Shown: positions 1 to 64,000 of the stretch, piece after piece
How the letters are laid out: the number at the start of each line of letters is the position of its first letter
Numbering within the stretch: the stretch's first letter is position 1
Sequence record: NC_042116.1
Length of the DNA: 64,000 nt
Direction: 5' to 3' (one strand)
Notes under the pieces: generated by a model
Told to the model about the DNA's origin: nothing
Seen by the model: the letters and a program-made list of their open reading frames with translations, nothing else
Databases searched by the model: none
Made by a program: the position numbers and the translations under genes

Positions 1-100
1 CTATAGATGGATAGACTTCTGGCAGTAAAGATGTTCAGATGGATAGACGTATAGACCTCCATACATCTAGATGGATATGTGTCTGGACGTTTAGACGGCT
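1..100. repeat. Short direct repeats at the probable genome end
   Basis: AGATGGATA at 5, 37 and 69 (exact 32-bp period); TAGAC/TGGAC at 12, 44, 52, 84, 92. Confidence 0.7.
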
Positions 101-282
101 AAACCGATTTTAGTCTCGATTTTCCATTAGTTCCCCTTCCGCGTCTAGAAAGTTCTAGGCAGAATCGAAAGTCGTCTTTTCGTGTTGACAGAGCTATATT
201 ATCAAATGGGGTTAATGATTGCAAGGACTTTTTTCAATAAAAATAAATTTGACATCTGATTATATAATGTAGTACTATAGTA

Positions 283-332
283 TCAATCCAGCGAAATGGA
301 CTAACCCTATAGGGTGCCGAGATCCGCCTATT
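283..332 (+). ncRNA. Two-hairpin element E1 (candidate small RNA)
   Basis: tcca-GCGAAA-tgga ctaa accc-tata-gggt; behind TTGACA(249)-18-TACTAT(273). Confidence 0.55.
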
Positions 333-364
333 AATATATAAAAGCGAATGAGAATCATTACTAA

Positions 365-413
365 TTATAGTTATATTCCCGCACCCTCTAGGGTATCCGA
401 TTTCTCTCGTCTG
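365..413 (-). ncRNA. Two-hairpin element E2
   Basis: Minus strand cga-GAGAAA-tcg, accc-taga-gggt; promoter TTGTAT(447-442)-17-TATTAT(424-419). Confidence 0.5.
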
Positions 414-658
414 AAATAATAATATCAAAGTACCGAATAGAATACAAGGATTATTTTTGATTTTTATGAAAATAGTTCAAATCGATTTATACGTATAAAG
501 GAAAGGATTTAAAAGGCGTACAAAAAAGCGGGGTGAATGTATAGCAGTACTATAGAAACGCCGTGTAATGGTTCCTATGCATTGTGGTGGTATGAATACG
601 CATATAAAGGAAAGAAACTTATATAAGGAAAGTATTTGCAATGAATGAAAGAAAGTAC

Positions 659-686
659 TTGCAAAGGTTTAAGGTTATGATACTAT
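659..686 (+). promoter_or_regulatory. sigma70 promoter with extended -10
   Basis: TTGCAA-16-TGn-TACTAT, A-rich upstream, AGTACT overlapping the -35. Confidence 0.7.
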
Positions 687-706
687 CTATTTCGCCAACA
701 AGGAAA

Positions 707-718
707 CGCTCTTTAACA
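707..718 (+). promoter_or_regulatory. boxA antitermination element
   Basis: CGCTCTTTAACA matches the rrn/lambdoid boxA consensus; about 15 nt after the predicted start site. Confidence 0.65.
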
Positions 719-788
719 ACTTACCGGATGATTACTTGATAGTGATTCTTTACTTTAGAAATAAAGAAAAAGAAAAACGATAAAGTAC

Positions 789-816
789 TTGACGGCAAGA
801 AAGGAAAGTGTAGAAT
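789..816 (+). promoter_or_regulatory. sigma70 promoter
   Basis: TTGACG-16-TAGAAT, AGTACT overlapping the -35. Confidence 0.7.
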
Positions 817-820
817 GTTG

Positions 821-969
821 GTTATCGAAAGGCGGTCAGGTTCGCCGTATGATAGGTAAGGGTAACAGGGCAGAATACAGTACTGTTACAGAGTAGCCAG
901 AAGTGCTACTACAGCCTTATAAAAAGCTAACTAACAGTTAGTGACCTATTTACCGCCTAACGATATAAC
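821..969 (+). ncRNA. Candidate ~150-nt multibranch structured RNA
   Basis: Nested helices 821-827/961-969, 830-836/952-958, 852-857/944-949, 858-861/915-918, 862-868/883-889, 893-897/905-909, 927-932/936-941; starts at the predicted start site; no ORF. Confidence 0.55.
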
Positions 970-1001
970 GAAAAAAGTTTCTAAGAAGTTGAAAAAAGTA
1001 C

Positions 1002-1031
1002 TTGACTGATAGAAGCAAAACATAGTACGAT
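1002..1031 (+). promoter_or_regulatory. sigma70 promoter for the first gene
   Basis: TTGACT-18-TACGAT, AGTACT overlapping the -35. Confidence 0.6.
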
Positions 1032-1082
1032 GTATCCAAGCCAAACGGCTAATATAACCTAAACTTTTAAGAGGAATTACAA

Positions 1083-1736
1083 ATGACTACTACTAACACT
1101 GCAAAAGTATCTCGTGTAACTTTGAACTCAATCATTTTCGCCACTGCTCCAGTACTGGCAGCACCAGCCGAAGGTGAGACTCACAGTAAAGAAGTAATTG
1201 CACAACACAAATCGTCAATTGCTGAATTTGTATCAAATCAGGGTAAAGAGTTGGCTGGTTTTATTTTGGGTAAAGTTGAAACGCCTGATTTGATTATCGC
1301 GATTATCAAAGAAGCGGCGAAACAAATTCCAGCAGTACAAAAGCAACTGGCAGATGAAGCGGCAGTAATTGCACTTCAAGCAGAAGAACAGCGTGTTAAA
1401 GATGCTGAAGCGGCTGAATTGAAGCGGAAACAGGATGAAGCAGCATTGCAAGCTGAAAAAGACAAAATGCTTAAATTGTTAACTGACGGCGGTTTAGATT
1501 TGGCAATCGCTCAAACAATGGTAGCGGCTGGCCTTAAAGCAAAAGCTCCAGCTAATTCACCAAAAAACAGTTATGAGCGTGTCGCGGTAACCGTTGACGG
1601 TAAAGGCTACGATGTTCCAGTGCGGGGCAACATGAGCGAAGAATTGAAAGCTCTGGTAGCTAAAGATGGCGGGGATCGTGATGCATTTATCGCAAAATAC
1701 CGCAACGAACCAGCCGCACAAGAAGTTACTGAATAA
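1083..1736 (+). CDS. H-NS-like protein (divergent)
   Basis: RBS GAGGA; coiled coil then LLTDGGLD..AAGLKAK..PKNSY..G.....LK..V...G..RDAFIAK, paralleling the H-NS linker and C-terminal domain by eye. Confidence 0.55.
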   Translation: MTTTNTAKVSRVTLNSIIFATAPVLAAPAEGETHSKEVIAQHKSSIAEFVSNQGKELAGFILGKVETPDLIIAIIKEAAKQIPAVQKQLADEAAVIALQAEEQRVKDAEAAELKRKQDEAALQAEKDKMLKLLTDGGLDLAIAQTMVAAGLKAKAPANSPKNSYERVAVTVDGKGYDVPVRGNMSEELKALVAKDGGDRDAFIAKYRNEPAAQEVTE

Positions 1737-1884
1737 TATCTCAGTACTGTAATAATAGGGGGCAAACCAGCCCCCTAAGCCGTTCTAATAGTATTTTAAT
1801 ACTAACGTGTTATAGTACTATTAGAAACGCTTAAAAGTCTTTATAGAGCGTTTTATCTTATATCTTAAGTAAGGATAAACGCTT

Positions 1885-2154
1885 ATGCAATTAACCCCAA
1901 TATCTAATTTAATTGATAAAAATACTCGCATCGCTAAAACGATGACAGCCATTAGCAGAACAACATCGGTTTTTAATGGTTATCTTGCTTTTGTTGTTAA
2001 TGGTGAATTAGTACAACGTAGGATCTATGACATGGCATATAATAGTTTATATGATTCGTGTATGTATATAGTTCACAAGAAAGTTAATTATGCCGTTAAT
2101 CTTCCCTGTAAGCCTATTAGCGGAGCGTTTAACGCTGAATCACTAAAGGCATAA
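1885..2154 (+). CDS. Hypothetical early protein
   Basis: RBS AAGGA, followed by a terminator. Confidence 0.6.
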   Translation: MQLTPISNLIDKNTRIAKTMTAISRTTSVFNGYLAFVVNGELVQRRIYDMAYNSLYDSCMYIVHKKVNYAVNLPCKPISGAFNAESLKA

Positions 2155-2164
2155 GGTAACATAA

Positions 2165-2200
2165 AAAGCCCGTTAGAATAGCTCTGACGGGCTTTTTTTA
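2165..2200 (+). terminator. Rho-independent terminator
   Basis: gcccgttag/ctgacgggc stem followed by a T-tract. Confidence 0.8.
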
Positions 2201-2209
2201 TTTGTTGAA

Positions 2210-2242
2210 AGTACTTGTATTATAATCTCAGTACTGTATAGT
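2210..2242 (+). promoter_or_regulatory. Repeated early promoter cassette
   Basis: TTGTATTATAATCTCAGTACTGTA at 2215, 3477 and 4603; near-identical inverted copy at 3404-3432. Confidence 0.75.
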
Positions 2243-2276
2243 AACCGTTATCGAAACAACTGACGGACACAACAAA

Positions 2277-2939
2277 ATGAATGCATTTAAGTTAGAGCAG
2301 TATAGAATGACTTTGGAAGTACTGGAACAAATGAAAGATTGTTTAGACCGTGGCGAGACTTATACCACTGTTAAAGGCAAGCCGTTCAACGTTACAAGGC
2401 AATTCGGTATTTGCTGGCACGTGTACGCTCATACGCCTAACCAGAACGTGACAGGGATCGGCACTGACTTTATGTGTCCTGCTTTTGCTGATATGGGCTT
2501 AGATATAGCGTATCCGGTGGAGTGTCAAACAACTGGCAGCCGCGATCAAATGCGTCAGGCATTCAGTGTACAGCGTAACATGTATGACGACAACACGATC
2601 CACGGTGCAAACCGGATCAAGCTGGTGGATTCACTGATCCAGTACTACCGCGAAAAGATGGAAACGCCGATCACTGTTACCATGTATGAACATTATTACA
2701 ATCAAGCCTTGACAGAAATGAAAAGGCGTGATTCAGCTAATGAAGCCGTATGGGATGTTTTGGATTTTGAGAACAATCAGATCTGGCGTGAACTGGCGTT
2801 AAAGATTGTTGACGAAGATCCTACACTGTCAGAAGTGGATCACGCTGCTGGTATTAACTACCCTGATGATCTAACGTTGGAAAATGTAGTTACTACTAAC
2901 TTACAGGAACGAATCCGCGAAGCATTAGAAAAGTTATAA
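2277..2939 (+). CDS. Hypothetical early protein
   Basis: 220-aa ORF with its own promoter and RBS. Confidence 0.8.
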   Translation: MNAFKLEQYRMTLEVLEQMKDCLDRGETYTTVKGKPFNVTRQFGICWHVYAHTPNQNVTGIGTDFMCPAFADMGLDIAYPVECQTTGSRDQMRQAFSVQRNMYDDNTIHGANRIKLVDSLIQYYREKMETPITVTMYEHYYNQALTEMKRRDSANEAVWDVLDFENNQIWRELALKIVDEDPTLSEVDHAAGINYPDDLTLENVVTTNLQERIREALEKL

Positions 2940-2950
2940 TCTTTACAAAT

Positions 2951-2986
2951 AAGGGGTTGACGGTTCAATCCCTTTTATAGTACTAT
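2951..2986 (+). promoter_or_regulatory. Fused terminator-promoter cassette (also ~3246, 4481, 9137, 9751, 11188, 11595, 12111)
   Basis: GGGTTGAC-loop-GTTAACCC-TTTT type hairpin carries the -35; the -10 follows the T-tract. Confidence 0.8.
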
Positions 2987-3017
2987 GTAATCACACCAAA
3001 CGAAAGGGGTTACATAA

Positions 3018-3233
3018 ATGAGATTAAGTGAGATTAGAAAAGTACTGAAGGAACTTAACAAGCTGGCGAAAGAATCGGGGAACCTCGATCCAGATATTAA
3101 GTTTTGGAGTGATGATATGGACACTGATTTACTATTAGAACTTTGTCCTGCTGATGATCTCAGTGATTCAGTACTGAAAAGCGGTAATATTCAAATAAGA
3201 TTGAATGAAGTACTTAACCCAAAAGTTAGATAA
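3018..3233 (+). CDS. Hypothetical early protein
   Basis: Own promoter and RBS. Confidence 0.7.
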   Translation: MRLSEIRKVLKELNKLAKESGNLDPDIKFWSDDMDTDLLLELCPADDLSDSVLKSGNIQIRLNEVLNPKVR

Positions 3234-3285
3234 TCTTTACAATTGCGGGGGTTGACAGCCTCCGCTTTTTTATGGTACTATAATA

Positions 3286-3336
3286 TCAATCCAGAGAAAT
3301 GGACTAACCCTAGAGGGTGCCGAGATCCATCTATAG
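3286..3336 (+). ncRNA. Two-hairpin element E3
   Basis: tcca-GAGAAA-tgga, accc-taga-gggt; promoter TTGACA(3252)-18-TACTAT. Confidence 0.55.
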
Positions 3337-3349
3337 AAAATTTAGTCCT

Positions 3350-3398
3350 TAATAGATATAGTTCCGCACCCTCTAGGGTATCCAATTTCTCTTGTATA
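3350..3398 (-). ncRNA. Two-hairpin element E4
   Basis: caa-GAGAAA-ttg, accc-taga-gggt; promoter TTGTAA(3432-3427)-17-TACAAT(3409-3404). Confidence 0.5.
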
Positions 3399-3532
3399 TA
3401 AGTATTGTACAGTACTGAGATTATAATTACAAGGGGTAAACAGAAATAAAAATTAAAATTAAAACGAAAAAAGAACTTGTATTATAATCTCAGTACTGTA
3501 CAATTCTCTATATCGAAAACGGGAGAAATGAT

Positions 3533-3988
3533 ATGAATTCAAAACAGTTCCAAGATGCAACAAGAGAAACATTTTTAAAGTACTTTCCTCATGGTCACAT
3601 AAGCATTTCTATGTTGGCAATAGGTGGTGGTTGTAATATCTTTTGTGGCTTGATTGGAGACATTAATGATGTAGGTGGTAAGATCCGCATGAATGATCCT
3701 GTAACGGTACGGGCTTATATTCATGATAACTTTTCATTTAATGATGAAAGTACTGAATTGGAAAACGTTGTTATTGAGTTCGATGGTTCGTGGATCTCAG
3801 TACTGCCAGACAATCCGCATCATTATTGTCAATCCCACAAGGTGCCAAGTCGCAAGATTAACGCAGAACCTAAAAAGGCATTAAGTAATTTGGATAAGTA
3901 CTTTAAACGATTAAAGGACTGTGTAACAGAGCAAGCAGGATTAAATCGCATTATTCAGCAGGATAAGATCCCAGCGAAATATCTATAA
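3533..3988 (+). CDS. Hypothetical early protein
   Basis: Promoter and RBS GGGAG. Confidence 0.8.
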   Translation: MNSKQFQDATRETFLKYFPHGHISISMLAIGGGCNIFCGLIGDINDVGGKIRMNDPVTVRAYIHDNFSFNDESTELENVVIEFDGSWISVLPDNPHHYCQSHKVPSRKINAEPKKALSNLDKYFKRLKDCVTEQAGLNRIIQQDKIPAKYL

Positions 3989-4063
3989 TATATTGTCAAA
4001 AGTACTTGCATTGTATAAGCGAGTACTTTACAATAAGTTATCGTTAATTGAGAGGATTCGAAT

Positions 4064-4474
4064 ATGTTACATGTTAAAGGTTTTTCTGAGGGTGGTTATT
4101 GCTTTATGATTGGTGATAAGCCTGTTTCTGTTGTTGAAGCATTGCAGAAAAATGGTAAGAAATTTAACAAGAATACATTAAACGCTTTAAATAGAAATAA
4201 TCTTGCTAATGAAAGCGATCTTGTGTCATTTGAGTTACAAGTACAATCATTACATAAAGGATTAACACCTGAATATGTAATTCAAATTTTACGCAATGAA
4301 TATAATATTGATTTTAATAATGATTTTCATGAGTTAAGTTCTGCCAGCGTACTGGATTTATTAACAGTATATCATATTGCACAATATCGAGCACCCTCAC
4401 CATGTAATCGTGATGGTTCGCCAATGCGTTATTTTTACCAGTACTTACAACGCTTCATAGAAAAGAAAAAATAA
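4064..4474 (+). CDS. Hypothetical early protein
   Basis: Promoter and RBS GAGG. Confidence 0.75.
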   Translation: MLHVKGFSEGGYCFMIGDKPVSVVEALQKNGKKFNKNTLNALNRNNLANESDLVSFELQVQSLHKGLTPEYVIQILRNEYNIDFNNDFHELSSASVLDLLTVYHIAQYRAPSPCNRDGSPMRYFYQYLQRFIEKKK

Positions 4475-4520
4475 TCAAATAAGGGGTTGACTTCGGTTAA
4501 CCCTTTTTGCTATACTAATA

Positions 4521-4570
4521 TTACTCCAGAGAAATGGACTAACCTTATAAGGTGTATAAGTGTACCTATA
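4521..4570 (+). ncRNA. Two-hairpin element E5
   Basis: tcca-GAGAAA-tgga, acct-tata-aggt (compensatory change); promoter TTGACT(4487)-18-TATACT. Confidence 0.55.
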
Positions 4571-4662
4571 ATAAAATAATTAAAATTCATACAAAAAAGT
4601 ACTTGTATTATAATCTCAGTACTGTATAATTCTTTATATCGAAAACAAACGAGGGTTTTTAA

Positions 4663-5085
4663 ATGAGAACATGTAAAGAGTGTGGGAACAATTGCAACGT
4701 ATTATCTAATGGTGTTGTCCATCATTACAACGAGGATGATAAAATTGATTATGATCTAGATGGGGATCATGTTGCAATACCTGAATTATCTGATTCTGAA
4801 AACAACATGTTAAATCCAATTCTTCAAAGTACTTTTAATTTTAATGGTGATGTTCCTTGTATTAACTACGCCGCGAATGGTGGAGGTTATGAAACTTACC
4901 AGTACTTCATTTGTGCTGATGGTGGATGTTTAGGAATTGGAACAGTAATTAATGAGTTTCATAAAGTAAACTTTAATGATCCTGATGATAAACAATGGCA
5001 CATTGTAGGGGTTGACGTGAATTATGAAAATACTAATCTGATAGATGATCACACAGGGGATTATATACCAGTAGCATATAGTTAA
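4663..5085 (+). CDS. Hypothetical early protein with N-terminal CxxC
   Basis: Promoter and RBS. Confidence 0.75.
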   Translation: MRTCKECGNNCNVLSNGVVHHYNEDDKIDYDLDGDHVAIPELSDSENNMLNPILQSTFNFNGDVPCINYAANGGGYETYQYFICADGGCLGIGTVINEFHKVNFNDPDDKQWHIVGVDVNYENTNLIDDHTGDYIPVAYS

Positions 5086-5123
5086 CACTACAACGGGGAT
5101 CATTGATCCCCTTTTGAGGTTAT

Positions 5124-5384
5124 ATGAATTTGTTTTATAGTACTAGAAAATTAGTAGTTTCATTTGATTGTAATTCTGATAAAATACATTGTGTAATATA
5201 CAGAAAAGGAATTCCCCGTTCTGATAACTGGAAAGTACTACAATCCTATACAATCAAACGTAAAGGGTTTAAACAGTTAGATGACCGTACACAAAAGGCA
5301 TGTTTACGGCAAGTACTTAAAGCCATGCGTAACCGTATAACGCAAGCCTTACATGTTGCATTAACTACAAAAGATATTTTATAA
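5124..5384 (+). CDS. Hypothetical early protein
   Basis: RBS GAGG. Confidence 0.65.
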   Translation: MNLFYSTRKLVVSFDCNSDKIHCVIYRKGIPRSDNWKVLQSYTIKRKGFKQLDDRTQKACLRQVLKAMRNRITQALHVALTTKDIL

Positions 5385-5433
5385 TATAATGAAAAAGTAC
5401 TGGACAATGCTCCGGTACTTTGTTATAGTACTT

Positions 5434-5483
5434 ACATCGAAGAGAAATTCGAATAGCCCATAGGGTTCAGGGGTATATCTATT
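5434..5483 (+). ncRNA. Two-hairpin element E6
   Basis: tcgaa-GAGAAA-ttcga, gccc-ata-gggt (G-U pair); promoter TGGACA(5401)-17-TATAGT. Confidence 0.5.
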
Positions 5484-5570
5484 AAAAATAATTAAAATTA
5501 AAATGAAAAAGAACTTGCATTATATTATGGTTATGGTAATATATGTATATCGAAACGGGAGGTTAAAGAA

Positions 5571-5639
5571 ATGAAACTACGTTATCAATGGCTGTTGTTT
5601 GCTTTGTTTATCCTTATTACCTGCGTAAACTTTGATTAG
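5571..5639 (+). CDS. 22-aa hydrophobic peptide MKLRYQWLLFALFILITCVNFD
   Basis: First ORF after a promoter, RBS GGGAGG; below the ORF-track cutoff. Confidence 0.55.
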   Translation: MKLRYQWLLFALFILITCVNFD

Positions 5640-5649
5640 GGGTTATATT

Positions 5650-5991
5650 ATGATGATTGTTAATTTTGGTGATGATATCAATTTCAATAGTATTAAGCAT
5701 ATTATTGAAAATAGTCAATCTGTATCTATTACTTTATGTTCTGGCGATGGTGATGATTTTACGGTGATAGAGCGTGAAAGAAGTAAATTTGCTGGTTTTC
5801 ATGAGGCTGATCTTATTGTTATTAGTACTGTACGGAATGCTAATGGTGATGGTATCTATGTATATCCTGAATACTTCACTATTGAACAGGCAGACACTGC
5901 TATTGAAGCCTTAAAAATAAGGGCGAGTGATACTAACATTAAATCATCTGAATTATCGGATTCATTAACTGATTTATTAGAATCGGAATAA
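5650..5991 (+). CDS. Hypothetical early protein
   Basis: ORF track, start trimmed to the RBS. Confidence 0.7.
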   Translation: MMIVNFGDDINFNSIKHIIENSQSVSITLCSGDGDDFTVIERERSKFAGFHEADLIVISTVRNANGDGIYVYPEYFTIEQADTAIEALKIRASDTNIKSSELSDSLTDLLESE

Positions 5992-6056
5992 CATATTAAA
6001 AGTACTTGCATTATATTAGCGAGTACTTTATAATAAGTTATCAAGTGAGGTACACA

Positions 6057-6104
6057 ATGAAATGGTTAATTATAGCAGTACTGATTTACATTATCTTTTT
6101 TTAA
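6057..6104 (+). CDS. 15-aa hydrophobic peptide MKWLIIAVLIYIIFF
   Basis: First ORF after a promoter, RBS GAGG. Confidence 0.45.
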   Translation: MKWLIIAVLIYIIFF

Positions 6105-6123
6105 TCAAGAGGAAGTATTAAAA

Positions 6124-6333
6124 ATGGCACATAAAGATCGTCGTTACAATGTTAACCCTGAATTTACCGGACACGAATCAGGCAAGAAACAATTTGTTAT
6201 TCGTTTTTGTGGTGATTTTGTTTCTTCGCATTCAAAGCGTGATGAAGCAGAAAAAGAGATCGCCCGATGGAAAAGTACTGGAACCGTTCCACATATCGGA
6301 AAGCAATGGGATAATCTAGTTGAACCTGTTTAA
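6124..6333 (+). CDS. Hypothetical early protein
   Basis: RBS GAGG, terminator downstream. Confidence 0.7.
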   Translation: MAHKDRRYNVNPEFTGHESGKKQFVIRFCGDFVSSHSKRDEAEKEIARWKSTGTVPHIGKQWDNLVEPV

Positions 6334-6395
6334 TTAATCAATATTAATAGTACTGGATATTTCACCAGTACTGTTTTTTTATACAGCATAATATA

Positions 6396-6446
6396 TAATA
6401 GATACATTTTCGCACCCTGTGGGTCAAAGACATTTCGCTGTCTATG
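6396..6446 (-). ncRNA. Two-hairpin element E7
   Basis: gaca-GCGAAA-tgtc, accc-aca-gggt; promoter TTGACA(6480-6475)-17-TATTAT(6457-6452). Confidence 0.55.
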
Positions 6447-6568
6447 AAGTAATAATACAGTATTTTGATATACGTGTCAAGGATTAAATTAAAATTAAAA
6501 CAAAAGAAAGTACTTGCATTAAGTATGAAGTACTGTATAATCTTTTATATCGAAACGGGAGAATTAAA

Positions 6569-6835
6569 ATGAGTAACGCATTGAAAGCCATGATTTCGTT
6601 GGTAATTTCAGTACTGATAACCTTTATAATATTAACTGCGGCGAGAGATGATGTTCTGTGGCGGTTAACCATGTTAGGATATGAAATTGAAGATACATGG
6701 TATTCTTTTTTGACATATGGCCTTAATGGGATATATGCTATATTAATGGTAGGTTGTTTTTATATTTTGTTTTGTTTAATGTTTTATATTACAGGGGGCA
6801 GTAATGAGAGTACAACCAATCCAGCCAATCATTAA
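6569..6835 (+). CDS. Small membrane protein (2 TM)
   Basis: Two hydrophobic segments; promoter and RBS. Confidence 0.7.
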   Translation: MSNALKAMISLVISVLITFIILTAARDDVLWRLTMLGYEIEDTWYSFLTYGLNGIYAILMVGCFYILFCLMFYITGGSNESTTNPANH

Positions 6836-6974
6836 GTTAGCGAATAGTACGGTCAAGAATGAATATTCAAAAATTGTTGTTGACATTCCGTGTAGTACTG
6901 TGGTATCATTAGGTTCTTACAAATCGTGTGATTTGTATAATTCAATTTATAAACAATAAAAGGTAAATTTAAAT

Positions 6975-7832
6975 ATGGGTAAGTTCATTAGTTATGGTAT
7001 TCTTGCGATTATTGTATTCGTTGGCTTGGGTGCATTGTTTGGTTCGTGGTACACGGTTGATCAGCAAGATCGTGGGGTAGTACTAACGAATGGTAAAATT
7101 ACCAGTATTGCAGAACCTGGTTTGAACTGGAAAATGCCATTTATGGATTCTGTTGTACAAATTCCAGTCACTGGACAAAATAAAAGTTATTCGAATCTAA
7201 AAGCATATAGCCGAGATCAACAACCGGCAGATATGACTATTTCTGTATCATTCTCAGTCCCAGCGGCTAAGGTAGGGGAATTATATAGTACTTTTGGTGA
7301 TATTGACAATCTAACTACTCGTGTTATTGATCGTCAAGTACCACAAGCTGTTGAAAATGTTTTTGGTCAGTTTAATGCGATTTCAGCAGTACAAGATCGT
7401 AATAAGTTAGTTACTAACTTAAACATTGCAATTAAAAAGGCAATGGAAAACTACCCAGTAGTAATTGAGAGTGTACAGGTTGAAAACCTATCATTCAGTC
7501 CAGCATATGAAAAATCAATTGAAGAACGTATGCAAGCAGAGATCGCAGTTACAAAGCGTGAACAGGACTATGCACAGGCTAAAATTTCAGCATCTATCAC
7601 AGTTGCGAATGCACAAGCTGACGCTGATAGCCAGTTAGCAAAGGCAACGGCAGCAGCTAAAGCAACACGCCTACAGGGTGAAGCTGATGCAGCAGCAATT
7701 AAGGCGAAGTCCGAAGCACTAAACAATAATCCACAACTTGTACAGTTGGCGGCGGTGGATAAATGGGATGGTGTACTACCTACTCAAATGGTTCCATCTG
7801 CTACAGTGCCGTTTGTGAATCTAAACAAATAA
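6975..7832 (+). CDS. SPFH/band-7 (prohibitin-like) membrane protein
   Basis: N-terminal TM, YTVDQQDRGVV..GK, EPGLNWKMPF, coiled-coil tail, KWDGVLP. Confidence 0.9.
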   Translation: MGKFISYGILAIIVFVGLGALFGSWYTVDQQDRGVVLTNGKITSIAEPGLNWKMPFMDSVVQIPVTGQNKSYSNLKAYSRDQQPADMTISVSFSVPAAKVGELYSTFGDIDNLTTRVIDRQVPQAVENVFGQFNAISAVQDRNKLVTNLNIAIKKAMENYPVVIESVQVENLSFSPAYEKSIEERMQAEIAVTKREQDYAQAKISASITVANAQADADSQLAKATAAAKATRLQGEADAAAIKAKSEALNNNPQLVQLAAVDKWDGVLPTQMVPSATVPFVNLNK

Positions 7833-7842
7833 GTACTATCAC

Positions 7843-7871
7843 AAAAAGCCTCGCATTGTCGAGGCTTTTTA
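7843..7871 (+). terminator. Rho-independent terminator
   Basis: gcctcg/cgaggc stem flanked by A- and T-tracts. Confidence 0.75.
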
Positions 7872-7964
7872 TTATCTGAATAATTAAAATTAAAACGTAA
7901 AAAGTACTTGCATTGCATGAGCGAGTACTTTATAATACTTACATCAACCACAAGAGGCAACAAC

Positions 7965-8321
7965 ATGAAAACTGAATTTTTCGCGACAAGAACACTGGCA
8001 CGTAACGCGGTAGAAGCTCTTAATGGTAAGTTTAAAGATTTTGGTAAAGATGCTCCTACTGGTGAACGTTGGGGGGTGCTGGTGGATGAAGTACTACCAG
8101 TACAAAAGGAACAACCTGTACTTGCAGAAGAAAAAAGTAATCTTGACGTACACCTTGATTTTCTTAGTACTGTAGCAGAAGATGCAGCAAAAGCATTGAA
8201 TCAGCCAACTGGCATTCGTGGGGAACAAACGTTAACAACACCAAATAAGAAGCCTGTACGGGTTATGTGGCGTCGTTCAATTGTGGCGGTACGTTTGTCG
8301 GCACTACTGGCAAAATCGTAA
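7965..8321 (+). CDS. Hypothetical early protein
   Basis: RBS GAGG at the trimmed start. Confidence 0.75.
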   Translation: MKTEFFATRTLARNAVEALNGKFKDFGKDAPTGERWGVLVDEVLPVQKEQPVLAEEKSNLDVHLDFLSTVAEDAAKALNQPTGIRGEQTLTTPNKKPVRVMWRRSIVAVRLSALLAKS

Positions 8322-8370
8322 CACAAACCAGTGGGGGCGGTATAATGCCCCCTTTATTAATCGAGATCAT

Positions 8371-8613
8371 ATGAAAAAAGTTAAAGTTGATAATACACAA
8401 TTACGCATACATTTCAAGGCACAAACAAAAGTACTTGATAAGGCTATTCGTATTGTGAAAGATTATAATAATGGAAGTGTTAGAGCTAGACGGTTAGGGT
8501 GTGGTTTATTTTCAGTAATAGATGTATCACATAACGAACGGATCGTTATTAAAAATAAAACACTTAATTTAATGACTCATGAACAATATAATAAATTCGT
8601 CGAACGACGTTGA
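8371..8613 (+). CDS. ParE/RelE-like small protein
   Basis: Basic 80 aa; pattern RR......S.DV....RIV.....LMTHEQYN recalls the plasmid/ICE ParE-like family. Confidence 0.4.
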   Translation: MKKVKVDNTQLRIHFKAQTKVLDKAIRIVKDYNNGSVRARRLGCGLFSVIDVSHNERIVIKNKTLNLMTHEQYNKFVERR

Positions 8614-8669
8614 CATAATCCCCTAAATATGTATAATAATAATTATACACGATTAGGGGATTTTTTATT

Positions 8670-9131
8670 ATGCCTGATAAATTTAAACATAAGAATGGTG
8701 CTACTATAGCAGGTCATGCCGATAAGTGGAGTGATGAAAATCGTTCAAGTACTAGCCATGATGCAGGTCAAGGCAGTAAAGGAAGTAGAAATCAAGGTAC
8801 AGGAATTAAAGGTAAACAAAACGCAATGCCATCACAAGGTATTGATACATCCAAAATGGATAAGTCCGAAAAATTAAAGTACTTTAATTCATTGGGTTTA
8901 CTTCAACCAAAACAAGAATTATCTATTAAAACATGGCCTGAAACATTACGCAAAGTGTTTAAAGATGAACCTGTATACATTAAAGATATTACTACAGCGA
9001 TAAAATCTATTGAACCAGCAAGATATCAACAAGCCATTCAATCAGCATTCAATGCTTATAACGAAATTACAAAACAATCAGATGATGTTTATGATATATA
9101 TGCCGCAATTATGCAAGCATTACAAGGTTAA
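8670..9131 (+). CDS. Hypothetical protein
   Basis: TTGACA-17-TATAAT promoter upstream. Confidence 0.65.
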   Translation: MPDKFKHKNGATIAGHADKWSDENRSSTSHDAGQGSKGSRNQGTGIKGKQNAMPSQGIDTSKMDKSEKLKYFNSLGLLQPKQELSIKTWPETLRKVFKDEPVYIKDITTAIKSIEPARYQQAIQSAFNAYNEITKQSDDVYDIYAAIMQALQG

Positions 9132-9197
9132 AAATAAGGGTTGACTTAGGTTAACCCTTTTGCTATTGTATCAGTACACAAACATAAGGAATATATT

Positions 9198-9548
9198 ATG
9201 AAAAAGTTATTATTACTCGCTGCATTGTTTAGTACTACAGTTTCAGCTCAAACATTTACATGTGATAACTTTACTCTGTATCAAGGTATCGGGAATAATC
9301 AATACAGACAAGTAGATGATGCAGGTGTACAATCATCTTTGATTATTACTATTGAAAGTACTGAACCATTGATTACCGTTTCTGTACAAGGTGATAAAGA
9401 AGTAGTGCAATTCTGGAAAGATTATAATGTATACAGAAATGTAACTGGTGAAATTTCACAAGATGGTAATAATTTTATAATGAAAACAGCTATACAAGAT
9501 AGTACTGGATTTTATATACCTGTTAAAATTGAGTACCATTGTAAATGA
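9198..9548 (+). CDS. Exported protein with signal peptide
   Basis: MKKLLLLAALFSTTVSA signal sequence. Confidence 0.75.
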   Translation: MKKLLLLAALFSTTVSAQTFTCDNFTLYQGIGNNQYRQVDDAGVQSSLIITIESTEPLITVSVQGDKEVVQFWKDYNVYRNVTGEISQDGNNFIMKTAIQDSTGFYIPVKIEYHCK

Positions 9549-9742
9549 AATTATCATTTCAATTTATGCAAAAACGTGTACAGTACTTAAGTACTAAACT
9601 TAAAGCATCATTTGAATTACAATATACTATTAACCAGAATTATCATTTAATGAAGAATGGAAGATTCATTGTTATGGATCAACCGCTTGAAGTACTGGAA
9701 ATAGTAGTAAGTGCATTATTAAGTAATAACATTAAAAAATAA
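9545..9742 (+). CDS. Hypothetical protein
   Basis: 4-nt overlap with the upstream gene. Confidence 0.55.
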   Translation: MKLSFQFMQKRVQYLSTKLKASFELQYTINQNYHLMKNGRFIVMDQPLEVLEIVVSALLSNNIKK

Positions 9743-9787
9743 TTAAATCAAGGGTTGACAGATGTTAACCCTTTTTGCTATACTACT

Positions 9788-9838
9788 ATCAATCCAGCGA
9801 AATGGACTAACCCTATAGGGTGTATAGTTATGTCAGTA
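9788..9838 (+). ncRNA. Two-hairpin element E8
   Basis: tcca-GCGAAA-tgga, accc-tata-gggt; promoter TTGACA(9755)-18-TATACT. Confidence 0.55.
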
Positions 9839-9947
9839 CTTTTATTATATGCATAGAAAAAAGAATTTAAAATTAAAATGAAAAAGTACTTGTGTTAGAT
9901 GCTGGAACTGATAGAATGTAGTTATTGAAACAACGGGAGTAAATGAA

Positions 9948-10187
9948 ATGGCTAATAAAGAAGTGGAATTTAAAATTAGAAAATGGTCAGATACTAACGG
10001 TCGTCCATTTGATGTAGTGCTGGTGGATCATTTAAAGAACAATCAGCATTTTCAGCCTAATGTTGAATTTAGTACTATCGAACATGCTGAAAAGCATATG
10101 GAAACTTTGAATACTTTAATTCAAAATCATCCTGACCGTATCAACTTTATTCGTGACCATTGGCCTGTTGATGCTGGTATAGAATAA
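9948..10187 (+). CDS. Hypothetical early protein
   Basis: Promoter and RBS GGGAG. Confidence 0.7.
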   Translation: MANKEVEFKIRKWSDTNGRPFDVVLVDHLKNNQHFQPNVEFSTIEHAEKHMETLNTLIQNHPDRINFIRDHWPVDAGIE

Positions 10188-10270
10188 AAATTAAAACGTA
10201 AAAAGTACTTGACTATATCAGTTGAGTACTTTAAAATAGAATCTTAATTAACGCAATAGGAAACTAAATC

Positions 10271-11164
10271 ATGAAAATGTACAAAGGCATCGCAGGTAAA
10301 GCAATCAAAGAAAACCGTCCACTGCTAAGATCAGAACTGGAATTAGTTGTTCCATCTATCTTTTCAAGTACTGGTCACGAATCACGTTCAGCCCGTTTTG
10401 CACCTGTTGCAACCATCGACGTTGTAGACCGTTTAGCAAAAGAAGGTTATCAACCATTCTTTGCTATTCAGTCCAATGTACGTGACGAATCTAAACGCGA
10501 ATTCACTAAGCATATGCTGCGTTTCCGTCAACATGATGGCAAAACATCCGGCGAATCTAATGAGATCATTCTCGTTAACGCAAATGATGGAACAAGTGCA
10601 TACCAATTAATGGCTGGTCAATTCCGTTTCGTTTGTGCTAATGGTCTGGTTATGGGTAACATGCAACATAACACAAAAATCTATCACAAAGGTAACAATA
10701 TCATGGATGACGTGATCGAAGGCGTCTATTCAGTAGTGAAAGATTTTGATAACATTGAACGTTATAAAGATGAAATGCAACTAATACAACTCAATGATAT
10801 CGAACGTAAAACGTTTGCAACTGCTGGTTATCTCATGAAAGAGGGTATGCCGGAATCAGGTTCAATGGATGACTTTGTATATAATCCATTACAACTATTA
10901 TCACGTTCAGGTCTAAACAGTCAAGACCAGTACGATAATAGTTTGTATAGTACTTTTAATACTGTACAACAACACTTAATCAACGGTGGTCAACGCTCAT
11001 TCATGGAAGATCGTAATGGTCGTACTCGCCGCCGGTCAAGCCGTAGCGTTACTAATATCAATAAGAACATTGATATCAATAGTAACTTATGGCAACTCGC
11101 TACCGCTCTGGTAGAGAAGAATACTAAGGTAGTGCATGATATCGTTGATGCACAATTAGCATAA
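10271..11164 (+). CDS. DUF932-family protein (plasmid leading-region / cryptic-prophage type)
   Basis: PSIFS...HESRSARF....T..V...L..EGYQPFFAIQS..RD..KREFTKHMLRFR; IILVNANDGTSAYQLMAGQFRFVCANGLV. Confidence 0.85.
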   Translation: MKMYKGIAGKAIKENRPLLRSELELVVPSIFSSTGHESRSARFAPVATIDVVDRLAKEGYQPFFAIQSNVRDESKREFTKHMLRFRQHDGKTSGESNEIILVNANDGTSAYQLMAGQFRFVCANGLVMGNMQHNTKIYHKGNNIMDDVIEGVYSVVKDFDNIERYKDEMQLIQLNDIERKTFATAGYLMKEGMPESGSMDDFVYNPLQLLSRSGLNSQDQYDNSLYSTFNTVQQHLINGGQRSFMEDRNGRTRRRSSRSVTNINKNIDINSNLWQLATALVEKNTKVVHDIVDAQLA

Positions 11165-11252
11165 AAAATAAGTACTAAAATCATATAAGGGGTTGACTTA
11201 GGTTAACCCCTTTTGCTATACTTATTTTATCGAAACAAACGAGGGTTAGTAA

Positions 11253-11588
11253 ATGTTAGATGTATATGTAAGTTCTGATTTAGTTTCAAATGGTAGAAAT
11301 GAATTCGGTACTGAACAAGAAAAAACAGAGTACTACATCATTGCAGAATCTCTAAATGGTCAACGTATTAGATTAGATAGTGTGTCAGTTGTTAATAGAG
11401 AATACACTGATACACAATGTACTGAGTACTTAGAACGTGTAGTTACAAAGATTAAAAATCATTTAGCTGGTGGCGGTAAGTTGAATCAAGATTGTTGGTA
11501 CGAAATAGATCCTTGCTATGGTTCACAACGTTATATCGATTTGGATAGTACTGGTTACTTTTATCAACGTGAGAAACTCGAAGATTAA
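11253..11588 (+). CDS. Hypothetical early protein
   Basis: Promoter and RBS. Confidence 0.75.
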   Translation: MLDVYVSSDLVSNGRNEFGTEQEKTEYYIIAESLNGQRIRLDSVSVVNREYTDTQCTEYLERVVTKIKNHLAGGGKLNQDCWYEIDPCYGSQRYIDLDSTGYFYQREKLED

Positions 11589-11659
11589 TAATAATGGGGT
11601 TGACTATAGTTAGCCCCTTTTGTTATAATTCTTATACACCATCACGAAAGGAAAGAAAC

Positions 11660-11857
11660 ATGACCAGAGAAGAAAGAATTGAAGCCGCTCATAAAGTACT
11701 GTCATACAAACATCTTGAAATGATGGAAGCTATGGAAAGAGTACTAGGCACGTTTGGCGAAGAAAATAAAGATAAATTCGCCGCCGTATATGATGAAGTT
11801 GAAAACATTCTTTATCCGCATGGTGCGGGTGAAGATGCAGTATACTGCGAAAATTAA
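11660..11857 (+). CDS. Hypothetical early protein
   Basis: RBS AAGGA at the trimmed start. Confidence 0.65.
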   Translation: MTREERIEAAHKVLSYKHLEMMEAMERVLGTFGEENKDKFAAVYDEVENILYPHGAGEDAVYCEN

Positions 11858-11918
11858 TAATTGACAAACTCTGTCAGTACTGATATACTGGCAGAATATT
11901 AAATCAGAGGATACAATC

Positions 11919-12101
11919 ATGGTTCAAGTAGATATGACTGAATTGCGGAAACGTTGGTATGATCTGGCACGTTCAGGTACTGCTATCACTGGTGATAATA
12001 GAACGCTTTTCAATACACTTGATGGCTGGCAACGTCAAGAATTAAAAAATGCATATCTTAAAGGTATGACAGATGAAGTGCAAGCATGGGATGAAGCATA
12101 A
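11919..12101 (+). CDS. Hypothetical early protein
   Basis: Promoter and RBS GAGGA. Confidence 0.65.
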   Translation: MVQVDMTELRKRWYDLARSGTAITGDNRTLFNTLDGWQRQELKNAYLKGMTDEVQAWDEA

Positions 12102-12147
12102 TTAAAAATAAAGGCTTGACTTAGGTTAAGCCTTTTGCTATAGTACT

Positions 12148-12198
12148 ATCAATGCAGCGAAATGCACTAACCCTATAGGGTGCGGAGCTATGTCTGTA
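12148..12198 (+). ncRNA. Two-hairpin element E9
   Basis: tgca-GCGAAA-tgca (compensatory change), accc-tata-gggt; promoter TTGACT(12116)-17-TATAGT. Confidence 0.55.
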
Positions 12199-12288
12199 AA
12201 AGATATTAAAATTCAAATGAAAAGTACTTGACCTATATAGCTGGTGGATGATATATTATTAGTACTGGATGCAACCGAGGGCAATACT

Positions 12289-12561
12289 ATGAAAGTTACT
12301 ACACTGATTAAAAAGTTGTTTGGTCAAGACGCAATCGCTGATTATATGGAAGTACTGGAAGAAGATGAAAAACAATCAGTACTCCAGTACTATACAATTC
12401 AATCAGATGAAGATGCAAGTGAACCAGATTACTTTGTTAAGTTATGGCAGGATGGATTGTATACTGTCAAAAACATTAACGGTGAAGTTATCGTGAATAC
12501 ATATAATGTAAGATTACTAAAAGAAAAGTTAAAAGTACTTGCAAACAATCATAAGGTTTAG
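12289..12561 (+). CDS. Hypothetical early protein
   Basis: RBS GAGG at the trimmed start. Confidence 0.65.
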   Translation: MKVTTLIKKLFGQDAIADYMEVLEEDEKQSVLQYYTIQSDEDASEPDYFVKLWQDGLYTVKNINGEVIVNTYNVRLLKEKLKVLANNHKV

Positions 12562-12626
12562 TATTATATATACATCGAACGGGGACAGGGAACATAATGT
12601 TACCGCCTGATTCGGGAGATTCAATC

Positions 12627-13076
12627 ATGAGCGACTTAACTACTTCCCTGCTTTCACTGGCTAAAAACAACGGCGGCAACTTCAAATCAGAAAAGCAATC
12701 TGCTATGTTTAATAGTCTGGCAAGTAATGGTGTGTTAGTTCTCGCTGGTGGATCTGTATATGGTAACACATGGTCATATGAGTTTATCATTGATAGTACT
12801 GGTGTTGTATCAGTCAATAAACTATCTTATAGCAAAGCTGGTGTTGCCAGTACTGAAGCTATGTTCTCACGCGATGGTACTGTTCAGGCTGACCGTAAAG
12901 TTGCACAGGATGATAAGAATACTAAACGTATCAAGCGTGAGATTAAAGGGCTTGAGAAACGTATCAAGCAACGTCAAGCAGAGTATGATGCTGGTCAGTA
13001 TCCCGATGCTGAAATGTTTAATAAAGCTCAGAGAGAAGATAGAGATAATTTGGAAGAGTACCAAGCAATGTTATAA
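12627..13076 (+). CDS. Hypothetical early protein with C-terminal coiled coil
   Basis: RBS GGAG at the trimmed start. Confidence 0.75.
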   Translation: MSDLTTSLLSLAKNNGGNFKSEKQSAMFNSLASNGVLVLAGGSVYGNTWSYEFIIDSTGVVSVNKLSYSKAGVASTEAMFSRDGTVQADRKVAQDDKNTKRIKREIKGLEKRIKQRQAEYDAGQYPDAEMFNKAQREDRDNLEEYQAML

Positions 13077-13141
13077 AGTACTTGACATTTATTAAAGCCA
13101 CTGTCATAATGTCGGTGGCTTAGTCTATTGAGGAATAGCAT

Positions 13142-13342
13142 ATGTTTAATGTAGTAGGTTGTTTAGGGTGTACCATTGGTAGTGCAGCGTCAGTCGATGA
13201 AGCTATCACACTGGTACGTTCACAGGTGCCAGTAGGTAAGAAGAAGCAGAGCACCATGCGTAACGCTCTCTCTACGCTACGCCAAGGCCAGCAGTACCAT
13301 GTAGACTATGGTCATTCAGGGGTAACCGTAGAGCGGCTATAG
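13142..13342 (+). CDS. Hypothetical early protein
   Basis: TTGACA promoter and RBS GAGGA. Confidence 0.65.
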   Translation: MFNVVGCLGCTIGSAASVDEAITLVRSQVPVGKKKQSTMRNALSTLRQGQQYHVDYGHSGVTVERL

Positions 13343-13554
13343 GTAAGCTGTACGCTGTTATATGGCATTTTTAATTTAATTCAAAAAATATTTTATACAG
13401 AATAAAAGTACTTGACTTTTGAAATGAGTAAGGGATACCTTAACTTTTCTGTATAAAATATGTTTGGACTATGCAAAATTTTTTTGCTTACTAAAGGCCA
13501 GTAACGCTTAGCACCCCTATAATCGGGGTATATGTATTACAATAGGAGTAAACT

Positions 13555-14211
13555 GTGGAAGAACCACACACATTACATTTGATCTGGAATAGGCGTAGAA
13601 ATGAAGCTATGCGAAAATATCACGGTGATGGTATAGACAAACCCGTACTTAAACATATCTTCCATGATGTACACCAATCTGATTACTATACTGAATTATT
13701 ACACTACGGGTCACAATTAATTAATTTAAGTACTATTATTATGCCACAGGTATCAATAGTAACAAGTTGGTTCGGAACGATAGGACAGATGGAAATTCCA
13801 TTAGAAAATGAAGTTACTTTTAGCATATACACTGATGGAAATGATGATGCATTAATACTTTCAAAAAAAAGCAATAGAATTTTTCAGTTATTCTTGAGGT
13901 CTAAGAATGCTCATCAGCATGAAATAATGTACGGTAACAACTTCATTGGTAATGACCTAATAGTACTACAAGGTGAACATGTCAATTACGCAGTGAATGT
14001 TAATATAGATACCGAGTTATCAAAAGCAGTTAAAATGGAAACCAAGAAACTCCCAATACAATACAGTACTTCTATAATATATGGTATAACGAATGAACTA
14101 TTATTTTTATATCATATGGATCATATGGATGATACAAATGTGTATTTTAATTTTATACATAGTGCATTATCATCATTAACAATAGAATGCACAAGAAGAG
14201 GTTATATGTAA
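13555..14211 (+). CDS. Hypothetical protein, weak member of the FQxxT paralog array
   Basis: GTG start with AGGAG; LPIQYST variant of the motif. Confidence 0.7.
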   Translation: MEEPHTLHLIWNRRRNEAMRKYHGDGIDKPVLKHIFHDVHQSDYYTELLHYGSQLINLSTIIMPQVSIVTSWFGTIGQMEIPLENEVTFSIYTDGNDDALILSKKSNRIFQLFLRSKNAHQHEIMYGNNFIGNDLIVLQGEHVNYAVNVNIDTELSKAVKMETKKLPIQYSTSIIYGITNELLFLYHMDHMDDTNVYFNFIHSALSSLTIECTRRGYM

Positions 14212-14795
14212 TGGATTATAAAAAGATGAAAGATATGTTTTTAAAAACATGGCCTATACTAATACCACGAATGAAAACCACACGTTCATTTTATAAAAGG
14301 ATTAATGATGCATATTATATAGAATATAGAAACAGCAGTCCATATGATTCTAACTATATACTCAGAATATATGGAAATGGAGGAACACGTAATTCAGATA
14401 TATTATATGAACTTAGTTATAATACTATGTTGAAGTACTTTAGTACTTTTACTGATGACTCTATACGTATTGCACACTGGAAGAAAGAATTACCAAGATA
14501 CTATGCATTGAGAGATCCTGATAATGCGAAAGAGAGTGGTGATGGATATACATTCATTCAGTTCCCATGTGATTCTGATTATTTTTTCCAACGTATGACG
14601 GTACAGAATACATTAGACTATGAAGATTATGAATTATGGGATACAGAAGTACTGGTAATGCAAGAAGTACTTAAAGATCATCCAGCATTAAGTATAGGTT
14701 TAGTACTACGAGATGAGTACTTAACACCTGAAGATGTTATTGATATGTGTATAACATTCTTTGATAATTTGGAGAATGAAGATGGCAGTAATTGA
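14211..14795 (+). CDS. FQxxT paralog
   Basis: SDYFFQRMTVQN. Confidence 0.75.
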   Translation: MDYKKMKDMFLKTWPILIPRMKTTRSFYKRINDAYYIEYRNSSPYDSNYILRIYGNGGTRNSDILYELSYNTMLKYFSTFTDDSIRIAHWKKELPRYYALRDPDNAKESGDGYTFIQFPCDSDYFFQRMTVQNTLDYEDYELWDTEVLVMQEVLKDHPALSIGLVLRDEYLTPEDVIDMCITFFDNLENEDGSN

Positions 14796-15405
14796 TAATG
14801 TATCATTTTTTACTACTATGTTATATGAATTGTCTTACAATTTTAGCAAAGTACATGGTAAATTACTTAAACAGTATTATTCAGGATATGACAGTTCATT
14901 TGTATACACAGGGGCTAAGTACAGTGATGTTTTTAATAATTACCTACGCTGCATGATAAAATGTACAGAATCGTTTAGTACTATAGAATTCACTATAGGG
15001 TCTAAGGTACATCCGTTATGTATTATCAGGCACAATAAAAGTATGTCTCTTGAATATTCATATACGAATGGTATTAAATTAAATCGTTCAAAAGGTACAG
15101 ATAATGATACAGTACTAAAGTTAATGAGTGCTGGTACTTCTGAATTGATACAATTACCTGGTTCATTAGATAATGATATATTAGAGCCTTGGGAATTTCA
15201 GATGCTTACTAAGTATGACATAGGAACATTTAATATATTTTTGTTAGATGCATGGATAGTTAATGAGTTACCTTTTTACACTGATATAGAAGTTAATTTT
15301 CTTCCTTTTGGAAGTGATACAACATCTGCTCAAAGGGCATGTTTAATAGAAATGTTTACCAGTACAGTACAAGGGTTGATACATGAAGCTTCTAAAGTTT
15401 ATTGA
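14782..15405 (+). CDS. FQxxT paralog
   Basis: EPWEFQMLTKYD. Confidence 0.75.
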   Translation: MAVIDNVSFFTTMLYELSYNFSKVHGKLLKQYYSGYDSSFVYTGAKYSDVFNNYLRCMIKCTESFSTIEFTIGSKVHPLCIIRHNKSMSLEYSYTNGIKLNRSKGTDNDTVLKLMSAGTSELIQLPGSLDNDILEPWEFQMLTKYDIGTFNIFLLDAWIVNELPFYTDIEVNFLPFGSDTTSAQRACLIEMFTSTVQGLIHEASKVY

Positions 15406-16009
15406 TGTATGTAAATCCTTGTTAGAATTGCATAGTTTACGTACTTCTAACACATCAATTGTTATGAATTATGATAGAATACAATTAAGTACTGGTAATG
15501 AGTATCGTGTATTGTCAGGTGGAGCTATGGCAACAAGGTTAGAATTTTATCTATCAGAATATAGATCAGATGCTACATTAGTACAAGTATCTCGGCAGAT
15601 GGATTTACACATAAAATTAAGAGATGATCATTATTTCTTAATGAATGAAGATAATCTTTTACAATTTGGTATATTAAAAGAAACTACTGGTGTATTGAAT
15701 ATGATGGCAGTGTATCTTCCGTTCATCGATAATAATGTACCGCATGACCAAGATACATTAGAAGCATTAGAGTTTCAGTACTTAACGAAGTACAGTATAA
15801 ATGAAGTACAAGCGATGATAGTATATCATATACTTAACGGGTACAGAAAAGATTATCCAGCTCATACATTAACTTCAAAGTACAATCCATCATTAGTAAT
15901 TAATTTTAAAGTACTGGATGAATGTACAGAAGAAGAGTTAGATGAAATAAACAATAAAATACGGGAACAGATAAATGGGATTCAACTTTCAGTACTATCA
16001 AAAATTTAA
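15383..16009 (+). CDS. FQxxT paralog
   Basis: EALEFQYLTKYS. Confidence 0.75.
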   Translation: MKLLKFIDVCKSLLELHSLRTSNTSIVMNYDRIQLSTGNEYRVLSGGAMATRLEFYLSEYRSDATLVQVSRQMDLHIKLRDDHYFLMNEDNLLQFGILKETTGVLNMMAVYLPFIDNNVPHDQDTLEALEFQYLTKYSINEVQAMIVYHILNGYRKDYPAHTLTSKYNPSLVINFKVLDECTEEELDEINNKIREQINGIQLSVLSKI

Positions 16010-16025
16010 AGAAATATTTAAAGTT

Positions 16026-16571
16026 ATGTCAAAGTTTGATGCTGTTATTACAGATGACATTGAGTTCAGGGATGATATATTATCAGTAAGATTAGTACGA
16101 GTACGTTCTTGTATGACATTTAATATATTTGCAGTTGGTTTTGATTTTGATTATCCAGTACTTAGTATGTCGTGGTGTTACAAGAACAGCACCGCTAATT
16201 TTTCTGGATTTATCTTCAGTAAAGATACCTTTATAAGTGCAATTTATAGTACTAATGATATAAGTAATTTTAATTATGCAGTTTATGAAAATATTAATGA
16301 AAAGAATGTATGTAAGTTGGATTATCCTTTACGGGAAGAACAAGTATTTCAGGAGTTGACGAGATTTAATATTCCACATGAAGAAGATATAAATGTATTC
16401 ATGGAGACTTCTTATGAAGTACTAAATGGTAGTACTAAGTTTAGTTCTTTCTCTTTTCATCCACAAAATTTTGATTCGAAAAATGAAACAGAAATGGATA
16501 ATATGGTACAATCGATATTGGAACGTTTAGAGCTTTTGTATCTTCAAAATGACTCAATTTTAAAAGAATAA
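16026..16571 (+). CDS. FQxxT paralog
   Basis: EEQVFQELTRFN. Confidence 0.75.
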   Translation: MSKFDAVITDDIEFRDDILSVRLVRVRSCMTFNIFAVGFDFDYPVLSMSWCYKNSTANFSGFIFSKDTFISAIYSTNDISNFNYAVYENINEKNVCKLDYPLREEQVFQELTRFNIPHEEDINVFMETSYEVLNGSTKFSSFSFHPQNFDSKNETEMDNMVQSILERLELLYLQNDSILKE

Positions 16572-16677
16572 ATAAATGTTCTCTAAAAAATAGTTGTATA
16601 AAAAATGGTCAAAAAAAATTCCGCTTCTAATATTTAATATCAAGATAAAATGGCGGGGCGAGGGGAGCGGCGGGGTG

Positions 16678-17274
16678 ATGGAATCGATGTTAGTACTAAA
16701 AGAGTTTTACGAAAAGTTTTCTTCATTAATAAATGAGATTGGTATATTAAGTACACAGATGAATGATACGGCGGTAGAATGGGGAGGACAAGAACGGGGT
16801 TTACGATATACATTTACAAAAGACGAAGGATTCTATTCTATTAAATTAATAGATGATATTCATTATACATTTGAATTAGAAGCCATATGTTATAATTTTC
16901 AACATATTAATATTAATTCTACATGTACATTTTTTACAAGTCCTCAATGTAATGAAATATATACTGGTAAAGGATTTAGTACTACAAAGTTCAATATAGT
17001 TCACCGAGATGAAAGTGAGTTTAGAAGGGACATGAATTATCCTATAGTAGAAGAAGAATATTTTCAAAATAGTACACGAATGAAATTAGAAGATGAAGAA
17101 TTTTATCAGTACTTTATGGAATTAGAACCATTATCCCTAGAGCTTGGTTTAAAATTTTCTCACGTTGAAGATGGTGAAAAATTAGCTCTTTCATTACTTA
17201 AAGATACTGCACTAATTAATAGTATTATTAATAAATTGAATATTCTTTTAATGACATGCCAGAGAATACCATGA
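16678..17274 (+). CDS. FQxxT paralog
   Basis: EEEYFQNSTRMK. Confidence 0.75.
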   Translation: MESMLVLKEFYEKFSSLINEIGILSTQMNDTAVEWGGQERGLRYTFTKDEGFYSIKLIDDIHYTFELEAICYNFQHININSTCTFFTSPQCNEIYTGKGFSTTKFNIVHRDESEFRRDMNYPIVEEEYFQNSTRMKLEDEEFYQYFMELEPLSLELGLKFSHVEDGEKLALSLLKDTALINSIINKLNILLMTCQRIP

Positions 17275-17795
17275 GTGATATTTACAAACAAGCAAGAAAG
17301 TACTGTGATAGATTTTTAAAGTTAGATAAAGTGATGGTAAATTCTGAATCTACGATCATGAAAGGAACGTGGACGAGTCCATATAATGTTACTAATCGAT
17401 ATCAAGCTTCATTAGATTCTAATAAGAAAGGATTTAAAATGAAAATGGCTAGAGGTCGATTTTCGTCATATGAAGTATATTATTACAGACATAGTTATGA
17501 CGTTAGAACACACTCACATAGAGATAAAAATTTTTATATTATAAATGATAAAATATTTTCACATTATAGTACTAAAACAGTTCAAGAATTACGTGATGTA
17601 TCAATATATGATGAAGGGTTAGAATTTCAATTAAGCACTGTATATAATGACAGTGAATTATTTGACTATTATTGTTGTTCTATGTTATACTATGATGGTT
17701 TTCGTGGGGCATGTAGGACAAGTGTACATCACAGTACTTGGAAAGCGTTATATGAAAACGCATTAAAAATAAACTCTAAAACTTACGGTAGATAA
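17271..17795 (+). CDS. FQxxT paralog
   Basis: EGLEFQLSTVYN. Confidence 0.75.
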   Translation: MSDIYKQARKYCDRFLKLDKVMVNSESTIMKGTWTSPYNVTNRYQASLDSNKKGFKMKMARGRFSSYEVYYYRHSYDVRTHSHRDKNFYIINDKIFSHYSTKTVQELRDVSIYDEGLEFQLSTVYNDSELFDYYCCSMLYYDGFRGACRTSVHHSTWKALYENALKINSKTYGR

Positions 17796-17796
17796 A

Positions 17797-18351
17797 ATGT
17801 CTAGAAATGAGTTAATACAATTAAGTACTATATATAAGTTGTTAGGTGCGTATAAAATTTTCAAAGATAGTAGGACTAATACTTTATACAACAAGACTAT
17901 TTTTAATTATAAAGATTCTGGATATGATTTAGAAATATCCAATTCTGGTTTATACATTTGGCCTACTGACAAAGAGCGTGATGGTAATCAATTATTTTGT
18001 ATAGAAGAAATTCTATCAACTGATTGGTGGGTTAAGTCTGTAATAAATGATGATGAATTTTCGTTATGTCCAAAAGAGTTTATCGAAATAGAAGTTGGAG
18101 ATCACGAAGATTATGAAAAAAAATATATCTATATTAGCAAATACAGTGAAAGTATCTTTAACACTTATTCAGAGGAATGGTTTTTTCAACAAATGACCGT
18201 TCAGAACATTATACCATTTGAACAATTCAAAGACGAGGTTAAGTTTTGTGAAAAAATATTATCTATGAATATAGATGAAAATGATCTAATTTACATATAT
18301 GATTTAAGAGACTTTGACATAAAACTGTTAGAAGGGTTTAGAGAAATATGA
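17797..18351 (+). CDS. FQxxT paralog
   Basis: EEWFFQQMTVQN. Confidence 0.75.
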   Translation: MSRNELIQLSTIYKLLGAYKIFKDSRTNTLYNKTIFNYKDSGYDLEISNSGLYIWPTDKERDGNQLFCIEEILSTDWWVKSVINDDEFSLCPKEFIEIEVGDHEDYEKKYIYISKYSESIFNTYSEEWFFQQMTVQNIIPFEQFKDEVKFCEKILSMNIDENDLIYIYDLRDFDIKLLEGFREI

Positions 18352-18776
18352 TAGTATTTCATGCTAGTACTGTTAACATTACAAACTTTTACATTCCATA
18401 TGGTGGATTACATGTTGGTGGTATTCACAGTGCTATAGAATGTGCATTAAGGAAGGTCTATGCGGGTCGTGACGAGGGATTTGATGTAGATACCATCTAC
18501 ATACATCGTTGTTTTCTGAACGTACAGAAGCCTTTTGAGGCTGATGATATGGGTAGTGATGTTTCATGGAAACGATTAAACAAGACTTTAATAGCTACTG
18601 AAACAGACTTCGACTGTATTAAATATATCAACAAGTATGAACCTGATATTGTTTCATCGTATTGTTTATTTGATACCAATTTAATAGAGATCCTTGATTG
18701 TAATAGTATGCACATGGATATGGCAGAAAATATTTTAAATGGGGTTTACAATGACGAATACCGTTATAGTTGGTGA
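18348..18776 (+). CDS. ADP-ribosyltransferase-fold-like protein
   Basis: VFHAST...F.....GLHVG....A then .FLNVQKPF, resembling the HGT..F..F..G.YF..A..L.I.NP pattern of ART-PolyVal-type domains. Confidence 0.4.
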   Translation: MIVFHASTVNITNFYIPYGGLHVGGIHSAIECALRKVYAGRDEGFDVDTIYIHRCFLNVQKPFEADDMGSDVSWKRLNKTLIATETDFDCIKYINKYEPDIVSSYCLFDTNLIEILDCNSMHMDMAENILNGVYNDEYRYSW

Positions 18777-19356
18777 TACCTATATAAAAGAGAATAAATT
18801 AGTTGAAACTTTAATATTTTCATTAAGAATAATTCCTTTATTAAAACGTTCAGATGAATTGTTTATGAGTATTAACAAAGACTTAGAATATAGTTTTGAC
18901 AGTACTTTTCACGGTAATGAAGAAACGTACACTGTTATTATAAAAGAAGATAGATATATTAACATTTCTGCATCATACGTAGGGGATAATGGATATACAT
19001 TCAATCGTCCTATTATAAGAATTCAATATCAAGATATAGACAGTAGTACTAATATTGGAATTACTTATTTTACATATTCCCCTCTACATAAAAGTTTCAC
19101 TATTGATGGTAATAATAATTATGTAGTTCCTAGACCATTTGTACATGATGAAGCATGGTACTTTCAAAAGTTAACACAACATGATTTATATCCAGAGAGT
19201 TGGTATATTCATGGTTCTAATCTAATGAATAAGTTAATGGATTTGGATGGTAATTTTGTATATATGCGGGTACAAACTGGATTTGATGAAGAAGAACTTC
19301 AGAACATATCAAATATTTTAGATTTAATGGAAATAAAAAATGCTAAACATAATTGA
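18751..19356 (+). CDS. FQxxT paralog
   Basis: EAWYFQKLTQHD. Confidence 0.75.
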   Translation: MTNTVIVGDTYIKENKLVETLIFSLRIIPLLKRSDELFMSINKDLEYSFDSTFHGNEETYTVIIKEDRYINISASYVGDNGYTFNRPIIRIQYQDIDSSTNIGITYFTYSPLHKSFTIDGNNNYVVPRPFVHDEAWYFQKLTQHDLYPESWYIHGSNLMNKLMDLDGNFVYMRVQTGFDEEELQNISNILDLMEIKNAKHN

Positions 19357-19786
19357 AAACATTGATCCTATCAATTACATTGTACAAGATGTTTTAAATA
19401 ACATCGATGGATTGGAGTTAACTCCACGTAATAATTTTTATATTGGTGATGGTTACTCACTTGACGTACAAGAAGTACGTAAGAATTCATATAAATTAAA
19501 AGTACGAACAAATAATTTACAAGATTTATGTAATATTGCATTTGATAAGAAGAATCTTATCATACGTTACAGTCCTGAATTTTTCTTTATACAAGAAGGT
19601 ACTGAGTTGAGTACTAACTTGTTTGATGAAATGTTTCGGTTAGAAGAATTACCTAATGCATTTAGGAATAACAGTACTGTATTTGGATTAAGTGTGGAGT
19701 TTGATCATACAACGATGATGCAAACTATTGAACTTTGCCGTAGAATTCGAGATGATTTCTTGCGGAGAATTGCGTTACAAAAATAA
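19340..19786 (+). CDS. Hypothetical protein, weak FQxxT member
   Basis: EFFFIQEGTELS. Confidence 0.65.
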   Translation: MLNIIENIDPINYIVQDVLNNIDGLELTPRNNFYIGDGYSLDVQEVRKNSYKLKVRTNNLQDLCNIAFDKKNLIIRYSPEFFFIQEGTELSTNLFDEMFRLEELPNAFRNNSTVFGLSVEFDHTTMMQTIELCRRIRDDFLRRIALQK

Positions 19787-19806
19787 AAGTACTATCAAGG
19801 ATGATA

Positions 19807-19814
19807 TATAAATA
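19807..19814 (+). promoter_or_regulatory. T4-type late promoter
   Basis: TATAAATA about 50 nt upstream of the 19866 start. Confidence 0.45.
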
Positions 19815-19865
19815 CTTTTAGAGCACAAGATTGTGCTAATAATACAAGTTCAAGGGAGTGAACAC

Positions 19866-20345
19866 ATGAATAATCTTATTCAAAAAGATAATGGGCCAAT
19901 TGACGATGTGATCACGCAAGACGCTTTTGAAGTACATGGGACAATGTTTAATATTAAAGATATAGTACAATGTTTATTTTTATGCAGTTCAACGATGCAT
20001 GAATTTTTCAATAACCCAATGTGTAATTGTTTTGCAGTAACTATCAATAGTACTGATAAGTGGGTTATGGCTACACCGATGACGATGAATACTGAATTTA
20101 ATGAATGTGTTATGCGTAATAATAAAGAAAAAACACCACAATCTGAAGTACAGAAATTACGTAATACATACTCTAGACCAGATGAAAAACACGTATTGAT
20201 GTTTTTATCTAAAGGGTATGTGATGGATAATTTTACAGTACAAGAGAGTTATCATGATTTTCTCTTTACAGAAGGAGAACCACATGTTATGATAACTGCG
20301 GAAGATATAGAAAGTTTAACCTTAAAGAATCCGTACTTGGAGTAA
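19866..20345 (+). CDS. Hypothetical protein
   Basis: RBS AGGGAG at the trimmed start. Confidence 0.7.
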   Translation: MNNLIQKDNGPIDDVITQDAFEVHGTMFNIKDIVQCLFLCSSTMHEFFNNPMCNCFAVTINSTDKWVMATPMTMNTEFNECVMRNNKEKTPQSEVQKLRNTYSRPDEKHVLMFLSKGYVMDNFTVQESYHDFLFTEGEPHVMITAEDIESLTLKNPYLE

Positions 20346-20347
20346 TA

Positions 20348-20509
20348 ATGGCGAAGTCAAAAAATAAAAATATTCCAGTTGTTAACAATTTTGTTGCAAA
20401 GCACATGGAAACATTTAACAAACCAAAAACGTTTGTAGATCAAAAGAAAGAATTTAAAAATGGTAAGACAAAACACAAAGGACGCTATGATGCGTCCTTT
20501 GACGTTTAA
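20348..20509 (+). CDS. 53-aa basic protein (NNFVAKH..FNK..F.D.KK...KHK type small phage protein)
   Basis: Translated by hand; GGAG upstream; below the ORF-track cutoff. Confidence 0.65.
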   Translation: MAKSKNKNIPVVNNFVAKHMETFNKPKTFVDQKKEFKNGKTKHKGRYDASFDV

Positions 20510-20520
20510 ATGGTGAATAT

Positions 20521-21384
20521 ATGTTAGATTATAAAAAGTATTCAGTAAAAGAATTTATTGAATATGCTAGAGAACAAAATAAAACAAAAAATAATAACAG
20601 TTTTGTTCTTGGGTATGATAATGAATGTGATGTATACTTAATATCAAAATATCAAAATATGGGGAATTACAGAGCCTGTGTTTATTCTAAATATTTTTCT
20701 GTAGCTAATATTGAAACTGGAAAATATATATTCTATTATTGTAATTTTAAAAATACAGTAACGCATGAGTTTGAAAATGTTTCATTCAGTACTAAGTATA
20801 ATAATAAAACAAAAACTTATGAAATTAAATCTAAAACGTATAAATTGAATAACAAATCAATTGATATAGAAACAAATAGTCAAATTTTCACAACTATCTA
20901 TGATGATTTACGTATAAAAGAAAGACTATACAGAAATGGATGTAAATTTATTGAAGTTAGTTTTCCTATTGTAACTTACGTAGATGGAAAAGTTCATAAT
21001 AGAACGTATGGCGAAACCTATATACATGAAACATATAATAGTAAAGGTGTTTGTACTTTTTGTAATTTTAGTTTTAGTTATAAAGGGAACCGTGCTACTA
21101 TTCAGATGTATTATAAGAAAGGTGCTAGTTTTTGGATGAGTTCAGGTACAGGTAACACTGATTTATATTTACGTGATAATATAAAAATTCCTGAATTAAA
21201 AGAAGTAGGAATTGAGTACTTATATAATGATTTTAACATGTGGAACATAGATTTGCGTATGGTTGGTTCAGAAAATTTTGAATGTTTTGAATATGCAAAA
21301 TCTCATCTTATTAAGTTACTTACTAAAAATATCAAGTATTTAAGTACTGCATTAGATAAAATAAAGGTTCACAATGAAGCGTAA
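20521..21384 (+). CDS. Hypothetical protein
   Basis: 287-aa ORF. Confidence 0.7.
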   Translation: MLDYKKYSVKEFIEYAREQNKTKNNNSFVLGYDNECDVYLISKYQNMGNYRACVYSKYFSVANIETGKYIFYYCNFKNTVTHEFENVSFSTKYNNKTKTYEIKSKTYKLNNKSIDIETNSQIFTTIYDDLRIKERLYRNGCKFIEVSFPIVTYVDGKVHNRTYGETYIHETYNSKGVCTFCNFSFSYKGNRATIQMYYKKGASFWMSSGTGNTDLYLRDNIKIPELKEVGIEYLYNDFNMWNIDLRMVGSENFECFEYAKSHLIKLLTKNIKYLSTALDKIKVHNEA

Positions 21385-21697
21385 AATTAAATTTAAAGAT
21401 GATATTCCAAAATATGTATGGTTAGGAAATCGAGGGTTTCCTAATCAGCATACTATTATTACGTACCATGATAATTCAATTATTAGGGTTAGTGATGCCC
21501 CGAATTATCGGTCGGCGTTAGAGAGAATTTACACTTTTAGTAAGCAATGTAGGAATAACGATGAAATATTGAAGTATGAGTTTGCATTATGTCATTACGT
21601 GGATGATGAGGATGAAGATACATTTTATCTTCTATTGTTACCATTTAACGAGTGGTATAAACATATTGATATGGATCACAAATATGGAACAGAATAA
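21374..21697 (+). CDS. Hypothetical protein
   Basis: Overlaps the upstream stop. Confidence 0.6.
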   Translation: MKRKIKFKDDIPKYVWLGNRGFPNQHTIITYHDNSIIRVSDAPNYRSALERIYTFSKQCRNNDEILKYEFALCHYVDDEDEDTFYLLLLPFNEWYKHIDMDHKYGTE

Positions 21698-21713
21698 TTT
21701 TTTATGGTATAAT
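21698..21713 (+). promoter_or_regulatory. Extended -10 promoter without a -35 (also ~24471-24490, 49951-49966, 59771-59788)
   Basis: Recurring (A/T-tract)TTATGNTATAAT ahead of gene blocks. Confidence 0.55.
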
Positions 21714-21742
21714 ATACGCACCTAAACGAGAGGTTATCAACT

Positions 21743-22138
21743 ATGAACAAAACACATTCTACATATCTAAAGGCAATAACTGGTGTCATTTTAGTGAATA
21801 AAGATGGCGAAGAATATATGTACTGTATTGAAGATATGCAATACTCTAAGTACTTTACTATTGGTCAAATTTTCAATGCAATTAGAGTACTATACGGTAA
21901 AGACGTTGGTGATTACGGTAAGTTATGGCCTCGTTATAAGATCAATGAAACTATCTCAAATGATTGGTTAACATTACAATCAGCAATGGATAATTGTGAT
22001 ACTGATTATGATTTTTTGGTGGAAGCATGTAAACAATTAAATGAAGAAGTTCCTGAAATTGTTGAACGTGAAAAAGTACTACAACGATTAGAACTAGTTA
22101 AAGAAACAATCATGAAGATTGCGACTACAGTACAATAA
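21743..22138 (+). CDS. Hypothetical protein
   Basis: RBS GAGG. Confidence 0.7.
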   Translation: MNKTHSTYLKAITGVILVNKDGEEYMYCIEDMQYSKYFTIGQIFNAIRVLYGKDVGDYGKLWPRYKINETISNDWLTLQSAMDNCDTDYDFLVEACKQLNEEVPEIVEREKVLQRLELVKETIMKIATTVQ

Positions 22139-22159
22139 ATTATTTAAAAGGAATATAAT

Positions 22160-22507
22160 ATGTCAAACGGAAGTGACAACAAATTCAATATGTTCGAAGG
22201 TCTAGATGTAGAAAAAACTCGCAAAGTACTTCATGATGATTCAGAAGTTCAATTCGAAAATACAGAAGATGAAGATGTTGAAATTGTAAGTATTACAATG
22301 AAAACAGATACTCGTAAGAAATATGCAGCATCAGTTATTGCAAGATCACAAGAAGAATATGAAACATATATCATTGGTTCGTATTTTGAAACATTAATCC
22401 ATCCAGAAACTAAGGAAGAGTATCAAGTGAAAATCACAGTACTTAAACCTGAAGTTAATCCAATGGAAACAATGAAACCTGCATATGCTTACAGTACTAA
22501 CCACTAA
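22160..22507 (+). CDS. Hypothetical acidic protein
   Basis: RBS AAGGA. Confidence 0.7.
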   Translation: MSNGSDNKFNMFEGLDVEKTRKVLHDDSEVQFENTEDEDVEIVSITMKTDTRKKYAASVIARSQEEYETYIIGSYFETLIHPETKEEYQVKITVLKPEVNPMETMKPAYAYSTNH

Positions 22508-22550
22508 TTAATTATAAGGGGCTTAATGCCCCTTTTTAAATAGGATATAT

Positions 22551-22886
22551 ATGAACGGTTTTGATATTTTGATTTTATGTTATATTTTTATAGGAATAAG
22601 TATAAGTGGGTATATTATATATTCATATATTCATGGAGTTTATGTTTATTTTAAACAATTATATACAGCAAAAGTAGTACGTCCATCTAGGATTAAAATT
22701 CAATTCGGTTATTCATTATTCGATTCAAATTATGACCATTGGGGTATAGTTATTGGTATATCATTTTTGTTTACATTAATGCATGTCGTGTGTGCATTAT
22801 TAATTTGGCCTGTATTTTCCATATGGTTAATAAGTTACACAATTAAAGTAGCACGTATTAAAAACTTTGGTGATGGGGACTACTAA
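22551..22886 (+). CDS. Membrane protein
   Basis: Hydrophobic segments; RBS AGGA. Confidence 0.7.
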   Translation: MNGFDILILCYIFIGISISGYIIYSYIHGVYVYFKQLYTAKVVRPSRIKIQFGYSLFDSNYDHWGIVIGISFLFTLMHVVCALLIWPVFSIWLISYTIKVARIKNFGDGDY

Positions 22887-23656
22887 TGTTATCAATAAAA
22901 GATGTATTAAATTGTCAACAACGTTGGAATTCACAAATTACAAGTGTTGCAAACGGTATTGATTCAAAACTAATATCAGTACTTTCATATGAAGATATGT
23001 TTAGTGAAAAATATAATGATAATAAATTTAAAGAATTATATGAAGCATTAATTGAACCTATGGTAAAACAATATAATCAAGAATTAAACAGTTTAAGATC
23101 ACAGTACTTAATTGAATATCTTAATGATATGGCAATTGTCCTTGATACTGTTGGTGTTAATACTACAACAGGTGAAGAAATTAGTGCTCCGATAACAAAT
23201 ATACCTTCTAGTTTTATTCCATGTGCTGAAGTTGAATGTGTATATAATTTTATCAATGAATTAAAATATTCTATATATGAGTATCGTCCATTTTGGAGTA
23301 GAGGTGGTTATCACATATGTGGTAATAATGAATATATAACCACTGAAGGTTCAGATTCACCATGTAATTTTATTTTAAATAACAGAAATAAATTTATTAA
23401 AAGTTATGGTGAACATAAAATTGAGGTATTCAAACGTTCAGTACTACAAGCTAGTGATTTATTTGACTATGATATACATGTACAACCTATGTCTAGATAT
23501 GATGAAGATAGGATTCCAAATAACTACAATTTAGCAGTTAGACGGCATTTAATATTAAAACATGCATTAGAAAATGAAAAATTGATAGAAGAACACTCAC
23601 GATTTATATCGAAGATATCAATAGATGGTGATGTTCTATTCACAGAGATAGGATAA
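22886..23656 (+). CDS. Hypothetical protein
   Basis: 256-aa ORF, coupled to the upstream gene. Confidence 0.7.
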   Translation: MLSIKDVLNCQQRWNSQITSVANGIDSKLISVLSYEDMFSEKYNDNKFKELYEALIEPMVKQYNQELNSLRSQYLIEYLNDMAIVLDTVGVNTTTGEEISAPITNIPSSFIPCAEVECVYNFINELKYSIYEYRPFWSRGGYHICGNNEYITTEGSDSPCNFILNNRNKFIKSYGEHKIEVFKRSVLQASDLFDYDIHVQPMSRYDEDRIPNNYNLAVRRHLILKHALENEKLIEEHSRFISKISIDGDVLFTEIG

Positions 23657-23659
23657 TTA

Positions 23660-24472
23660 TTGATGTTTTTAAAATTCTTTTTAACACATGAAGATTCAAA
23701 TACTTCAAAAGGTTGGTCTATAGGAAATACTTTATTAGTTAGTACTCATAATGATCATAAGAAAGAACTATATGAAACTACTAATTTTCATAATGTATTA
23801 AGTAACTTAGCATTTCATATGAAATCAACAAATGTACATACTGTTGATAAAGATTATAGAGTATTTTTAATAAATGTTTCAGATGAAGCCATGTTCCAGT
23901 TAGAAATGTTATATATTCCAGAAAATAGTTTTTGTACATATAATATATTAACAGGTAAAATTGGTTTTGGTGATTCAGAAAGGAATGCGATTTTAGCAAG
24001 TTTAGATGAAAAAAATGGTATGAGTTTATCAGGTTGGGTTAAAAATGACAATAAGAATTCATTATTTTTCGATTTTAATGTAACCTCAACCAAGTTAATA
24101 GATATGGACGAATACCAACTTACTGTTCCAGATACATTTTATGATCAAGTACTTAATGAATTAAGACCTTACATATGTCAAGAAAAAATACATTTATTAA
24201 AAGTTTTTGGTCAATATGTTTTATATAATAAAACTGCTTTAAATAATTATTTAGATTTATATTTTGAAAATTTAAATTCTTCTGGTTCAGAAAAGAAAGA
24301 AATTGAAATACAATATTGTCAATTAACTAGAATACAAATGGTTTTAGCTATCAAACTATTCATGGAAGATGATAAAGATTTCATTTTATATAAAGATGAA
24401 TTTCCTGATGAATACTATTCAATAGGTGAATTGTGTAGAAAAATAATGAACGTTTCAGGTGAAACGTTTTAA
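23660..24472 (+). CDS. Hypothetical protein, weak FQ-motif relative
   Basis: SDEAMFQLEMLY. Confidence 0.7.
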   Translation: MMFLKFFLTHEDSNTSKGWSIGNTLLVSTHNDHKKELYETTNFHNVLSNLAFHMKSTNVHTVDKDYRVFLINVSDEAMFQLEMLYIPENSFCTYNILTGKIGFGDSERNAILASLDEKNGMSLSGWVKNDNKNSLFFDFNVTSTKLIDMDEYQLTVPDTFYDQVLNELRPYICQEKIHLLKVFGQYVLYNKTALNNYLDLYFENLNSSGSEKKEIEIQYCQLTRIQMVLAIKLFMEDDKDFILYKDEFPDEYYSIGELCRKIMNVSGETF

Positions 24473-24494
24473 AAAATTATGCTATAATATACAA

Positions 24495-25190
24495 GACAGC
24501 ACATCGCTGTCTTTTTTTAATTGAGAAAAACTCTGGATGGCTTTGTTAAGCAAAGATGTTTAAAACCTGATCCTATCGAAAAGTAGATGGCAGATGAGTA
24601 TTCCATTCAGTACGAACAGCAAAAGAAACCCGTTAGAAGTACGTGCAGTCATACAAAGAGACATAAGACACTGAGATCACGGCAATGCGGCTGTATAAAG
24701 CATGACAGTACTACATAAGTTCATGCCTAGATAGACATATAGGATCGCACCTACCTAATGTATAAGGGAGTCAAAAAATGCGATTGATTTATTACAATAT
24801 AGATCCGTCCAGATTTTGACAAGTACTTAAGCTGTTCATGTAGCTTGAGTATTCAGTGTGGCAATGTATAAAACCACGACCGTTGTATAGAACCGCGATA
24901 GAAAGAAACAGGACAACCCGCTTTCACTCTTTTATAGAAATTCGTGACATGAAATTACTACGACTATCATCGTCAGTTTTTCTCCCCACCCGATGGGGGG
25001 ATGAAAATACATTAACAAATCTCGTCAGTATTATAAACAGAAGTACTATTCAGTACTATATTAATTAAGAAATTTAAATCACAAATGAACGTAGTGCAAA
25101 CGAAGTTCATAAGTGATTTACTGGAACATCGTAGATGTTCCTTGTATAAATGAGAATCGGCAAAGTACTGATTCTGTAACAGTGAGATAT
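24495..25190 (+). ncRNA. ~700-bp structured non-coding region (large RNA and/or replication origin)
   Basis: No credible ORF; long-range helices with G-U pairs; 3' cluster of hairpins. Confidence 0.5.
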
Positions 25191-25192
25191 AA

Positions 25193-25720
25193 ATGAAGAT
25201 TGTATATAAATGCAAAGATACGGATCAAGTATTAACATCCGTAGATATGAGTACGTTTAATGGTTATATGATTCAAGTAGAAAACGGAAACAAAATTAGT
25301 AATATAACTGAATTAAGTAATAATTTTGTTCTTTCTAAAATTGAGTTAAGACCTACTAAAAAGCCACTCATACATAAAGTTGAATACAATGGTCATATAG
25401 AATACCGATACAACAATAATAATGTTAGTAGTGTTTATTATGAATTTAACAATAAAAAATACGGAGAGTATCAGAAGTATGATTTAAATGGAGTACTGTT
25501 GGATAGAATTTTTTATTTTGATGGTTTGGACATTACTACAGAAATTATGCAATTTATTGGTTATAAAAACGGGTTAACATCATTTAAAGATTATAAATTT
25601 AAAGAAGATGAACTGTTTAATATAATGATGAAGTACGGTTTTTATTTTAGATTTTGTAATGACTCGGAACGGGAAAGTTCTGATTTTGATCGTATTAATG
25701 AGTACTGTCAATACATATAA
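25193..25720 (+). CDS. Hypothetical protein with a MORN-like segment
   Basis: KYGEYQKYDLNGVL; C-terminal EDELFNIMMKYG. Confidence 0.65.
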   Translation: MKIVYKCKDTDQVLTSVDMSTFNGYMIQVENGNKISNITELSNNFVLSKIELRPTKKPLIHKVEYNGHIEYRYNNNNVSSVYYEFNNKKYGEYQKYDLNGVLLDRIFYFDGLDITTEIMQFIGYKNGLTSFKDYKFKEDELFNIMMKYGFYFRFCNDSERESSDFDRINEYCQYI

Positions 25721-25728
25721 GGAAATAT

Positions 25729-26268
25729 ATGGAAGATAATGAAAAAGCTGCATCTGTTCATTTCAGTTCAGCTAGTAATACATGGGATACTCCTGATGAA
25801 TTTTATCAGAAGTTAAATGCTGCTTGGAATTTTACATTAGATCCAGCCGCAATGGATGAAACTGCAAAATGTAACAAGTACTACACTCCTGAAACTGATG
25901 GATTATCACATTCATGGAATGGTGAAACTGTATGGTGTAATCCTCCATATGGTAGAGAAATTAAAAATTGGTATAAGAAATTTGATGAAGAATTTAAGCA
26001 AAATGGTACTACTATTGTAGCACTACCACCAGCAAGAACTGACACTATCTATTTTCATAAGTATGTTAAAGATTCAGCTACTGCTATTTGTTTTGTTAAA
26101 GGTCGTTTGAAATTTGATAACAGAAATCTTCCATTATGGACAGAGGAAGGTTCTCATAAAAAGAATGGTGCACCTTTTCCTAGTATGATTGTAATATATG
26201 ATAATGATTTAACAAATGAAAAAATTAAAGTACTACAAGAACTAGGTTTAGTAGTACGTCCTTGGTAA
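25729..26268 (+). CDS. Phage DNA N6-adenine methyltransferase (short Dam-like family)
   Basis: WDTP..FY..L...FTLDPAA; DGL..SW; VWCNPPY; V.L.PARTDT..F; GRLKF. Confidence 0.9.
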   Translation: MEDNEKAASVHFSSASNTWDTPDEFYQKLNAAWNFTLDPAAMDETAKCNKYYTPETDGLSHSWNGETVWCNPPYGREIKNWYKKFDEEFKQNGTTIVALPPARTDTIYFHKYVKDSATAICFVKGRLKFDNRNLPLWTEEGSHKKNGAPFPSMIVIYDNDLTNEKIKVLQELGLVVRPW

Positions 26269-26276
26269 ATTTATAT

Positions 26277-26828
26277 ATGAAAAATACTTGTATAATGATG
26301 TACGGTAGAATGAATCCTGTACACTTAGGTCATAAAAACTTATTTGATCGCGGTAAGTACCTTATGGATTCAATACCTGATTCTGAATTTAGAATATACA
26401 TGAGTACTACACACGATAAAGATAAAAATCCAATTCCATATTATATTAAACGAAATATGTTAAATGATTATTTTCCTACTGTATTTCCATTTTTACAGGA
26501 TTCACAAGAAAGTACTTTATTTGGTACTTTAGAAAAGATTAATAAGGAATTTGATAATTTAATATTTTTATGTGGTAGTGATAGAGTTGAAAATTTTGAA
26601 AATATTATTTTCAAGTACAATCATTTACTATATGATTTTAATGTTATTAATATTGAATCGGTAGGTTGTGATAGAGAATATTGTAGGTATAGTTCTACTA
26701 ATATGAGACAAGCAATACGTGATAATAATTATGAAGATTTTTGTTCATTTCTTCCCAATCGTGGTGATGCATTGAATGAAAAATATTTTGAATATATTTC
26801 ACATTTTATAGGAGTAAACAACTATTGA
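26277..26828 (+). CDS. Cytidylyltransferase-like (HIGH-class) nucleotidyltransferase
   Basis: GRMNPVHLGH; KNP; GSDRV; SST.MR. Confidence 0.8.
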   Translation: MKNTCIMMYGRMNPVHLGHKNLFDRGKYLMDSIPDSEFRIYMSTTHDKDKNPIPYYIKRNMLNDYFPTVFPFLQDSQESTLFGTLEKINKEFDNLIFLCGSDRVENFENIIFKYNHLLYDFNVINIESVGCDREYCRYSSTNMRQAIRDNNYEDFCSFLPNRGDALNEKYFEYISHFIGVNNY

Positions 26829-27139
26829 TGATTTATAAATTAAACCAATTATTTTGGAATACTAATGAAAGTACTGGATATCGTCATGTAAGTATAGAAT
26901 ATAATAATCGTACATTAATGGCTGTAACGGCTCATAACGTGTCTGGAACGTGGACATCACGAGTGATACCTATGGGATTTTCTTTTGAACTGGATGAGGT
27001 ACAAGCGGTATCACGTGTGTTTGAATCACTACCATCATTGATGACATTTATGTGTTCAACCAATTTATCAGTTGAAGATATTCAAAATTTTCTGTTGACA
27101 ATACAACAAAACTACGATACACTCAGTAAACATATATAA
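26825..27139 (+). CDS. Hypothetical protein
   Basis: Overlapping start. Confidence 0.6.
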   Translation: MMIYKLNQLFWNTNESTGYRHVSIEYNNRTLMAVTAHNVSGTWTSRVIPMGFSFELDEVQAVSRVFESLPSLMTFMCSTNLSVEDIQNFLLTIQQNYDTLSKHI

Positions 27140-27153
27140 AAAAAGAAGGTAAG

Positions 27154-27732
27154 TTGATGAGCAGTTTGATGACTAAAACATTTGCCAAGTACTTACGTTT
27201 AGGAATTACTCCTAGACCAGTGCGTGGTAATTGGAAAGATGGTGATTACATGTACAGTATCTATCATGATGAAGTACAGTACGCTATTGATGATATGGGC
27301 GATTACGAAATTGATTTAGATATTGAACATATATTAGAATGTTTAAATGCACGTGAAACCATAATTGATCGTAATCATGTAATTGTCAGAGAACTATATG
27401 AGCATTTTATGAGTGTATTTGACACTGATATTTGGGTTCGTGTCGGTATTGGGATGCAATTAAGTGTTGTGTTTGGTTCAGTACATGGTGAATTTGCAAC
27501 GTTCATGATGGATTTTGTTGATATGGATAAGTTCAATCAAATTGTTGCAGAAATAAGAGAAAAGATATTATCAGAAACTGATAAAGAACCTGAAATATTA
27601 CCATCTGAGTACTACACTTTAATTTTACACAATCGAGAAGACATTAAACTACTTGATGGGTATTTTAATTCTAAAGTACATGTGTACTTTATGGATGAAT
27701 TTGAAGATGATGATGATGATGATGACCAATAA
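27154..27732 (+). CDS. Hypothetical protein with an acidic tail
   Basis: ORF track. Confidence 0.7.
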   Translation: MMSSLMTKTFAKYLRLGITPRPVRGNWKDGDYMYSIYHDEVQYAIDDMGDYEIDLDIEHILECLNARETIIDRNHVIVRELYEHFMSVFDTDIWVRVGIGMQLSVVFGSVHGEFATFMMDFVDMDKFNQIVAEIREKILSETDKEPEILPSEYYTLILHNREDIKLLDGYFNSKVHVYFMDEFEDDDDDDDQ

Positions 27733-27749
27733 AAACTAAGGCAAATAAA

Positions 27750-28454
27750 ATGCAAAAAACTGATTATTCCAAATTACGTACTAAAATTTTAGGAATTATT
27801 GAAGGTTTAACAATGACAGATTCAAAGTACTTTGATTTACGAAAAGTACTTATTTATGCTGAAGGAATTCATCACTATACTCGTCGTGATGGTTCTCCTG
27901 AATTCTCTCATCAACTTGAGATGTTAAGCTTAGCACTTAGTTTACACAATTCATTGATTAAACCATTTGAAGTTTATATGGCAATTATTGTGCATGATAC
28001 TATTGAAGATTATCCTGAAAAATCTGAAGAACTTCATTCAATGTTTCCTGATATTGCTCAATATAGTCGTAAATTATCTAAGTTTGTTGATAGTGATAAT
28101 AATGAAGATGAAAAAACATATTATAGATATTTTGATAATATTAGTAAATGTGAAGTATGTTCAGTTGTAAAATTAATTGACCGTATTCATAATTTAAGTA
28201 CTGCACCTGGTGTATTCAGTAATACTAAGATTAGTGAATATTGTGATGAAGTTGATACTTATTTTCTTTGTATGATGCATATAGCAAAAAGTAATTTCAA
28301 TCAACGTGAAGTATATGAAGTACTTAAATTTATTCTTCAAAATGAAGTACGTACAATTCGTACATTTTTACGAATAGCAACAAATATAGAACAACAAAAA
28401 ACTATTTCTGCAAGTGAACTAGTTAATCGTTTAAAAGGAAATTCGAGTAAATGA
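27750..28454 (+). CDS. SpoT/Mesh1-type HD hydrolase (small alarmone hydrolase-like)
   Basis: H..TRRDGSPEFSH, HDTIED, VKLIDRIHNL. Confidence 0.85.
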   Translation: MQKTDYSKLRTKILGIIEGLTMTDSKYFDLRKVLIYAEGIHHYTRRDGSPEFSHQLEMLSLALSLHNSLIKPFEVYMAIIVHDTIEDYPEKSEELHSMFPDIAQYSRKLSKFVDSDNNEDEKTYYRYFDNISKCEVCSVVKLIDRIHNLSTAPGVFSNTKISEYCDEVDTYFLCMMHIAKSNFNQREVYEVLKFILQNEVRTIRTFLRIATNIEQQKTISASELVNRLKGNSSK

Positions 28455-29515
28455 GTTTTGAAAAACAACGTAATATAATTACCCGCACACTTGGTGAAGA
28501 CAATATTCGTCTATTAAAAATGACCAATGCTATTCTTGCTGGTGGAGCAATTACTTCTATTTTTAGTGGTAAAGAAATTAATGATTTTGACATTTACTTT
28601 CGTAAAGTAGAAGATTTGCTTGCTTTTGTTCGCAATGCTTATTGTGATGAAGAACATTTAACAGATGAATTATTTGCTGAATTAGCACCCTTCTCATTAA
28701 TATGCACGAGTTATACTACTCGTAGTATTACATTTAATAATGATAATAACTTAAAAATTCAATTAATTCATTTTGATTATTTTGACACCATTCAACAAAT
28801 TTTTGACAGTTATGATTTCCACCACAACATGGGTGCATATGATTTTAGTACTGATGAATTTGTACTAGATGACCATTTCTTAACTGATATTGCTCAACGT
28901 AGACTTACTTTTAATGATGGTACTAAGTATCCAATTATGAGTACTTTGAGAGTTTCAAAATATATTGATCGTGGTTATGTAATTTCAAAGAAAGAAATGT
29001 TTAAAATTGCATTATCTGTTTCTAGATTAGATATACAAACATGGGATGAACTTGAAGATCAGTTAAGTGGTTTTTATGGTGTTGATATTTCAAAAATGTT
29101 TGATAGAACTGAAGAGTTTAGTTTAGAAAGTGCTATTGGTATGTTAGATAAAGTGGAAGAAATTCCCGAACAAGAAAATAATATACATCCTACGTTAAAC
29201 GATCTATTGTTTAATATTATTGGATCACCTTATACTACACAACGTATTTTCTTTAAGACTGTCATTTTAGATGGTATTAATTATGTTTCTACTACTTCAA
29301 ACGACATATTTACATTAGATACAGTACTACAATGTAATAACATGTGTGTTAGTGGGACAATTAATGAAACTCGTAACAACAGATATTTGTTTGGAGCAAA
29401 TAGCCAAATTGCAATATTACAATTACTTGATGGTAATGTTTCAATGAGAGCTAATGATTTAGTACTAAATGGTACAGTTAAATTATTAGCTATAAAAGAT
29501 ATGAATGAGGTTTAA
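28451..29515 (+). CDS. Nucleotidyltransferase (polyA polymerase/CCA-enzyme-like head)
   Basis: AGGAITS....INDFDIYF; IQLI; FD....MGAYD; RV.KY..RGY. Confidence 0.75.
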   Translation: MSFEKQRNIITRTLGEDNIRLLKMTNAILAGGAITSIFSGKEINDFDIYFRKVEDLLAFVRNAYCDEEHLTDELFAELAPFSLICTSYTTRSITFNNDNNLKIQLIHFDYFDTIQQIFDSYDFHHNMGAYDFSTDEFVLDDHFLTDIAQRRLTFNDGTKYPIMSTLRVSKYIDRGYVISKKEMFKIALSVSRLDIQTWDELEDQLSGFYGVDISKMFDRTEEFSLESAIGMLDKVEEIPEQENNIHPTLNDLLFNIIGSPYTTQRIFFKTVILDGINYVSTTSNDIFTLDTVLQCNNMCVSGTINETRNNRYLFGANSQIAILQLLDGNVSMRANDLVLNGTVKLLAIKDMNEV

Positions 29516-29725
29516 TAATGTGGTATTTGGAAATAAGTATAGATAATTCTGAAACATCTTACGAAGTGGTGTTTACTGGATTATATCATACAGAACAGGA
29601 AGCAAAGAAAGAAAGTAGTGAATGGTTTAGGGGTTTAAAGATTATTAAATTCGTACCAATTTATACTAAAGAATGACAATTTAAGGGAGTAGTGTAGCAA
29701 GTTTATTCACAAGGAGTGTGGAGCG

Positions 29726-30457
29726 ATGGTAGATCGTATTAAATTTGCAACTGAAATGGCGAACGAATTGAACATGGCTAATTTTCAGTCTTTAACATCC
29801 GTAATGGCAGAATACGCAACTGCTGGTGCGGTCGATGGTGTTCAATGTGGTCAAGCTAATATGTTAGCTGATGTATACAGTACTTTAAATAGTACTCAAT
29901 ATTCAGTAAAAACATATAAAGATGATTTTGTTTCGTTATATATGAACGGTGTAGTTAAAGATGAACGTAGATATACTGATCCAATTATTGAACGTAGAGT
30001 AGCAGGTGTATCAGATCCTAACGGTGATCCGGTTATTGTACTTCAAGAAGTACTTCAAGATATTCGTGATAATGAAAATAAAAGTAAAAGTCATTATGGT
30101 GTTAATAACACTGAAACGATTTTACTAGGATATAGTGAAGATGAACAGTTTTATTACTTTAGATTATCTGAAATGCCTTATGTGTATGAACAACCTGTTA
30201 TAGTAGATGTGAAGTATTTCACGGATCGTAGCAAGAACTTTAATAAACATGATGGTAACCGTACATCAATTGTTGGTTTTAATGAGGATGGTATTCAAAT
30301 TTATGAATGGGTACATCCTAATAATCAAACATACACGAGATGTTTGAAGAAGCGTTATTGTTTAGAAGATGCTGATTCATTCTATTTCAAAATAGAAAAA
30401 CAATCATATTCACGTCCTGATAATTCAGTACTCATGGGTATGGTTCATATTTGTTAA
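29726..30457 (+). CDS. Hypothetical protein
   Basis: 243-aa ORF with RBS. Confidence 0.7.
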   Translation: MVDRIKFATEMANELNMANFQSLTSVMAEYATAGAVDGVQCGQANMLADVYSTLNSTQYSVKTYKDDFVSLYMNGVVKDERRYTDPIIERRVAGVSDPNGDPVIVLQEVLQDIRDNENKSKSHYGVNNTETILLGYSEDEQFYYFRLSEMPYVYEQPVIVDVKYFTDRSKNFNKHDGNRTSIVGFNEDGIQIYEWVHPNNQTYTRCLKKRYCLEDADSFYFKIEKQSYSRPDNSVLMGMVHIC

Positions 30458-30502
30458 CTAAATTGCCCTGATTTTATCGGGGCATTATTTTAAGGAAAGT
30501 TA

Positions 30503-30796
30503 ATGATAGATTTAAACAACACCGATTACGTTACGATATTAATAGAAGCTTCAAAAATTTTAGATGGAACTTTAGTACAGAAACCTACGGGTGAGGTAAT
30601 TTATACCTTAGAAACTAGAAAACCAAATAAAAATTACATTTACAATGATTGGGGAAGATATGATAAAGATAATGGTATGGTTTACTTGAAACATGACAAT
30701 GGGGTATACTATTCATATCCAAAGAATAGGATGTTAAAAGTGACGATTTACAAGTACGATTTACAAAAATATATTGATGAAACGTGTGAATATTGA
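30503..30796 (+). CDS. Hypothetical protein
   Basis: RBS AAGGA. Confidence 0.65.
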   Translation: MIDLNNTDYVTILIEASKILDGTLVQKPTGEVIYTLETRKPNKNYIYNDWGRYDKDNGMVYLKHDNGVYYSYPKNRMLKVTIYKYDLQKYIDETCEY

Positions 30797-30855
30797 TTGA
30801 CATTATTAAAATCTTAAAGTACACTATCAATCTGATTAATTATGAGGTTAACTTT

Positions 30856-31122
30856 ATGTATGCAATATATAGCTTTGAAGATTTGACTTATCATCATGAT
30901 TTTAGCTTGATCAAAAAGGGATTTAGTGATATGGAAACGGCAGAATCATTCAAAGCTGAACTTGAGTCTGGACGTTTTTCATCTGAATATCTAGCTGAAT
31001 TAGTTGTATGCAAAGAACTAAAAACTCATGATAACGAAGAATCTAACATCGGATTTGATAAAGAAGATATGATGGAAGATTATATTGAATTGGTTCACAA
31101 ATATTTTGGAGATGTAAAATGA
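30856..31122 (+). CDS. Hypothetical protein
   Basis: RBS GAGG at the trimmed start. Confidence 0.65.
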   Translation: MYAIYSFEDLTYHHDFSLIKKGFSDMETAESFKAELESGRFSSEYLAELVVCKELKTHDNEESNIGFDKEDMMEDYIELVHKYFGDVK

Positions 31123-32279
31123 ATACTGAAGTTATTTTTAATGATCTAATGAACTTAACGGCAACAAATGATGCCTTTATGTGGAAGGATTTTAAATCTG
31201 TTGGTGGTGGAAACTTCCGTATTTTTACATACCGCCTTGCAAGTTATACTGATTTTTTATCACCAAGTGCATTAGAATGTCGTGGTACAATGTTTGAGAT
31301 TTCTAAACATGATCATGATACTGGTTCATATCTTCGTGTAGCATCAAGAACTCCACAAAAGTTCTTTAATGCTTATGAAAACCCATTTACTATGTATGAT
31401 AAAACTACATTGAGTTCAGAAATTTCGGTTGTAATGGATAAACTTGATGGTTCTATTATTAGTACTTTTATGGATGTTGATTTTGTAGTACGTACTAAAT
31501 CACATGGATCGTTAGATTCTGAACATGCATATAATAGTACTGCACTGTTACATAAAGATAAAGAATTCTATGAAGAAGTATTTCAAGCAGAAATGTTCGG
31601 ATATACAGTAAACATGGAATATACTTCACCGGAATTTCGTATTGTTCTTCCTTATCAAGAAGATGATTTAACGGTATTGAATTTACGGCATCGTGCTAAT
31701 GGATCTTTGTTGATTGGTAAAGAATTAGAGGCTCAATTCCCATTACTTTATGCACGTTCTGTATTTGCAAAGTACGGTGAAATTGATAGTACTTTTCCAA
31801 TGCATGAAACATTATATGATAGTATTGAAGCTGTTCGTACTATGACTGATATTGAGGGTTATGTATTGATCCTTAATGATGGTCGTATGTGTAAGATTAA
31901 GACTGACTGGTATAGTGCATTACATTTTACAAAAGATAGTATTAATGTTGATTCACGTTTATATGAAGCAGTTATTGCTGGTGGTTCAGATGATTTAAAA
32001 CAATTATTTGGTACTGATCCTTATAGTCTTAAAAAGATCGAAAAAATGGAACAGCTTGTTTTTTCTTGCTATAATAAGTTAGTACATGATGTTGAAACGT
32101 TCGTAGAAGCGAACAAACACATGGAACGAAAAGACTATGCGTTAAAAGTTCAGGCTGAATTGCCTAATGAACTTGGTAAACCAGGTCTAGCATTTAATCT
32201 TTATAATTCTAAGCCCGTAGATTATAAAAACACTATGCTAAAATATATGAAGGATGTTCTTAAAGAATTCGAAGTTTAA
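31119..32279 (+). CDS. rnlA: T4-like RNA ligase 1
   Basis: YRLASY.DF..P.ALECRG.MFE; KFFN; KLDGSII; EY.SP..RIV; IEGYV; KIKT.WY..LH..KDSI. Confidence 0.93.
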   Translation: MNTEVIFNDLMNLTATNDAFMWKDFKSVGGGNFRIFTYRLASYTDFLSPSALECRGTMFEISKHDHDTGSYLRVASRTPQKFFNAYENPFTMYDKTTLSSEISVVMDKLDGSIISTFMDVDFVVRTKSHGSLDSEHAYNSTALLHKDKEFYEEVFQAEMFGYTVNMEYTSPEFRIVLPYQEDDLTVLNLRHRANGSLLIGKELEAQFPLLYARSVFAKYGEIDSTFPMHETLYDSIEAVRTMTDIEGYVLILNDGRMCKIKTDWYSALHFTKDSINVDSRLYEAVIAGGSDDLKQLFGTDPYSLKKIEKMEQLVFSCYNKLVHDVETFVEANKHMERKDYALKVQAELPNELGKPGLAFNLYNSKPVDYKNTMLKYMKDVLKEFEV

Positions 32280-32305
32280 GGACATTTATAGCCTAACAAG
32301 GAGTA

Positions 32306-32545
32306 GTGATGGCTAAACCGAAATATAATTCAAAAAAGGGCGATGTACGAACACCTGAAGAACATAGAAAAATACTACAAGAAATAGACGCTGTGCAAAG
32401 TGAACGCTCAAGGAAAGGGGTTGCTAAAAGTGCAAAGCGTCTAAAAAATACTTTAGGTATTAGCAGTACTATGTATAAAAAGGAACGTAAGCCTAAAAAT
32501 ACCAAACCAAAGATTTATGATTTAGGAAGATACGCACGTGAGTAA
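32306..32545 (+). CDS. Small basic protein
   Basis: RBS AGGAG. Confidence 0.6.
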   Translation: MMAKPKYNSKKGDVRTPEEHRKILQEIDAVQSERSRKGVAKSAKRLKNTLGISSTMYKKERKPKNTKPKIYDLGRYARE

Positions 32546-32765
32546 TATCCAAACAATAGAACTAGTTAAAGTTGTATATAAAGATCGTGAGTTTTTTCTT
32601 ATACCTGCATCAGCACCGCTTTCCTATTCAGAAAAAAATGAAATGGTAAGTTATGTTAGAGATATTGGTGATGTTGCATTTATTGTTGATGATGAAGTGT
32701 ACTTCGATGAAGGAGCTAACTTCAACTTAACAATGAAGTACTGTAACAAATACGTTTTCATTTAA
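32538..32765 (+). CDS. Hypothetical protein
   Basis: Overlapping start. Confidence 0.55.
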   Translation: MSNIQTIELVKVVYKDREFFLIPASAPLSYSEKNEMVSYVRDIGDVAFIVDDEVYFDEGANFNLTMKYCNKYVFI

Positions 32766-32777
32766 AAGGAGATTTCC

Positions 32778-33002
32778 ATGAAAGTAGAAGTTCAACACAG
32801 TATTGTACAAGACATGTCGGTAGTTAAGTTTTTATCTTTAAAAGATTATCACCGAGCACTTGACTTTTTAGACAAGAATGGGTTATCATGGACACCTCTT
32901 AAATATAGTTCTCGATTAGACACGGCGAGTATTCGTGTATCAGAGCATGTATTAACAATAATCACTGATAAATTTGGAATAGGAAAATCATGCCAACATT
33001 AA
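32778..33002 (+). CDS. Hypothetical protein
   Basis: RBS AGGAG. Confidence 0.6.
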   Translation: MKVEVQHSIVQDMSVVKFLSLKDYHRALDFLDKNGLSWTPLKYSSRLDTASIRVSEHVLTIITDKFGIGKSCQH

Positions 33003-33916
33003 CATTAACAGTTGGATTACCAGGATGTGGTAAAACCACATGGGCGAATGAGCAAGTTCGAACATCACGGTCTAAAACCGTGAATGTAAACCTTGATGAT
33101 GTTCGCCAAACAATGGCAGGTTCACATAGTAATTACAAGTTCCGCAAAGACAACGAACAGTACGTGCAAAACGCTCAGTACAGTGCAGCAGAACATGCAG
33201 CAGTTAATGGTTGGAATATCATTGTATCAGATACAAATTTAAACCCAACTGTTCGCAATAAGTGGAAAGAATTTGCTAAAAAATATAATTACACTTACAA
33301 AGAACATAGCTTCTTAGAAGAATATAAAAAAGATAAAACTTTCGAACATAATTTCTTTGCAGTGAAAGGGTTTGTTAAACAATGTAAAGAACGTAACCTT
33401 TTGCGTGAAAAATCAGTACCAGAAGATGTAATTGATGGAATGGCTGAAAAGTACTTCTATAATACAATGAAAGTTGAAACTTCAACGGTATTTGATTTGG
33501 AAGACGTAATCATTGTTGATATCGATGGTACTCTTGCACATATGGATGGTAAACGTGGTCCATATGAAGAAAACAAAGTACTATTAGATACTCCAGATTC
33601 TGAAGTAATTCTTTCAGTACTGGCTGAAAAGAACTATCTAGGTCGTAAAGTAATCGTCATGAGTGGTCGTCATGTAACTTGCCAAGAAGATACAGAAGCA
33701 TGGTTACAGAAGTACGGAGTACCATATGATCATATCTTCATGCGTAAAGCTGATGACAATCGTTCTGATGATATTGTGAAGTACGAGCTTTACATGGAAC
33801 ACGTACACAACAAATACAACGTTGCGAAAATCTATGATGATCGTGATCAAGTATGTTTCATGTGGCGGCATCTATTAGGTCTTAAAGTATTACAAGTTGC
33901 TGAAGGTAACTTTTAA
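32990..33916 (+). CDS. pseT: Polynucleotide 5'-kinase/3'-phosphatase
   Basis: P-loop GLPGCGKTT; HAD motif DIDGTLA; SGR; DDR.QV..MWR..GL. Confidence 0.95.
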   Translation: MPTLTLTVGLPGCGKTTWANEQVRTSRSKTVNVNLDDVRQTMAGSHSNYKFRKDNEQYVQNAQYSAAEHAAVNGWNIIVSDTNLNPTVRNKWKEFAKKYNYTYKEHSFLEEYKKDKTFEHNFFAVKGFVKQCKERNLLREKSVPEDVIDGMAEKYFYNTMKVETSTVFDLEDVIIVDIDGTLAHMDGKRGPYEENKVLLDTPDSEVILSVLAEKNYLGRKVIVMSGRHVTCQEDTEAWLQKYGVPYDHIFMRKADDNRSDDIVKYELYMEHVHNKYNVAKIYDDRDQVCFMWRHLLGLKVLQVAEGNF

Positions 33917-33976
33917 TAATCAGTAGGGGATATAAAAATATCCCCTATTTTTAATTAATAAAATAAGGAGTTTAAC

Positions 33977-34159
33977 ATGGCTTGTGTTGTATATAAAATT
34001 ATTAAAAAAGGTCAAACATCAATATATGATATTATTATTCATGATGATGAATATTGGTTTGGAACAGCTTTAATTCATGGTGGTGGAATTAGAGAAACGT
34101 TAGAAAAGAGATATCCAGATGATGAGTACAGAATAGACGTACACTTTAGGGTTGATTAA
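33977..34159 (+). CDS. Hypothetical protein
   Basis: RBS AGGAG. Confidence 0.6.
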   Translation: MACVVYKIIKKGQTSIYDIIIHDDEYWFGTALIHGGGIRETLEKRYPDDEYRIDVHFRVD

Positions 34160-34425
34160 TGTATACTATACACGATAAAATGCTTATTAGAAATATTGCT
34201 GACTTGATTATTGAAGATCCTTCAATGTTTAAAACTATTGGTATTGGTGAAAATGTAACTATAATATTTCCACCAATGAAAGATTTGGTAGAGTACTTAT
34301 ATAGTACTGATTATGTTGATTTAAGTACTATTAAAAGTTTAGTTGCTGATATTTCTGATATATCTGTTCGTAATATATTCCAATCAGCTATAGGACAATG
34401 GAATAATTTAAGAACTTATGAATAA
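34159..34425 (+). CDS. Hypothetical protein
   Basis: Coupled start. Confidence 0.6.
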   Translation: MYTIHDKMLIRNIADLIIEDPSMFKTIGIGENVTIIFPPMKDLVEYLYSTDYVDLSTIKSLVADISDISVRNIFQSAIGQWNNLRTYE

Positions 34426-34434
34426 AAAATTCGA

Positions 34435-34641
34435 TTGGGGTTAATAATGGAAAAAACAATATATCTATTTTACTATACAAGTAATGAAATTGTAGACCAT
34501 GATCATGAATACAATTCTGTATATGAAGATGTACATTATAATTTAGGTTCATTTTCAGATTTACAAAACGGATTAGAGTACTATCAAAGTAAGTACCCTG
34601 ATAAAGAAATAAAATATCAAACTGTTCGTCTTAATGATTGA
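34435..34641 (+). CDS. Hypothetical protein
   Basis: ORF track. Confidence 0.55.
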   Translation: MGLIMEKTIYLFYYTSNEIVDHDHEYNSVYEDVHYNLGSFSDLQNGLEYYQSKYPDKEIKYQTVRLND

Positions 34642-34655
34642 ATTGAGGATTAAAC

Positions 34656-34823
34656 ATGAGCTTTGTTGCTTTTCTTATTTGGCTTTTCTTGATGGTAATT
34701 ACCTTCATTAAAGCACGTGACTATGGTCGTTCTAAACTATTATGGGTTGTTATTGGTTTAGTACTATCACCTATTCTTTCACTTATTGGCTTACTAATTT
34801 TGGGGAAATCTTATGACCGTTGA
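34656..34823 (+). CDS. 55-aa two-helix membrane protein
   Basis: Translated by hand (MSFVAFLIWLFL...GRSKLLWVVIGLVLSPILSL); RBS GAGGA. Confidence 0.6.
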   Translation: MSFVAFLIWLFLMVITFIKARDYGRSKLLWVVIGLVLSPILSLIGLLILGKSYDR

Positions 34824-35238
34824 AATTAAATTAAATGGTAAAACTTATGAATTACCAGATGATATTGATATCATGGATAATCCTAGTGATGACCGTGTTA
34901 TTAAATTAAACTTATCTCGCTCTGATCTGAGTGAAGGTATTTGGATTGTGATTCATGAAAAAGATTTAGAAGATTATAAAAATGGTGTTTTTGATGAAGA
35001 ATACACTCGTGTATGTTCTTTATCAAATCATGCAGTTTGTGGTATTCCGTGGGGTGCATATGTACCATATAAATTACAAGGTACAGAACGTCCAATCTCC
35101 GTATTTGAAGATGTTATTAATACTGAAACCGATGAAGTATATTTTCCGTTTAAAGTACGAGTAGCATACGAAGAAGCTAATTTTGTCGAAGAAGAATTCT
35201 TAGATGAAGAAGCTGACGATCAAGATCTTAAAGATTAA
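34813..35238 (+). CDS. Hypothetical acidic protein
   Basis: ORF track. Confidence 0.7.
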   Translation: MTVEIKLNGKTYELPDDIDIMDNPSDDRVIKLNLSRSDLSEGIWIVIHEKDLEDYKNGVFDEEYTRVCSLSNHAVCGIPWGAYVPYKLQGTERPISVFEDVINTETDEVYFPFKVRVAYEEANFVEEEFLDEEADDQDLKD

Positions 35239-35284
35239 ATTTAATCAATAGCCGAAGAGATTCGGCTTTTTAATAGGTAATATT

Positions 35285-35638
35285 ATGAGTGAAAGACAAT
35301 TTGGTGAATACCAGCATGAGTTAGAACTGAATGGTAGAATTGATGATATTGATTCACGTCAATCATTTTACAGCAACTTAATTATAATTTATAATCTTGT
35401 AGTAGCTTTCGATGATGATTATTGGTCTGATGATGAAGATGTAGACCCTAACGAACTTTTTAGAAATTATACAACATTAACTCTTGAAGTACTACAAAAT
35501 ATTAAAGATGGTATTAGTATTGATGGTGGTAGTGCTAGTTATGAAATTAATTTTATGTTTGATGTTCTTGAAGGTGGTGATATGAATGATTCATTTGGCA
35601 CTGAAGGTTGGCGTCATAATTTAGGATGGGGAGAATGA
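35285..35638 (+). CDS. Hypothetical acidic protein
   Basis: ORF track. Confidence 0.7.
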   Translation: MSERQFGEYQHELELNGRIDDIDSRQSFYSNLIIIYNLVVAFDDDYWSDDEDVDPNELFRNYTTLTLEVLQNIKDGISIDGGSASYEINFMFDVLEGGDMNDSFGTEGWRHNLGWGE

Positions 35639-35838
35639 TGGCTATTTTTGGATTAGTTTGTATTATCTATTTTTCAATAGCATTTATTGTATTTTTGCAT
35701 TTTGTATTAACTGAAACATCAGGTAATATATTTGATGGAATTGTATTAATTATTGCGGTAGGTATTGCATGTTTATGGCCTGTATTTTCTGTATATTATA
35801 TATTAGAATGGTATAACAATAAAAAGAGAAAAAAATGA
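35626..35838 (+). CDS. Membrane protein (2 TM)
   Basis: Hydrophobic segments. Confidence 0.6.
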   Translation: MGRMMAIFGLVCIIYFSIAFIVFLHFVLTETSGNIFDGIVLIIAVGIACLWPVFSVYYILEWYNNKKRKK

Positions 35839-36074
35839 AAAAAATATTGACAGTATTGTTGATTTCTTTTATACTTTCTGGATGTGATGGTAAATCCGAG
35901 AATCGTACTGAAAAATATGATTTACCAACTGAATTAAAAGATTGTCAGATATATAAACTCACTTCTAATAGTACAAGTAAGACGTTGTATGTAGTACGCT
36001 GCCCTAATTCATCTACACAAACAACATTTAATTCTGGCAAAAATAACAGTACTTCAACTTCTTATAATGAGTGA
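35835..36074 (+). CDS. Lipoprotein
   Basis: Signal peptide with lipobox LSGC. Confidence 0.75.
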   Translation: MKKILTVLLISFILSGCDGKSENRTEKYDLPTELKDCQIYKLTSNSTSKTLYVVRCPNSSTQTTFNSGKNNSTSTSYNE

Positions 36075-36441
36075 TAAAAATATGGAAAAAGTATATGTAT
36101 CGGTAGATGGAATTGAATTTAGTTCTAAAGAAGATTTATTAGAATATCAAAAGTTAGCAGAGTTAGCAGGTAATGACTTTGCTGAAAAACGTAGACAGTA
36201 CTTAATACTTAAAGAAATTTCTAATAATGCGTTAAATGAACTATTGAAATTTCAAGAAGAATGTACGCATGAATATGTTCAAATACGAGCACGTTCAAAC
36301 ACTGGTAACTATGACCCTTCACAAAATTCATATTGGTATGAAATAAAATGTAAGTGTTGTAATAAACGGTGGGACGAAGATCAATCTGATTCTCAATACA
36401 GAGGAAAATTAGATGATAAAAAAGTTGAAAGGATACGATAA
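36067..36441 (+). CDS. Hypothetical protein, possible Zn ribbon
   Basis: CTH...CKCC. Confidence 0.65.
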   Translation: MSDKNMEKVYVSVDGIEFSSKEDLLEYQKLAELAGNDFAEKRRQYLILKEISNNALNELLKFQEECTHEYVQIRARSNTGNYDPSQNSYWYEIKCKCCNKRWDEDQSDSQYRGKLDDKKVERIR

Positions 36442-36671
36442 TGATAGTAGCAATGAGTATTACTAGTGAATCAAGTGATCACTATTTGGAATTATTTGTT
36501 GATAAAACAGTAGAACAAATCAAAGAAGAATTATATGACAATATGGAAATGTATGAACCAGTTAGTGATTATGCAGTAACCTTTGATGATAATACTACAC
36601 CATCTGAAAAAACGCAAGTTGAAACCATGTTATCAGATTGGTATAACCACTCGTGGGGGAATGATGAATAA
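36441..36671 (+). CDS. Hypothetical protein
   Basis: Coupled start. Confidence 0.6.
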   Translation: MIVAMSITSESSDHYLELFVDKTVEQIKEELYDNMEMYEPVSDYAVTFDDNTTPSEKTQVETMLSDWYNHSWGNDE

Positions 36672-36918
36672 CGAAAAATCAGGAATTGAATACACTTTAC
36701 TTGAAAGTTGGGAAGGGTGGGACGAATATGGTATATCAGATTTATATTTTTATAATGTAAAGCTTAACGTTGAAATATTTGGTGAAGATTTCATTAAACA
36801 ATATGTAGGACGTACATTAAATTTAGGTATGTATCTTTCAACTAGTACTATTGAAGTTTATGTTTCTGGTGAAGATGATCCAGTATTGATTAAAAATGTG
36901 AAATTATGTTTAGTCTGA
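36661..36918 (+). CDS. Hypothetical protein
   Basis: RBS at the trimmed start. Confidence 0.6.
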   Translation: MMNNEKSGIEYTLLESWEGWDEYGISDLYFYNVKLNVEIFGEDFIKQYVGRTLNLGMYLSTSTIEVYVSGEDDPVLIKNVKLCLV

Positions 36919-36951
36919 GTCTTTGACTCAGTTTTAATTAAGGAAACTTAT

Positions 36952-37203
36952 ATGGCAATTTTTATTGTATTATATTTGGTTGGATTTATTTCAACTATTA
37001 TGTATTATATTATGTATAAAATTAAATGTGTTGAAAATGGTTCAGTTTCATTTGGTGATATTATTTTTTGTTTTATATTATCATCATTTGGGTGGATGTT
37101 AGTACCACTAATTGTATGTGCTGAAATTATTGAGAACAATTATGGTTCAAGAATTAATAAATTTTTTAGTACTCCATTATTTAAAGCTAAAGGTGATTTG
37201 TGA
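36952..37203 (+). CDS. Membrane protein
   Basis: Two hydrophobic segments. Confidence 0.65.
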   Translation: MAIFIVLYLVGFISTIMYYIMYKIKCVENGSVSFGDIIFCFILSSFGWMLVPLIVCAEIIENNYGSRINKFFSTPLFKAKGDL

Positions 37204-37979
37204 AATATGTAAAAGTACTGGATATTCCAGATGAAAAAAATGTTTATATAATTGGTGATATTCATGGTAATTTTGAACTATTTCAAAAGACGTTACATGA
37301 ATTAGGAATTACTGATGATGATGTATTAATTAGTGTAGGTGATTTAGTTGATCGTGGTAGAAATAATTCTAAAATGTTATTTGAATTTTTGAATAAAGAA
37401 AACCGATATATGGTATTAGGTAATCACGAAGATATGATGATGCGTGGTCGTACTAGCCGTGAATGGTATTTCAACTGGTTACAAAATGGTGGACAAACTA
37501 CATTAGATGAAATAGGTTCACCTGGAATTAACCATTTTTGTACTTTACTTGAAGATGTACCTCATATTATTGAAGTTAATCATCGTGGGTATAAATTGGG
37601 AATTGCACATGCTGGGATTCCAAATTATCCAAACGTAAGTGATTGGGAAACTATAAAGAAATGGACAGAAGAACATGGTGATTATAGACATCAACTTCTT
37701 TGGGATAGAGATGCTATTCAAATGGCTCGATATGACTTTGAATTACCAGATAATGAAAAATTAGAAAGAATTATTTCTGGTGTTGACTATGTTATTCATG
37801 GACATACAGGTGTTCCTCATAAGTTTGCATTTGGTAATAGAGTATGGATTGATACCCAATTCCGTAGTGGTCAATTTACTATTGCAACAATTGATGATGA
37901 CCATTTAATGAAGTACTACACGGTTGTACCCGATGAATGGGGTGCAGAAGTTGGTTATGAAATAAAGGAAACAAAATAA
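37200..37979 (+). CDS. Ser/Thr protein phosphatase (NinI/PphA-like)
   Basis: GDIHG, GDLVDRG, GNHE, W..NGG, HGHT. Confidence 0.92.
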   Translation: MKYVKVLDIPDEKNVYIIGDIHGNFELFQKTLHELGITDDDVLISVGDLVDRGRNNSKMLFEFLNKENRYMVLGNHEDMMMRGRTSREWYFNWLQNGGQTTLDEIGSPGINHFCTLLEDVPHIIEVNHRGYKLGIAHAGIPNYPNVSDWETIKKWTEEHGDYRHQLLWDRDAIQMARYDFELPDNEKLERIISGVDYVIHGHTGVPHKFAFGNRVWIDTQFRSGQFTIATIDDDHLMKYYTVVPDEWGAEVGYEIKETK

Positions 37980-38461
37980 TGCGTTTATATAGTATTACAA
38001 ATATGTACACTGATGGTATTCATGCAGGTATACAAACACAACATAGTACTGTTCGTTTATTCGTGAAGTATGATAAATCTCGTGGGGATTCTTTTCCACA
38101 AGAAGATATGTTATATGAATGGGCATACAATCATGAAACCACTGTAGTACTTAATGGTGGTATGCATGATTCACTTAAATCAGTACTTACAATTTTGGAA
38201 GAATGGGAACGACATAATGTAAATGAAGTACTTCCATTTGCACAGTTTTGGGAACCAGGTATTAACAATGCATTGACTAGTATTTGTATTATTATGCCAC
38301 AAGATGCTATTGATTTTATGTCTGAAATTCGTGCAAAGAAACCACGTAATGATATTATGACTCCTGAATATACAGAGTTATATCATAATATTCGAGTAGC
38401 ATATGGAAATCATGCTTTCAAATTATTTGAAACAGTTGCATTCTTACCACTAGCAAAATAA
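37979..38461 (+). CDS. Peptidyl-tRNA hydrolase 2-like protein
   Basis: GIHAGIQTQH; W...HETTVVLNGG; F.EPG.N..LTSI. Confidence 0.6.
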   Translation: MRLYSITNMYTDGIHAGIQTQHSTVRLFVKYDKSRGDSFPQEDMLYEWAYNHETTVVLNGGMHDSLKSVLTILEEWERHNVNEVLPFAQFWEPGINNALTSICIIMPQDAIDFMSEIRAKKPRNDIMTPEYTELYHNIRVAYGNHAFKLFETVAFLPLAK

Positions 38462-38470
38462 GGTAAATTT

Positions 38471-39700
38471 ATGAGTACTAAAATCCCTGAGAAGTTTTAT
38501 GTTTCACGTGTATACCGTAGTACAGAAGAAATTCTAGGTTTCATGGTAGTTGCTGATAATGAAAGTACTAAGACATTTCAAAAAGCCAAAGAACGTGCTG
38601 ATAGTTGGACACATAATTCTTCTAATCCATTGTCCCCACTTTATGTTGATAACACTCCACGTTCTGGTTTCCGTTTAGTTACAAATGTAAGTCGTTATAG
38701 TACTTCCAATGTGGTATGGCGTATTATGCACCCTGAAGGTTTTGAATTTGAAATCACTTCTGATAACATGTGTGACCTTTTAGAAACTAATACTATTGTT
38801 GAAGGTGAATTCCAAGATGAATTATTCTTCACACACAATCGTAAATTAGTTAATCAGAAGACTAAACTCTTTGCTGAAATGATTCGTCAAGAAGAAAAGA
38901 AAAAAGAAACTATTGAAAAAGTTAAAGAATTAGAACCTGGATGTATTATTGCTGTACCTAATCAGTACAGTTATCGTAATCCACCACCTCCACCTGATAA
39001 GTATGTGTACTGTGGTAAGTTCCATTCTATTAATGTTAATAGTAATAACCCGATGGTTCTTGGAGCAAAGAGTTCTTTGCGTTATGTAGTTCGTGAAGTA
39101 AGTACTGGTAACTATTATTGCCTATCTAAAATTTCTAGTGAATTTACTGCGTTGAATATACATGAAGATATTGACCGTGAAAAGGTTATACGAGAATTCA
39201 ATGAGCAGATTCGTAGTGATAAGGTACATGTTGTACGTTATTATCAAACTGGATATGTGAAAAATGCAGTTGACCCAGTTCTTATTAATGAAAAACCATT
39301 TACTAAAGATAAATTAAAAATGGAATTCATTAAACAACCTATGAAAGATATTTCAGTAATTGATGATACAAAAATCTATGTTTATAATGAACAACGAGTT
39401 TTTGGATTCGGACTTATGAATAATGGTGGTCATTTGTATGTTAACACAGATAAAAATGCGTACAGTAATCATAGCATGGTAGCTTCTAAACTATTAGTAT
39501 ATCCAATTTCATCTATTGATGAATGTAATGTTCCTCAAATTAATGTTGATTTGTCTAAACATAAAGGAATTGATAATTATAATTCTAGTAGTTCTGCATT
39601 CGGAACACGAGATCGATATGGTCGTGTTGGTAATAATAAACCAGAATTGCGTTATGTAGATATTCCAGAAAACATTGAAGTAGGATATTACACTTTATAA
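38471..39700 (+). CDS. Hypothetical protein
   Basis: 409-aa ORF. Confidence 0.8.
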   Translation: MSTKIPEKFYVSRVYRSTEEILGFMVVADNESTKTFQKAKERADSWTHNSSNPLSPLYVDNTPRSGFRLVTNVSRYSTSNVVWRIMHPEGFEFEITSDNMCDLLETNTIVEGEFQDELFFTHNRKLVNQKTKLFAEMIRQEEKKKETIEKVKELEPGCIIAVPNQYSYRNPPPPPDKYVYCGKFHSINVNSNNPMVLGAKSSLRYVVREVSTGNYYCLSKISSEFTALNIHEDIDREKVIREFNEQIRSDKVHVVRYYQTGYVKNAVDPVLINEKPFTKDKLKMEFIKQPMKDISVIDDTKIYVYNEQRVFGFGLMNNGGHLYVNTDKNAYSNHSMVASKLLVYPISSIDECNVPQINVDLSKHKGIDNYNSSSSAFGTRDRYGRVGNNKPELRYVDIPENIEVGYYTL

Positions 39701-39745
39701 AATAAATGACGTATTAAATATAGCATTGGGATAGGGAGATCTAAA

Positions 39746-40591
39746 ATGCCAAGGAAACAAATTATAAAAAAAGAACTCAATGATAAATTTTATACAAATC
39801 CAAAAATAGCAGAATATTATTTTAATGAATTGAAAAATATTTTACAACAATTTAATATTAATGTTGACTATTTCGTCGAGCCTAGTGCGGGTTCGGGGTC
39901 TTTTTCATCATTATTATCAGAAAATGATTTTGCATTTGATCTAATTCCTGAGCAACTATATGATGGAATTTTAATAAAAGAGCAAGATTGGTTTACTGTA
40001 ACTGAAAATGATTTAAAAGATGGTAAAATGTGTATTATTGGAAATCCACCATTTGGAAATAGAAATGATTTATCAAAAGGTTTTATTAAACATGCTTGTA
40101 AATTAAGTACTTGCAAAGTTATCGCATTTGTGCTACCATCTGTTTTTGATAAATTAACTATGCAAAAAGTATTTAATGATGAATGGAAATTAATCTATAA
40201 TAATTCGTTACCAGAAAATTCTTTCATTTTAGATAGTGATCCTTATCATGTACCGTGTGTATTTCATGTATGGGTGAGAGATACCGAAGATGAAATTTCA
40301 ACAAATTTGCGTGAAAAAGAAATTCCATTAGAAAATGGCATCATTGAATTTTGTTCAAAAGATGAAGCTACACATTTTGTTTTTGGGGCTGCACCACATA
40401 AAGTCATTGACAAAGATGCAGTACTAAGTAATAATAGAGGGTATTATTTCAAGTGTATAATGAATGAAGATAATGTAGTTGATTTATTTCGTACTATTTC
40501 TTGGAAAGACTACGGAAAAAGTTCAGTAAACGGTGGCGTATTTTGGGTCACTAAACAACAAATCGTAAAAATTATAACCAATATAGGATAA
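39746..40591 (+). CDS. DNA N6-adenine methyltransferase (gamma-type motif order)
   Basis: DKFYT; FVEPSAGSGSF; IGNPPFG; IAFVLP. Confidence 0.85.
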   Translation: MPRKQIIKKELNDKFYTNPKIAEYYFNELKNILQQFNINVDYFVEPSAGSGSFSSLLSENDFAFDLIPEQLYDGILIKEQDWFTVTENDLKDGKMCIIGNPPFGNRNDLSKGFIKHACKLSTCKVIAFVLPSVFDKLTMQKVFNDEWKLIYNNSLPENSFILDSDPYHVPCVFHVWVRDTEDEISTNLREKEIPLENGIIEFCSKDEATHFVFGAAPHKVIDKDAVLSNNRGYYFKCIMNEDNVVDLFRTISWKDYGKSSVNGGVFWVTKQQIVKIITNIG

Positions 40592-40596
40592 AATAT

Positions 40597-41031
40597 ATGT
40601 TTCATAATTTCGCAGAAATTCAGACAGCACAACTAAATGGTTTAGGAATGAATAACGTAAGTCGGAGTATTTTTCCACAATTTAAATCATTAAACAATCT
40701 ATCTCAAGATACATCACGTGGTTCTAATATCATTCAAGCAGTTGAATTTGGTAATAAAGTATATGGATTTTCTGTTATTAATAATTTATCCGATATTAAA
40801 ACCATTTCAATTCGTCAAAATTACAAATATGATGGTATGTTTATTGCAGAATTAAAAACTGGTAATGTTTATTCTGTAACTAATAATAACTTTATTATGG
40901 GAAGCATCACCCGCAAAACCGCTAAAAGTGGTGTGAATGCTTTGAATACAATTATTAATACTGATAGTTTACTTAAGGTTAATCTAAATCTATATCCAGC
41001 GGTTTCTGATAAACTTCTTGAGGAAATTTAA
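40597..41031 (+). CDS. Hypothetical protein
   Basis: RBS AGGA. Confidence 0.7.
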   Translation: MFHNFAEIQTAQLNGLGMNNVSRSIFPQFKSLNNLSQDTSRGSNIIQAVEFGNKVYGFSVINNLSDIKTISIRQNYKYDGMFIAELKTGNVYSVTNNNFIMGSITRKTAKSGVNALNTIINTDSLLKVNLNLYPAVSDKLLEEI

Positions 41032-42446
41032 TGAATATTTTAGATATTCTTTTAAAAATTAAAGAAACTGCAAGTACTAATTCAAAGAAAGATATTCTTA
41101 AAGAACACATTGATAATGAAGATTTGCGTCGGGTAATTAAACTTGCACTTGAACCTTCTATTGTTAGTGGTATTAAGAAAATACCTGAACCAATTAGTAC
41201 TGACAAAAGTCTTACATTATCAGAAGCACTAACATCATTAGACGCACTTTATACTCGTACTGTAACGGGTAACGCTGCTCGGACATATCTTGGAGAATTA
41301 TTAGGTTCAGTTAATGAGTTTGATGCAGATATTATCCGTCGTGTAGTACTAAAGAACTTAGATTGTGGTATTCAAGAAAAAAATGCTAATGATGTATTTG
41401 GTAAGCAATTTATCAAAGATGAACCGTATATGCGTTGTTCATTGGTAGATGAAAAAACAGTTAAAAATATTACATCTTTTAAAACTCATGGTTATGCAGT
41501 TGTTGAAACCAAGATGGATGGACAATATCTTAACAGTACTGTAGTAAATGATTCACTACTTTGTACATCACGTAATGGTAAGATTTATGATTTTCTTGGT
41601 ATGAAAGATGCTGATATGCTTCGTTTAGCTAAGAATGTTCAAGAATTAGATTCACGATTTAGTTCTGGTGTAGTATTCAATGGTGAATGCTTAGTCATGG
41701 GTGATGATGGTAACGTAGTTAATCGTGAAACTGGTAATGGTATTATTCAAAAAGCTGGTAAAGATACTATGTCTGATTCAGAAGCAATGCGTGTAGTATT
41801 TGTATTGTGGGATATTATACCGTATGATGCATTCTGTGATGGTATATGGGAAGTTGAAAGAAAAGAACGTCGTGAAATATTAGAACAAGCAATTAGTACT
41901 TTAGAATCTGAATTTGTTCGTCTAGTACAATATCGTAAAGTAAAAGATATTGGAGAAGCATTTGATTTCAATACTGAAATGATTGATTCTGGTGAAGAAG
42001 GTTCAGTACTTAAATGTGAAAGTGGTATTTGGAAATCTCATACATCACCAAAGCAATTGAAAATGAAATTGAAGATGCAATTTGATTTGCGTATTGTTGG
42101 TTTCACTGAAGGTGAAGGTAAGCGTAAGGGGATGGTAGGTGCTATTTTGCTTGAATCTGAAGATGGCATTATCACTGTAGGTTGTGGTACTGGTATTAAG
42201 GAAAAAGATCATGAATGGACATTCCAAACAATTTGGGATAAACGGGATGAACTTATTGGTAAAATTGTTATGGTTGAAAGTAATTCATTGACCAAAGAAA
42301 AACGTACTGGTAAAATGAGTATCTTCTTACCATCATTCCAAGAATTCCGTTTTGATAAAGATGTAGCTGATACATATGAACGTATTCTTGAAATTCGGGA
42401 ATCCGCAGTTCATGTTCTTCGTGAAAAGTTGGCACGGTTAGAATGA
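41031..42446 (+). CDS. lig: ATP-dependent DNA ligase
   Basis: PYMRCS; ETKMDG; FNGE; EEG.VLK; KMK; OB-fold FLPSF..FRFDK. Confidence 0.95.
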   Translation: MNILDILLKIKETASTNSKKDILKEHIDNEDLRRVIKLALEPSIVSGIKKIPEPISTDKSLTLSEALTSLDALYTRTVTGNAARTYLGELLGSVNEFDADIIRRVVLKNLDCGIQEKNANDVFGKQFIKDEPYMRCSLVDEKTVKNITSFKTHGYAVVETKMDGQYLNSTVVNDSLLCTSRNGKIYDFLGMKDADMLRLAKNVQELDSRFSSGVVFNGECLVMGDDGNVVNRETGNGIIQKAGKDTMSDSEAMRVVFVLWDIIPYDAFCDGIWEVERKERREILEQAISTLESEFVRLVQYRKVKDIGEAFDFNTEMIDSGEEGSVLKCESGIWKSHTSPKQLKMKLKMQFDLRIVGFTEGEGKRKGMVGAILLESEDGIITVGCGTGIKEKDHEWTFQTIWDKRDELIGKIVMVESNSLTKEKRTGKMSIFLPSFQEFRFDKDVADTYERILEIRESAVHVLREKLARLE

Positions 42447-42820
42447 TAATTTATACTAAAAGTTCTTTTATGGAGCCTAAACAGGTTCTATATTTTGTAC
42501 CATATTTGGACAAACATAGTTCATGGAACGGAATTATTGATTTTAAATTAATTCTCCAAAGCGAATTTATTTCAATTATTGATGTGGATACAAATGAAAA
42601 TTATATTATAAAAAATCGATACGAACGTATTGACAATACTTGGAATTCTGGTACACTATTATCATTAATGCGAGATGAGATTCAAATTGGTTCTGAAACT
42701 GAAGGGACTCGACATTCCTACAGTACTAAATTTAGATACAGTCCAAAATTGAATATTTCATCTTGTGAAAACTTTGAAGAATATATAAAGGCTCTATATG
42801 AAATTCACAGAAATTTCTGA
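42443..42820 (+). CDS. Hypothetical protein
   Basis: Overlapping start. Confidence 0.6.
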   Translation: MIIYTKSSFMEPKQVLYFVPYLDKHSSWNGIIDFKLILQSEFISIIDVDTNENYIIKNRYERIDNTWNSGTLLSLMRDEIQIGSETEGTRHSYSTKFRYSPKLNISSCENFEEYIKALYEIHRNF

Positions 42821-43601
42821 TATTCATGGTGAAATTGATTTCATAAAAGATATACCAGATCAAAAAGATACAATTCTTCTTATCCCTGGTGATATACATG
42901 AAGTAAAAACATTTTCAGCTTATAGAACAATAATTGAAATACTTGTTAACAAGTATAAAGAAGTTGTTATGGTTCCTGGAAATCATGAATATTATAAAAG
43001 TAATGTAACAAAAGTACATCGCAAATTAAAAGAACTTGATGATGAGTTCAGTACTTTTCATTTCTTGCAAGATGATTTTAGAATTTTCGAAGAAGGTGAT
43101 GAAAAGGTTCTAGTACTTGGTGGAACATTATGGACTGACTTTGAAAATGGAAATCCCTTGACAAAGTTGATGGCAAAGAGTATGATGAATGATTACCGAT
43201 ACATTAGGCATGGAACACCAGAATATTATTGGGGTCGTAAATTGATTCCTGATGATGTTGAATTTTTTCATTACAAAACTAAAAATTTTATTAAAAAATG
43301 TATTGACGAACATCGTGTTTTGTGCGATAATATAAAAACAATTGTAATGACGCATCATGCTCCATCATATCAAAGCGTTTCTGCACAATATCAAGATAGT
43401 AGTGCAAATGCATTTTATTGTTCAAATATGGATTATTATATTGGAGATATAAATCCAAATATATGGATTCATGGACATACTCATACTTCCCATGATTATA
43501 TGATTGGGAATACTCGTATTATTTGTAATCCAAGAGGATATGGTACTGGAAATGCTTATGAGAATAAAAAATTTAACAGTACTCTAACGTTTGAGGTATA
43601 A
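42798..43601 (+). CDS. Calcineurin-like metallophosphoesterase
   Basis: SDIH, PGDI, PGNHEYY, THHAP, HGHTH, NPRGY. Confidence 0.9.
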   Translation: MKFTEISDIHGEIDFIKDIPDQKDTILLIPGDIHEVKTFSAYRTIIEILVNKYKEVVMVPGNHEYYKSNVTKVHRKLKELDDEFSTFHFLQDDFRIFEEGDEKVLVLGGTLWTDFENGNPLTKLMAKSMMNDYRYIRHGTPEYYWGRKLIPDDVEFFHYKTKNFIKKCIDEHRVLCDNIKTIVMTHHAPSYQSVSAQYQDSSANAFYCSNMDYYIGDINPNIWIHGHTHTSHDYMIGNTRIICNPRGYGTGNAYENKKFNSTLTFEV

Positions 43602-43603
43602 TC

Positions 43604-44029
43604 ATGGGTAGTTCAGACTCATTAATCAAATTAATGTCAATGGTTACTAATAATGCAAAAGTAACTATCAATAACCAAACAATGTCATTTAGCGAAATGA
43701 TTGTGAAAAAAACTTCTGATGGTGGAACCGTGGTAATGATTGACGGTGTACCTGCTGTTGGTGATGATGTAATTATCAACATTGAAGTTAACGGTGATGT
43801 TCAATCTATAACATTAGGTTCTGGTACTGTAAAATGTGCTAATGTTACAAATGGTATTAAAACAGTCTCAGGTGATATATTCTGTGAAAATGTTTATGGA
43901 AATATTACCAGTACATCAGGTGATGTACAATGTGATGACGTAGCTGGAAATATAAGTACAGTTTCGGGAGATATAAATTGTGATGATATTGGCGGGAACG
44001 CAAGTACAATATCTGGAAACATTTACTAA
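43604..44029 (+). CDS. Beta-strand repeat protein (DUF4097-like)
   Basis: Tandem V.G.I.T.SGD(I/V).C repeats. Confidence 0.7.
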   Translation: MGSSDSLIKLMSMVTNNAKVTINNQTMSFSEMIVKKTSDGGTVVMIDGVPAVGDDVIINIEVNGDVQSITLGSGTVKCANVTNGIKTVSGDIFCENVYGNITSTSGDVQCDDVAGNISTVSGDINCDDIGGNASTISGNIY

Positions 44030-44041
44030 TAAGGATAAATT

Positions 44042-44701
44042 ATGACTACTAATACTATTTCTATTCCATATGTTCTAGAACGTTCTAGTGAAGGTGAACG
44101 TTCTTATGATCTAGCATCGCGTATGATGCAAGACCGCATTATCATGATTGATCATCAATTTGATGAAGCGATGGCACACGTTGTTAAAATGCAGTTAATG
44201 TATCTTGATGCACGTAGTAATAACCCTATCTCTATCTATATCTCAAGTCCTGGTGGTTCCGTACATGATGGATTGGGTATTCGTGATGTAATTGGTAACT
44301 GTCGTTCACCTATTAAAACAATTGTAATGGGTTATGCTGCAAGTATGGGTTGCTATCTACAATCAGTTTGCGGTACATCCGGTCAACGTCTAGCTGGACA
44401 AAATGCTTATATTATGGCACACCAAGTTTCCAGTGGGACTAAGGGATTAGTAACTGACCAAGAAATTGCATTAAATCATACTAAGTCTTTGAATAAATTA
44501 TTAACATCACAAATTGCTGCCGCAGTTGGTGTTACGCATGAACAATTCTTATTTGATTGTGACCGTGACCTATGGTTAAACGCCGAAGAAGCTCTTAACT
44601 ATGGTGAATTAGGATTCATTGATGGTATTCTTGTTGGCGAACGTAATGACAAAGGTCAATACAAAGTTAAACGCCGTGGTGGTTCGTTCGATTGGGTATA
44701 A
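44042..44701 (+). CDS. clpP: ClpP-like protease
   Basis: YDLASRMMQDRII; YISSPGGSV; GYAASMG; HQ; DRDLWL.AEEA..YG. Confidence 0.93.
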   Translation: MTTNTISIPYVLERSSEGERSYDLASRMMQDRIIMIDHQFDEAMAHVVKMQLMYLDARSNNPISIYISSPGGSVHDGLGIRDVIGNCRSPIKTIVMGYAASMGCYLQSVCGTSGQRLAGQNAYIMAHQVSSGTKGLVTDQEIALNHTKSLNKLLTSQIAAAVGVTHEQFLFDCDRDLWLNAEEALNYGELGFIDGILVGERNDKGQYKVKRRGGSFDWV

Positions 44702-44707
44702 TGAACA

Positions 44708-44995
44708 ATGACTAAACAACTAATTCGGGGGAGTGAACTTCCCCTTAATTCAGAAGTACTTAGTACTTCTGAGTTTATTACTGTAGCACTTGAACAGATT
44801 TCAAGTACTGCATTGGCAGTAAAGGGTTCCGATGAAGCTGAGCCAGTTCTTACAGCTATGTCAGATATTTTAGAATTAATGTGCAGTTTGTTAAAAGCAA
44901 AAAATATTGCACCAGAATTTTTATTTGAACATGCAGAAGTACTACGAAATACAGAAGGAACTTTCGAACCGAAAGTAGCAGTAACTAAGGAGTAA
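44708..44995 (+). CDS. Hypothetical protein
   Basis: ORF track. Confidence 0.6.
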   Translation: MTKQLIRGSELPLNSEVLSTSEFITVALEQISSTALAVKGSDEAEPVLTAMSDILELMCSLLKAKNIAPEFLFEHAEVLRNTEGTFEPKVAVTKE

Positions 44996-44999
44996 TACA

Positions 45000-45446
45000 A
45001 TGGCTAATAATGATCAATACAAACTAGGGTATAGTTACTTTCAAGAAAGTACTGAGTTACTATCTCCTGAGCAATTAAAACAAATGCATCCACTATATCG
45101 TCGTGGATATAGAACTGCACAAGAAGATTTGATGAAAAAAACTCATAAAAACTTCCCAACAGTTCTAAGTGATATACCTCGTATTCCAGTTGCATTTGTT
45201 CCTGAATATTCTGATATTTTAGCGGCAACTCGTCGCCCTCGTATGAATAAGTTACATCTTCCACAAATGGAGCCAGTACTTAATTTACTAATTACCTCTG
45301 TTGAAAAGAAAAAAGATCAAATTAAGCGTTATGCTGATGTTGTTCGATTGGTTGATGAAGGATTTGATGTAATTCTACAGTACGGTTATAATTGTGGGAT
45401 TTTAACTGAATACGATTTATCACAATATAATTACGAACCAAAATAA
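45000..45446 (+). CDS. Hypothetical protein
   Basis: RBS AGGAG. Confidence 0.7.
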   Translation: MANNDQYKLGYSYFQESTELLSPEQLKQMHPLYRRGYRTAQEDLMKKTHKNFPTVLSDIPRIPVAFVPEYSDILAATRRPRMNKLHLPQMEPVLNLLITSVEKKKDQIKRYADVVRLVDEGFDVILQYGYNCGILTEYDLSQYNYEPK

Positions 45447-45493
45447 CTAATCTAGGCCACTTAATTGTGGCCTTATACATTTTAGGATTCATC

Positions 45494-46057
45494 ATGAGAT
45501 TAAAGGCATTCACTTCAGAAGAAACTGATAAACTATTAGAAGATATTGAATTCATTGCAACTAATGCATATACTATTAATAAAAAAGCAGTAATTATATT
45601 AGAACTAAAACATATCCAGTACTTGGAACATTTTAAATGGACTTTTTTTCAATGGAATCCATATACTCAATCAGAGTTTATTAAATCGTTGTACACATAT
45701 AATTCTTATATTATAGAAAATATTCCAGATGACGGATTTAGTAGAAGTGTTTTTGAAGAGCATTTTATGAGTGAATACGGTAAATTTTACCGTGGAGAAA
45801 CTTTCCATTTTCGTTTATATCAACATCAATTGGAAAAATATGGAGTCCCACTAATTACTGATGAAGAATTGGAAACTATTAAGATTGCATCGACACTAAC
45901 TAGTTTTATGTACAATTATGAATTCAGAAAAACATACACCATATTAGTAAATTATGCACATAGACCATTTGAATTTGATGAAAAAGATATTGTGTGGATA
46001 GAATTGATTAATAGATATAAAAATATAGTGGAGAAACATTTATGCAATATAAATTAA
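45494..46057 (+). CDS. Paralog trio, member 1
   Basis: C-terminal YAHRPFEFDEKDI. Confidence 0.7.
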   Translation: MRLKAFTSEETDKLLEDIEFIATNAYTINKKAVIILELKHIQYLEHFKWTFFQWNPYTQSEFIKSLYTYNSYIIENIPDDGFSRSVFEEHFMSEYGKFYRGETFHFRLYQHQLEKYGVPLITDEELETIKIASTLTSFMYNYEFRKTYTILVNYAHRPFEFDEKDIVWIELINRYKNIVEKHLCNIN

Positions 46058-46566
46058 CCGAAGAACAAAGTGCAGATTTATTACTTCAATTAGAAAATTA
46101 TATTCCTATCATTTATAAAATTAATGAAGTAGCATATGAATTTATGATGAAGTACTATAAAACTTATATATCTAATGGACAATATTTTTTTATTCCTATG
46201 AATGAAAAAAAATTCTTTAGAAAGATGGGTTCTGGTTCTGAAATATTTGGTGTATATAATGATGAAATACCTTTAGTACGTGCAAGTACTAACTATATGG
46301 GATTCAATACAAAATTTCTACGAAAGCATGGAATAATTATCGAACCAATTAATGGGGAATTAATTTTTGAAGCAACTGGATGTCCAAGTATAGAGTATTC
46401 AAAAACAGTTTATGATGTTACTCAACTATTACAGTTTTTAACTGAATATAGTAATGTACCATTTACATTAGGAACTGAAGAATTGAAATTATACGAACGT
46501 GTTAAAAATGTAAATAATAAACGAATTCAAACTTTGATTAATGTGGGGATTACATATGATATATAA
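46042..46566 (+). CDS. Paralog trio, member 2
   Basis: YSNVPFTLGTEEL. Confidence 0.7.
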   Translation: MQYKLTEEQSADLLLQLENYIPIIYKINEVAYEFMMKYYKTYISNGQYFFIPMNEKKFFRKMGSGSEIFGVYNDEIPLVRASTNYMGFNTKFLRKHGIIIEPINGELIFEATGCPSIEYSKTVYDVTQLLQFLTEYSNVPFTLGTEELKLYERVKNVNNKRIQTLINVGITYDI

Positions 46567-47044
46567 GGAATTAACACAAAATCAAACTAATATTTGGATA
46601 AAGAATATCAATAAAAGTATAGAACTAAATGAATTTTTATTGGAAAAAATTAGAAATCGTTATAACTTTATGAATGATGAATATAACGAAAAATATTTAA
46701 CTGGTTGGACTAGATTTTTTTTTGAAAAAACCTGTTATGCATCACCATATAATGGATATATATATGAATATGGTCATGGTATTTTTAAATTAAGAAATAT
46801 GACGCCATTTACAAATGAAGAATTGTTGTTAGATTATCATTCCACCTTATATTTTGAAAAATGGAAAAGAAAATTAGCTTTAACACAAGAACGCTGGCTT
46901 AAATATGCTGACCAGCCATTTAAAATAGATGAAAATGATGTTATCTTTTATCAAGAATTGATAGAATTTCATTATAAGTCAATTGTAATTATAAAAAACT
47001 TAGGAATAGATAATGAAAAATTCAACTTGGATGAAGATTGCTAA
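46556..47044 (+). CDS. Paralog trio, member 3
   Basis: YADQPFKIDENDV. Confidence 0.7.
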   Translation: MIYKELTQNQTNIWIKNINKSIELNEFLLEKIRNRYNFMNDEYNEKYLTGWTRFFFEKTCYASPYNGYIYEYGHGIFKLRNMTPFTNEELLLDYHSTLYFEKWKRKLALTQERWLKYADQPFKIDENDVIFYQELIEFHYKSIVIIKNLGIDNEKFNLDEDC

Positions 47045-47489
47045 AATTGTAGCAGAAGAAAGTAAATGTATTTCACAACATGTTGGTGCCGTTATTGTAA
47101 AAAATGACCGTATTGTCAGTACTGGATATAATGGTACTCCATCTAAACAACAAAATTGTTGTGATGCAAATTCACATTTAGTTAATAATGGTTATCAGGA
47201 TTGGATTTCGGATGAAGCACGTCATGAACATCATTTATGGAGTCAACTACATGAGTTACATGCAGAGCATAATGCACTCTTATTTGCAAATCCTCTTGAC
47301 AGAGAAGGAGCAACATTGTATTGTACCTTACAGCCATGTTTCGTGTGTTCATTGTTAATTGCTGGTTCTGGCATTAAGAGAGTGATTTATGAAACTGAAT
47401 ATCATAGAACACCAAAAGAAGCTCTTGACGTTTTGAAAAATGCTGGTATAATTGTTGAAAGACTATCGGACATTGAGGAAGAAAAATGA
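47013..47489 (+). CDS. cd: dCMP deaminase
   Basis: VGAVIV...RIVSTGYNG; HAEHNAL; PCFVC. Confidence 0.9.
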   Translation: MKNSTWMKIAKIVAEESKCISQHVGAVIVKNDRIVSTGYNGTPSKQQNCCDANSHLVNNGYQDWISDEARHEHHLWSQLHELHAEHNALLFANPLDREGATLYCTLQPCFVCSLLIAGSGIKRVIYETEYHRTPKEALDVLKNAGIIVERLSDIEEEK

Positions 47490-47758
47490 AAATGCTAGTT
47501 GTTATTGTACTTGCTATTATTTTATTGGTTGCGTTAATTGCAATTTTCAAATCATTACTTGATATAAAAACTAATGAAACTAATAGTAAAAAGAACACTC
47601 GTAACTATAAAGTACGCTTTGATGCCGCAGCAGAAAAGTACTATATTGTTAATGAATTACAAACACATGATGAGCCAGTAGTTAATTGGACTGGTCGACG
47701 AGTTATGTATAAAGAAAAGCCTAAAGCAGAATTTGTAACTGAAAAATTAAATTCGTAA
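47486..47758 (+). CDS. Membrane-anchored protein
   Basis: N-terminal TM segment. Confidence 0.65.
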   Translation: MKMLVVIVLAIILLVALIAIFKSLLDIKTNETNSKKNTRNYKVRFDAAAEKYYIVNELQTHDEPVVNWTGRRVMYKEKPKAEFVTEKLNS

Positions 47759-47764
47759 AATCAT

Positions 47765-47792
47765 AAAAAAGGAGCCAATTGGCTCCTTTTTT
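47765..47792. terminator. Bidirectional terminator between convergent genes
   Basis: aaaaaaggagcc-aatt-ggctcctttttt. Confidence 0.85.
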
Positions 47793-47805
47793 GTTATATA
47801 AAATA

Positions 47806-48711
47806 TTAAGCAGTAACAGTAACTTGAACAGTTCTAGACCATGCAGAACCTTCAGAAATAGTTAAAGTTGCATTACCGGCGGCAACACCAGTGATGACAG
47901 CAGACGTACCACTACCAGAAACGGTGAATATTAATGGATCTGAACTAACGAATGAAGCTTCCATTGGATACCCTTCACCATTTTTTGAACCAGAAACTGA
48001 TATATTTGCTGTTCCAGAAACTGCAACTGTTGCAGGATTTGGAGTAATATCAATTACATATACATCACTTACAGTTATAACACTCGTATCGGTATGTGAA
48101 CCATCTACAGTACTTGCAGTTATTGTCGCAGAACCACGTAGTAATGCAGAAACTAATCCGCTATCACTTACTGATGCAATAGTAGGTGCAGATGATGTCC
48201 ATCCTACTGATTTATTAGTAGCATTTACTGGATCAATAACAGCCGATAGCTGTTGAGTTTGTCCTACATTTAGTGCAGCAGTTGCAGGAGTAACACTAAC
48301 ACCAATAACTGATACTGGATCTTCACCTTGTCCTTGATAATTATTCAAGAATAAAGTACTACCATCTTGTAAAATAACTTTATTTAGAAGTAAGCGGATT
48401 GCAAATCCAACTACTACATCTGACGTATTTTTAATACTAATGCAGAAAGTTCCATTAGCTAATTTATCTGCGATTTCCGCACCTGTATCAGCAACATCTA
48501 GATCTGCTCCGGTTTTATCTACACCGGTAATTTGTACGAAAGGATAAACGGTTGCACCGTCAGCAGAAAGCAAATCAAACATATTGATTGAACGTTGCTT
48601 ACTGATTCGTATATTTGTTAACTTAGTACCATCTTCAAGCACAGCAGCATCAATATTGATACCATCTACACCGAATGGTGACTTGTTACGACCAGCAATT
48701 GGTTTTCCCAT
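47806..48711 (-). CDS. Virion-associated protein with two Ig-like (Big_2) domains
   Basis: VIGVSVTP....L.VGQT.QL...I.P.NATNK.V.WTSS.P.IASV...GLV; RBS AGGAG; near-late promoter AATAAATA upstream. Confidence 0.8.
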   Translation of the reverse strand: MGKPIAGRNKSPFGVDGINIDAAVLEDGTKLTNIRISKQRSINMFDLLSADGATVYPFVQITGVDKTGADLDVADTGAEIADKLANGTFCISIKNTSDVVVGFAIRLLLNKVILQDGSTLFLNNYQGQGEDPVSVIGVSVTPATAALNVGQTQQLSAVIDPVNATNKSVGWTSSAPTIASVSDSGLVSALLRGSATITASTVDGSHTDTSVITVSDVYVIDITPNPATVAVSGTANISVSGSKNGEGYPMEASFVSSDPLIFTVSGSGTSAVITGVAAGNATLTISEGSAWSRTVQVTVTA

Positions 48712-48752
48712 AATTAAAATCTCCTTAAAGGATTATACTTTATAACTATTTA

Positions 48753-49790
48753 TTACAAATATGTCGTATCAAGCATTACTTTAAGTTCTAAAACATCTCC
48801 AGTAATTAAATGTTTAGCGACAATTGTACCAACAAATAATCCAGTTGGTATTCTTCCTGGTGGTGGGTTTTGTTCTAAGAAATTATTTAGATAAAATTTA
48901 TAACGTTGAATATTTTGAGCTACTGTTAATCCTGGAGTAACTGCATTATCTTTAATATTACGACCAAAGCGATAATCAATAAATTCTAAAGTCCCATCAC
49001 GTACTTCCAAGTGCCAAGAAATATTATCTGCTGTCATTTGACCATCTGGATTTCCATAAAAAGTCATAGTAACATCATATAAATCTGTAATTCTACCAAT
49101 AAATTCACTTGAGAGAATACCAATACTAAAAGGAATAGTAAATTCTTGTCCTTTAGTTGCATCCAATTTAATAGTATAAGTACTATCAACTGGAACAACG
49201 ACTGAGTTGTATGATCCTGTTCCAGCAGGTTGCCATAAACGAGCAGCCATTGCTAATTGAATGATCCCATCAGTCGCAGTAACCATTGAAGCAGCCGAGT
49301 TTCCATTACCTATTAAAAGTGTATTTGGACTTGACGCTTTTACAAAAGCAGCCTTCTCACCATTCGGAACATAAACAGGTGCAGATGGTTCAGGTGAAGG
49401 TGCATAAAAAATATTATAATTTGGCACAAAGAACGTTTCAGAATTTGACATATGAACTAAATTATTGTATAATTTTGTACAATACCCAACAGTATCATCA
49501 TCTTCATTGAGAACTCGTATGAAAAATGAACCTGTTGGTATTGCAGCAAGTGCATCATCATCATCTAAAGTCGGGTCTAAAATAACACCAGTACTGGTAG
49601 TACCAGTAATTGATACTTTACGGTGAATAGCTAAATTACTTACATCAATTAAGTCGAAGCGTGTACTTGAACGTTGTTTAAGAATTCTTAAATTTTTAAT
49701 AAGTGTACCGTTCTGTAGCTTAGCTCCATGAACGATGATCCCCGTTGTGCCAAACGGTAATCTATATACACCAGCAATAGGTTTACCCAT
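48753..49790 (-). CDS. Probable virion protein, N-terminal paralog of 47806-48711
   Basis: Both start MGKPIAG....PFG..GI....A.L..GT...N.RI.KQRS...FDL. Confidence 0.7.
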   Translation of the reverse strand: MGKPIAGVYRLPFGTTGIIVHGAKLQNGTLIKNLRILKQRSSTRFDLIDVSNLAIHRKVSITGTTSTGVILDPTLDDDDALAAIPTGSFFIRVLNEDDDTVGYCTKLYNNLVHMSNSETFFVPNYNIFYAPSPEPSAPVYVPNGEKAAFVKASSPNTLLIGNGNSAASMVTATDGIIQLAMAARLWQPAGTGSYNSVVVPVDSTYTIKLDATKGQEFTIPFSIGILSSEFIGRITDLYDVTMTFYGNPDGQMTADNISWHLEVRDGTLEFIDYRFGRNIKDNAVTPGLTVAQNIQRYKFYLNNFLEQNPPPGRIPTGLFVGTIVAKHLITGDVLELKVMLDTTYL

Positions 49791-49842
49791 ATCAAATCTC
49801 CTATAAAAGTATGATATTTTTAATTATCATTCCAATTTTGTC

Positions 49843-49871
49843 TTGACACAGGAATGAACACGTGATACATT
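49843..49871 (+). promoter_or_regulatory. sigma70 promoter upstream of the NAD-salvage genes
   Basis: TTGACA-17-TGn-TACATT. Confidence 0.55.
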
Positions 49872-49973
49872 GTATCTTGTACTGAGTTATTTATTTTAGG
49901 GTGTTTCTAAATGCATAATTTATATTCATTAAAAAAATGGAACATCAAAAAAAATTATGTTATAATATAAGCA

Positions 49974-50027
49974 TCAAAGCGTTGTAGCTTTGAATAATAG
50001 ACTAAGGGAGTCTTAGATATGAAAAAT
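49974..50027 (+). promoter_or_regulatory. Structured leader shared with the NAMPT gene, copy 1
   Basis: tcaaagc-GTTGTA-gctttga, then ACTAAGGGAGTCTTAGATATGAAAAAT. Confidence 0.65.
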
Positions 50028-51092
50028 GAAAAAGTATATGTATATATTGGTCGTTTTCAAATGGCACATTCAGGCCATGAACAAACAATTAAACATGCGT
50101 TAGAAAATTCAGACCGTTTGGTAATTCTTGTTGGTTCATCTGACCTTGCACGTGATCCTAAAAATCCGTTCACGTTCGATGAACGCAATCAGGTACTGGA
50201 TGCTATGAGTACTCGTTTAGCACAAGAAGAATGGGCTAAAGGGCGTTCGGTTAAGATTAATATCTTACCAATCCACGATTACGTTTATAACAACAGCAAA
50301 TGGTTAATGGAAGTACATGAACAAGTCAAATCAGTAACATCAAGTACTGATATTACTATTACTGGCTGTCAGAAAGAAGCAGATGAAAGTACTTTCTATT
50401 TGAATTTCTTCCCACAGTGGAAACCAGATTTCATTCCAGAGCATAAAATTTCTGAAGGTAATTATACTGTAAACAGTACTGAAATTCGTAATCAATTCTT
50501 CAGTACTAAACAAGTTCCTACAAGTCTTCCAGAAGAAACAAAAGAATTTCTTGCGAAATTTATGCATACTAAACCAATGGTATTCGATAATTTAATTGGT
50601 GAATTCAATTTCATTAATCGTTATCGTTCAGAAATGATTGAAAAATTACCATTTAAAACTATACCATTTATTACTGGCGATGCATTGGTAATTTGTGCTG
50701 GTCATGTACTATTGGTTAAACGTAGGACTTTCCCAGGAAAAGGTCTATATGCACTTCCTGGTGGTTTCTTCGATTCTGAACAAGATGGAACTCAAATTGA
50801 TTCCGCTATTCGTGAATTAAAAGAAGAAACTAAGATTGATGTCCCATTAAAAGTACTTTATGGTTCTATTCGGGAAAGTATGGAATTCGGGGATAAACAC
50901 CGTTCTCTACGTTGGCGTATTATTACCAAATGTGCTTATATCCAATTACAAGACAGTACTTTACCAAAAGTAAAAGGTGCTGATGATGCGGAAAAAGCAT
51001 TTTGGATGCCTCTTGGTGAATTAGTTAATAATCGTGATAAATTCTTTGAAGACCATTTAAGTATTATTGATACTTTCTTAGGTATTTTATAA
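50019..51092 (+). CDS. nadM: Bifunctional NMN adenylyltransferase / ADP-ribose Nudix hydrolase (NadM-Nudix, NatV-like)
   Basis: IGRFQ..H.GH; KNPFTFDER; LLVKR...PGKGLYALPGGF; Nudix box AIRELKEET. Confidence 0.93.
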   Translation: MKNEKVYVYIGRFQMAHSGHEQTIKHALENSDRLVILVGSSDLARDPKNPFTFDERNQVLDAMSTRLAQEEWAKGRSVKINILPIHDYVYNNSKWLMEVHEQVKSVTSSTDITITGCQKEADESTFYLNFFPQWKPDFIPEHKISEGNYTVNSTEIRNQFFSTKQVPTSLPEETKEFLAKFMHTKPMVFDNLIGEFNFINRYRSEMIEKLPFKTIPFITGDALVICAGHVLLVKRRTFPGKGLYALPGGFFDSEQDGTQIDSAIRELKEETKIDVPLKVLYGSIRESMEFGDKHRSLRWRIITKCAYIQLQDSTLPKVKGADDAEKAFWMPLGELVNNRDKFFEDHLSIIDTFLGIL

Positions 51093-51140
51093 TAATATTG
51101 GAGTACACTATATAGTACTCCATTTTAAGCGAGTGAACAT

Positions 51141-51659
51141 ATGTTATATTGCCAACCAAATAGTTTTTATGATGAAATGCTATATATTTCTAAAGCTAAT
51201 GATAAATTTTTAAAGAAGTTATCATTGCCACAATATAATATTTCAAATTCTATATTAATGATAGAACCAATAAGTTATATTATTAAAATAGTACTCAATG
51301 AACCTAATTTTAGTGGTACTGGAAATATAATTGCATTACGAACTTTCGGAGTTAATAACTCATTAACAATGACTGCCGATTGCACTTATATGAGTGTATA
51401 TTACGCAATAGTTGTTAATGGAACATTATTGATTTCCAAAGGATCTATATCAGATGTTTATATGAATGATGATGGTGATACAATATATACCACATCAGAT
51501 GGATATGGTGATGAATATCATTATAGTATTCAAGATATAGCTAATGCTGGAAATGATTTATATGCGTTGTATGCATATGTATATTATAATGATAATATAT
51601 TTCGACCAGATAATTTATTAGCAAAAATTCCAGTAATTTTATTAAAGAATTTGGTATAA
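51141..51659 (+). CDS. Hypothetical protein
   Basis: ORF track. Confidence 0.6.
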   Translation: MLYCQPNSFYDEMLYISKANDKFLKKLSLPQYNISNSILMIEPISYIIKIVLNEPNFSGTGNIIALRTFGVNNSLTMTADCTYMSVYYAIVVNGTLLISKGSISDVYMNDDGDTIYTTSDGYGDEYHYSIQDIANAGNDLYALYAYVYYNDNIFRPDNLLAKIPVILLKNLV

Positions 51660-51671
51660 GCCAAAATAACC

Positions 51672-51724
51672 GAAAGCGTGTAGCTTTCACACCTATACTA
51701 AGGGAGTCTTAGATATGAAAAATT
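51672..51724 (+). promoter_or_regulatory. Structured leader, copy 2
   Basis: gaaagc-GTGTA-gctttc, then the identical 27-nt block. Confidence 0.65.
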
Positions 51725-53193
51725 TAAAAGTAAACTTTATTCTTAATGTTGATTCATACAAAACTGGTCACGGTTTTATGATGAAAGATGGCGTTGTAGC
51801 ACTCGAATCAAACATAATTGCCCGTAAACCATCCAAATTTGCTACTCATGTAGTGATGATGGGTATTCAGTACTATCTACAAGAGTATTTGGATATTAAT
51901 ATTACTGTAGATGATATCAACGAAGCAGAACATGAAACTAGTCAACGTGGTGATGACTTTGACCGCGAATTTTGGGAACATATTGTAGAAGTACATGGTG
52001 GTAAAATTCCATTACATATTCGTGCTATTCCTGAAGGTACGTTGGTTCCTGTTGGTTGTCCTTTGGTACGTACATTTAGTACTGATGAACGTGTGGCAGT
52101 AATTGAAAGTTACATTGAAACTCAGTTACAACGTGCAATTTGGTTCCCAACAACTGTGGCAAGTAATGCTCGTAGCATTAAAGAATTTTTAGCAGATACA
52201 ATGGAACGTCATGCAGGTCATCGTTTTGTAGATTATCATCTTCATAACTTTGGTGATCGTGGTGCATCAAGTTACGAATCAGCCATGATTGCTGGTATGG
52301 CACATGCAACTGTTTTTAATGGTTCTGACTGTTTATCTGCTAATCGGTTCATTAAATATTACTATAATACTGACAAAGCATATTTGACCAGTGTCACTGC
52401 TAGTGAACATAGTGCAACTTGTTCAAACTCAGACGCAGACAAACGCGACGACTTTAATATGGCGTTGAAGATGGTTCGTTTGTGGGAGAAAAAAGTTGAT
52501 CGGTTCATTGCAAATGGTTCTGTTGGTGTTCCACCAATTGTATCAATAGTTATTGATACTTATGATGCATATCGTTTTGTTCGTGAATTTATTGGTACAC
52601 GTTTAAAAGATATGATTATTGAAATTGCAAAACGTTGCCCTGGTGCTAAACTTGTTATGCGTCCAGATAGTGGTGATCCAACAACCATGCCAATTGAAAT
52701 CATTGAACTTCTGATGGAAAAATTTGGCAGTACTGTAAATGGTTATGGGTACAAAGTACTTCCACCATTTATTGGTGTAATTCAAGGTGATGGTATTAAT
52801 GAAACTAGTATTCGTCAAATTGTTTCTAATCTTGATGATAAAAAACTTTGCATTGAAAATATAGTTTTTGGTATGGGTGGTAAATTAGTTCATCCTGCTG
52901 ATGGTCGCGATACTTTTTCTTTTGCAATGAAAGGATCTGCACAAAAACTTGAAGATGCTACTTGGGAAGATTTATTCAAAGATCCAATTACTGATGTAGG
53001 TAAACGTTCTTTGCGTGGTCGTGTAACAACTTATGAATGCACTAATACTCATAAAATTATTGCAGAACGTATAGAATTACAAGAAATCAATCCATTCTTA
53101 CGAGATATGATGGTTGATATGTATATTGATGGTGTTATCATGAATCTCTGTTCTTTTGATGAAGTTCGTGAACGTGCCAACAAAGGGTTATAA
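51715..53193 (+). CDS. nadV: Nicotinamide phosphoribosyltransferase
   Basis: DSYKTGH; LHNFGDRG; SEHS; V.DTYD; RPDSGDP; IQGDGI; FGMGG; SFAMK. Confidence 0.95.
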   Translation: MKNLKVNFILNVDSYKTGHGFMMKDGVVALESNIIARKPSKFATHVVMMGIQYYLQEYLDINITVDDINEAEHETSQRGDDFDREFWEHIVEVHGGKIPLHIRAIPEGTLVPVGCPLVRTFSTDERVAVIESYIETQLQRAIWFPTTVASNARSIKEFLADTMERHAGHRFVDYHLHNFGDRGASSYESAMIAGMAHATVFNGSDCLSANRFIKYYYNTDKAYLTSVTASEHSATCSNSDADKRDDFNMALKMVRLWEKKVDRFIANGSVGVPPIVSIVIDTYDAYRFVREFIGTRLKDMIIEIAKRCPGAKLVMRPDSGDPTTMPIEIIELLMEKFGSTVNGYGYKVLPPFIGVIQGDGINETSIRQIVSNLDDKKLCIENIVFGMGGKLVHPADGRDTFSFAMKGSAQKLEDATWEDLFKDPITDVGKRSLRGRVTTYECTNTHKIIAERIELQEINPFLRDMMVDMYIDGVIMNLCSFDEVRERANKGL

Positions 53194-53235
53194 TATTTTA
53201 GGGGGCGTTTTGCCCCCTTATTTTTAAGGTTTAAT

Positions 53236-53469
53236 ATGATCGAAATTTTAAAAAATGTTGCATTATCAATTGCCGTAGTTGGCTTTGGATTATCCGTAAT
53301 GTTTCCATTTTTAGTACAAGCATATGCAATGACAGGGTTAGGTATGTTAGTAAGAACCACAACAATAAAAGAAAAAATAAGTAAAATGTTATTATTATTA
53401 ATGTCAGTGATTGCGACTATATTAGTTATTGCATATTTTATTATTACATTACATTATATTTGGAGATAG
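53236..53469 (+). CDS. Membrane protein
   Basis: Two TM segments. Confidence 0.6.
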   Translation: MIEILKNVALSIAVVGFGLSVMFPFLVQAYAMTGLGMLVRTTTIKEKISKMLLLLMSVIATILVIAYFIITLHYIWR

Positions 53470-53471
53470 TT

Positions 53472-54404
53472 ATGGGTTCGTTTAATACAACATGTTCAAT
53501 ATCAAGATTACCAATTGGTATAGGTGATGAAGTAAAGTTATTCTTTATTGTTAAAAATCCTTATAATGACAGTATTAATTGTTATACAAATAATAGTTGG
53601 AATATTTTTGGATTACCATTGGATGCTGTATATGATGATTATGGTCGATATAAATTAATTGAAACTGAACAAAATATTTCAATTTGGGAAGTATATAAAA
53701 GAAATTTTGAAGAACGAATTTTAGAAGTTTCTAAAGGTGAACGTTATCGTGAGTGTGGTGTTTCTAAAACTAATATTACTTTTGACAATCTTCAAGATGC
53801 AATTTGGGAAAATCATGCTAAATTGGTACATACATTCTTTGATGATCCAGAAAAACATTTAACTATACAAGTAATGGCAGTACATAAAACTGTATATGAA
53901 CATATGTCTACATCATATACGTACTGGAATGGTACTATTGATGCTAACGAAACAACAGAAAAAGTATTATCCCATGAATTGTGTGAATCCTTTTTAACGT
54001 ATAAAGATATAATTGAATCATATAATGAAGATAGTTTAGAAGTTGATGAAAATGGAGAATTAACTAAAGAATCTGAAAATATTTGTGATCTTTACTATAG
54101 AATTCTATGGATGGTTGATTTTTACGAAACACCAGAAATGTATGAAAAAAATGGTATTTCATTAAACTGTAATAAATCAATTTATCATTTGGTAAAATAT
54201 GAATTAAATGAATATATTACATTTTGTTCAGAGTTAATTAGAAAATATATTTTCGAGTGCAATATGCAACAATTAAATATACAAGTACAACCAATTATGA
54301 CATCTGGACAAGACTATCATTTTCAAACACATATACAGTTACATGAAATGATTGTCGAATTATCAAAAGAAAAACATAACGAACATGATAATTGGGATGA
54401 ATAA
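53472..54404 (+). CDS. Hypothetical protein
   Basis: RBS GGAG at the trimmed start. Confidence 0.75.
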   Translation: MGSFNTTCSISRLPIGIGDEVKLFFIVKNPYNDSINCYTNNSWNIFGLPLDAVYDDYGRYKLIETEQNISIWEVYKRNFEERILEVSKGERYRECGVSKTNITFDNLQDAIWENHAKLVHTFFDDPEKHLTIQVMAVHKTVYEHMSTSYTYWNGTIDANETTEKVLSHELCESFLTYKDIIESYNEDSLEVDENGELTKESENICDLYYRILWMVDFYETPEMYEKNGISLNCNKSIYHLVKYELNEYITFCSELIRKYIFECNMQQLNIQVQPIMTSGQDYHFQTHIQLHEMIVELSKEKHNEHDNWDE

Positions 54405-54407
54405 AAT

Positions 54408-54608
54408 ATGAATATTTTTATGGGAGTATTGACAGTAATAGTCTATTTGTTTATAGGGTATCTGGCATATCATGACCACAAACAAAAATTTAAAGAAGAA
54501 CCACAAAAGAAAGTAAAAAGTATAATTTATGCAATAACAGCGGTGGTATTATATGCCCTTATTGGTTTTTTCTTAGCAGTACTTTTATACTTGATTTTAA
54601 CAATGTAA
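54408..54608 (+). CDS. Membrane protein
   Basis: Two TM segments. Confidence 0.6.
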   Translation: MNIFMGVLTVIVYLFIGYLAYHDHKQKFKEEPQKKVKSIIYAITAVVLYALIGFFLAVLLYLILTM

Positions 54609-54617
54609 GGATATATA

Positions 54618-55064
54618 ATGGCTGGAAAGGGATTTGCATGTTTGACGTTGGATATTGAACAGGCTAAAGAAATACATAAAATTTTTAAGATTGCTGGAAT
54701 TGAATGCTTGACACCAACTAAATTTCATGTTACCGTTATGCAAGATGAAAGCAATCCTGATATTGATATTTTAGTAAATGATGCAACATACACAGCAACA
54801 ATAACTGGTGTAGAAAGATTAGGAAAACCTGGTGGTGAATGGGAAGCAATAGTACTGTTATTAAAATCACCAGAAATTGAAAATCGACATAAGGAATTAA
54901 AAAATGCAGGATTCAATCACAAATTTCCTGATTATACTTGTCATATGAGTATTGTTTATAAACCAAAAGATACAGATTTAGATTTAATTGAACTAGTTTT
55001 TAAACTTGGGGTTCTTCCAGAAGAATTAACTTTTGGTAATGAATATATGGAAACATCAACGTGA
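54618..55064 (+). CDS. acb1: Acb1-like 2H phosphoesterase (anti-CBASS nuclease family)
   Basis: HVT and HMS 2H motifs; 148 aa; L.SP....RHKEL..AG..H.FPDY..H.S pattern of T4 57B/Acb1. Confidence 0.75.
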   Translation: MAGKGFACLTLDIEQAKEIHKIFKIAGIECLTPTKFHVTVMQDESNPDIDILVNDATYTATITGVERLGKPGGEWEAIVLLLKSPEIENRHKELKNAGFNHKFPDYTCHMSIVYKPKDTDLDLIELVFKLGVLPEELTFGNEYMETST

Positions 55065-55074
55065 GATAACTGCC

Positions 55075-55293
55075 ATGAAAGCAGATCAGTACTTAAATGA
55101 ATATCAAAAAAGTTTATATAGTGGGGCGTGGGTTGATTCACATCCAGCCTCAGATAAAATGGTAACATGTATCAGATGTTTTAATTCATATAATTTGAAA
55201 TTAGCACCAAGAACTGTACCTAAGACTGATGGATATTATACTAAAGAACCAAAATGTCCAACATGTGGATGTCGATTATATTTTTCACAATAA
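55075..55293 (+). CDS. Zn-ribbon protein
   Basis: CIRC...CPTC. Confidence 0.65.
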   Translation: MKADQYLNEYQKSLYSGAWVDSHPASDKMVTCIRCFNSYNLKLAPRTVPKTDGYYTKEPKCPTCGCRLYFSQ

Positions 55294-55324
55294 CTATAAT
55301 TTATTATTTTAAGAAGTAATTGAA

Positions 55325-55735
55325 ATGCTAATTAATGATAAAAATCATTTATACCATCTTATAAAGTATGGTGTATATTTTGGATACAGCAATGACAGTA
55401 TTATAGAATTTATCCAAAATTTTGGAACTGCATATGAAGAAATTAACGGAAAGTTTTTTGATTATCGTATTAAAGGTGAAACTGCTGGAACTGGTCATAT
55501 GTGCTCATGGTATGAAGCTATAACACTTTCCTATAAAGAATTAACTAACCGGATTAATTCTAATAGATATTGTGATATTATTTTTCCGTGGGATAATGAT
55601 AAACCATTTAACAAAACACTAACAGATAGCTATGTAACCAATTTGTATAGTACTAATTTTATGTATAGATATAAAGTAGAACAATTATTTAATTACATAA
55701 CAACTAATTTTGATATAACATTTCAACAGGAATAA
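55325..55735 (+). CDS. Hypothetical protein
   Basis: GKYFGYS-like motif LIKYGVYFGYS. Confidence 0.65.
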   Translation: MLINDKNHLYHLIKYGVYFGYSNDSIIEFIQNFGTAYEEINGKFFDYRIKGETAGTGHMCSWYEAITLSYKELTNRINSNRYCDIIFPWDNDKPFNKTLTDSYVTNLYSTNFMYRYKVEQLFNYITTNFDITFQQE

Positions 55736-55737
55736 AA

Positions 55738-56529
55738 ATGAATCTCAATAACTTTATTGCAAATAAAGGTGTTCCACGGTTAGTATTTGCTACAGGTGCA
55801 GGATTATCACAAGAATCTGGAATTAGTACTTTTCGTGATGCTGATAATGAAGGTTTATGGGATCAGTACAATATTGATGAAATTTGTAATTTTGCAACTT
55901 TTCATATTAATTATCAAAAAGTACATAATTTTTACAACCAGCTACGAGAAAACTTAAAACATGTTGAACCAAATATTGGTCATCATATTATTGCTGAATT
56001 TCAAAAAATGTACGGGGATGATAGGGTAATACATATCACGGCTAATGTTGATGATTTATCAGAACGTGCAGGTGGAACAGCAATGCATGTTCATGGTAAA
56101 CTAACTGAAGTAGTAGAACCTTTTAGTATTAATTCTAACAATTATGAAGTAAAAGATATTGGATATGAAAGTTTCACACCAACTGATGGGGTAATTTCTA
56201 AACCAAATATTGTTATGTTTGGTGAAGGATTTTGGTTCACTGATGGTGTACGTAAACCAATTTACGATGATATGTATCTAGTACTAGATAGTTTAACTGA
56301 ACAAGATACTGTAATTGTTATTGGTTCATCTGATACAGTAATTCCTTGGTCAGTATATGCTGGGTTAGCAACTCCAGCCCAAACATTAAATGTGAATCCA
56401 GAATCACACGAAAAAGATGAATATTTTACATATAATATGTATCAACCAATCAGCAATGCAATATCTATGATTGACCAATATATTCACATGCGTATGGATA
56501 AACAAGATTTTAGCTCAGTAGAATATTAA
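55738..56529 (+). CDS. Sir2/CobB-family NAD-dependent deacylase
   Basis: TGAGLSQESGISTFRD; IT.NVDDL.ERAG; HVHG; KPNIVMFGE; IGSS. Confidence 0.9.
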   Translation: MNLNNFIANKGVPRLVFATGAGLSQESGISTFRDADNEGLWDQYNIDEICNFATFHINYQKVHNFYNQLRENLKHVEPNIGHHIIAEFQKMYGDDRVIHITANVDDLSERAGGTAMHVHGKLTEVVEPFSINSNNYEVKDIGYESFTPTDGVISKPNIVMFGEGFWFTDGVRKPIYDDMYLVLDSLTEQDTVIVIGSSDTVIPWSVYAGLATPAQTLNVNPESHEKDEYFTYNMYQPISNAISMIDQYIHMRMDKQDFSSVEY

Positions 56530-56538
56530 GGTTATATT

Positions 56539-57447
56539 ATGATAGGTTATGAAGAAATTGAATTCGGAACACGTTCAAATCGATTTGACTGTGTTTTTGT
56601 ATGGATATATGCACGTAACTGTACACCATATGCTGGTTATCCATATAATGATATTCCTAATGTAAGTTTAGTACTTACTGAATTACGATGGGATGGGTTA
56701 TTTGGTGCAGTTGGTGGTGCAGTAGAAGATGATGATTTAAATTTAGAAGTTGCTATCCATCGTGAATCAATGGAAGAAATTGCGTATGATTTACCGATTG
56801 AACGACTTGAACCGTTGGCAACATATAAAAATACGATAAGTGGTTCTCATATTCATAGTTATTCATTGGAAGTAACTTATGAAGAACTATTAGAAATTCG
56901 TAAGAATGCATATGATGGTGTACATTTTAATCCTGAAAATGCAGGTATTAACTTACTACATATTTGCCGATATTTAAAATCTGGTAAAATTGAATGTGGT
57001 TGGAATACAGTACTTGAACAAAATTTTGTCAGTACTTCTAAACTGGAATTAATGAAATTAGTTCGTACTAAAAATTTACTTATTGATTATGTAGATGATA
57101 GTGCTGGAACTAAAGGTTCATATAAGATGTTTATTGATGATATACGTGATGTTAATATGTATTATCCATATGATGAATTTGTGGTAGTACGTTCATATAA
57201 AGATGCAGTTCAATATGTAACTGAACATGGACTACCATCATTTGTATCATTTGATCATGATTTGGGCGATACTGAAAGTGAAAATGAAGAAACAGGATAT
57301 ACATTTGCTAAGTACTTAGTAGAGTATATGATGGATAATCAAATTGCAGTCCCTTTTGAATATCATGTTCATAGTGCTAATCCAGTAGGGGCAATGAATA
57401 TCATGTCCTACTTGGAAAATGCATTTAAATTTATTCGGAGTTTATAA
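56539..57447 (+). CDS. Fusion of a NUDT16/NudE-like Nudix domain and a cyclic-phosphate-processing receiver-like domain
   Basis: RWDGLFGAVGG.V.....RESMEE; then FIDDIR..VRSY..SFDHDLG..TGY..HSANPVG. Confidence 0.75.
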   Translation: MIGYEEIEFGTRSNRFDCVFVWIYARNCTPYAGYPYNDIPNVSLVLTELRWDGLFGAVGGAVEDDDLNLEVAIHRESMEEIAYDLPIERLEPLATYKNTISGSHIHSYSLEVTYEELLEIRKNAYDGVHFNPENAGINLLHICRYLKSGKIECGWNTVLEQNFVSTSKLELMKLVRTKNLLIDYVDDSAGTKGSYKMFIDDIRDVNMYYPYDEFVVVRSYKDAVQYVTEHGLPSFVSFDHDLGDTESENEETGYTFAKYLVEYMMDNQIAVPFEYHVHSANPVGAMNIMSYLENAFKFIRSL

Positions 57448-57749
57448 TGAAACGTTTTGTTTGGTCAATTATTTTATCTTTTCTTATTGTATATGCAATG
57501 TCATGGGCAGTAAGTTCATCTAAAGGTACTGAAAAACAGCGGATTTATTCTAATACCGGAGTTGTTGTTGCATTAGGTCAGTGTAAGAATGGTGAGTGTT
57601 CGTTTCAATACACTGATAAGAATAATTCATTACAGTATGCAACATCATCAACACCAGTTAGTATAGGACAACTGGTGTATCAACAATGTTGGTATGAAGA
57701 AGTGAAGGGAAATCTATGCTATACTGAATATCAACCTAGCAAAAACTAG
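57447..57749 (+). CDS. Membrane-anchored or exported protein
   Basis: N-terminal TM segment, Cys pairs. Confidence 0.65.
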   Translation: MKRFVWSIILSFLIVYAMSWAVSSSKGTEKQRIYSNTGVVVALGQCKNGECSFQYTDKNNSLQYATSSTPVSIGQLVYQQCWYEEVKGNLCYTEYQPSKN

Positions 57750-57821
57750 TTGTATTTTGTAATATTAAATACAATTAGTTAATAAAAAGTGTTACGCACA
57801 CAAACTAAAAAAAGGATGTTT

Positions 57822-59276
57822 ATGAAACGATATGTTCTTGACACAAACGTGATTCTTAGTGACCCAAATGCTATTCTTGCCTTTGAAGGTTCACATGTTA
57901 TTCTTCCATTCACAGTACTAGAAGAATTAGATTCCATTAAGAGTCGCAAAGTTGACATTAGTAGAGATGCACGTGTTGCAGTTCGCAATATTAGTGCAAT
58001 TCTTGAAGGTGCAACTCATGAAGAAATTGCAACTACAGGTGTTCCAATTTCACGTACTCACACCAATATTCACGAGGATACCCGTCTTTTTGTTCTAACC
58101 ATTGAAGAACTCGATGCAATTAAAGCATTATCTGGCTCTGCTACGTATGATGTGGACTATGCAAAGAATGAAACTCTACGTAATAGCACTGTACCAGATG
58201 ACAAAATTATTCTAGTTGCTAAGCTAAGTAATTCTGTACTAGTAACTCGTGATATTAATATGCGAATTAAAGCACTAGCATATGGTGTTGAAGTTCAAGA
58301 TTATCGTCACGATATAACAATTGAAGATTCTGATTTGATTCATACAGGTCATCATGCAATCGAAGGTTCAATTTGGGATCGCATTGGAACTGTTTATTCA
58401 GAACAACACGGAATCAAATTATTACACTTCGTACCAAAAGATCAAGTAGATTTCTTACCAGCAAATATTTGTGTTGGTGATTTTGTTTATGACGAAGCTG
58501 ATGTACTGTTCGTTTATGAAGGTGAAGGTGCACGTTTAGATGAAAATGATGAGCCAATTGATGATGAACAATATATTGCATTTATTGATGTTGGACAATC
58601 TTCTTCATTAAATCGTAAAGTATGGCATATCAAAGCTAAAAATATCCAACAGGCTATGGCAATTAATAGTATTATGGATAGTGATGTTCATATTACAGTA
58701 CTATTAGGATCAGCCGGTACTGGTAAAACACTAATTACTATGGCATGTGCTTTAGAATTAGTAATGGAATTGAAGCATAAAAACAAACGTTACGAGCGTA
58801 TTATTTTCTCTAAAACTCAGGATTCTCAATTTGAAGACATTGGTTTTTTACCAGGAACTGAGATGGAAAAAGTGATGCCATTCTGTGGTGCAGCAGTTGA
58901 TGCCTTGGAATATTTACATAAAGATGATGTGAATCCACAAGGTTCAATTGATGAAACTTTGAAACGTAATAAGTTCCAATTCAAAGCATTAAATTTTGTT
59001 CGTGGTCGTAGTTTCATTAATACAATTCTAATTGTGGATGAATTCCAAAATATTACACCAGCACAAGCAAAAACAATTTTGACTCGTGCAGGTGAGAACT
59101 GTAAAGTAATCATTATGGGTAACTTATCTCAGATTGATAATAAGTTTGTAAGTCCAACTAATAGTGGATTAACTTATGTTACTGAGAAATTTAAAGATTG
59201 GGAAGGTTGCCGAATTATTGAATTAGAAGGTGTAGTACGTTCACCACTAGCTGCTTTCGCAGAAGAAAATCTATAA
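57822..59276 (+). CDS. phoH: PIN domain + PhoH-family ATPase
   Basis: YVLDTNV, VLEELD, DD.I, VTRDINMRIKA; GSAGTGKT; RGRSF; DEFQN; RSPLA. Confidence 0.92.
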   Translation: MKRYVLDTNVILSDPNAILAFEGSHVILPFTVLEELDSIKSRKVDISRDARVAVRNISAILEGATHEEIATTGVPISRTHTNIHEDTRLFVLTIEELDAIKALSGSATYDVDYAKNETLRNSTVPDDKIILVAKLSNSVLVTRDINMRIKALAYGVEVQDYRHDITIEDSDLIHTGHHAIEGSIWDRIGTVYSEQHGIKLLHFVPKDQVDFLPANICVGDFVYDEADVLFVYEGEGARLDENDEPIDDEQYIAFIDVGQSSSLNRKVWHIKAKNIQQAMAINSIMDSDVHITVLLGSAGTGKTLITMACALELVMELKHKNKRYERIIFSKTQDSQFEDIGFLPGTEMEKVMPFCGAAVDALEYLHKDDVNPQGSIDETLKRNKFQFKALNFVRGRSFINTILIVDEFQNITPAQAKTILTRAGENCKVIIMGNLSQIDNKFVSPTNSGLTYVTEKFKDWEGCRIIELEGVVRSPLAAFAEENL

Positions 59277-59280
59277 TTAT

Positions 59281-59308
59281 AAAAGGGGATATTTCGGTAT
59301 CCCTTTTT
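59281..59308 (+). terminator. Rho-independent terminator
   Basis: gggata-TTTCGG-tatccc followed by a T-tract. Confidence 0.75.
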
Positions 59309-59323
59309 CCATAAGGCTAATAA

Positions 59324-59758
59324 ATGGAAATTTATTTAACAGGAATAGTACTGAAATTAGATGAAGCAAATTTAAACGGTAGAATTTATTCATTAAAAGA
59401 TGTAGAAAAATCTATATTAAATTTGCAAAATACTATTATACATGGTAACCTATTATCTGAAATTGACCCTTTGGAACGAACAGCAACGATTAATTTAGAT
59501 AATGTTGGTGCTATTGTTGAAAAATTAGAAATAGTTGATAACAATTTAGTTAGTACTGTTCGAGTACTACCTACGGTTAGGGGTCAACAATTAACTCGTG
59601 TATTAGAAAATAATGGAAATGTCTTTCTAAGCTCACGAGGATATGGTACAATTGATATTGATGGAAATATTGCCGATTTTAAATTAATTACGGTTGACAT
59701 ATTACCAGCACATGCATGTGATGATCCTGATAAAATTTGCAGGATTGATATAAAATAA
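59324..59758 (+). CDS. T4 gp21-like prohead protease homolog, apparently degenerate
   Basis: N.NGRIY, SSRG.G, F.LITVD present; the GEL.HP His motif reads SEIDP. Confidence 0.65.
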   Translation: MEIYLTGIVLKLDEANLNGRIYSLKDVEKSILNLQNTIIHGNLLSEIDPLERTATINLDNVGAIVEKLEIVDNNLVSTVRVLPTVRGQQLTRVLENNGNVFLSSRGYGTIDIDGNIADFKLITVDILPAHACDDPDKICRIDIK

Positions 59759-59818
59759 ATGAAACAGCTTTAAAAATTATGGTATAATCTAAACATAACT
59801 ACAATGAAGGAAATAAAA

Positions 59819-60076
59819 ATGGCTAAGCAAGATGATAAAGCACTAAAATCTACACGTAAAGATCGTCTATATAAAAATGAGCAGCTAGACGCTCTATTAG
59901 ACCTTCGTCGTAAAGGTGTTCTCACCCGTCAGCAGTTCCGTTTACAGACCTTTGATAAGGGTCTACAGGGCAGCACTAAGGGTTCTCCAATGTATAACGC
60001 ATTTGAACTAGAAAAAGTGAATGGTAGTAAAAAAGCGATTCTAGTTGAGAAAACTAAGCAGTGGGTACGTATCTAA
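59819..60076 (+). CDS. Small basic protein
   Basis: Own extended -10 promoter, RBS AAGGA. Confidence 0.7.
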   Translation: MAKQDDKALKSTRKDRLYKNEQLDALLDLRRKGVLTRQQFRLQTFDKGLQGSTKGSPMYNAFELEKVNGSKKAILVEKTKQWVRI

Positions 60077-60204
60077 TTTCTGGCCTGTTTTGATATAAAC
60101 AACATAAATAAGTTTACAATAATAAAAATATTTTTGACTCCATGTTGTTTATATTACATTCTTTAAGGCCAACGTAAGTTGGCCTTTTTTATTGGAAAAA
60201 TAAA

Positions 60205-60924
60205 ATGATTAATGAAAACAACGAACAAATAGATGTTGAATTAGAGAATCATAATATGATAGAAGAAATTTATACATATTTCTCTAATATCGGAACTCCT
60301 GATGTAATAATCTATGGTTCATTTATTGAAAAAACATGTGGGTTTGATGTTATTCCAAATGATATTGATATATCAGTAATTATTAAAGATGAATTGCCTG
60401 AAAATCATTATAGTACTTTTTTCTTAAATTCTTCTAAATTACCAATAAATGTTGAATACTTAAGTATGGAATCATTTAAACAAGAACTTAATTCATTCCA
60501 GCCAAAGTATTTTTTATGTACAGCAACTCCAGAATTAAGTGAACTGATAGATTCAGTTTGGAAAAATAAAGAATTGCATGAGATTCGTGCTGGTATCAGT
60601 TCTATAACTTCTAAAGCATTTGATAAAGGCCGAAAAAAACTGTTAGTTCATGAAGATTATGATGAAGTACTAGGTCTTAAAAATTTATATCATGCATTTA
60701 AATTTCCGTTATATGCAAAATGGTATTACTATCCTGAACTTGCATGTGAATGCTACTTAGATGATATCGAGTATTTGAATGATATTCATAAAAACATTTA
60801 TGAAATTTATAAAAATAGCAATGGAACACTTGATGAGCGGTGTGATATTGTAGTATCATATGCTAAACCACTTTATAATAAGTTGTTAACAGACTTCCGT
60901 AAATTATTTCCTAAAAAGGTATAG
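60205..60924 (+). CDS. Pol-beta-superfamily nucleotidyltransferase-like protein
   Basis: IYGS...DIDI; helical C-terminal domain KKL....DY....GLKNLYHA. Confidence 0.6.
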   Translation: MINENNEQIDVELENHNMIEEIYTYFSNIGTPDVIIYGSFIEKTCGFDVIPNDIDISVIIKDELPENHYSTFFLNSSKLPINVEYLSMESFKQELNSFQPKYFLCTATPELSELIDSVWKNKELHEIRAGISSITSKAFDKGRKKLLVHEDYDEVLGLKNLYHAFKFPLYAKWYYYPELACECYLDDIEYLNDIHKNIYEIYKNSNGTLDERCDIVVSYAKPLYNKLLTDFRKLFPKKV

Positions 60925-60928
60925 CATA

Positions 60929-61144
60929 ATGACAATATTTGTAATTCTTGGAATGTTATTGCTGTTTTTATTTGGTTTGGCAGCGACTGTTGGAAGTATA
61001 GTTTTGATATTCTTCTCATCAATGTTTGGTGGTAAAGTTAGTACTGGTGAATTATTATTTGGTATATTTTGGATCTGCGTTGGTTCATATTGTTTGTACT
61101 ATGTATTTTCAAATATAAATTTTAGTATTAATATAACGGGATGA
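60929..61144 (+). CDS. Membrane protein
   Basis: Hydrophobic. Confidence 0.6.
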   Translation: MTIFVILGMLLLFLFGLAATVGSIVLIFFSSMFGGKVSTGELLFGIFWICVGSYCLYYVFSNINFSINITG

Positions 61145-61360
61145 TAAAATGGGCGAATTGATTTTTGCATTAGTAGAATGCTTAATTGAAATATTGTGTA
61201 TGGGTGCCTCAGTTCGTTGGTTTTTTGGATTACTATTATTATCTATAGCTATTTGTGTTGGTTATTATACCTATATTATGTAAGGATTAAAAATGAAACT
61301 ATTTACAAAAGGACGTATGTCATTTCGATTATGAATTTTAAATCATAATAAGGAGGACAT

Positions 61361-61903
61361 ATGTTCTTTAATCAGAAATTTAAAATCTTCTATGATAACG
61401 GAAATGTAGTTGAAGTAGATGATTTGTTAGAATACATTGGTAATGCATATGGTGCTGCTGAAACATTCTACTTACGTATGAAGTTTACTATAAAAGTTGA
61501 TAAATCAAGTTTTTGGAGTTCTTTATGCTTTAACGAAAATTGGCATGTAAAAGATTTGTTCTTATACACTGAAAACAATATCATGATTTCTCCTGAGTTG
61601 TTTAAAGGTGAATATTTAAAACATCGTACCGATTATATGAATATATGGTACAGAAATCGTAAGTATTCCATGATGCAATGGAGGCATTTTCATTTCAAAC
61701 GTGGTCATACATCAACGTATGAACGTAAAATGGAAACGATAGCTGAACGTAGGGCAATTGCTGGTGTAGTAAAAGAAGAAGGTGAACCAGAGTTTCGTGG
61801 TCGCCGCCGTTGTATCCCACATCCGTGGGATGACATAATGGCTCGTCGCAGTCTTTCTTGGAAAGATTGTACTAAAAGAAAACGTCAACATAAAGGAAGC
61901 TAA
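61361..61903 (+). CDS. Hypothetical protein with a basic C-terminus
   Basis: RBS AGGAGG; PWDD...SWK...KRKRQ tail. Confidence 0.75.
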   Translation: MFFNQKFKIFYDNGNVVEVDDLLEYIGNAYGAAETFYLRMKFTIKVDKSSFWSSLCFNENWHVKDLFLYTENNIMISPELFKGEYLKHRTDYMNIWYRNRKYSMMQWRHFHFKRGHTSTYERKMETIAERRAIAGVVKEEGEPEFRGRRRCIPHPWDDIMARRSLSWKDCTKRKRQHKGS

Positions 61904-61931
61904 TGCTTCCTTTTTTCATAGAAGATATATA

Positions 61932-62756
61932 ATGAATTCAGATGAACTACTACTAGCTCGTAAACTTTTAAACAATTTAACTATTGAAAATAGAAATTTT
62001 ATTGTAACTCGTGACCTATCACGCGATATCCCTTCTTATGAAGATTGTAGATATCCATCACATTTAATTAGTTGGCTACATTTAAATAATTTATTAGTAC
62101 TGTTAAGTAGCTACCCAATTGATGATGATGAACGTTATTTTATTGAAATTTTTAAAATTACTGATTTGGGTAGTACTATTACATGGTTTACTGAATTACT
62201 TGAACAATACAATAAAGGAATGGATGGGGAACACGAATTTAGATATACAGGAAAATTATTGTATACTATATTACATAACTTCAATGAACTAGAAGTAGAC
62301 CCTGTTATTCAATTAATAACTGATGAAGAAAAAGAAGCATATCAACATTTTTACCGTACCCAAGTTTGGGATTCGACCGTTAAAGAAACAAAGACTTATA
62401 CACGTGAAGAAGCATTACAAACAATTGAATTTAATAAAGGTTTACTTTCTATGTTTGAAATGTCAGTACTTTTAGGTGCACGTGGTACAGATCCTACCCG
62501 TACAAATAATTATGTTTTCAAAAAATGTATGGAAGAATTGGGTGAAATGGCAGTAGAAGATCAAATTGAAAATGGTCTTTCATATAAAGATGCTGGCAGT
62601 GATGGTGTTGCTGGTGAAGCTGTAGATCTTGCAATTTGTGCAATGGATATGTTTGCCTTGCAGTATGGACATTTAAATCCAGAAGAAATTCAAGAGAAGT
62701 TTATCATTTATATGAATAAAAAATTAAACAAATGGAAAAATACTTTAGGAAAATAA
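61932..62756 (+). CDS. Protein with a C-terminal MazG-like NTP pyrophosphohydrolase domain
   Basis: KCMEELGEMA...GEAVDLAICAMD. Confidence 0.7.
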   Translation: MNSDELLLARKLLNNLTIENRNFIVTRDLSRDIPSYEDCRYPSHLISWLHLNNLLVLLSSYPIDDDERYFIEIFKITDLGSTITWFTELLEQYNKGMDGEHEFRYTGKLLYTILHNFNELEVDPVIQLITDEEKEAYQHFYRTQVWDSTVKETKTYTREEALQTIEFNKGLLSMFEMSVLLGARGTDPTRTNNYVFKKCMEELGEMAVEDQIENGLSYKDAGSDGVAGEAVDLAICAMDMFALQYGHLNPEEIQEKFIIYMNKKLNKWKNTLGK

Positions 62757-62757
62757 T

Positions 62758-63033
62758 ATGACGGATCATACAACAACAAAAGCATTAACTGATGTTTTAG
62801 CAGAAATGAATTCCCAAGATGAAAAATGGGGGGCTGACAGAAATCAACATCCATTTTTATGGCACGTAATTCTAAGTGAAGAAGTAGGGGAAGTTGCTCA
62901 AGCGATTTTACATGATGAATTTGGTGGTGACCATGCTGGTACTGCACGAGAAGAACTTGTTCAAGTCGCTGCTGTGGCCTTGCAAATCATTGAACAGTAT
63001 GATAGACTACAAAAAGAAAATGAGGAAAAATAA
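62758..63033 (+). CDS. MazG-like NTP pyrophosphohydrolase
   Basis: ILSEEVGEVAQA...REELVQVAAVA. Confidence 0.8.
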   Translation: MTDHTTTKALTDVLAEMNSQDEKWGADRNQHPFLWHVILSEEVGEVAQAILHDEFGGDHAGTAREELVQVAAVALQIIEQYDRLQKENEEK

Positions 63034-63302
63034 TGATAATTCGTCCAGTACATAATCATATAATTGCAAAAAAACATATAAATGAACCTAAAAGTGCTGG
63101 CGGGATTTTATTAACTGCAAGTGGTGAAGATGAATCAACCCATGCTGAAGTGTTAGCAATTGGTTCTGCATTTAAAGGTAATGTAAAAGTTGGTGATATT
63201 ATCACATATAGTGATGATAAACGTGTTCATACTGAAAAAATTGAGAATGAATATCTATTAATTATGCCAGAAGATTGTGTACTGGCAGTTATTGAAAAAT
63301 AA
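63033..63302 (+). CDS. groES: GroES-like co-chaperonin
   Basis: IRPVHNHII; KSAGGILL; AEVLAIG; VKVGD.I; YLLIMPED.VLAV. Confidence 0.9.
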   Translation: MIIRPVHNHIIAKKHINEPKSAGGILLTASGEDESTHAEVLAIGSAFKGNVKVGDIITYSDDKRVHTEKIENEYLLIMPEDCVLAVIEK

Positions 63303-63311
63303 GGTTATACA

Positions 63312-64000
63312 ATGCATCCAGTACTAGTAGAATTACAAAATCGTGGTCTAATTAATCAAAGTACTGATATTTCAGTACTATCTTCTTTACTTGACAATGG
63401 CTCATCAGTGTATTGTGGATTCGACCCAACTGCTGATTCATTGCATATTGGCAGTCTATTACCACTAATGACTATGAAAGTACTAAAAGAATATGGTGTT
63501 AATGTTATTGCACTAGTTGGTGGAGCAACAGGTCGTATTGGCGATCCAAGTTTTAAAGCTCAAGAAAGAAAATTGCTTGATGAAGCTATGGTAGAACATA
63601 ATATTGCAGGTATTACAACACTAATTCGAAGTTTTCTTGGTTCTGATACAGTTATTGTTAATAATTTTGATTGGACTAAAGATCTTTCAGTACTTGACTT
63701 TTTACGTATCTATGGTAAATGTTTTTCTGTTAATACTATGATTTCAAAAGAATCAGTTCGTTCTCGTATCGAACGACCAGATCAAGGTATTTCTTTTACC
63801 GAATTTACTTATCCAATTTTACAAGGTATGGATTTTGAACATCTATATAATGGTGGATGTGCCATTCAGATTGGTGGGTCAGATCAGTGGGGTAATATGA
63901 TTGCCGGAACAGATCTTATTCACAAAATGCATGGAAATGACAAGCAATGTGGTGTTATAACACTTCCATTATTACTAAAATCTGATGGTACTAAATTTGG
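63312..64000 (+). CDS. tyrS: Tyrosyl-tRNA synthetase (5' part; runs off the window)
   Basis: Hand translation: YCGFDPTADSLHIGS, GGATGRIGDPS, QIGGSDQWGN, KSDGTKFG. Confidence 0.95.
   Translation, partial: MHPVLVELQNRGLINQSTDISVLSSLLDNGSSVYCGFDPTADSLHIGSLLPLMTMKVLKEYGVNVIALVGGATGRIGDPSFKAQERKLLDEAMVEHNIAGITTLIRSFLGSDTVIVNNFDWTKDLSVLDFLRIYGKCFSVNTMISKESVRSRIERPDQGISFTEFTYPILQGMDFEHLYNGGCAIQIGGSDQWGNMIAGTDLIHKMHGNDKQCGVITLPLLLKSDGTKF

Follow-up and report, generated by a model that had tools for sequence, protein, structure and literature searches.

The first gene of the Yersinia jumbo phage fHe-Yen9-04 likely encodes a strongly diverged relative of H-NS

The nucleoid protein H-NS forms a coat on foreign DNA rich in AT and silences it, and the genome of the Yersinia jumbo phage fHe-Yen9-04 has a G+C content of 28–38%. 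What does the first gene of such a phage encode, and how does it bear on the way in which AT-rich phages cope with host gene silencing? We analyzed the left end of this genome, a window of 64,000 nt (NC_042116.1), in which the first gene of the phage, g001, occupies positions 1083..1736 of the plus strand, codes for 217 amino acids plus a stop codon and is annotated as 'hypothetical protein'. A first-pass annotation made by eye had described its product as an H-NS-like protein with a rewritten DNA-reading loop. The strings on which that description was built (KMLKLLTDGGLD, MVAAGLKAK, PKNSY, YDVPVRGN and LKALVAKDGGDRDAFIAK) are all present in the g001 translation, and those quoted for H-NS are present in the E. 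coli protein as translated from MG1655. From the comparisons below, we consider g001 likely to be a strongly diverged, phage-borne nucleoid-associated protein of the H-NS superfamily, probably produced immediately after infection as a binder of AT-rich DNA.

Single-sequence and family-library searches do not recover this relationship. The Pfam scan of g001 returns nothing at E ≤ 10. Over the whole phage genome, neither the Histone_HNS model PF00816, which does find the H-NS proteins of E. coli and Yersinia, nor the MvaT_DBD model PF22055 gives a match at E ≤ 10. Pairwise BLASTP between g001 and E. coli H-NS is not significant, and searches of the PDB sequences with the single g001 sequence and with two family profiles produce coiled-coil or chance matches only (such as FtsB, XRCC4–myosin and PsaE). 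Scanning ten distant members of the family against Pfam likewise gives nothing significant; the output includes two noise-level matches to PF22470, the H-NS N-terminal domain, with E values of 0.22 and 0.87. A sub-threshold Pfam match to the Lsr2 dimerization domain (E 0.029) is seen in the relative P0033; no Lsr2 Pfam domain is found in g001, and we rejected an Lsr2- or Rok-type fold for it as having no support. The sole PHROGs match of g001 is phrog_20181, whose function is listed there as unknown.

The resemblance emerges from profile–profile comparison. Using HHalign, a profile of 55 g001 family members was compared with a set of ten QGR-type γ-proteobacterial H-NS sequences, which gave a probability of 88.6%, a P value of 2.6e-6 and a score of 41.9 over 76 columns. 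The same comparison with 150 column-shuffled alignments gave a mean score of 11.4 (sd 2.1, maximum 20.7), and the reversed alignment scored 18.9. Since these nulls never exceed 21 against the real score of 41.9, the resemblance exceeds what chance would give. The same H-NS region is reached independently by two disjoint subsets of the family: the 35 distant members alone reach 92% with a P value of 6.8e-7, and the 20 close members alone reach 41% with a P value of 2.8e-4. The match spans the central helix-turn-helix of H-NS (dimerization site 2), the linker and all of the DNA-binding domain at the C terminus, and g001 is collinear with γ-proteobacterial H-NS from residue ∼124 on. Taken separately, the two modules match H-NS in the same order, the helix-turn-helix with a P value of 5.8e-5 and the C-terminal domain with one of 5.6e-4. 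No match is obtained between the g001 family and RGR-type short H-NS (P 0.17), and the comparison with 15 MvaT-family sequences, with a P value of 0.0067 over 18 columns covering the loop and a helix only, is not convincing. As a sensitivity check, H-NS was itself compared with MvaT and matched in the N-terminal region only; thus, profile methods are weak inside the H-NS superfamily.

In the C-terminal part, residues 162–203 of g001 align with residues 93–134 of H-NS without a gap. The aligned pairs include G173/G104, K189/K120, G196/G127 and F202/F133, together with RGN on QGR. The H-NS hallmarks Trp109 and Pro116 are missing in g001, with the changes W109 to V, T110 to P and P116 to S. The loop residues R181-G182-N183 (codons CGG GGC AAC, positions 1623..1631, plus strand) are placed by HHalign on the AT-hook-like motif Q112-G113-R114. 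The minor-groove loop of g001 reads R-G-N where that of H-NS reads Q-G-R, keeping the invariant Gly and carrying Asn, the substitute found in MvaT, where H-NS has its final Arg; the Q/R-G-R motif is followed at the first two positions but not at the last. G182 is present in 55 of the 55 family members and N183 in 53, the other two having Arg as in H-NS. Position 181 is occupied by R in 26 members, K in nine, T in eight, S in six and other residues in the rest, and Arg166, at the start of strand 1, is found in 46 of the 55 and is a candidate equivalent of MvaT Arg80, the separate Arg of the AT-pincer. In MvaT, Gly99 and Asn100 contact minor-groove bases, with Asn100 acting as the minor-groove reader (PMC4466236). 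Loops of this Gly–Asn type prefer TpA steps and can accommodate interruptions by G:C (PMC4466236). The loop had been called rewritten, and DVPVRGN does stand where H-NS has TWTGQGR; however, the Gly is kept, the first residue is basic as in the Q/RGR variants and the Asn is MvaT-like. Because the central Gly and a basic first residue are retained and the Asn is that of MvaT, we regard the loop as a hybrid of two known solutions, not as a new reading head. HHalign bears out the parallels drawn by eye in the helix-turn-helix, in the loop and in the final pair of helices, but displaces the pairing of PKNSY with PAKYSY by four residues.

The predicted structure agrees with this alignment in its register. 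The C-terminal domain comprises residues 162–207 (1566..1703, plus strand), as outlined by AlphaFold2 (AF2), HHalign and VIA-align. Without templates, AF2 predicts strands at residues 166–171 and 174–179, a loop at 180–185 and helices at 186–194 and 199–206, followed by a bridge residue, and this hairpin-loop-helix-helix falls in the register of the profile alignment with H-NS 97–137. The model is moderately confident (pLDDT 72). Its order of elements agrees with that of the MvaT C-terminal domain, β1-β2-α1-α2-β3 (PMC4466236). BFVD returns members of the same family only, including an independent model of a relative with 43% identity that has the same fold with an rmsd of 1.8 Å. The net charge of the domain is only +1, and that of H-NS is similar by our count.

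Searches of solved structures with these models gave little. When the C-terminal model was compared with 48,161 PDB representative chains using VIA-align, two chains only reached Z ≥ 2. One is the DNA-bound MvaT DNA-binding domain, 2mxf_A, a weak match with a Z of 2.3 and an rmsd of 3.0 Å for 43 of 47 residues; the other is an unrelated anti-CRISPR chain with a Z of 2.4. The solved H-NS chains were not recovered with the C-terminal model. A Foldseek search of the PDB had been proposed as a check on the H-NS assignment, and it did not bear the assignment out: neither the full nor the C-terminal AlphaFold model matched any chain at E ≤ 0.001, H-NS and MvaT included. When the top 311 Foldseek chains were rescored with VIA-align, none reached Z ≥ 2, so these rows are noise. 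The wide VIA-align search with the full model was dominated by long-helix matches and was uninformative, and an ESM Atlas feature search with residues 126–217 gave no usable match.

N-terminal to the collinear region, g001 departs from H-NS. Residues 1–82 (1083..1328, plus strand), as delimited by the family alignment, are helical, with AF2 helices at 36–64 and 68–80, and carry the conserved family-specific motif VTLNSI.FA..P. Comparison of g001 residues 1–123 with H-NS 1–58 in HHalign gives a P value of 0.025 and a probability of 2%, with no likeness to dimerization site 1, the 'hand-shake' fold of H-NS residues 1–40. Next, AF2 predicts one long helix rich in E, K and A at residues 83–135 (1329..1487, plus strand), in line with the extended N-terminus and coiled coil described in the first-pass annotation; this modeled helix is presumed to be a coiled-coil oligomerization element. 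The helix-turn-helix at residues 124–149 (KMLKLLTDGGLDLAIAQ...; 1452..1529, plus strand) is aligned by HHalign with H-NS 56–81, the central dimerization site 2, which has been defined as residues 57–83 (PMC6936261). Around this element, the AF2 model consists of helix 83–135, a turn and helix 140–154. A basic linker rich in Ala, Pro and Lys follows at residues 150–161 (1530..1565, plus strand); the calculated net charge of residues 150–165 is +2, and model confidence is low here, with pLDDT below 50 at residues 154–163. The label H-NS-like is supported for site 2, the linker and the C-terminal domain, by both HHalign and AF2 register, but not for the N-terminal region corresponding to site 1.

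The position of g001 suggests when it is expressed. Two sigma-70-type promoter-like sites lie 5′ of the gene on the plus strand. P1 (783..816) consists of a AAGTACTTGAC box with TTGACG, a 16-nt spacer and TAGAAT, and matches the consensus at 10 of 12 positions in a scan; P2 (996..1031), identified by the consensus scan and by reading the sequence, consists of a AAGTACTTGAC box with TTGACT, an 18-nt spacer and TACGAT and lies ∼50 nt upstream of the g001 start codon. Allowing at most one mismatch, AAGTACTTGAC occurs 15 times in the window compared with 1.55 expected, with copies in the early region beyond those in P1 and P2. The probable early timing of g001 expression is deduced from these promoter-like motifs. 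A ribosome-binding site, AAGAGGA, can be read at 1068..1074 of the plus strand (the record annotates it at 1071–1074). The GC-rich hairpin GGGGGC-AAACCA-GCCCCC (1758..1775, plus strand), read from the sequence 22 nt past the g001 stop, has no T-run, and a terminator scan that requires one did not call it; it is possibly a terminator or an RNA-stabilizing hairpin.

The g001 family is conserved among the jumbo phages matched, of the Eneladusvirus, GAP32, CBB and Munch types, where it occupies the genome end or the terminal repeat; in two relatives, CBB and fENko-Kae01, the homologue lies within the direct terminal repeat. A further ∼35 clusters of g001-like proteins occur in metagenomes. The g001 locus itself was found in wastewater and other metagenome runs and in no RNA-seq run, and the contigs of two distant family members are short ORFan stretches that added nothing. 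A virion protein was also considered and rejected, on the weak evidence that a neighboring gene in fENko-Kae01 has an LC-MS/MS note whereas the homologue has none.

These features allow a course of action to be proposed. Host RNA polymerase would transcribe g001 from the sigma-70-type promoters once the genome end enters the cell. The product may self-associate via its long helix together with the site-2-like element, and would contact AT-rich DNA in the minor groove, showing little sequence specificity. By occupying the 28–38% G+C DNA of the phage itself, g001 would prevent host H-NS from coating that DNA and silencing it. Ler does not silence AT-rich DNA but drives H-NS off it, and counter-silencing of this kind by g001 would need no contact with H-NS. 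By this analogy, a Ler-like counter-silencer is our best guess for the role of g001, albeit a tentative one.

Several other explanations were weighed. It is unlikely that g001 is a phage-supplied silencer or architectural protein that compacts or silences AT-rich DNA as H-NS does, acting perhaps on later phage genes, on mobile DNA (superinfecting or resident) or on AT-rich host islands including defense loci. The layout of oligomerization region, linker and DNA-binding domain is indeed that of a complete bridging-type protein (cf. PMC6936261), and the H-NS gene of phage EPV1, a homologue described in a phage genome (PMC7074111), has been suggested to have such a role. However, a virulent phage would gain little from silencing its own early region, the home of g001, and nothing in silico separates silencing from counter-silencing.

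We also consider it improbable that g001 is a dominant-negative H-NS antagonist, which would pair with site 2 of the host protein and cap or poison its filaments, with DNA binding being secondary. The best-matching sub-region is site 2 (P 5.8e-5 for g001 124–149 against H-NS 56–81), and truncated or diverged H-NS homologues of mobile elements, such as H-NST and Hfp, do act on H-NS (PMC7074111). Nevertheless, identity in the site-2 region is low and core positions of H-NS are changed in g001 (Y61 to M, L75 to A and L76 to Q), there is no likeness to site 1, and the full conserved DNA-binding domain argues for the importance of DNA binding.

Equally improbable is the absence of any real kinship, with a generic hairpin and two helices placed after a coiled coil by chance or convergence in a protein with another job, such as protein binding or a structural one. 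All of the standard family and fold searches are negative, as this would predict, and the sole structural match (Z 2.3) is tied with the anti-CRISPR chain (Z 2.4). Against this, the disjoint family subsets match the same H-NS region (P 7e-7 and P 3e-4), two modules occur in the same order with nulls of at most 21 for a real score of 42, and the predicted secondary-structure register coincides with the H-NS alignment.

A more elaborate proposal, which we regard as a long shot, makes the g001 family the 'first-in' chromatin protein of nucleus-less jumbo phages. Here, expression of g001 from the terminal repeat would start almost as soon as the DNA is injected; the protein would polymerize on AT-rich phage DNA via its N-terminal domain, and its H-NS-like site 2 would cap or co-polymerize with host H-NS. 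The host silencing filament would thereby be turned into a coat that is permissive or protective and that possibly nucleates at AGTACT-bearing early promoters. If true, this would be a new mode of counter-silencing, through filament hijack, as opposed to inhibitor binding (T7 gp5.5 and LUZ24 Mip) or DNA mimicry (T4 Arn). Lastly, a sequence-specific reader of AGTACT in early promoters, acting as an autoregulator or temporal switch, is highly improbable and was rejected because nothing ties the protein to the motif: AAGTACTTGAC boxes recur in the early region and in both sites 5′ of g001, and MvaT-type loops prefer TpA and tolerate G:C interruptions (PMC4466236), but H-NS/MvaT-type domains read minor-groove shape with low specificity and not 6-bp palindromes (PMC4466236, PMC6936261).

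Returning to g001 as a likely H-NS relative, the phage answers to H-NS-type proteins known so far are small inhibitors, namely T7 gp5.5, T4 Arn and LUZ24 Mip (PMC8501957, PMC4635203). Here, a cryptic relative of H-NS would be the first gene in a clade of ∼350-kb enterobacterial phages with 28–38% G+C, unrecognized by annotation and family libraries. If g001 binds AT-rich DNA as predicted, it would offer a concrete entry point for testing how xenogeneic silencing is evaded, or put to use, by nucleus-less jumbo phages; its R/K-G-N loop would be a third solution between the Q/RGR of H-NS and the pincer of MvaT, and the viral H-NS superfamily would be larger than sequence models suggest.

Among known systems, E. 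coli H-NS (137 aa; PF00816, PF22470) has in common with g001 a long helix that leads into a helix-turn-helix, a basic linker and the hairpin-loop-helix-helix; the Gly of the hairpin, that of the loop, Lys120, Gly127 and Phe133 are conserved. In contrast, g001 is 80 residues longer, its first ∼120 residues bear no relation to site 1, its loop reads RGN instead of QGR and the TWTG..TP signature is lost. Unlike H-NS, it comes from a virulent jumbo phage and falls below every Pfam threshold. MvaT of Pseudomonas (2mxf, PF22055) is the sole H-NS-type structure recovered by the fold search and, like g001, has Gly–Asn at the tip of the DNA-reading loop. However, MvaT has no counterpart of the first loop residue and draws on a separate segment for its Arg80; in g001, the loop itself contains Arg181. 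The N-terminal domains of the two proteins also differ. Nucleoid-protein homologues carried by phages include the H-NS of phage EPV1, the Lsr2-like proteins of actinophages and CgpS (PMC7074111). The EPV1 gene is close to host hns and easily recognized, whereas the g001 family is cryptic; Lsr2 and CgpS differ from g001 in having another fold and occurring mainly in temperate phages. Ler, a protein of ∼123 aa encoded on a genomic island, activates transcription of specific operons. It is listed as a C-terminal H-NS homologue (PMC7074111), and serves as our working analogy for g001: a DNA-binding domain of the H-NS type on a different oligomerization scaffold.

The jumbo myovirus fHe-Yen9-04, a Yersinia phage in the genus Eneladusvirus, has a G+C content of 28–38%, and DNA of such low G+C is what H-NS targets. 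By megablast, the window matches bases 1–64000 of the 354,378 bp genome. The first annotated gene, g001 (1083–1736, + strand), has an annotated ribosome-binding site and encodes a 217-residue 'hypothetical protein', which the first-pass annotation had read as H-NS-like. The open reading frame was borne out; all peptide strings quoted for g001 occur in its translation, and all those quoted for H-NS are found in E. coli H-NS translated from MG1655. In the standard libraries, a Pfam scan of g001 gave no family at E ≤ 10, PHROGs gave one family of unknown function only, and sequence and profile searches of the PDB gave coiled-coil or chance matches only. BLASTP of g001 against H-NS was not significant, and the Pfam models of H-NS (PF00816) and MvaT (PF22055) found no match in the whole phage genome.

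A word-based search identified 19 relatives with identities of 41–97%, exclusively from Rak2-like jumbo phages (Yen9-03, Serratia BF, Cronobacter GAP32, Pectobacterium CBB) or metagenome contigs; none of the 19 contains a Pfam domain. By tblastn, homologues occur in 24 phage records, each labelled 'hypothetical protein', including jumbo phages of Erwinia, Xanthomonas, Salmonella (Munch, 7t3, SE_PL, PHA46) and Klebsiella (fENko-Kae01). When 1.84 billion cluster representatives were screened with a profile built from the C-terminal half, 47 matched at E ≤ 0.001. About 36 of these are proteins of 106–249 residues laid out like g001: the N-terminal region is followed by an E/K/A-rich helix, a helix-turn-helix with the motif G-(L/V/I)-D-L-x-V-A, a basic linker and a C-terminal module with the motif x-R-V-x-V-x-V-x-G-x-x-Y-x-(M/V)-P-x-x-G-N-M-S-x-x-L-K-D-L...G-L-x-R-x-x-F-I-x-K-Y. 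The g001 family comprises the conserved leading gene of a jumbo-phage clade and a wider metagenomic family. In one distant member, P0033 (386 residues; L144:588–1748), the G-N-loop C-terminal domain is fused behind a region of ~300 residues that has a GNPPFG motif and resembles a DNA methyltransferase (weak Pfam match to Methyltransf_23, E = 0.097). Such a fusion, if real, would suit a DNA-binding role of this domain.

We used the Pfam models to gather 30 diverse H-NS and 16 MvaT loci in bacterial genomes, and compared the proteins with the phage family by HHalign. The 55 aligned family members matched all 28 H-NS proteins with a probability of 35.7% (P = 3.9e-4, 73 columns); nulls were 12.2 for the reversed alignment and 10.2 ± 2.3 for 200 column shuffles (maximum 21.8). 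When the H-NS set was then divided according to loop, the ten QGR-type proteins from gamma-proteobacteria gave a score of 41.9 with the family (probability 88.6%, P = 2.6e-6, 76 columns), compared with 11.4 ± 2.1 for 150 shuffles (maximum 20.7) and 18.9 for the reversed alignment. Taken separately, the 35 distant members reach a score of 45.4 (92%, P = 6.8e-7) and the 20 close members one of 31.7 (41%, P = 2.8e-4), so one H-NS region is found by two disjoint halves of the family. Cut apart, the helix-turn-helix (P = 5.8e-5) and the C-terminal domain (P = 5.6e-4) each match H-NS in the preserved order. The N-terminal 123 residues of g001 match neither H-NS nor MvaT, and the family comparisons with RGR-type short H-NS (P = 0.17) and with MvaT (P = 0.007, loop and helix only) are unconvincing. 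As a sensitivity check, H-NS was compared with MvaT, its accepted structural relative; the match is confined to the N-terminal region, so sequences of this superfamily carry inherently little signal. The homology is drawn from HHalign comparisons of modest alignments (Neff 2.4–4.9), about a dozen in all, and the best P values withstand this multiplicity.

In the HHalign alignment, residues 124–149 of g001 (AEKDKMLKLLTDGGLDLAIAQTMVAA) are superposed on H-NS 56–81. Central dimerisation site 2 of H-NS spans residues 57–83, with helices α3 and α4 (PMC6936261), and by this alignment is the counterpart of the g001 segment. Beyond a basic linker, g001 162–203 aligns without gaps to H-NS 93–134: Gly173 pairs with Gly104 at the hairpin turn, Arg181-Gly182-Asn183 with Gln112-Gly113-Arg114, Leu188-Lys189 with Ile119-Lys120, Gly196 with Gly127, Asp200 with Asp131 and Phe202-Ile203 with Phe133-Leu134. 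The proposed pairing of DVPVRGN with TWTGQGR is reproduced exactly, and that of PKNSY with PAKYSY is off by four residues. Gly182 is present in 55/55 members, position 183 has Asn in 53 members and Arg in the other two, and position 181 is Arg in 26, Lys in nine, Thr in eight, Ser in six and another residue in the rest; Lys189, Gly196, Phe202, Ile203, Arg199 and Arg166 are each kept in 46–54 of the 55. On this profile evidence, g001 is homologous to H-NS, and laid out like it, from site 2 onward to the C-terminal end. The Q/R-G-R motif of H-NS and Lsr2 sits flat within the minor groove; the MvaT loop is shorter and contacts bases by Gly99-Asn100, with Asn100 replacing the last arginine and Arg80, from another segment, standing in for the missing first loop residue (PMC4466236). 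The first residue of the phage R/K-G-N loop is of the H-NS type, and the last is of the MvaT type. 'Rewritten' is a fair description of this loop, but the change stays within known minor-groove-reading chemistry, so retained binding of AT-rich DNA by g001 would be the economical reading.

AlphaFold2 on an alignment of 20 sequences (pLDDT 69) predicts helices at 36–64, 68–80, 83–135 and 140–154, then strands 166–171 and 174–179, a loop at 180–185, helices 186–194 and 199–206, and a final bridge residue. A model of the C-terminal piece by itself repeats the C-terminal elements (pLDDT 72, core 74–84). The MvaT fold, which is similar to that of H-NS, has the order β1-β2-α1-α2-β3 (Ding et al.; PMC4466236), and the predicted C-terminal elements of g001 follow it in register with the HHalign alignment. 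Foldseek against the PDB was negative for the full-length and C-terminal models, and none of its own 311 candidates reached Z = 2 on VIA-align. In the VIA-align all-against-all comparison with 48,161 PDB representatives, only two chains reached Z ≥ 2: the DNA-bound MvaT C-terminal domain (2mxf_A; Z = 2.3, RMSD 3.0 Å, 43/47 residues) and an anti-CRISPR (Z = 2.4, RMSD 4.6 Å). The MvaT match is weak in absolute terms, and carries weight only because the target class had been specified in advance and so few chains were listed. An independently predicted relative in BFVD has the same C-terminal fold (RMSD 1.8 Å over 51 columns). The structural evidence thus consists of moderate-confidence models and one weak Z score.

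Upstream of g001 are two promoter-like sites of the sigma-70 type, TTGACG-16-TAGAAT (789–816) and TTGACT-18-TACGAT (1002–1031), and AAGTACTTGAC stands just ahead of both. Exact copies occur at 783, 996, 10203, 12222, 13076 and 13406 (stretch 783–13416), all of them on the + strand; with at most one mismatch there are 15 sites in the window compared with 1.55 expected, mainly within the first 13 kb. This element appears to be an extended −35 box that recurs in early promoters. After the stop codon comes a GC hairpin (1758–1775), read from sequence. In most of the 24 phage records, the homologue lies 1–5 kb from the left end. Pectobacterium phage CBB carries two copies, one per copy of its 'redundant repeat', and in Klebsiella phage fENko-Kae01 the homologue lies within a 19.7 kb direct terminal repeat; a packaged genome of either phage thus has the gene twice. 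Only one copy stands in the fHe-Yen9-04 record, so its genome ends may have been collapsed in assembly. The two promoter-like sites, the AAGTACTTGAC boxes, the hairpin and the terminal-repeat position in relatives suggest immediate-early transcription of g001 by the host RNA polymerase.

Other repeats were observed nearby. Between the hairpin and the g002 ribosome-binding site, an imperfect inverted repeat (1776–1833; TTCTAATAGTA ... TACTATTAGAA) includes AGTACT and gives its own minus-strand match in self-search. Self-search of bases 1–2500 found at least five + strand copies of a short element at ~278–316 (agtactatagtatcaatccagcgaaatgg) in the first 12 kb (272–410, 3275–3395, 4516–4554, 9784–9822 and 12144–12187). 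A second short repeat, directly downstream of the terminator-like hairpin of g002 (2163–2197), recurs between the next genes (2208–2256, 3470–3518, 4596–4628 and, on the − strand, 3408–3433), with one copy 100% identical over 33 bases.

Expressed early, g001 would oligomerise, bind the minor groove of AT-rich DNA and occupy the phage DNA, keeping host H-NS off as a Ler-like counter-silencer or competitor. We favour this role tentatively, at less than even chances, because the family conserves a complete DNA-binding module, because a virulent AT-rich phage must keep its early promoters open, and because site 1 is unlikely to mediate mixed filaments, the N-terminal oligomerisation part being unlike that of H-NS. 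Less likely rivals are dominant-negative action through site 2 and a function as a true silencer or architectural protein, which has been proposed for EPV1 H-NS (PMC7074111). That g001 and H-NS lack real kinship would fit the negative Foldseek search, but the profile match to QGR-type H-NS argues against it. The first-pass proposal that g001 reads AGTACT has no support.

In the literature searched, we found no link between Rak2-like or other jumbo phages and an H-NS homologue, and a comparative study of jumbo phages mentions none (PMC7824862). Phage-encoded homologues of xenogeneic silencers are already known (EPV1 H-NS, actinophage Lsr2 and CgpS; PMC7074111), as are phage inhibitors of H-NS-type proteins (gp5.5, Arn and Mip; PMC8501957, PMC4635203; also MotB). 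Beside these systems, we rate the g001 family as a putative cryptic branch of the H-NS superfamily, marked by an N-terminal domain of its own and by an R/K-G-N loop.

Follow-up and report, generated by a model that had tools for sequence, protein, structure and literature searches.

What occupies the longest gene-free stretch in this part of a jumbo phage genome? The window analysed here, a single stretch of 64,000 nt from record NC_042116.1, derives from Yersinia phage fHe-Yen9-04, and beyond its first ~14 kb the longest stretch devoid of open reading frames (ORFs) of at least 75 amino acids is found at 24473-25192. A sequence-only reading of this DNA had already singled out the gap as the largest without genes outside the early region, and our ORF survey agrees. 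The GC content of the gap is 38-42%, as against 25-29% in its flanks. Two GenBank coding sequences, g047 and g048, are annotated within it; of the 82 copies of the locus that we collected, just 2 retain the first of these ORFs intact and 1 the second, and in most cases the length is not divisible by three. Hence g047 and g048 are spurious and the region is non-coding.

As shown below, the gap contains a member of a so far undescribed family whose elements are non-coding and stand alone. The element runs from a promoter at 24459-24488 to ~25141 in the gap at 24473-25192, so that the extent of 24495-24960 originally ascribed to it was too short. Its size is ~0.5-0.65 kb, and the distance from helix P1 to the end module termed box 2 (both described below) ranges from 434 to 613 nt, with a median of 500, over the 82 copies. 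Searches against Rfam 15, whose families include ROOL, GOLLD, OLE, HEARO, raiA, group I/II introns, RNase P, tmRNA, 6S and T-box, recovered no match in the whole window with cmscan at gathering thresholds, and only chance matches in 24300-25400 at E-values up to 10 (best E 0.13, on the wrong strand). This was the Infernal comparison that the earlier reading had recommended, and its outcome, together with the observed length range, fits the suggestion of an undescribed large RNA in the size class of ROOL and GOLLD. ARAGORN detected no tRNA or tmRNA, and we found no publication describing the element. Being longer than 400 nt, non-coding, conserved across taxa and rich in conserved predicted helices and pseudoknots, it belongs with the large ornate RNAs, a descriptive label and not a homology family.

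Phyletic distribution and genomic context

The fHe-Yen9-04 genome carries five paralogous copies of the element, all on the + strand, which is the strand of most genes. Ten related jumbo phages possess four or five copies each, at matching positions across genera, and single copies reside in integrative defence islands, 8-10 kb in length, of Enterobacterales, among them Citrobacter, Enterobacter and E. coli. These phage and bacterial sequences make up the comparative set of 82 distinct copies. Membership in a five-copy family did not figure in the earlier reading. At the element loci of more than 60 phage records, the existing annotation consists of nothing or of spurious small ORFs.

Neighbouring copies are separated by 69-86 kb. 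Were five points placed at random, each of the four internal gaps would reach at least 68.8 kb with a probability of (1-4*68.8/354.4)^5 = 5.6e-4. Four of the five copies are co-oriented with the genes downstream of them; one sits between oppositely oriented genes and thus is not the leader of a downstream gene. GC and AT skews track gene orientation only and carry no origin signal.

None of 72,556 plasmid records carries the element, and of 5,426 E. coli genomes only two have a match, both of them chromosomal. In the island backbones a small serine invertase and an integrase adjoin the element, the integrases belonging to two unrelated families, and no recognisable replication gene was found there. 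A 165-aa island protein shows only a weak match to the phage frame at 1404-1670 and does not resemble the gene that follows the element in the phage; a 286-aa backbone protein has no phage relative. Among public RNA-labelled runs, those with 5-16% of the element's words yielded short contigs of relatives, possibly DNA, which lack information on ends or strand. Long non-coding RNAs supported by RNA-seq have been described in the related jumbo phage PA5oct (PMC7318152); these share neither homology nor common motifs with the element.

Promoter and 5' end

Two features mark the 5' boundary:

24459-24488, + strand: sigma-70-type promoter, with -35 GTGAAA (24459-24464), an 18-nt spacer and extended -10 TGCTATAAT (24480-24488)
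24493-24520, + strand: hairpin with a U7 run, from a terminator scan, immediately 3' of the promoter

The extended -10 promoter noted ahead of the gap on first inspection proved to be a family trait: a promoter-like site occupies the same alignment position in all 82 copies, with TGnTATAAT in 67 and the 18-nt spacer in 72 of them. Transcription is predicted from it to start at ~24495. The hairpin with its U7 run, by comparison, is confined to the c24- and c93-type copies, and may represent the terminator of the upstream gene g046 and/or a 5'-terminal stem-loop of the predicted RNA. No conserved promoter was found on the minus strand, the best position being common to just 18 of the 82 copies; consequently, there is no equivalent of an RNA I.

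A predicted two-domain RNA

The body of the + strand RNA is predicted to form two domains, which are held together by pseudoknots, at least five in number. RNAalifold, run on a full-length MAFFT alignment, gave a poor consensus, and helices were taken instead from a column-pair scan and mutual information. A further RNAalifold run agrees with these helices, H3 and H6 included, and for the 3' domain it has 34 pairs, 27 of them with compensatory double changes. The features of the body, with percentages of canonical pairing in the family, are as follows:

24533-24613, + strand: 5' junction; P1 (24533-24540/24603-24610; 90% canonical, 6 of 8 pairs covarying) encloses H1 and H2
24541-24555, + strand: H1, variable hairpin within P1
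24567-24593, + strand: H2, hairpin with conserved loop GAAAAGUA (24578-24585); 24572-24577 pairs with 24586-24590
24598-24600/24611-24613, + strand: pseudoknot PKa, 100% canonical in 82 sequences, 2 of 3 pairs covary
24616-24770, + strand: core of the 5' domain, with P2, H3, H4, PKb and PKc
24616-24620/24690-24694, + strand: P2, 100% canonical
24625-24636 and 24678-24691, + strand: near-invariant single strands of the 5' core, GAAACCCGUUAG and CACGGCAAUGCGGC
24637-24677: variable subdomain of the 5' core
24685-24687/24736-24738, + strand: pseudoknot PKb, 100% canonical
24700-24705/24721-24726, + strand: H3, 97% canonical, 6 of 6 pairs covary
24712-24716/24758-24762, + strand: pseudoknot PKc, from the H3 loop, weaker (71% canonical)
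24730-24741 and 24763-24770, + strand: near-invariant single strands of the 5' core, GAUAGACAUAUA and UAAGGGAG
24740-24743/24750-24753, + strand: H4, weaker (62% canonical)
24770-24776/24814-24820, + strand: H5 (region 24770-24820), bearing the movable module UACAAUAUAGAUCCGUCCA
24824-24953, + strand: 3' domain, with H6, H7, P8, P9, P10, H11 and PKd
24824-24833/24842-24851, + strand: H6, 95% canonical, all pairs covary
24835-24841/24947-24953, + strand: pseudoknot PKd, from the H6 loop, 100% canonical, 7 of 7 pairs covary
24857-24860/24875-24878, + strand: H7
24877-24885 and 24914-24921, + strand: invariant strands of the 3' domain, CGACCGUUG and CAACCCGC
24882-24886/24913-24917, + strand: P8, 100% canonical; crosses P10, forming a pseudoknot
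24894-24898/24942-24946, + strand: P9, 100% canonical
24901-24905/24921-24925, + strand: P10, 100% canonical
24928-24930/24936-24938, + strand: H11

Covariation extends over ~20 helices in the 82 distinct copies, five of them pseudoknots; real helices are 90-100% canonical and covary, as against 10-60% for shifted partner columns used as a control. In H5 the closing pairs covary (24771/24819), and the figure for the whole helix is just 68% because of indels. The alignments place the module UACAAUAUAGAUCCGUCCA at H11 instead of H5, or at both sites, in other copies. Body helices contain 327 G-U against 40 A-C pairs when read on the + strand (~8:1), an excess which indicates that selection acts on the + strand RNA. 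Selection at the RNA level had been surmised from a few G-U pairs in a single sequence, and the homologs, whose collection from related jumbo phages that reading had proposed, support it far more strongly through covariation.

Only some of the helices drawn from the single sequence are family features. H3 and H6 had been recognised correctly, whereas the three remaining pairings form in the present copy and give way in the family to other partners: the long-range 24532-24540/24805-24813 is 59% canonical, the conserved pairing being P1; the long-range 24569-24576/24739-24746 is 66% canonical, the conserved pairing being the local stem of H2; and 24644-24650/24689-24695 is 61% canonical, with the second strand conserved as the partner of 24616-24620 in P2.

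These data bear directly on whether any RNA needs to be invoked. The gap might instead have comprised small protein genes (g047 and g048), a repeat relevant as DNA only, or AT-rich sequence that pairs by chance, in favour of which one could cite the two annotated coding sequences and the moderate margin (z -2.5) by which the fold of the single + strand sequence beats its shuffled versions; the - strand does not fold better than its shuffles (z -0.5). Against this stand the compensatory changes in ~20 helices and the strand-specific G-U excess, which together with the broken ORFs refute such explanations and leave them practically no probability.

What kind of RNA it might be is a different matter. 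Five pseudoknots and long invariant strands are reminiscent of a ribozyme, or of an RNA that binds a ligand or a protein, and the module that may occupy either of two peripheral sites adds to the ribozyme-like complexity. The element could, accordingly, specify a trans-acting ornate RNA that is made in bulk early in infection from the five genes: a ribozyme, the RNA component of a ribonucleoprotein, an RNA that self-assembles as ROOL and GOLLD do, or a decoy that diverts some factor of the host or the phage. The islands would keep a copy since it helps or hinders infection. Retention of a strong promoter in 82 of 82 copies and the absence of the element from plasmids are in line with this explanation, as is the precedent of ROOL and GOLLD, RNAs in this size class that are associated with phages and assemble into RNA-only cages (PMC12286853). 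We regard it as a serious candidate, even if the odds are against it, and return to it once the 3' module has been described.

The 3' boxes, G run and tail

Conservation continues beyond the body into a module of direct repeats, a G run and a set of hairpins:

24964-24976, + strand: box 1, CUAUCAUCGUCAG, in the weak hairpin H12 (24960-24963/24970-24973) and followed by a U run; region 24960-24981
24986-24991/24995-25000, + strand: H13, hairpin of a C run and a G run, with the invariant G run GGGGGGAUG (24995-25003)
25016-25028, + strand: box 2, CAAAUCUCGUCAG, joined to H13 by a linker; region 24986-25028
25042-25057, + strand: palindromic hairpin of the tail
25076-25119, + strand: H16, long hairpin of the tail, inner stem 25085-25090/25105-25110
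25123-25141, + strand: H17, mini-hairpin of the tail, 8-bp stem with a C-GUA-G triloop

Genome-wide, the box and G-run motifs are present at the five copies only, and the G6 run is unchanged across all 82. The two boxes, direct repeats lying 50-85 nt apart, co-evolve by identity and not by complementarity: they agree with each other in 82 of 82 sequences at three variable positions and in 76 of 82 at a fourth, and over five positions 16 changes to the same base fall on the same branch, against 0.75 expected. A search of the same strand for a third column or segment complementary to the boxes, as an internal guide would be, found none, so that any partner common to both would need to lie on the opposite strand.

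Identity of direct repeats is typical of sites used by one catalyst or exchanged by recombination. The boxes might on this account be the two cut or join sites of one ribozyme or recombinase in a self-processing or formerly mobile element, the intervening stretch being excised as RNA or DNA, and the serine invertase and integrase next to the element in island backbones would be in keeping with it. Yet not one of the 82 copies has a single box or lacks the intervening stretch, the integrases fall into two families that are not related to each other, the phage copies keep a stable synteny, and no guide sequence covaries with the boxes. We consider this the most improbable of the explanations that admit an RNA.

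In most other copies a canonical terminator hairpin is inserted after box 1; two copies, the present one included, are without it. H13, which lies past this site, has 123 G-U against 3 A-C pairs, and such RNA-like pairing implies that some transcripts pass the terminator. This succession of promoter, structured RNA, terminator and further conserved sequence would suit a cis-acting transcription leader, either a giant attenuator, whose response to some signal would settle read-through of the internal terminator, or an RNA that alters the polymerase to make it disregard terminators, in the manner of the put RNAs of phage HK022. The RNA-like H13 and the co-orientation of four of the five copies with downstream genes speak for it as well. 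The downstream genes, however, are unrelated and differ from copy to copy; the c174-type copy reads into convergent genes, and the island RNA into a convergent repressor gene; the terminator hairpin is missing from two copies; known antitermination RNAs measure 60-120 nt; and the identity of the boxes would be left unexplained. A leader function is thus improbable.

The tail (25042-25141) is retained in bacterial copies as well, and conserved sequence found at element loci only extends 170 nt beyond the terminator. Hairpins of the form C-GNA-G occur on the + strand in 53 of 80 tails, on the - strand in 2 of 80 and in 1.2% of random genome windows, a 55-fold enrichment on the + strand of the tail. 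The H17 stem is 5 bp in most copies and 8 bp in the present one, and one third of copies have a GNRA-type tetraloop or other loop in place of C-GNA-G. As G-T pairs are tolerated in the tail hairpins at about the frequency of the RNA body, these hairpins might just be part of the RNA. The sequences of some paralogues place H17 within what may be a sigma-70 promoter, in its spacer.

A candidate origin of replication

Identity of the boxes, a tail with the C-GNA-G hairpin and even spacing together favour a pre-primer resembling ColE1 RNA II over a trans-acting RNA. We put the probability that each unit is a replication origin of this type at roughly 0.4. In ColE1 the promoter lies ~550 bp upstream of the origin, a persistent hybrid forms, and helicase loading takes place on the displaced strand (PMC5043065); in phage G4 and its relatives, and in RSF1010 ssiA, priming sites are marked by DNA mini-hairpins of the C-GNA-G kind (PMC13037366). 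In the present element 533 nt separate the presumed start from the end of box 2, so that a promoter for the host polymerase lies ~0.5 kb upstream, followed by a long non-coding RNA, the predicted pre-primer.

The proposed sequence of events would begin with the host RNA polymerase making a folded pre-primer RNA early in infection. Once transcription has passed the body, two parts of this RNA, its G run and its box 1, would pair with the template strand where box 2 lies, box 1 being able to do so because both boxes have the same sequence, and this pairing would seed a persistent RNA-DNA hybrid. Processing of the hybrid would yield a primer for rightward DNA synthesis, and the displaced + strand might fold into the tail hairpins, serving as single-strand initiation or helicase-loading signals. 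The one-copy bacterial islands would replicate by means of their copy, perhaps only during infection by such a phage. Taken to its full extent, the scheme is a tentative one that we hold to be rather unlikely in all its parts: jumbo phages of the GAP32/CBB/121Q group would have five evenly spaced RNA-primed origins, at which an ornate, ribozyme-like pre-primer re-anneals to the DNA 50-85 bp further along, where its 3' box is present a second time, whence the need for the boxes to stay identical, and the islands would have captured one origin and self-amplify on infection.

A primer like RNA II, intended for the hairpin cluster downstream, had been one of two options in the sequence-only reading. 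Identical boxes, the invariant G6, conserved downstream hairpins and even spacing lend it indirect support, and the origin is further favoured by the copy lying between oppositely oriented genes and by the lack of a recognisable replication gene in the island backbones, whereas the antisense promoter (best position 18/82) and occurrence on plasmids (0/72,556) expected of a ColE1-type system were not found; the latter counts against an origin because a replicon dependent on the host only would be expected on plasmids. Further points against the origin are that the pseudoknots and long invariant single strands far exceed the needs of any known primer RNA, that a terminator lies between boxes 1 and 2 in most copies, that the skews are without an origin signal, and that the tail hairpins have the alternative explanation given above. 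A trans-acting RNA would accommodate the terminator better, since termination after box 1 would yield a discrete RNA of ~450-480 nt in most copies. It leaves unexplained the even spacing and the matching positions across genera, the identity of boxes 50-85 nt apart with no complement on the same strand, and the locus-specific conservation of 170 nt past the terminator.

Significance

Few large RNAs show conserved tertiary structure to this extent, and the majority of them have proved to be catalysts or machines. With at least 82 natural variants, five paralogues per genome and relatives in defence islands, the element would be a good target for work on structure and function. Should the units be origins, they would be the first mapped replication origins of a widespread group of giant phages, and would extend RNA-primed initiation beyond ColE1-type plasmids, T4, T7 and mitochondria; the identity rule of the boxes would have a mechanistic reason, directly testable by mutagenesis, and mobile defence islands would have a new way of coupling to a phage.

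Comparison with known systems

The element is like ROOL, GOLLD and OLE in falling within a size range of 0.5-0.8 kb, and in its many predicted pseudoknots, its association with phages or prophages and its non-coding nature (PMC12286853). It matches none of their Rfam models, and differs from them in having a strictly kept promoter of its own, five evenly spaced paralogues per genome, and a body followed by a conserved 3' DNA/RNA module of boxes, G run and tail.

H17 is comparable to the hairpins of the complementary-strand origins of G4, St-1 and alpha3, of RSF1010 ssiA and of the promoters of the N4 virion RNA polymerase, in that it is a hairpin of one strand with a 3-nt G-N-A loop closed by C-G. 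The mini-hairpin DNA signals are GCGNAGC, CCGAAGG and GCGGAGC (PMC13037366). H17, unlike these, is situated in the double-stranded DNA of a phage and follows a predicted RNA gene, and one third of its copies have another loop.

At the R-loop origins oriF and oriG of T4, a promoter transcript stays hybridised and primes the leading strand. If the units are origins, they share with these the presence of several origins on a large genome of a T4-like myovirus, initiation by a transcript of the host RNA polymerase, and leading-strand synthesis along the direction of transcription. The T4 origins rely on middle-mode promoters together with a short unwinding element, do without a structured RNA and are not paralogues related in sequence, whereas the present element has a predicted structured RNA and sequence-related paralogues.

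From ColE1 RNA II the element departs in several ways. There is no sequence similarity, no conserved RNA I promoter and no occurrence on plasmids; it exists as five copies on a 354-kb lytic phage genome; it has five pseudoknots and invariant cores where RNA II has simple stem-loops; its repeat is a box of 10-13 nt and not only a G/C run such as the G run that anneals to a C run in ColE1; and an internal terminator is often present. The two nevertheless agree in overall plan: a promoter for the host polymerase ~0.5 kb before the point at which synthesis is proposed to start (533 nt, compared with 550 in ColE1; PMC5043065), a long folded non-coding RNA, predicted in our case, with a G run, and, as in ColE1 with its primosome assembly site, hairpins beyond on the strand that would be displaced, with no initiator protein gene nearby. 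In both, a stretch of the RNA equals the DNA sequence downstream and could anneal to the template there.

A conserved RNA unit between g046 and g049

The stretch between g046 (end 24472) and g049 (start 25193) of Yersinia phage fHe-Yen9-04 (genus Eneladusvirus, genome 354,378 bp, of which positions 1-64000 form the window) is, as a sequence-only reading had noticed, the largest without an open reading frame of at least 75 aa beyond the first ~14 kb of the window, and its GC content is 38-42% as against 25-29% in the surroundings. The 720 bp of this gap (24473-25192) match the phage at 100% identity. Phage entries and bacterial genomes, together with IMG/VR and metagenomes, yielded 82 distinct full-length copies of the element that occupies it; we aligned these and derived helices by scanning column pairs and by computing mutual information, to which an average-product correction was applied. 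The comparison points, about as firmly as comparative analysis can, to a new promoter-driven and heavily pseudoknotted RNA family; nothing in Rfam 15 matches the element, and a full-text literature search found no published description of it. Two long non-coding RNAs have been seen by RNA-seq in a distant relative, Pseudomonas phage PA5oct (PMC7318152). We rejected these (L096 14452-14902, L097 1117-1735) as family members because they are unrelated to the element, so the jumbo phages of this clade carry at least two kinds of large non-coding RNA.

Features of the window copy (RNA features on the + strand)
24493-24520 (about 24483-24520): intrinsic terminator, 9-bp hairpin and U7, after the -10 box and ahead of the RNA body
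24587-24718: g047, CDS without product in the GenBank record, 43 aa, inside the element
24856-25068: g048, CDS without product in the GenBank record, 70 aa, inside the element
24700-24705/24721-24726: hairpin H3, 97% canonical pairing in 82 sequences
24824-24833/24842-24851: hairpin H6, 95% canonical pairing in 82 sequences
24835-24841/24947-24953: pseudoknot PKd, seven bases
24964-24976 and 25016-25028: boxes 1 and 2, direct repeats
25076-25119: H16, long tail hairpin, arms covarying, loop around ACGNAGUGA
25123-25141: H17, short tail hairpin ending in a C-GNA-G triloop in most tails

A sigma-70-like site has its -10 box at the same alignment position in 82/82 copies, with TGnTATAAT in 67 and an 18-nt spacer in 72, and no conserved internal or antisense promoter was detected, no such site being common to more than 18 of the 82. 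The terminator at 24493-24520, present only in some paralogues and in the same layout in the CBB orthologue, sits directly 3' of the -10 box, and hence RNA initiated at the conserved promoter starts within the terminator; the hairpin may terminate g046 transcripts, cap or stabilise the 5' end, do both, or attenuate the RNA. The annotated g047 and g048 are almost certainly artefacts, since their frames are intact in only 2/82 and 1/82 family members respectively, with lengths that are mostly no multiple of three; in other phage records the loci are empty or filled with small ORFs on either strand.

Covariation and fold

Canonical pairing across the 82 sequences is 100% in PKd, P8, P9, P10, P2, PKa and PKb, 98% in H11, 93% in H7 and 90% in P1. 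Most helix pairs occur as two to five pair types across the family, and in a control with the 3' partner displaced by 1-3 columns canonical pairing drops to 10-60%. An independent RNAalifold analysis of the 3' domain, based on 32 diverse sequences, likewise arrived at H6, H7, P9, P10 and H11, with compensatory double changes in 27 of 34 pairs. Body helices contain 327 G-U as against 40 A-C combinations, which identifies the selected strand as + strand RNA, in agreement with the promoter. The RNA-level selection proposed from the window alone is thus borne out, as are two of the helices drawn there, H3 and H6. Its three long-range helices (24532-24540/24805-24813, 24569-24576/24739-24746 and 24644-24650/24689-24695) are canonical in only 59%, 66% and 61% of copies and have competing covarying partners, marking them as accidents of the window copy.

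Some copies carry the module UACAAUAUAGAUCCGUCCA at H5, others carry it at H11 and one has it at the two sites together, behaviour typical of a peripheral element docking into a compact fold. An ornate RNA acting in trans would account best for such a fold and is a possibility to be taken seriously, albeit short of even odds, as it leaves the spacing of the copies, the identity of the boxes and the tail unaccounted for. The PKd sequence differs among the paralogous copies at about 24, 93 and 260 kb and is the same in those at 174 and 334 kb; if the contact were intermolecular rather than intramolecular, it would set which paralogues can associate.

Copies and their arrangement in phages

Five + strand copies lie in the fHe-Yen9-04 genome, near 24.5, 93.3, 174.3, 260.4 and 334.7 kb (c24, c93, c174, c260 and c334), with ~70-79% identity to each other, common near-invariant sequence blocks and, between these, hairpins whose arms change together. 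We found the element at 249 places in 62 phage records. The ten relatives examined, including GAP32, CBB, a 121Q-like genome (348.5 kb), XbC2, Kaldavass, A4, fENko-Kae01 and Hallingskeid, have 4 or 5 copies each, 47-115 kb apart. A tree built from all copies clusters the paralogues by genome position across Yen9-04, GAP32, CBB, XbC2 and Kaldavass, indicating that the five-fold arrangement predates the genera concerned. In fHe-Yen9-04 the copies leave four internal gaps of 68.8-86.1 kb; by our own calculation, five random points would leave all internal gaps at 68.8 kb or more with a chance of (1-4*68.8/354.4)^5 = 5.6e-4. Phage genes lie nearly all on the + strand, and base skews track gene orientation, with no separate origin signal.

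Neighbouring genes differ among the five loci, and in Kaldavass the c174-type copy has as its flanks a baseplate hub gene and an endonuclease VII gene, which run in opposite directions. The element therefore behaves as a stand-alone unit and not as the leader of a particular gene; a role as a transcription leader is unlikely, explaining less than either an origin or a trans-acting RNA.

The 3' module and its coupled boxes

A canonical terminator directly follows box 1 in most copies, the window copy and c334 having only a U run. Past this site come, in order, the C-run/G-run hairpin H13, an invariant GGGGG(G)AUG, a linker and box 2, motifs that in the whole fHe-Yen9-04 genome occur at the five copies only. 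With 123 G-U against 3 A-C combinations, H13 has been selected as + strand RNA, and some transcripts must accordingly read past the terminator site.

The boxes share the form A-Y-C-(A)-N-Y-G-U-C-A-R, and their variable positions change jointly to the same base. Position pairs 24964/25016, 24967/25020 and 24971/25023 are identical in 82/82 copies, 24976/25028 in 76/82 and 24970/25022 in 53/82; among lineage-specific states, each box of locus L052 reads UGUCAG, and c334 has a G at both N positions. Parsimony on the family tree gives 16 same-branch, same-base changes in both boxes, as against ~0.75 expected by chance. No covarying column complementary to the boxes exists elsewhere on the same strand, and paralogues of one genome differ from each other at the variable positions, so that the coupling is not explained by a protein or a guide RNA that the boxes share. 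What remains is that one box, as RNA, would pair with the strand opposite the other box, either template DNA or an antisense transcript, or that some process would use one box as the source for copying the other.

The tail

The 130-170 nt 3' of box 2 are structurally conserved in phage and bacterial copies, fold better than shuffled sequences (mean z -2.5), and comprise a small hairpin with the loop UGUUAAA, H16 and H17. The hairpin cluster that the sequence-only reading had placed downstream of its RNA thus belongs to the same element. The C-GNA-G triloop at H17 occurs on the + strand in 53/80 tails and on the - strand in 2/80, compared with 1.2% of random 170-nt genome windows. Mini-hairpins of the GCGNAGC type are unusually stable DNA structures and are present at the priming sites of phage G4 and its relatives, in RSF1010 ssiA and in the N4 virion-polymerase promoters (PMC13037366). 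Since G-T is tolerated in tail stems as often as in the RNA body (6.8% versus 6.2%), action as RNA and as DNA are indistinguishable here. In some paralogues the flanks of H17 resemble a -35 box, c334 having TTGACT, 17 nt and TACAAT.

Separately, a conserved AUGAAUUGA(G) opens H16 in two copies of the phage itself (L002 and L004, about 174840 and 260952) and in bacterial loci L102, L108 and L111; in such copies GAAUU pairs with AAUUC ~40-60 nt downstream, and the motif read as an ORF gives Met-Asn-stop. At 25143-25151, directly 3' of H17 and 40 nt upstream of g049, TATAAATG resembles the T4-type late promoter TATAAATA; orthologues have TATAAT at this site.

Bacterial copies and integrative islands

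Among 185,579 species genomes, a pattern scan detected the full-length element in five, and it also detected a copy on one small contig. The carriers are Citrobacter amalonaticus, Silvania hatchlandensis, Enterobacter chinensis, an Enterobacteriaceae isolate and a Buttiauxella metagenome-assembled genome, with one copy per genome. Among complete E. coli genomes 2/5,426 have the element, in the chromosome, and it occurs in 0/72,556 plasmids. Every bacterial copy lies within an 8-10 kb integrative island (L113 of C. amalonaticus, about 300-10000; L115; L102; L099; L128; L167 of E. coli EEC_W5) whose backbone recurs: 1) an integrase, of the large serine recombinase or the tyrosine type depending on the island; 2) the RNA element, which shares the orientation of the integrase; 3) a convergently oriented CI-like repressor (S24 peptidase); 4) a protein of 286 aa with no function assigned; 5) an LprI-domain protein; 6) a small serine invertase; 7) variable cargo, namely Kiwa (KwaB), GmrSD or a DUF4326/DUF488/OB set. 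The backbone contains no recognisable replication gene. The Citrobacter island lies between ppdD and nadC, and the E. coli island adjoins ffs. The islands have the look of a hitherto undescribed vehicle for defence genes, or of a phage satellite.

Of the two bacterial groups in the tree, one adjoins the phage paralogues c174/c260 and the second branches separately, suggesting more than one transfer. The Citrobacter island encodes, directly after the element, a 165-aa protein that is weakly similar (E 4e-6, 31% identity) to a 221-aa open frame of the phage, at window 1404-1670 (+) near the left genome end, a match that hints at gene exchange between islands and phages of this kind.

Function and comparison with known systems

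We rank first a replication origin resembling ColE1 RNA II, on the general scheme of ColE1 RNA priming (PMC5043065), and give it a probability of roughly 0.4. An origin is the sole reading that uses the spacing and positions of the copies, box identity, the G cluster, the mini-hairpins and island capture together: the copies are evenly spaced, commonly oriented and at matching positions, strand-specific mini-hairpins lie beyond an invariant G cluster, and the unit has been captured by islands lacking a replication gene. Points against an origin are the extravagance of the fold, the presence of internal terminators, the want of an antisense regulator and the absence from plasmids. A self-processing element, which explains less than an origin or a trans-acting RNA, appears very unlikely. 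If the element is an origin, an RNA copy of box 1 would hybridise with the template strand of box 2, and hence box 1 would have to equal box 2. G clusters favour R-loop initiation. According to the work of Masukata and Tomizawa of 1990, ColE1 reportedly pairs an upstream G run with a downstream C run in a comparable manner.

Follow-up and report, generated by a model that had tools for sequence, protein, structure and literature searches.

The window analyzed here comprises the first 64 kb of the 354-kb genome of the giant (jumbo) Yersinia phage fHe-Yen9-04 and contains the genes natV and nadV, with g097 lying between them (Table 1). NadV and NatV together form NARP2, a pathway by which phages rebuild NAD+ destroyed by Thoeris, DSR, SIR2 and similar defences; nothing on the regulation of NARP2 was found in the literature searched. 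Transcription from the operon promoter is predicted to start around position 49973, one base 5' of the first leader hairpin. This promoter belongs to a family of three copies (D13), and the arrangement TTGAAAC/TGnTATAAT is also present upstream of natV in all relatives. A candidate for an internal nadV promoter is weak (TGGTATAAG) and overlaps the stop codon of g097. The g097 product has no match in Pfam, and the fold predicted for it (pLDDT 90) resembles ITPase/Ham1/Maf-like proteins only weakly (Z values of 4-6.2). While the original prediction was right that this reading frame separates the two NAD+ genes, it is not a random insertion, as most relatives have g097 conserved at the same place.

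Table 1 Coordinates of the natV-g097-nadV operon and of its two leaders in the window
Feature	Position	Strand	Description	Basis or remark
Sigma-70-type early promoter of the natV-g097-nadV operon	49938..49966	+	TGGAAC, 17 nt, TGtTATAAT (extended -10)	
natV leader, hairpin 1	49974..49993	+	7-bp stem UCAAAGC/GCUUUGA, loop GUUGUA	Covaries across relatives
natV leader, linker	49994..50001	+	A/U-rich	Length and sequence differ among relatives
natV leader, hairpin 2	50002..50016	+	CUAAG/CUUAG stem, loop GGAGU with Shine-Dalgarno GGAG	Start codon at 50019
natV (g096)	50019..51092	+	Bifunctional NMN adenylyltransferase / Nudix ADP-ribose pyrophosphatase (NMNAT-Nudix)	Pfam PF01467 and PF00293; annotation
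g097	51141..51659	+	172-aa protein, no function assigned; without a leader of its own	Matches phrog_25832
nadV leader, hairpin 1	51672..51688	+	6-bp stem GAAAGC/GCUUUC, loop GUGUA	
nadV leader, linker	51689..51697	+	UAUAC (51694-51698) could pair with the hairpin 1 loop	Weak support for this pairing
nadV leader, hairpin 2	51698..51712	+	Identical to natV hairpin 2	Start codon at 51715
nadV (g098)	51715..53193	+	Nicotinamide phosphoribosyltransferase (NAMPT)	Pfam PF04095 and PF18127
Intrinsic terminator closing the three-gene operon	53200..53218	+	8-bp G+C-rich stem, then T run	

The two leaders and their conservation in jumbo phages

In both the natV and the nadV leader, a short linker joins hairpin 1 to hairpin 2, which presents the Shine-Dalgarno sequence and is followed by the AUG. 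Both share an identical 27-nt block (50001-50027 and 51697-51723; the coordinates first given for the second copy were one base too high), which takes in the first three codons and of which zero occurrences are expected by chance. The sequences TATAC in the nadV copy (51694-51698) and TAGAC at the matching place of the natV copy were found as described. The pseudoknot proposed on this basis was assessed by comparing loop-linker pairing with permuted loops and shuffled linkers, which gave no support for natV (p 0.86-0.96) and a marginal signal for nadV (p about 0.03-0.04). Short hairpins with a Shine-Dalgarno sequence in the loop are frequent in the fHe-Yen9-04 genome (78 on the + strand); hence, hairpin 2 is unusual for its exact conservation and not for its type. 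The leader itself is confined to these two genes, as previously claimed, since a covariance model of the jumbo-phage leaders (R1) finds two matches with E values of about 1e-11 in the whole 354-kb genome, the next one having an E value of 0.11.

Among related jumbo phages, the leader is retained on both natV and nadV in 16 loci drawn from Eneladusvirus, Mimasvirus, Alcyoneusvirus, the 7t3 group and Hallingskeid, and six genomes of 345-378 kb each contain exactly two strong R1 matches. In hairpin 1 of this clade, 91% of cells are paired and six of the seven pairs change on both sides, so that the covariation first noticed for the outer pairs of the two window copies extends to relatives far beyond fHe-Yen9-04. 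G-U pairs fit the sense RNA only. The loop follows the consensus G-N-N-G-(U/G)-A, with positions G15, A17 and G18 being invariant. In RaK2 and KP13-7, other reading frames without detectable homology to g097 occupy its place, yet both leaders are kept, which makes it unlikely that g097, the obvious candidate at this locus, encodes a regulator reading the leader. Many hairpin 1 loops contain AUG-UAG, which suggested a start-stop mini-ORF; as AAG, UAG and CGG occur as variants, this idea was abandoned.

These data also bear on another explanation, a recent local duplication or gene conversion without function or, alternatively, a palindromic operator at the DNA level. The reach of the 27-nt identity into the coding sequences would fit such an origin, as would the likeness of the two leaders within one phage in some cases (RaK2). 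Both copies, however, are conserved across genera with compensatory changes, and the G-U pairs work in sense RNA only; a simple local duplication is thereby refuted. In addition, the sequence of the arms changes freely without loss of pairing, the opposite of what a protein-read DNA palindrome would require, which leaves this explanation as a whole hardly credible.

A wide leader family in distant phages and bacteria

Beyond the jumbo phages, 80 IMG/VR loci found through NatV show the same two-hairpin layout before natV and nadV. A covariance model of this wide family (R2) gives 84 matches, every one on the sense strand, with 77 directly preceding natV or nadV and the remaining seven preceding small ORFs just upstream of natV. 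Across the 74 distinct sequences of this family, 94.6% of cells are paired as compared to 52% in shuffles, all 12 pairs covary, and no covariation is seen outside the two hairpins. Hairpin 1 carries the pentaloop A-(U/G/A)-A-G-A in 73-74 of these 74 sequences, AUAGA being the main loop. The linker is 8-20 nt long, unstructured and A/C/U-rich, and the start codon lies 0-8 nt past hairpin 2. Applied to five further phage genomes of 163-292 kb, R2 yields one or two matches each, all at the natV/nadV locus, and an unbiased sequence-pattern search of IMG/VR returned 43 matches with a real stem, 38 of which precede natV or nadV. Some bacterial natV genes carry the leader as well. No other gene uses the leader in the eleven genomes scanned with R1 or R2, and it occurs almost only before natV and nadV. 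Not every nadV gene has it: none was found in the NadV phages KVP40-like VH7D, KpF2, phiN3, CcrMagneto, Colwellia 9A and the NARP1-type SFPB, and Aeh1 has a weak variant with an AAGAA loop.

The fHe-Yen9-04 copies are a separate jumbo-phage subtype (R1) of this widespread leader. They match the wide family in layout and place, from hairpin 1 through the linker and the Shine-Dalgarno-presenting hairpin 2 to the natV or nadV AUG, whereas their loops (GUUGUA and GUGUA) follow the jumbo-phage G-N-N-G-U-A instead of the A-N-A-G-A found elsewhere, and R2 does not match either copy at an E value of 0.01. Conversely, R1 recognizes, at 29 bits, the leader that precedes natV in a distant phage of 172 kb (L053/L066), and this leader has an identical hairpin 2 15-mer. 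Common descent of hairpin 1 across the subtypes is likely rather than certain, since the loops differ by subtype and R2 does not score the window copies.

A strong sigma-70 promoter stands before 34 of 76 leaders, with the -10 box typically 9 nt ahead of the model start, and hairpin 1 would therefore begin at about +2. About half of the leaders sit right at a promoter start site, and the window natV copy does so too. This position would also fit a constitutive expression module that responds to no specific signal and is spread by horizontal transfer, in which a 5' hairpin protects the mRNA against 5'-end-dependent decay, an unstructured A-rich stretch serves as standby site and a hairpin exposes the Shine-Dalgarno sequence, a type of hairpin that is common in the fHe-Yen9-04 genome anyway. 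For such a stabilizer any loop would do, whereas the loop found here hardly varies even between very distant phages, and none of the other genes in the eleven scanned genomes makes use of it. Moreover, the leader is kept at intercistronic positions away from 5' ends, namely in the window nadV copy and in L066-L069, where the stop codon of natV overlaps with the 5' arm of hairpin 1 of nadV; the leader is hence more than a 5'-end cap. On balance, a purely constitutive module is considered unlikely.

Candidate readers of the leader

Conservation, structure and restriction to two NAD-salvage genes make a cis-regulatory RNA the natural reading of the leader. This part of the original prediction is supported, whereas any kinship to NAD+-II riboswitches is not. 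A cmscan of positions 49000-53000 against all 4227 families of Rfam 15 (E up to 10) gave only chance matches to snoRNA and miRNA models, and the wide-family leaders matched no family at the same threshold, NAD riboswitches and PyrR included. The motif was likewise not found in the databases or papers searched. RNA-seq evidence was also sought, and the only run containing the sequence is one DNA run from wastewater.

One way in which such an RNA might work is as a very small riboswitch, with the hairpin 1 loop and the GGAG loop of hairpin 2 enclosing a metabolite of the pathway (NAD+, NMN, ADP-ribose, nicotinamide or PRPP) and thereby hiding or freeing the Shine-Dalgarno sequence. The motif tracks only natV and nadV across phages with unrelated gene sets and different hosts, and in some bacterial natV genes, a distribution typical of a metabolite sensor that needs no partner protein. 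Furthermore, the invariant loops could form a pocket, and two hairpins with a variable linker match the guanidine-II layout. On the other hand, the leader has no internal loops, junctions or pseudoknot (the latter being unsupported for natV), covariation is confined to the two stems, no Rfam riboswitch model matches, and the conserved unpaired part of only about 10 nt is little for ligands of the size of NAD+. Contacts between loops or with a ligand would leave no covariation where the loops do not vary, so that a small riboswitch is retained as an explanation, albeit a distinctly unlikely one. If it is taken together with an enzyme-read operator sensing the same metabolites (NAD+, ADP-ribose, nicotinamide, PRPP), the joint proposal of a new, very small riboswitch class or such an operator, by which these metabolites would set the expression of the pathway, is still rather unlikely.

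The anatomy of the leader, with two plain hairpins, an apical loop that does not vary and a linker that does, favours a protein or another macromolecule as reader. In the case of a general host regulator, a PyrR-like protein of the phosphoribosyltransferase fold or CsrA might be considered. The PyrR binding loop holds CC-AGAGA-GG, and the AGAGA subtype of the leader (..UCC-AGAGA-GGA..) comes close to it; CsrA can connect two sites, one in a hairpin loop and the other covering the Shine-Dalgarno sequence, and A-N-GGA is present in the hairpin 2 loop and in a few hairpin 1 loops (AUGGA, ACGGA), at a spacing of the two sites that fits dual-site binding. The Rfam PyrR model, however, does not score on the leaders (E up to 10), including those of L078, which read CC-AGAGA-GG, and the jumbo clade infects Enterobacteria, which are not known to possess a PyrR attenuation system. 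Regarding CsrA, the GGA core of hairpin 2 has no counterpart in most hairpin 1 loops, which show GUA in the window and AGA in all but one of the 74 sequences of the wide family. Since a global regulator would also not explain a site on natV and nadV only, a host regulator is very improbable. As for regulators encoded by the phage, no recognizable RegA, CsrA or RegB was found in fHe-Yen9-04 (RegA, PF01818: no match; RegB, PF10715: E 0.03, below its cut-off).

The explanation we prefer, at a little less than an even chance, is that this widespread two-hairpin leader of phage NAD+ reconstitution genes is a translational operator read by a trans-acting protein. The leader would act in cis on translation initiation and possibly also on mRNA life-time, with the invariant hairpin 1 loop serving as recognition mark. 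A protein bound beside hairpin 2 could stabilize or cover the Shine-Dalgarno hairpin and thus reduce 30S entry, and one signal would adjust both enzymes to a common level. Because natV and nadV are the only things co-inherited with the motif across unrelated phages, the enzymes NatV and NadV themselves are the best candidate readers; against this counts that NMNAT-Nudix and NAMPT enzymes are not known to bind RNA. Binding of its own leader by an enzyme would constitute autogenous feedback, as in T4 gp43 or Bacillus subtilis PyrR. NARP2 overproduces NAD+ and consumes PRPP, and its operon was toxic when cloned in E. coli (10.1101/2024.02.11.579819). Autogenous control could restrain a pathway with these effects.

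The leader is best described as a new gene-specific cis-regulatory RNA, most likely a protein-read translational operator, which probably controls the output of the NAD+ anti-defence pathway. Being gene-specific, supported by overwhelming covariation, present in distant phages and absent from Rfam, it offers a testable handle on NARP2 regulation and, compact as it is, makes a candidate for a riboswitch of a new class or else for a new feedback loop between an enzyme and RNA. With a length of 45-55 nt it is small enough for direct biochemistry and could become a portable expression part. Should the metabolite-sensing reading be true, it would represent the first RNA sensor wired into phage counter-defence, common to many phage lineages and some bacteria.

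Comparison with known regulatory RNAs

Like the leader, the NAD+-I (nadA motif) and NAD+-II (pnuC motif) riboswitches are short elements in the 5' leaders of genes related to NAD and exert their effect at the ribosome binding site. In contrast to these, the present leader consists of two plain hairpins without an internal loop or a supported pseudoknot and precedes phage natV and nadV genes. Closer in layout is the guanidine-II (mini-ykkC) riboswitch with its two small hairpins, invariant apical loops, variable linker and 3' hairpin at the ribosome binding site. Its loops are ACGR tetraloops which pair with each other on ligand binding, whereas the loops of the leader, GUUGUA/GUGUA (or A-N-A-G-A) and GGAGU, differ from each other, do not fit ACGR and are neither complementary to one another nor self-complementary.

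Among protein-read RNAs, the PyrR binding loop resembles the leader in having an apical loop rich in purines (AGAGA, with C-G pairs closing it) within the leader of a nucleotide-metabolism operon, and its reader is a phosphoribosyltransferase-fold protein with nucleotide-dependent binding. Differences are the lack of a purine bulge in the leader stem and of any antiterminator/terminator alternative (no terminator alternative follows hairpin 1), the main loop (AUAGA, and GUUGUA here) and the association with NAD instead of pyrimidine genes. Dual-site leaders of CsrA/RsmA likewise combine an upstream hairpin-loop site with a Shine-Dalgarno hairpin site 10-20 nt away, although nearly all hairpin 1 loops are devoid of the GGA core, a phage CsrA is missing and the gene specificity would be left unexplained. 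Phage operators such as the T4/RB69 gp43 hairpin, RegA sites and the MS2/PP7 coat-protein hairpins share the principle of a loop-specific hairpin beside the Shine-Dalgarno sequence and serve to repress translation, in many cases through the protein that the gene itself encodes; they have no sequence likeness to the leader, which is one motif on the genes of two enzymes in many phage lineages. While eukaryotic and unrelated in sequence, the IRE/IRP1 system comes closest in its logic: a covarying stem with an invariant small loop recurs on several mRNAs belonging to one pathway, and its reader, IRP1, is a moonlighting enzyme of metabolism.

The natV-g097-nadV operon and its two leaders

The window corresponds to bases 1-64000 of Yersinia phage fHe-Yen9-04 (100% identity), an Eneladusvirus with a jumbo genome of 354 kb. 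The phage enzymes NatV and NadV form the NAD+ reconstitution pathway NARP2, which counteracts NAD+-depleting defences (10.1101/2024.02.11.579819). With a promoter before and a terminator after them, natV, g097 and nadV constitute one compact operon (see table). It is driven by one of the three copies of promoter family D13 (TGAAAC..(A)n..TTATGnTATAAT; window 24460-24491, 49938-49969 and 59760-59791). The natV stop codon is followed directly by a perfectly paired hairpin of 8 bp (TGGAGTAC..GTACTCCA; 51099-51122), which contains an AGTACT motif, precedes TTTT and could act as a weak attenuator or processing site between natV and g097. The SIR2-family NAD-dependent deacylase gene g105 (55738-56529), located 2.5 kb downstream of nadV here and likewise in relatives, carries no leader copy, and the dense promoter-plus-hairpin repeat families D1-D9 in window 1-12200 are unrelated in sequence to the natV/nadV leader.

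In both leader copies, hairpin 1 is joined by a linker of 8-9 nt to hairpin 2 (CUAAG-GGAGU-CUUAG), which exposes the Shine-Dalgarno sequence in its loop and is followed two bases 3' by the start codon. The 27-nt block that the original prediction described as identical between the copies is indeed so, with no chance expectation, although its second occurrence had been placed one base off (50001-50027 equals 51697-51723, not 51698-51724). Also the claim that no other gene carries this leader holds for the entire 354-kb genome, in which R1, a covariance model of the jumbo-phage leader subtype, detects both sites at E about 1e-11 and nothing further below E 0.11. Short hairpins that expose the Shine-Dalgarno sequence in their loop immediately 5' of an ATG, on the other hand, occur 78 times on the + strand versus 19 times on the - strand of this genome and look like a general habit of its translation starts. 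Hence, hairpin 2 is ordinary in type and exceptional in conservation.

Coordinates of the operon, its leaders and related features (L-numbers denote individual viral loci compared)
Feature	Sequence	Coordinates	Remark
Extended -10 promoter	window	49938-49966	5' of natV-g097-nadV
Hairpin 1, natV copy	window	49974-49993	loop GUUGUA
g096 (natV)	window	50019-51092	NMN adenylyltransferase fused to Nudix ADP-ribose pyrophosphatase
g097	window	51141-51659	hypothetical protein, 172 aa
Hairpin 1, nadV copy	window	51672-51688	loop GUGUA
g098 (nadV)	window	51715-53193	nicotinamide phosphoribosyltransferase
Intrinsic terminator	window	53200-53218	3' of natV-g097-nadV
Shine-Dalgarno-in-loop hairpins	window	19848-19863, 29706-29722, 54603-54616	examples
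Doubled GAUGUAG	L008	1245-1275
	L018	3438-3470
	L021	3447-3478
	L019	3442-3470
natV stop/nadV hairpin 1 overlap	L066	3640-3700
	L067	3645-3704
	L069	3185-3243
Leader-bearing small ORFs	L140	2137-2510
	L127	1763-2574
	L093	1954-2323
	L121	2163-2580
	L253

Conservation among jumbo phages

The natV-(ORF)-nadV arrangement recurs in Serratia phage BF, Erwinia pEa_SNUABM phages, Pectobacterium phage CBB, Cronobacter phage GAP32, Xanthomonas phage XbC2, Erwinia phage Hallingskeid, Salmonella phage 7t3, Klebsiella phages RaK2 and KP13-7 and several IMG/VR genomes, and in all of these the leader is found on natV as well as on nadV. The stem of hairpin 1 is free in sequence while its pairing is kept (AAAGC/GCUUU, AAGGU/GCCUU, GACAGC/GCUGUC, CCGAC/GUCGG, AGAGAGU/GCUCUCU, GCCGCU/GGCGGU, CCAAC/GUUGG). 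In a model-guided alignment of the clade, 91% of cells are paired and six of seven pairs show two-sided change, giving a covariation score of 0.44 versus 0.18 after shuffling and at most 0.15 with slid partner columns. Since its G-U pairs would be A-C on the opposite strand, the structure is one of the sense RNA. A recent local duplication, which had been named as what would undermine the original prediction, is excluded by this conservation and covariation. The covariance model proposed at that time could be built from homologous leaders, with R1 returning exactly two strong matches per genome in another five complete genomes (345-378 kb).

Three positions of the hairpin 1 loop are invariant in this clade (G-N-N-G-(U/G)-A). 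Hairpin 2 has one and the same sequence among the closer genera. In the RaK2 natV leader its arms are exchanged (CUUAG..CUAAG), and in nadV leaders of the 7t3 group it is built anew around AAGAGG. The natV leaders of the latter group contain the heptamer GAUGUAG, or a close variant of it, in two places: as the hairpin 1 loop and, unpaired, immediately 5' of this hairpin, where the transcript is predicted to begin. This suggests a reader of single-stranded GAUGUAG.

Related leaders in distant phages and bacteria

An IMG/VR search with the 15-mer that forms hairpin 2 led to a phage of 172 kb; its natV (identity about 37%) is preceded by the same hairpin 2 and by a hairpin 1 with a different loop, AUAGA. 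Using a diverse NatV alignment as query, 80 very different viral loci were obtained, most of which display the four-part layout 5' of natV and nadV alike: a hairpin 1 of 5-10 bp with free stem sequence and an A-N-A-G-A pentaloop (mostly G-AUAGA-C, in one clade C-AGAGA-G), a linker of 8-20 nt (often CAU...AAC), a hairpin 2 of 5-7 bp, likewise free in sequence, with GGAG(U) in its loop, and an AUG 0-4 nt further 3'. R2, the covariance model of this wide family, gave 84 matches in 576 kb (E up to 0.01), all on the sense strand, with 77 directly 5' of natV or nadV and seven 5' of small ORFs that lie just before natV. Across 74 distinct sequences, pairing extends to 94.6% of cells versus 52% when shuffled, two-sided change affects 12 of 12 pairs, and the covariation score is 1.02 versus 0.21; a mutual-information scan ranked the helix pairs on top and gave no other signal. 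The hairpin 1 loop reads A (74/74), U/G/A, A (73), G (74), A (73), counts that are biased toward R2 as the model that selected the sequences, and the hairpin 2 loop reads GGA(G)(U).

Gene specificity was also evident from five complete or near-complete genomes (163-292 kb), each with one or two R2 matches exclusively at the natV/nadV locus, and from a gene-blind IMG/VR pattern scan (GATAGAC, 14-32 nt, AAAGGAGTTTT): of 43 matches in which hairpin 1 has a real stem, 38 lie 5' of natV or nadV, while most stemless ones are at no particular place. Both hairpins additionally precede some bacterial natV homologues, with related loops, in Caulobacter zeae (AUAGA), Methyloversatilis (ACAGA), Asticcacaulis (GCAGA), Xenophilus (ACGGA) and Roseibium (GGAGU). 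Many other NadV phages examined have no such leader. The leader-bearing small ORFs of some distant phages encode one protein of 109 aa, which has a coiled-coil N-terminus and the motif CxWNHTDGCGWFYE, and another of 124 aa; neither belongs to a Pfam family, and both may be extra regulon members or candidate regulators.

Jumbo and wide-family leaders agree in layout, position, gene association and hairpin 2, and R1 cross-detects one of the latter. They differ in the hairpin 1 loop, however, and neither copy in the window is scored by R2. We therefore regard the jumbo leader as a subtype that has diverged within one kind of element; common descent of hairpin 1 is likely, though not proven. The initial observation is thereby extended from one phage to many jumbo relatives, distant phages and some bacteria. 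The element looks like a new RNA motif family, and literature searches turned up no leader RNA for natV or nadV.

Candidate readers of the leader

These data show an RNA structure of the sense strand that covers the ribosome binding site, is under strong selection and belongs specifically to two genes of the same pathway. NAD-linked cis-regulatory RNA is a reasonable general interpretation; the more specific link to NAD+-II riboswitches found no backing, as neither subtype has a match in Rfam 15, even to the NAD+ riboswitches or the PyrR site, with E values allowed up to 10. The proposed GUGUA:UAUAC pseudoknot can pair in the nadV copy, and some nadV leaders show apparently compensating pairings (GUUGU:AUAAC, GAUGU:AUAUC, GAAGU:ACUUC). 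In CBB/GAP32, L019 and L021, however, the pairing is broken, natV leaders contain no loop-linker pairing, and permutation tests yield p about 0.03-0.04 for nadV but 0.86-0.96 for natV. Because the conserved loop is common to both leaders, a pseudoknot cannot account for it. A riboswitch reduced to two loops, as in the guanidine-II type, is a less likely alternative.

Invariant apical loops on freely covarying stems without tertiary partner are the usual mark of sites read by a protein or other macromolecule. Across unrelated phages, natV and nadV are the only genes that accompany the motif. The most economical assumption is therefore that it is read by one of the two enzymes, which would be autogenous control, by a metabolite or by a universal host component. 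RegA, CsrA and RegB are not encoded by the phage. The intervening g097 is position-conserved in most jumbo relatives and diverges fast (18-67% identity versus 60-92% for the enzymes); its AlphaFold model (pLDDT 90) has weak best matches (Z 4-6.2), all to ITPase/Ham1/Maf-type NTP pyrophosphatases. It is absent from RaK2 and KP13-7, in which both leaders persist. There, its slot is taken by different ORFs (341 and 474 aa), of which the 341-aa one has a seemingly endonuclease-like sequence.

A module that merely stabilizes the transcript and presents the ribosome binding site, sensing no signal, would suit the many leaders starting right at the transcription start. It is likewise a less likely alternative; against it speak the invariant loop, the restriction to particular genes and those intercistronic copies in which hairpin 1 and the natV stop codon overlap. 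Where nadV directly follows natV, the 5' arm of the nadV hairpin 1 includes that stop codon, so ribosomes terminating on natV must melt this hairpin, which could couple translation of the two genes.

We tentatively favour a translational operator, variants included, in which a protein would bind the leader. The loop of the AGAGA subtype resembles the loop bound by PyrR, an RNA-binding protein of the phosphoribosyltransferase fold. As the Rfam PyrR model does not match the leaders, this likeness makes no claim of membership and instead provides a lead for an enzyme-bound operator.
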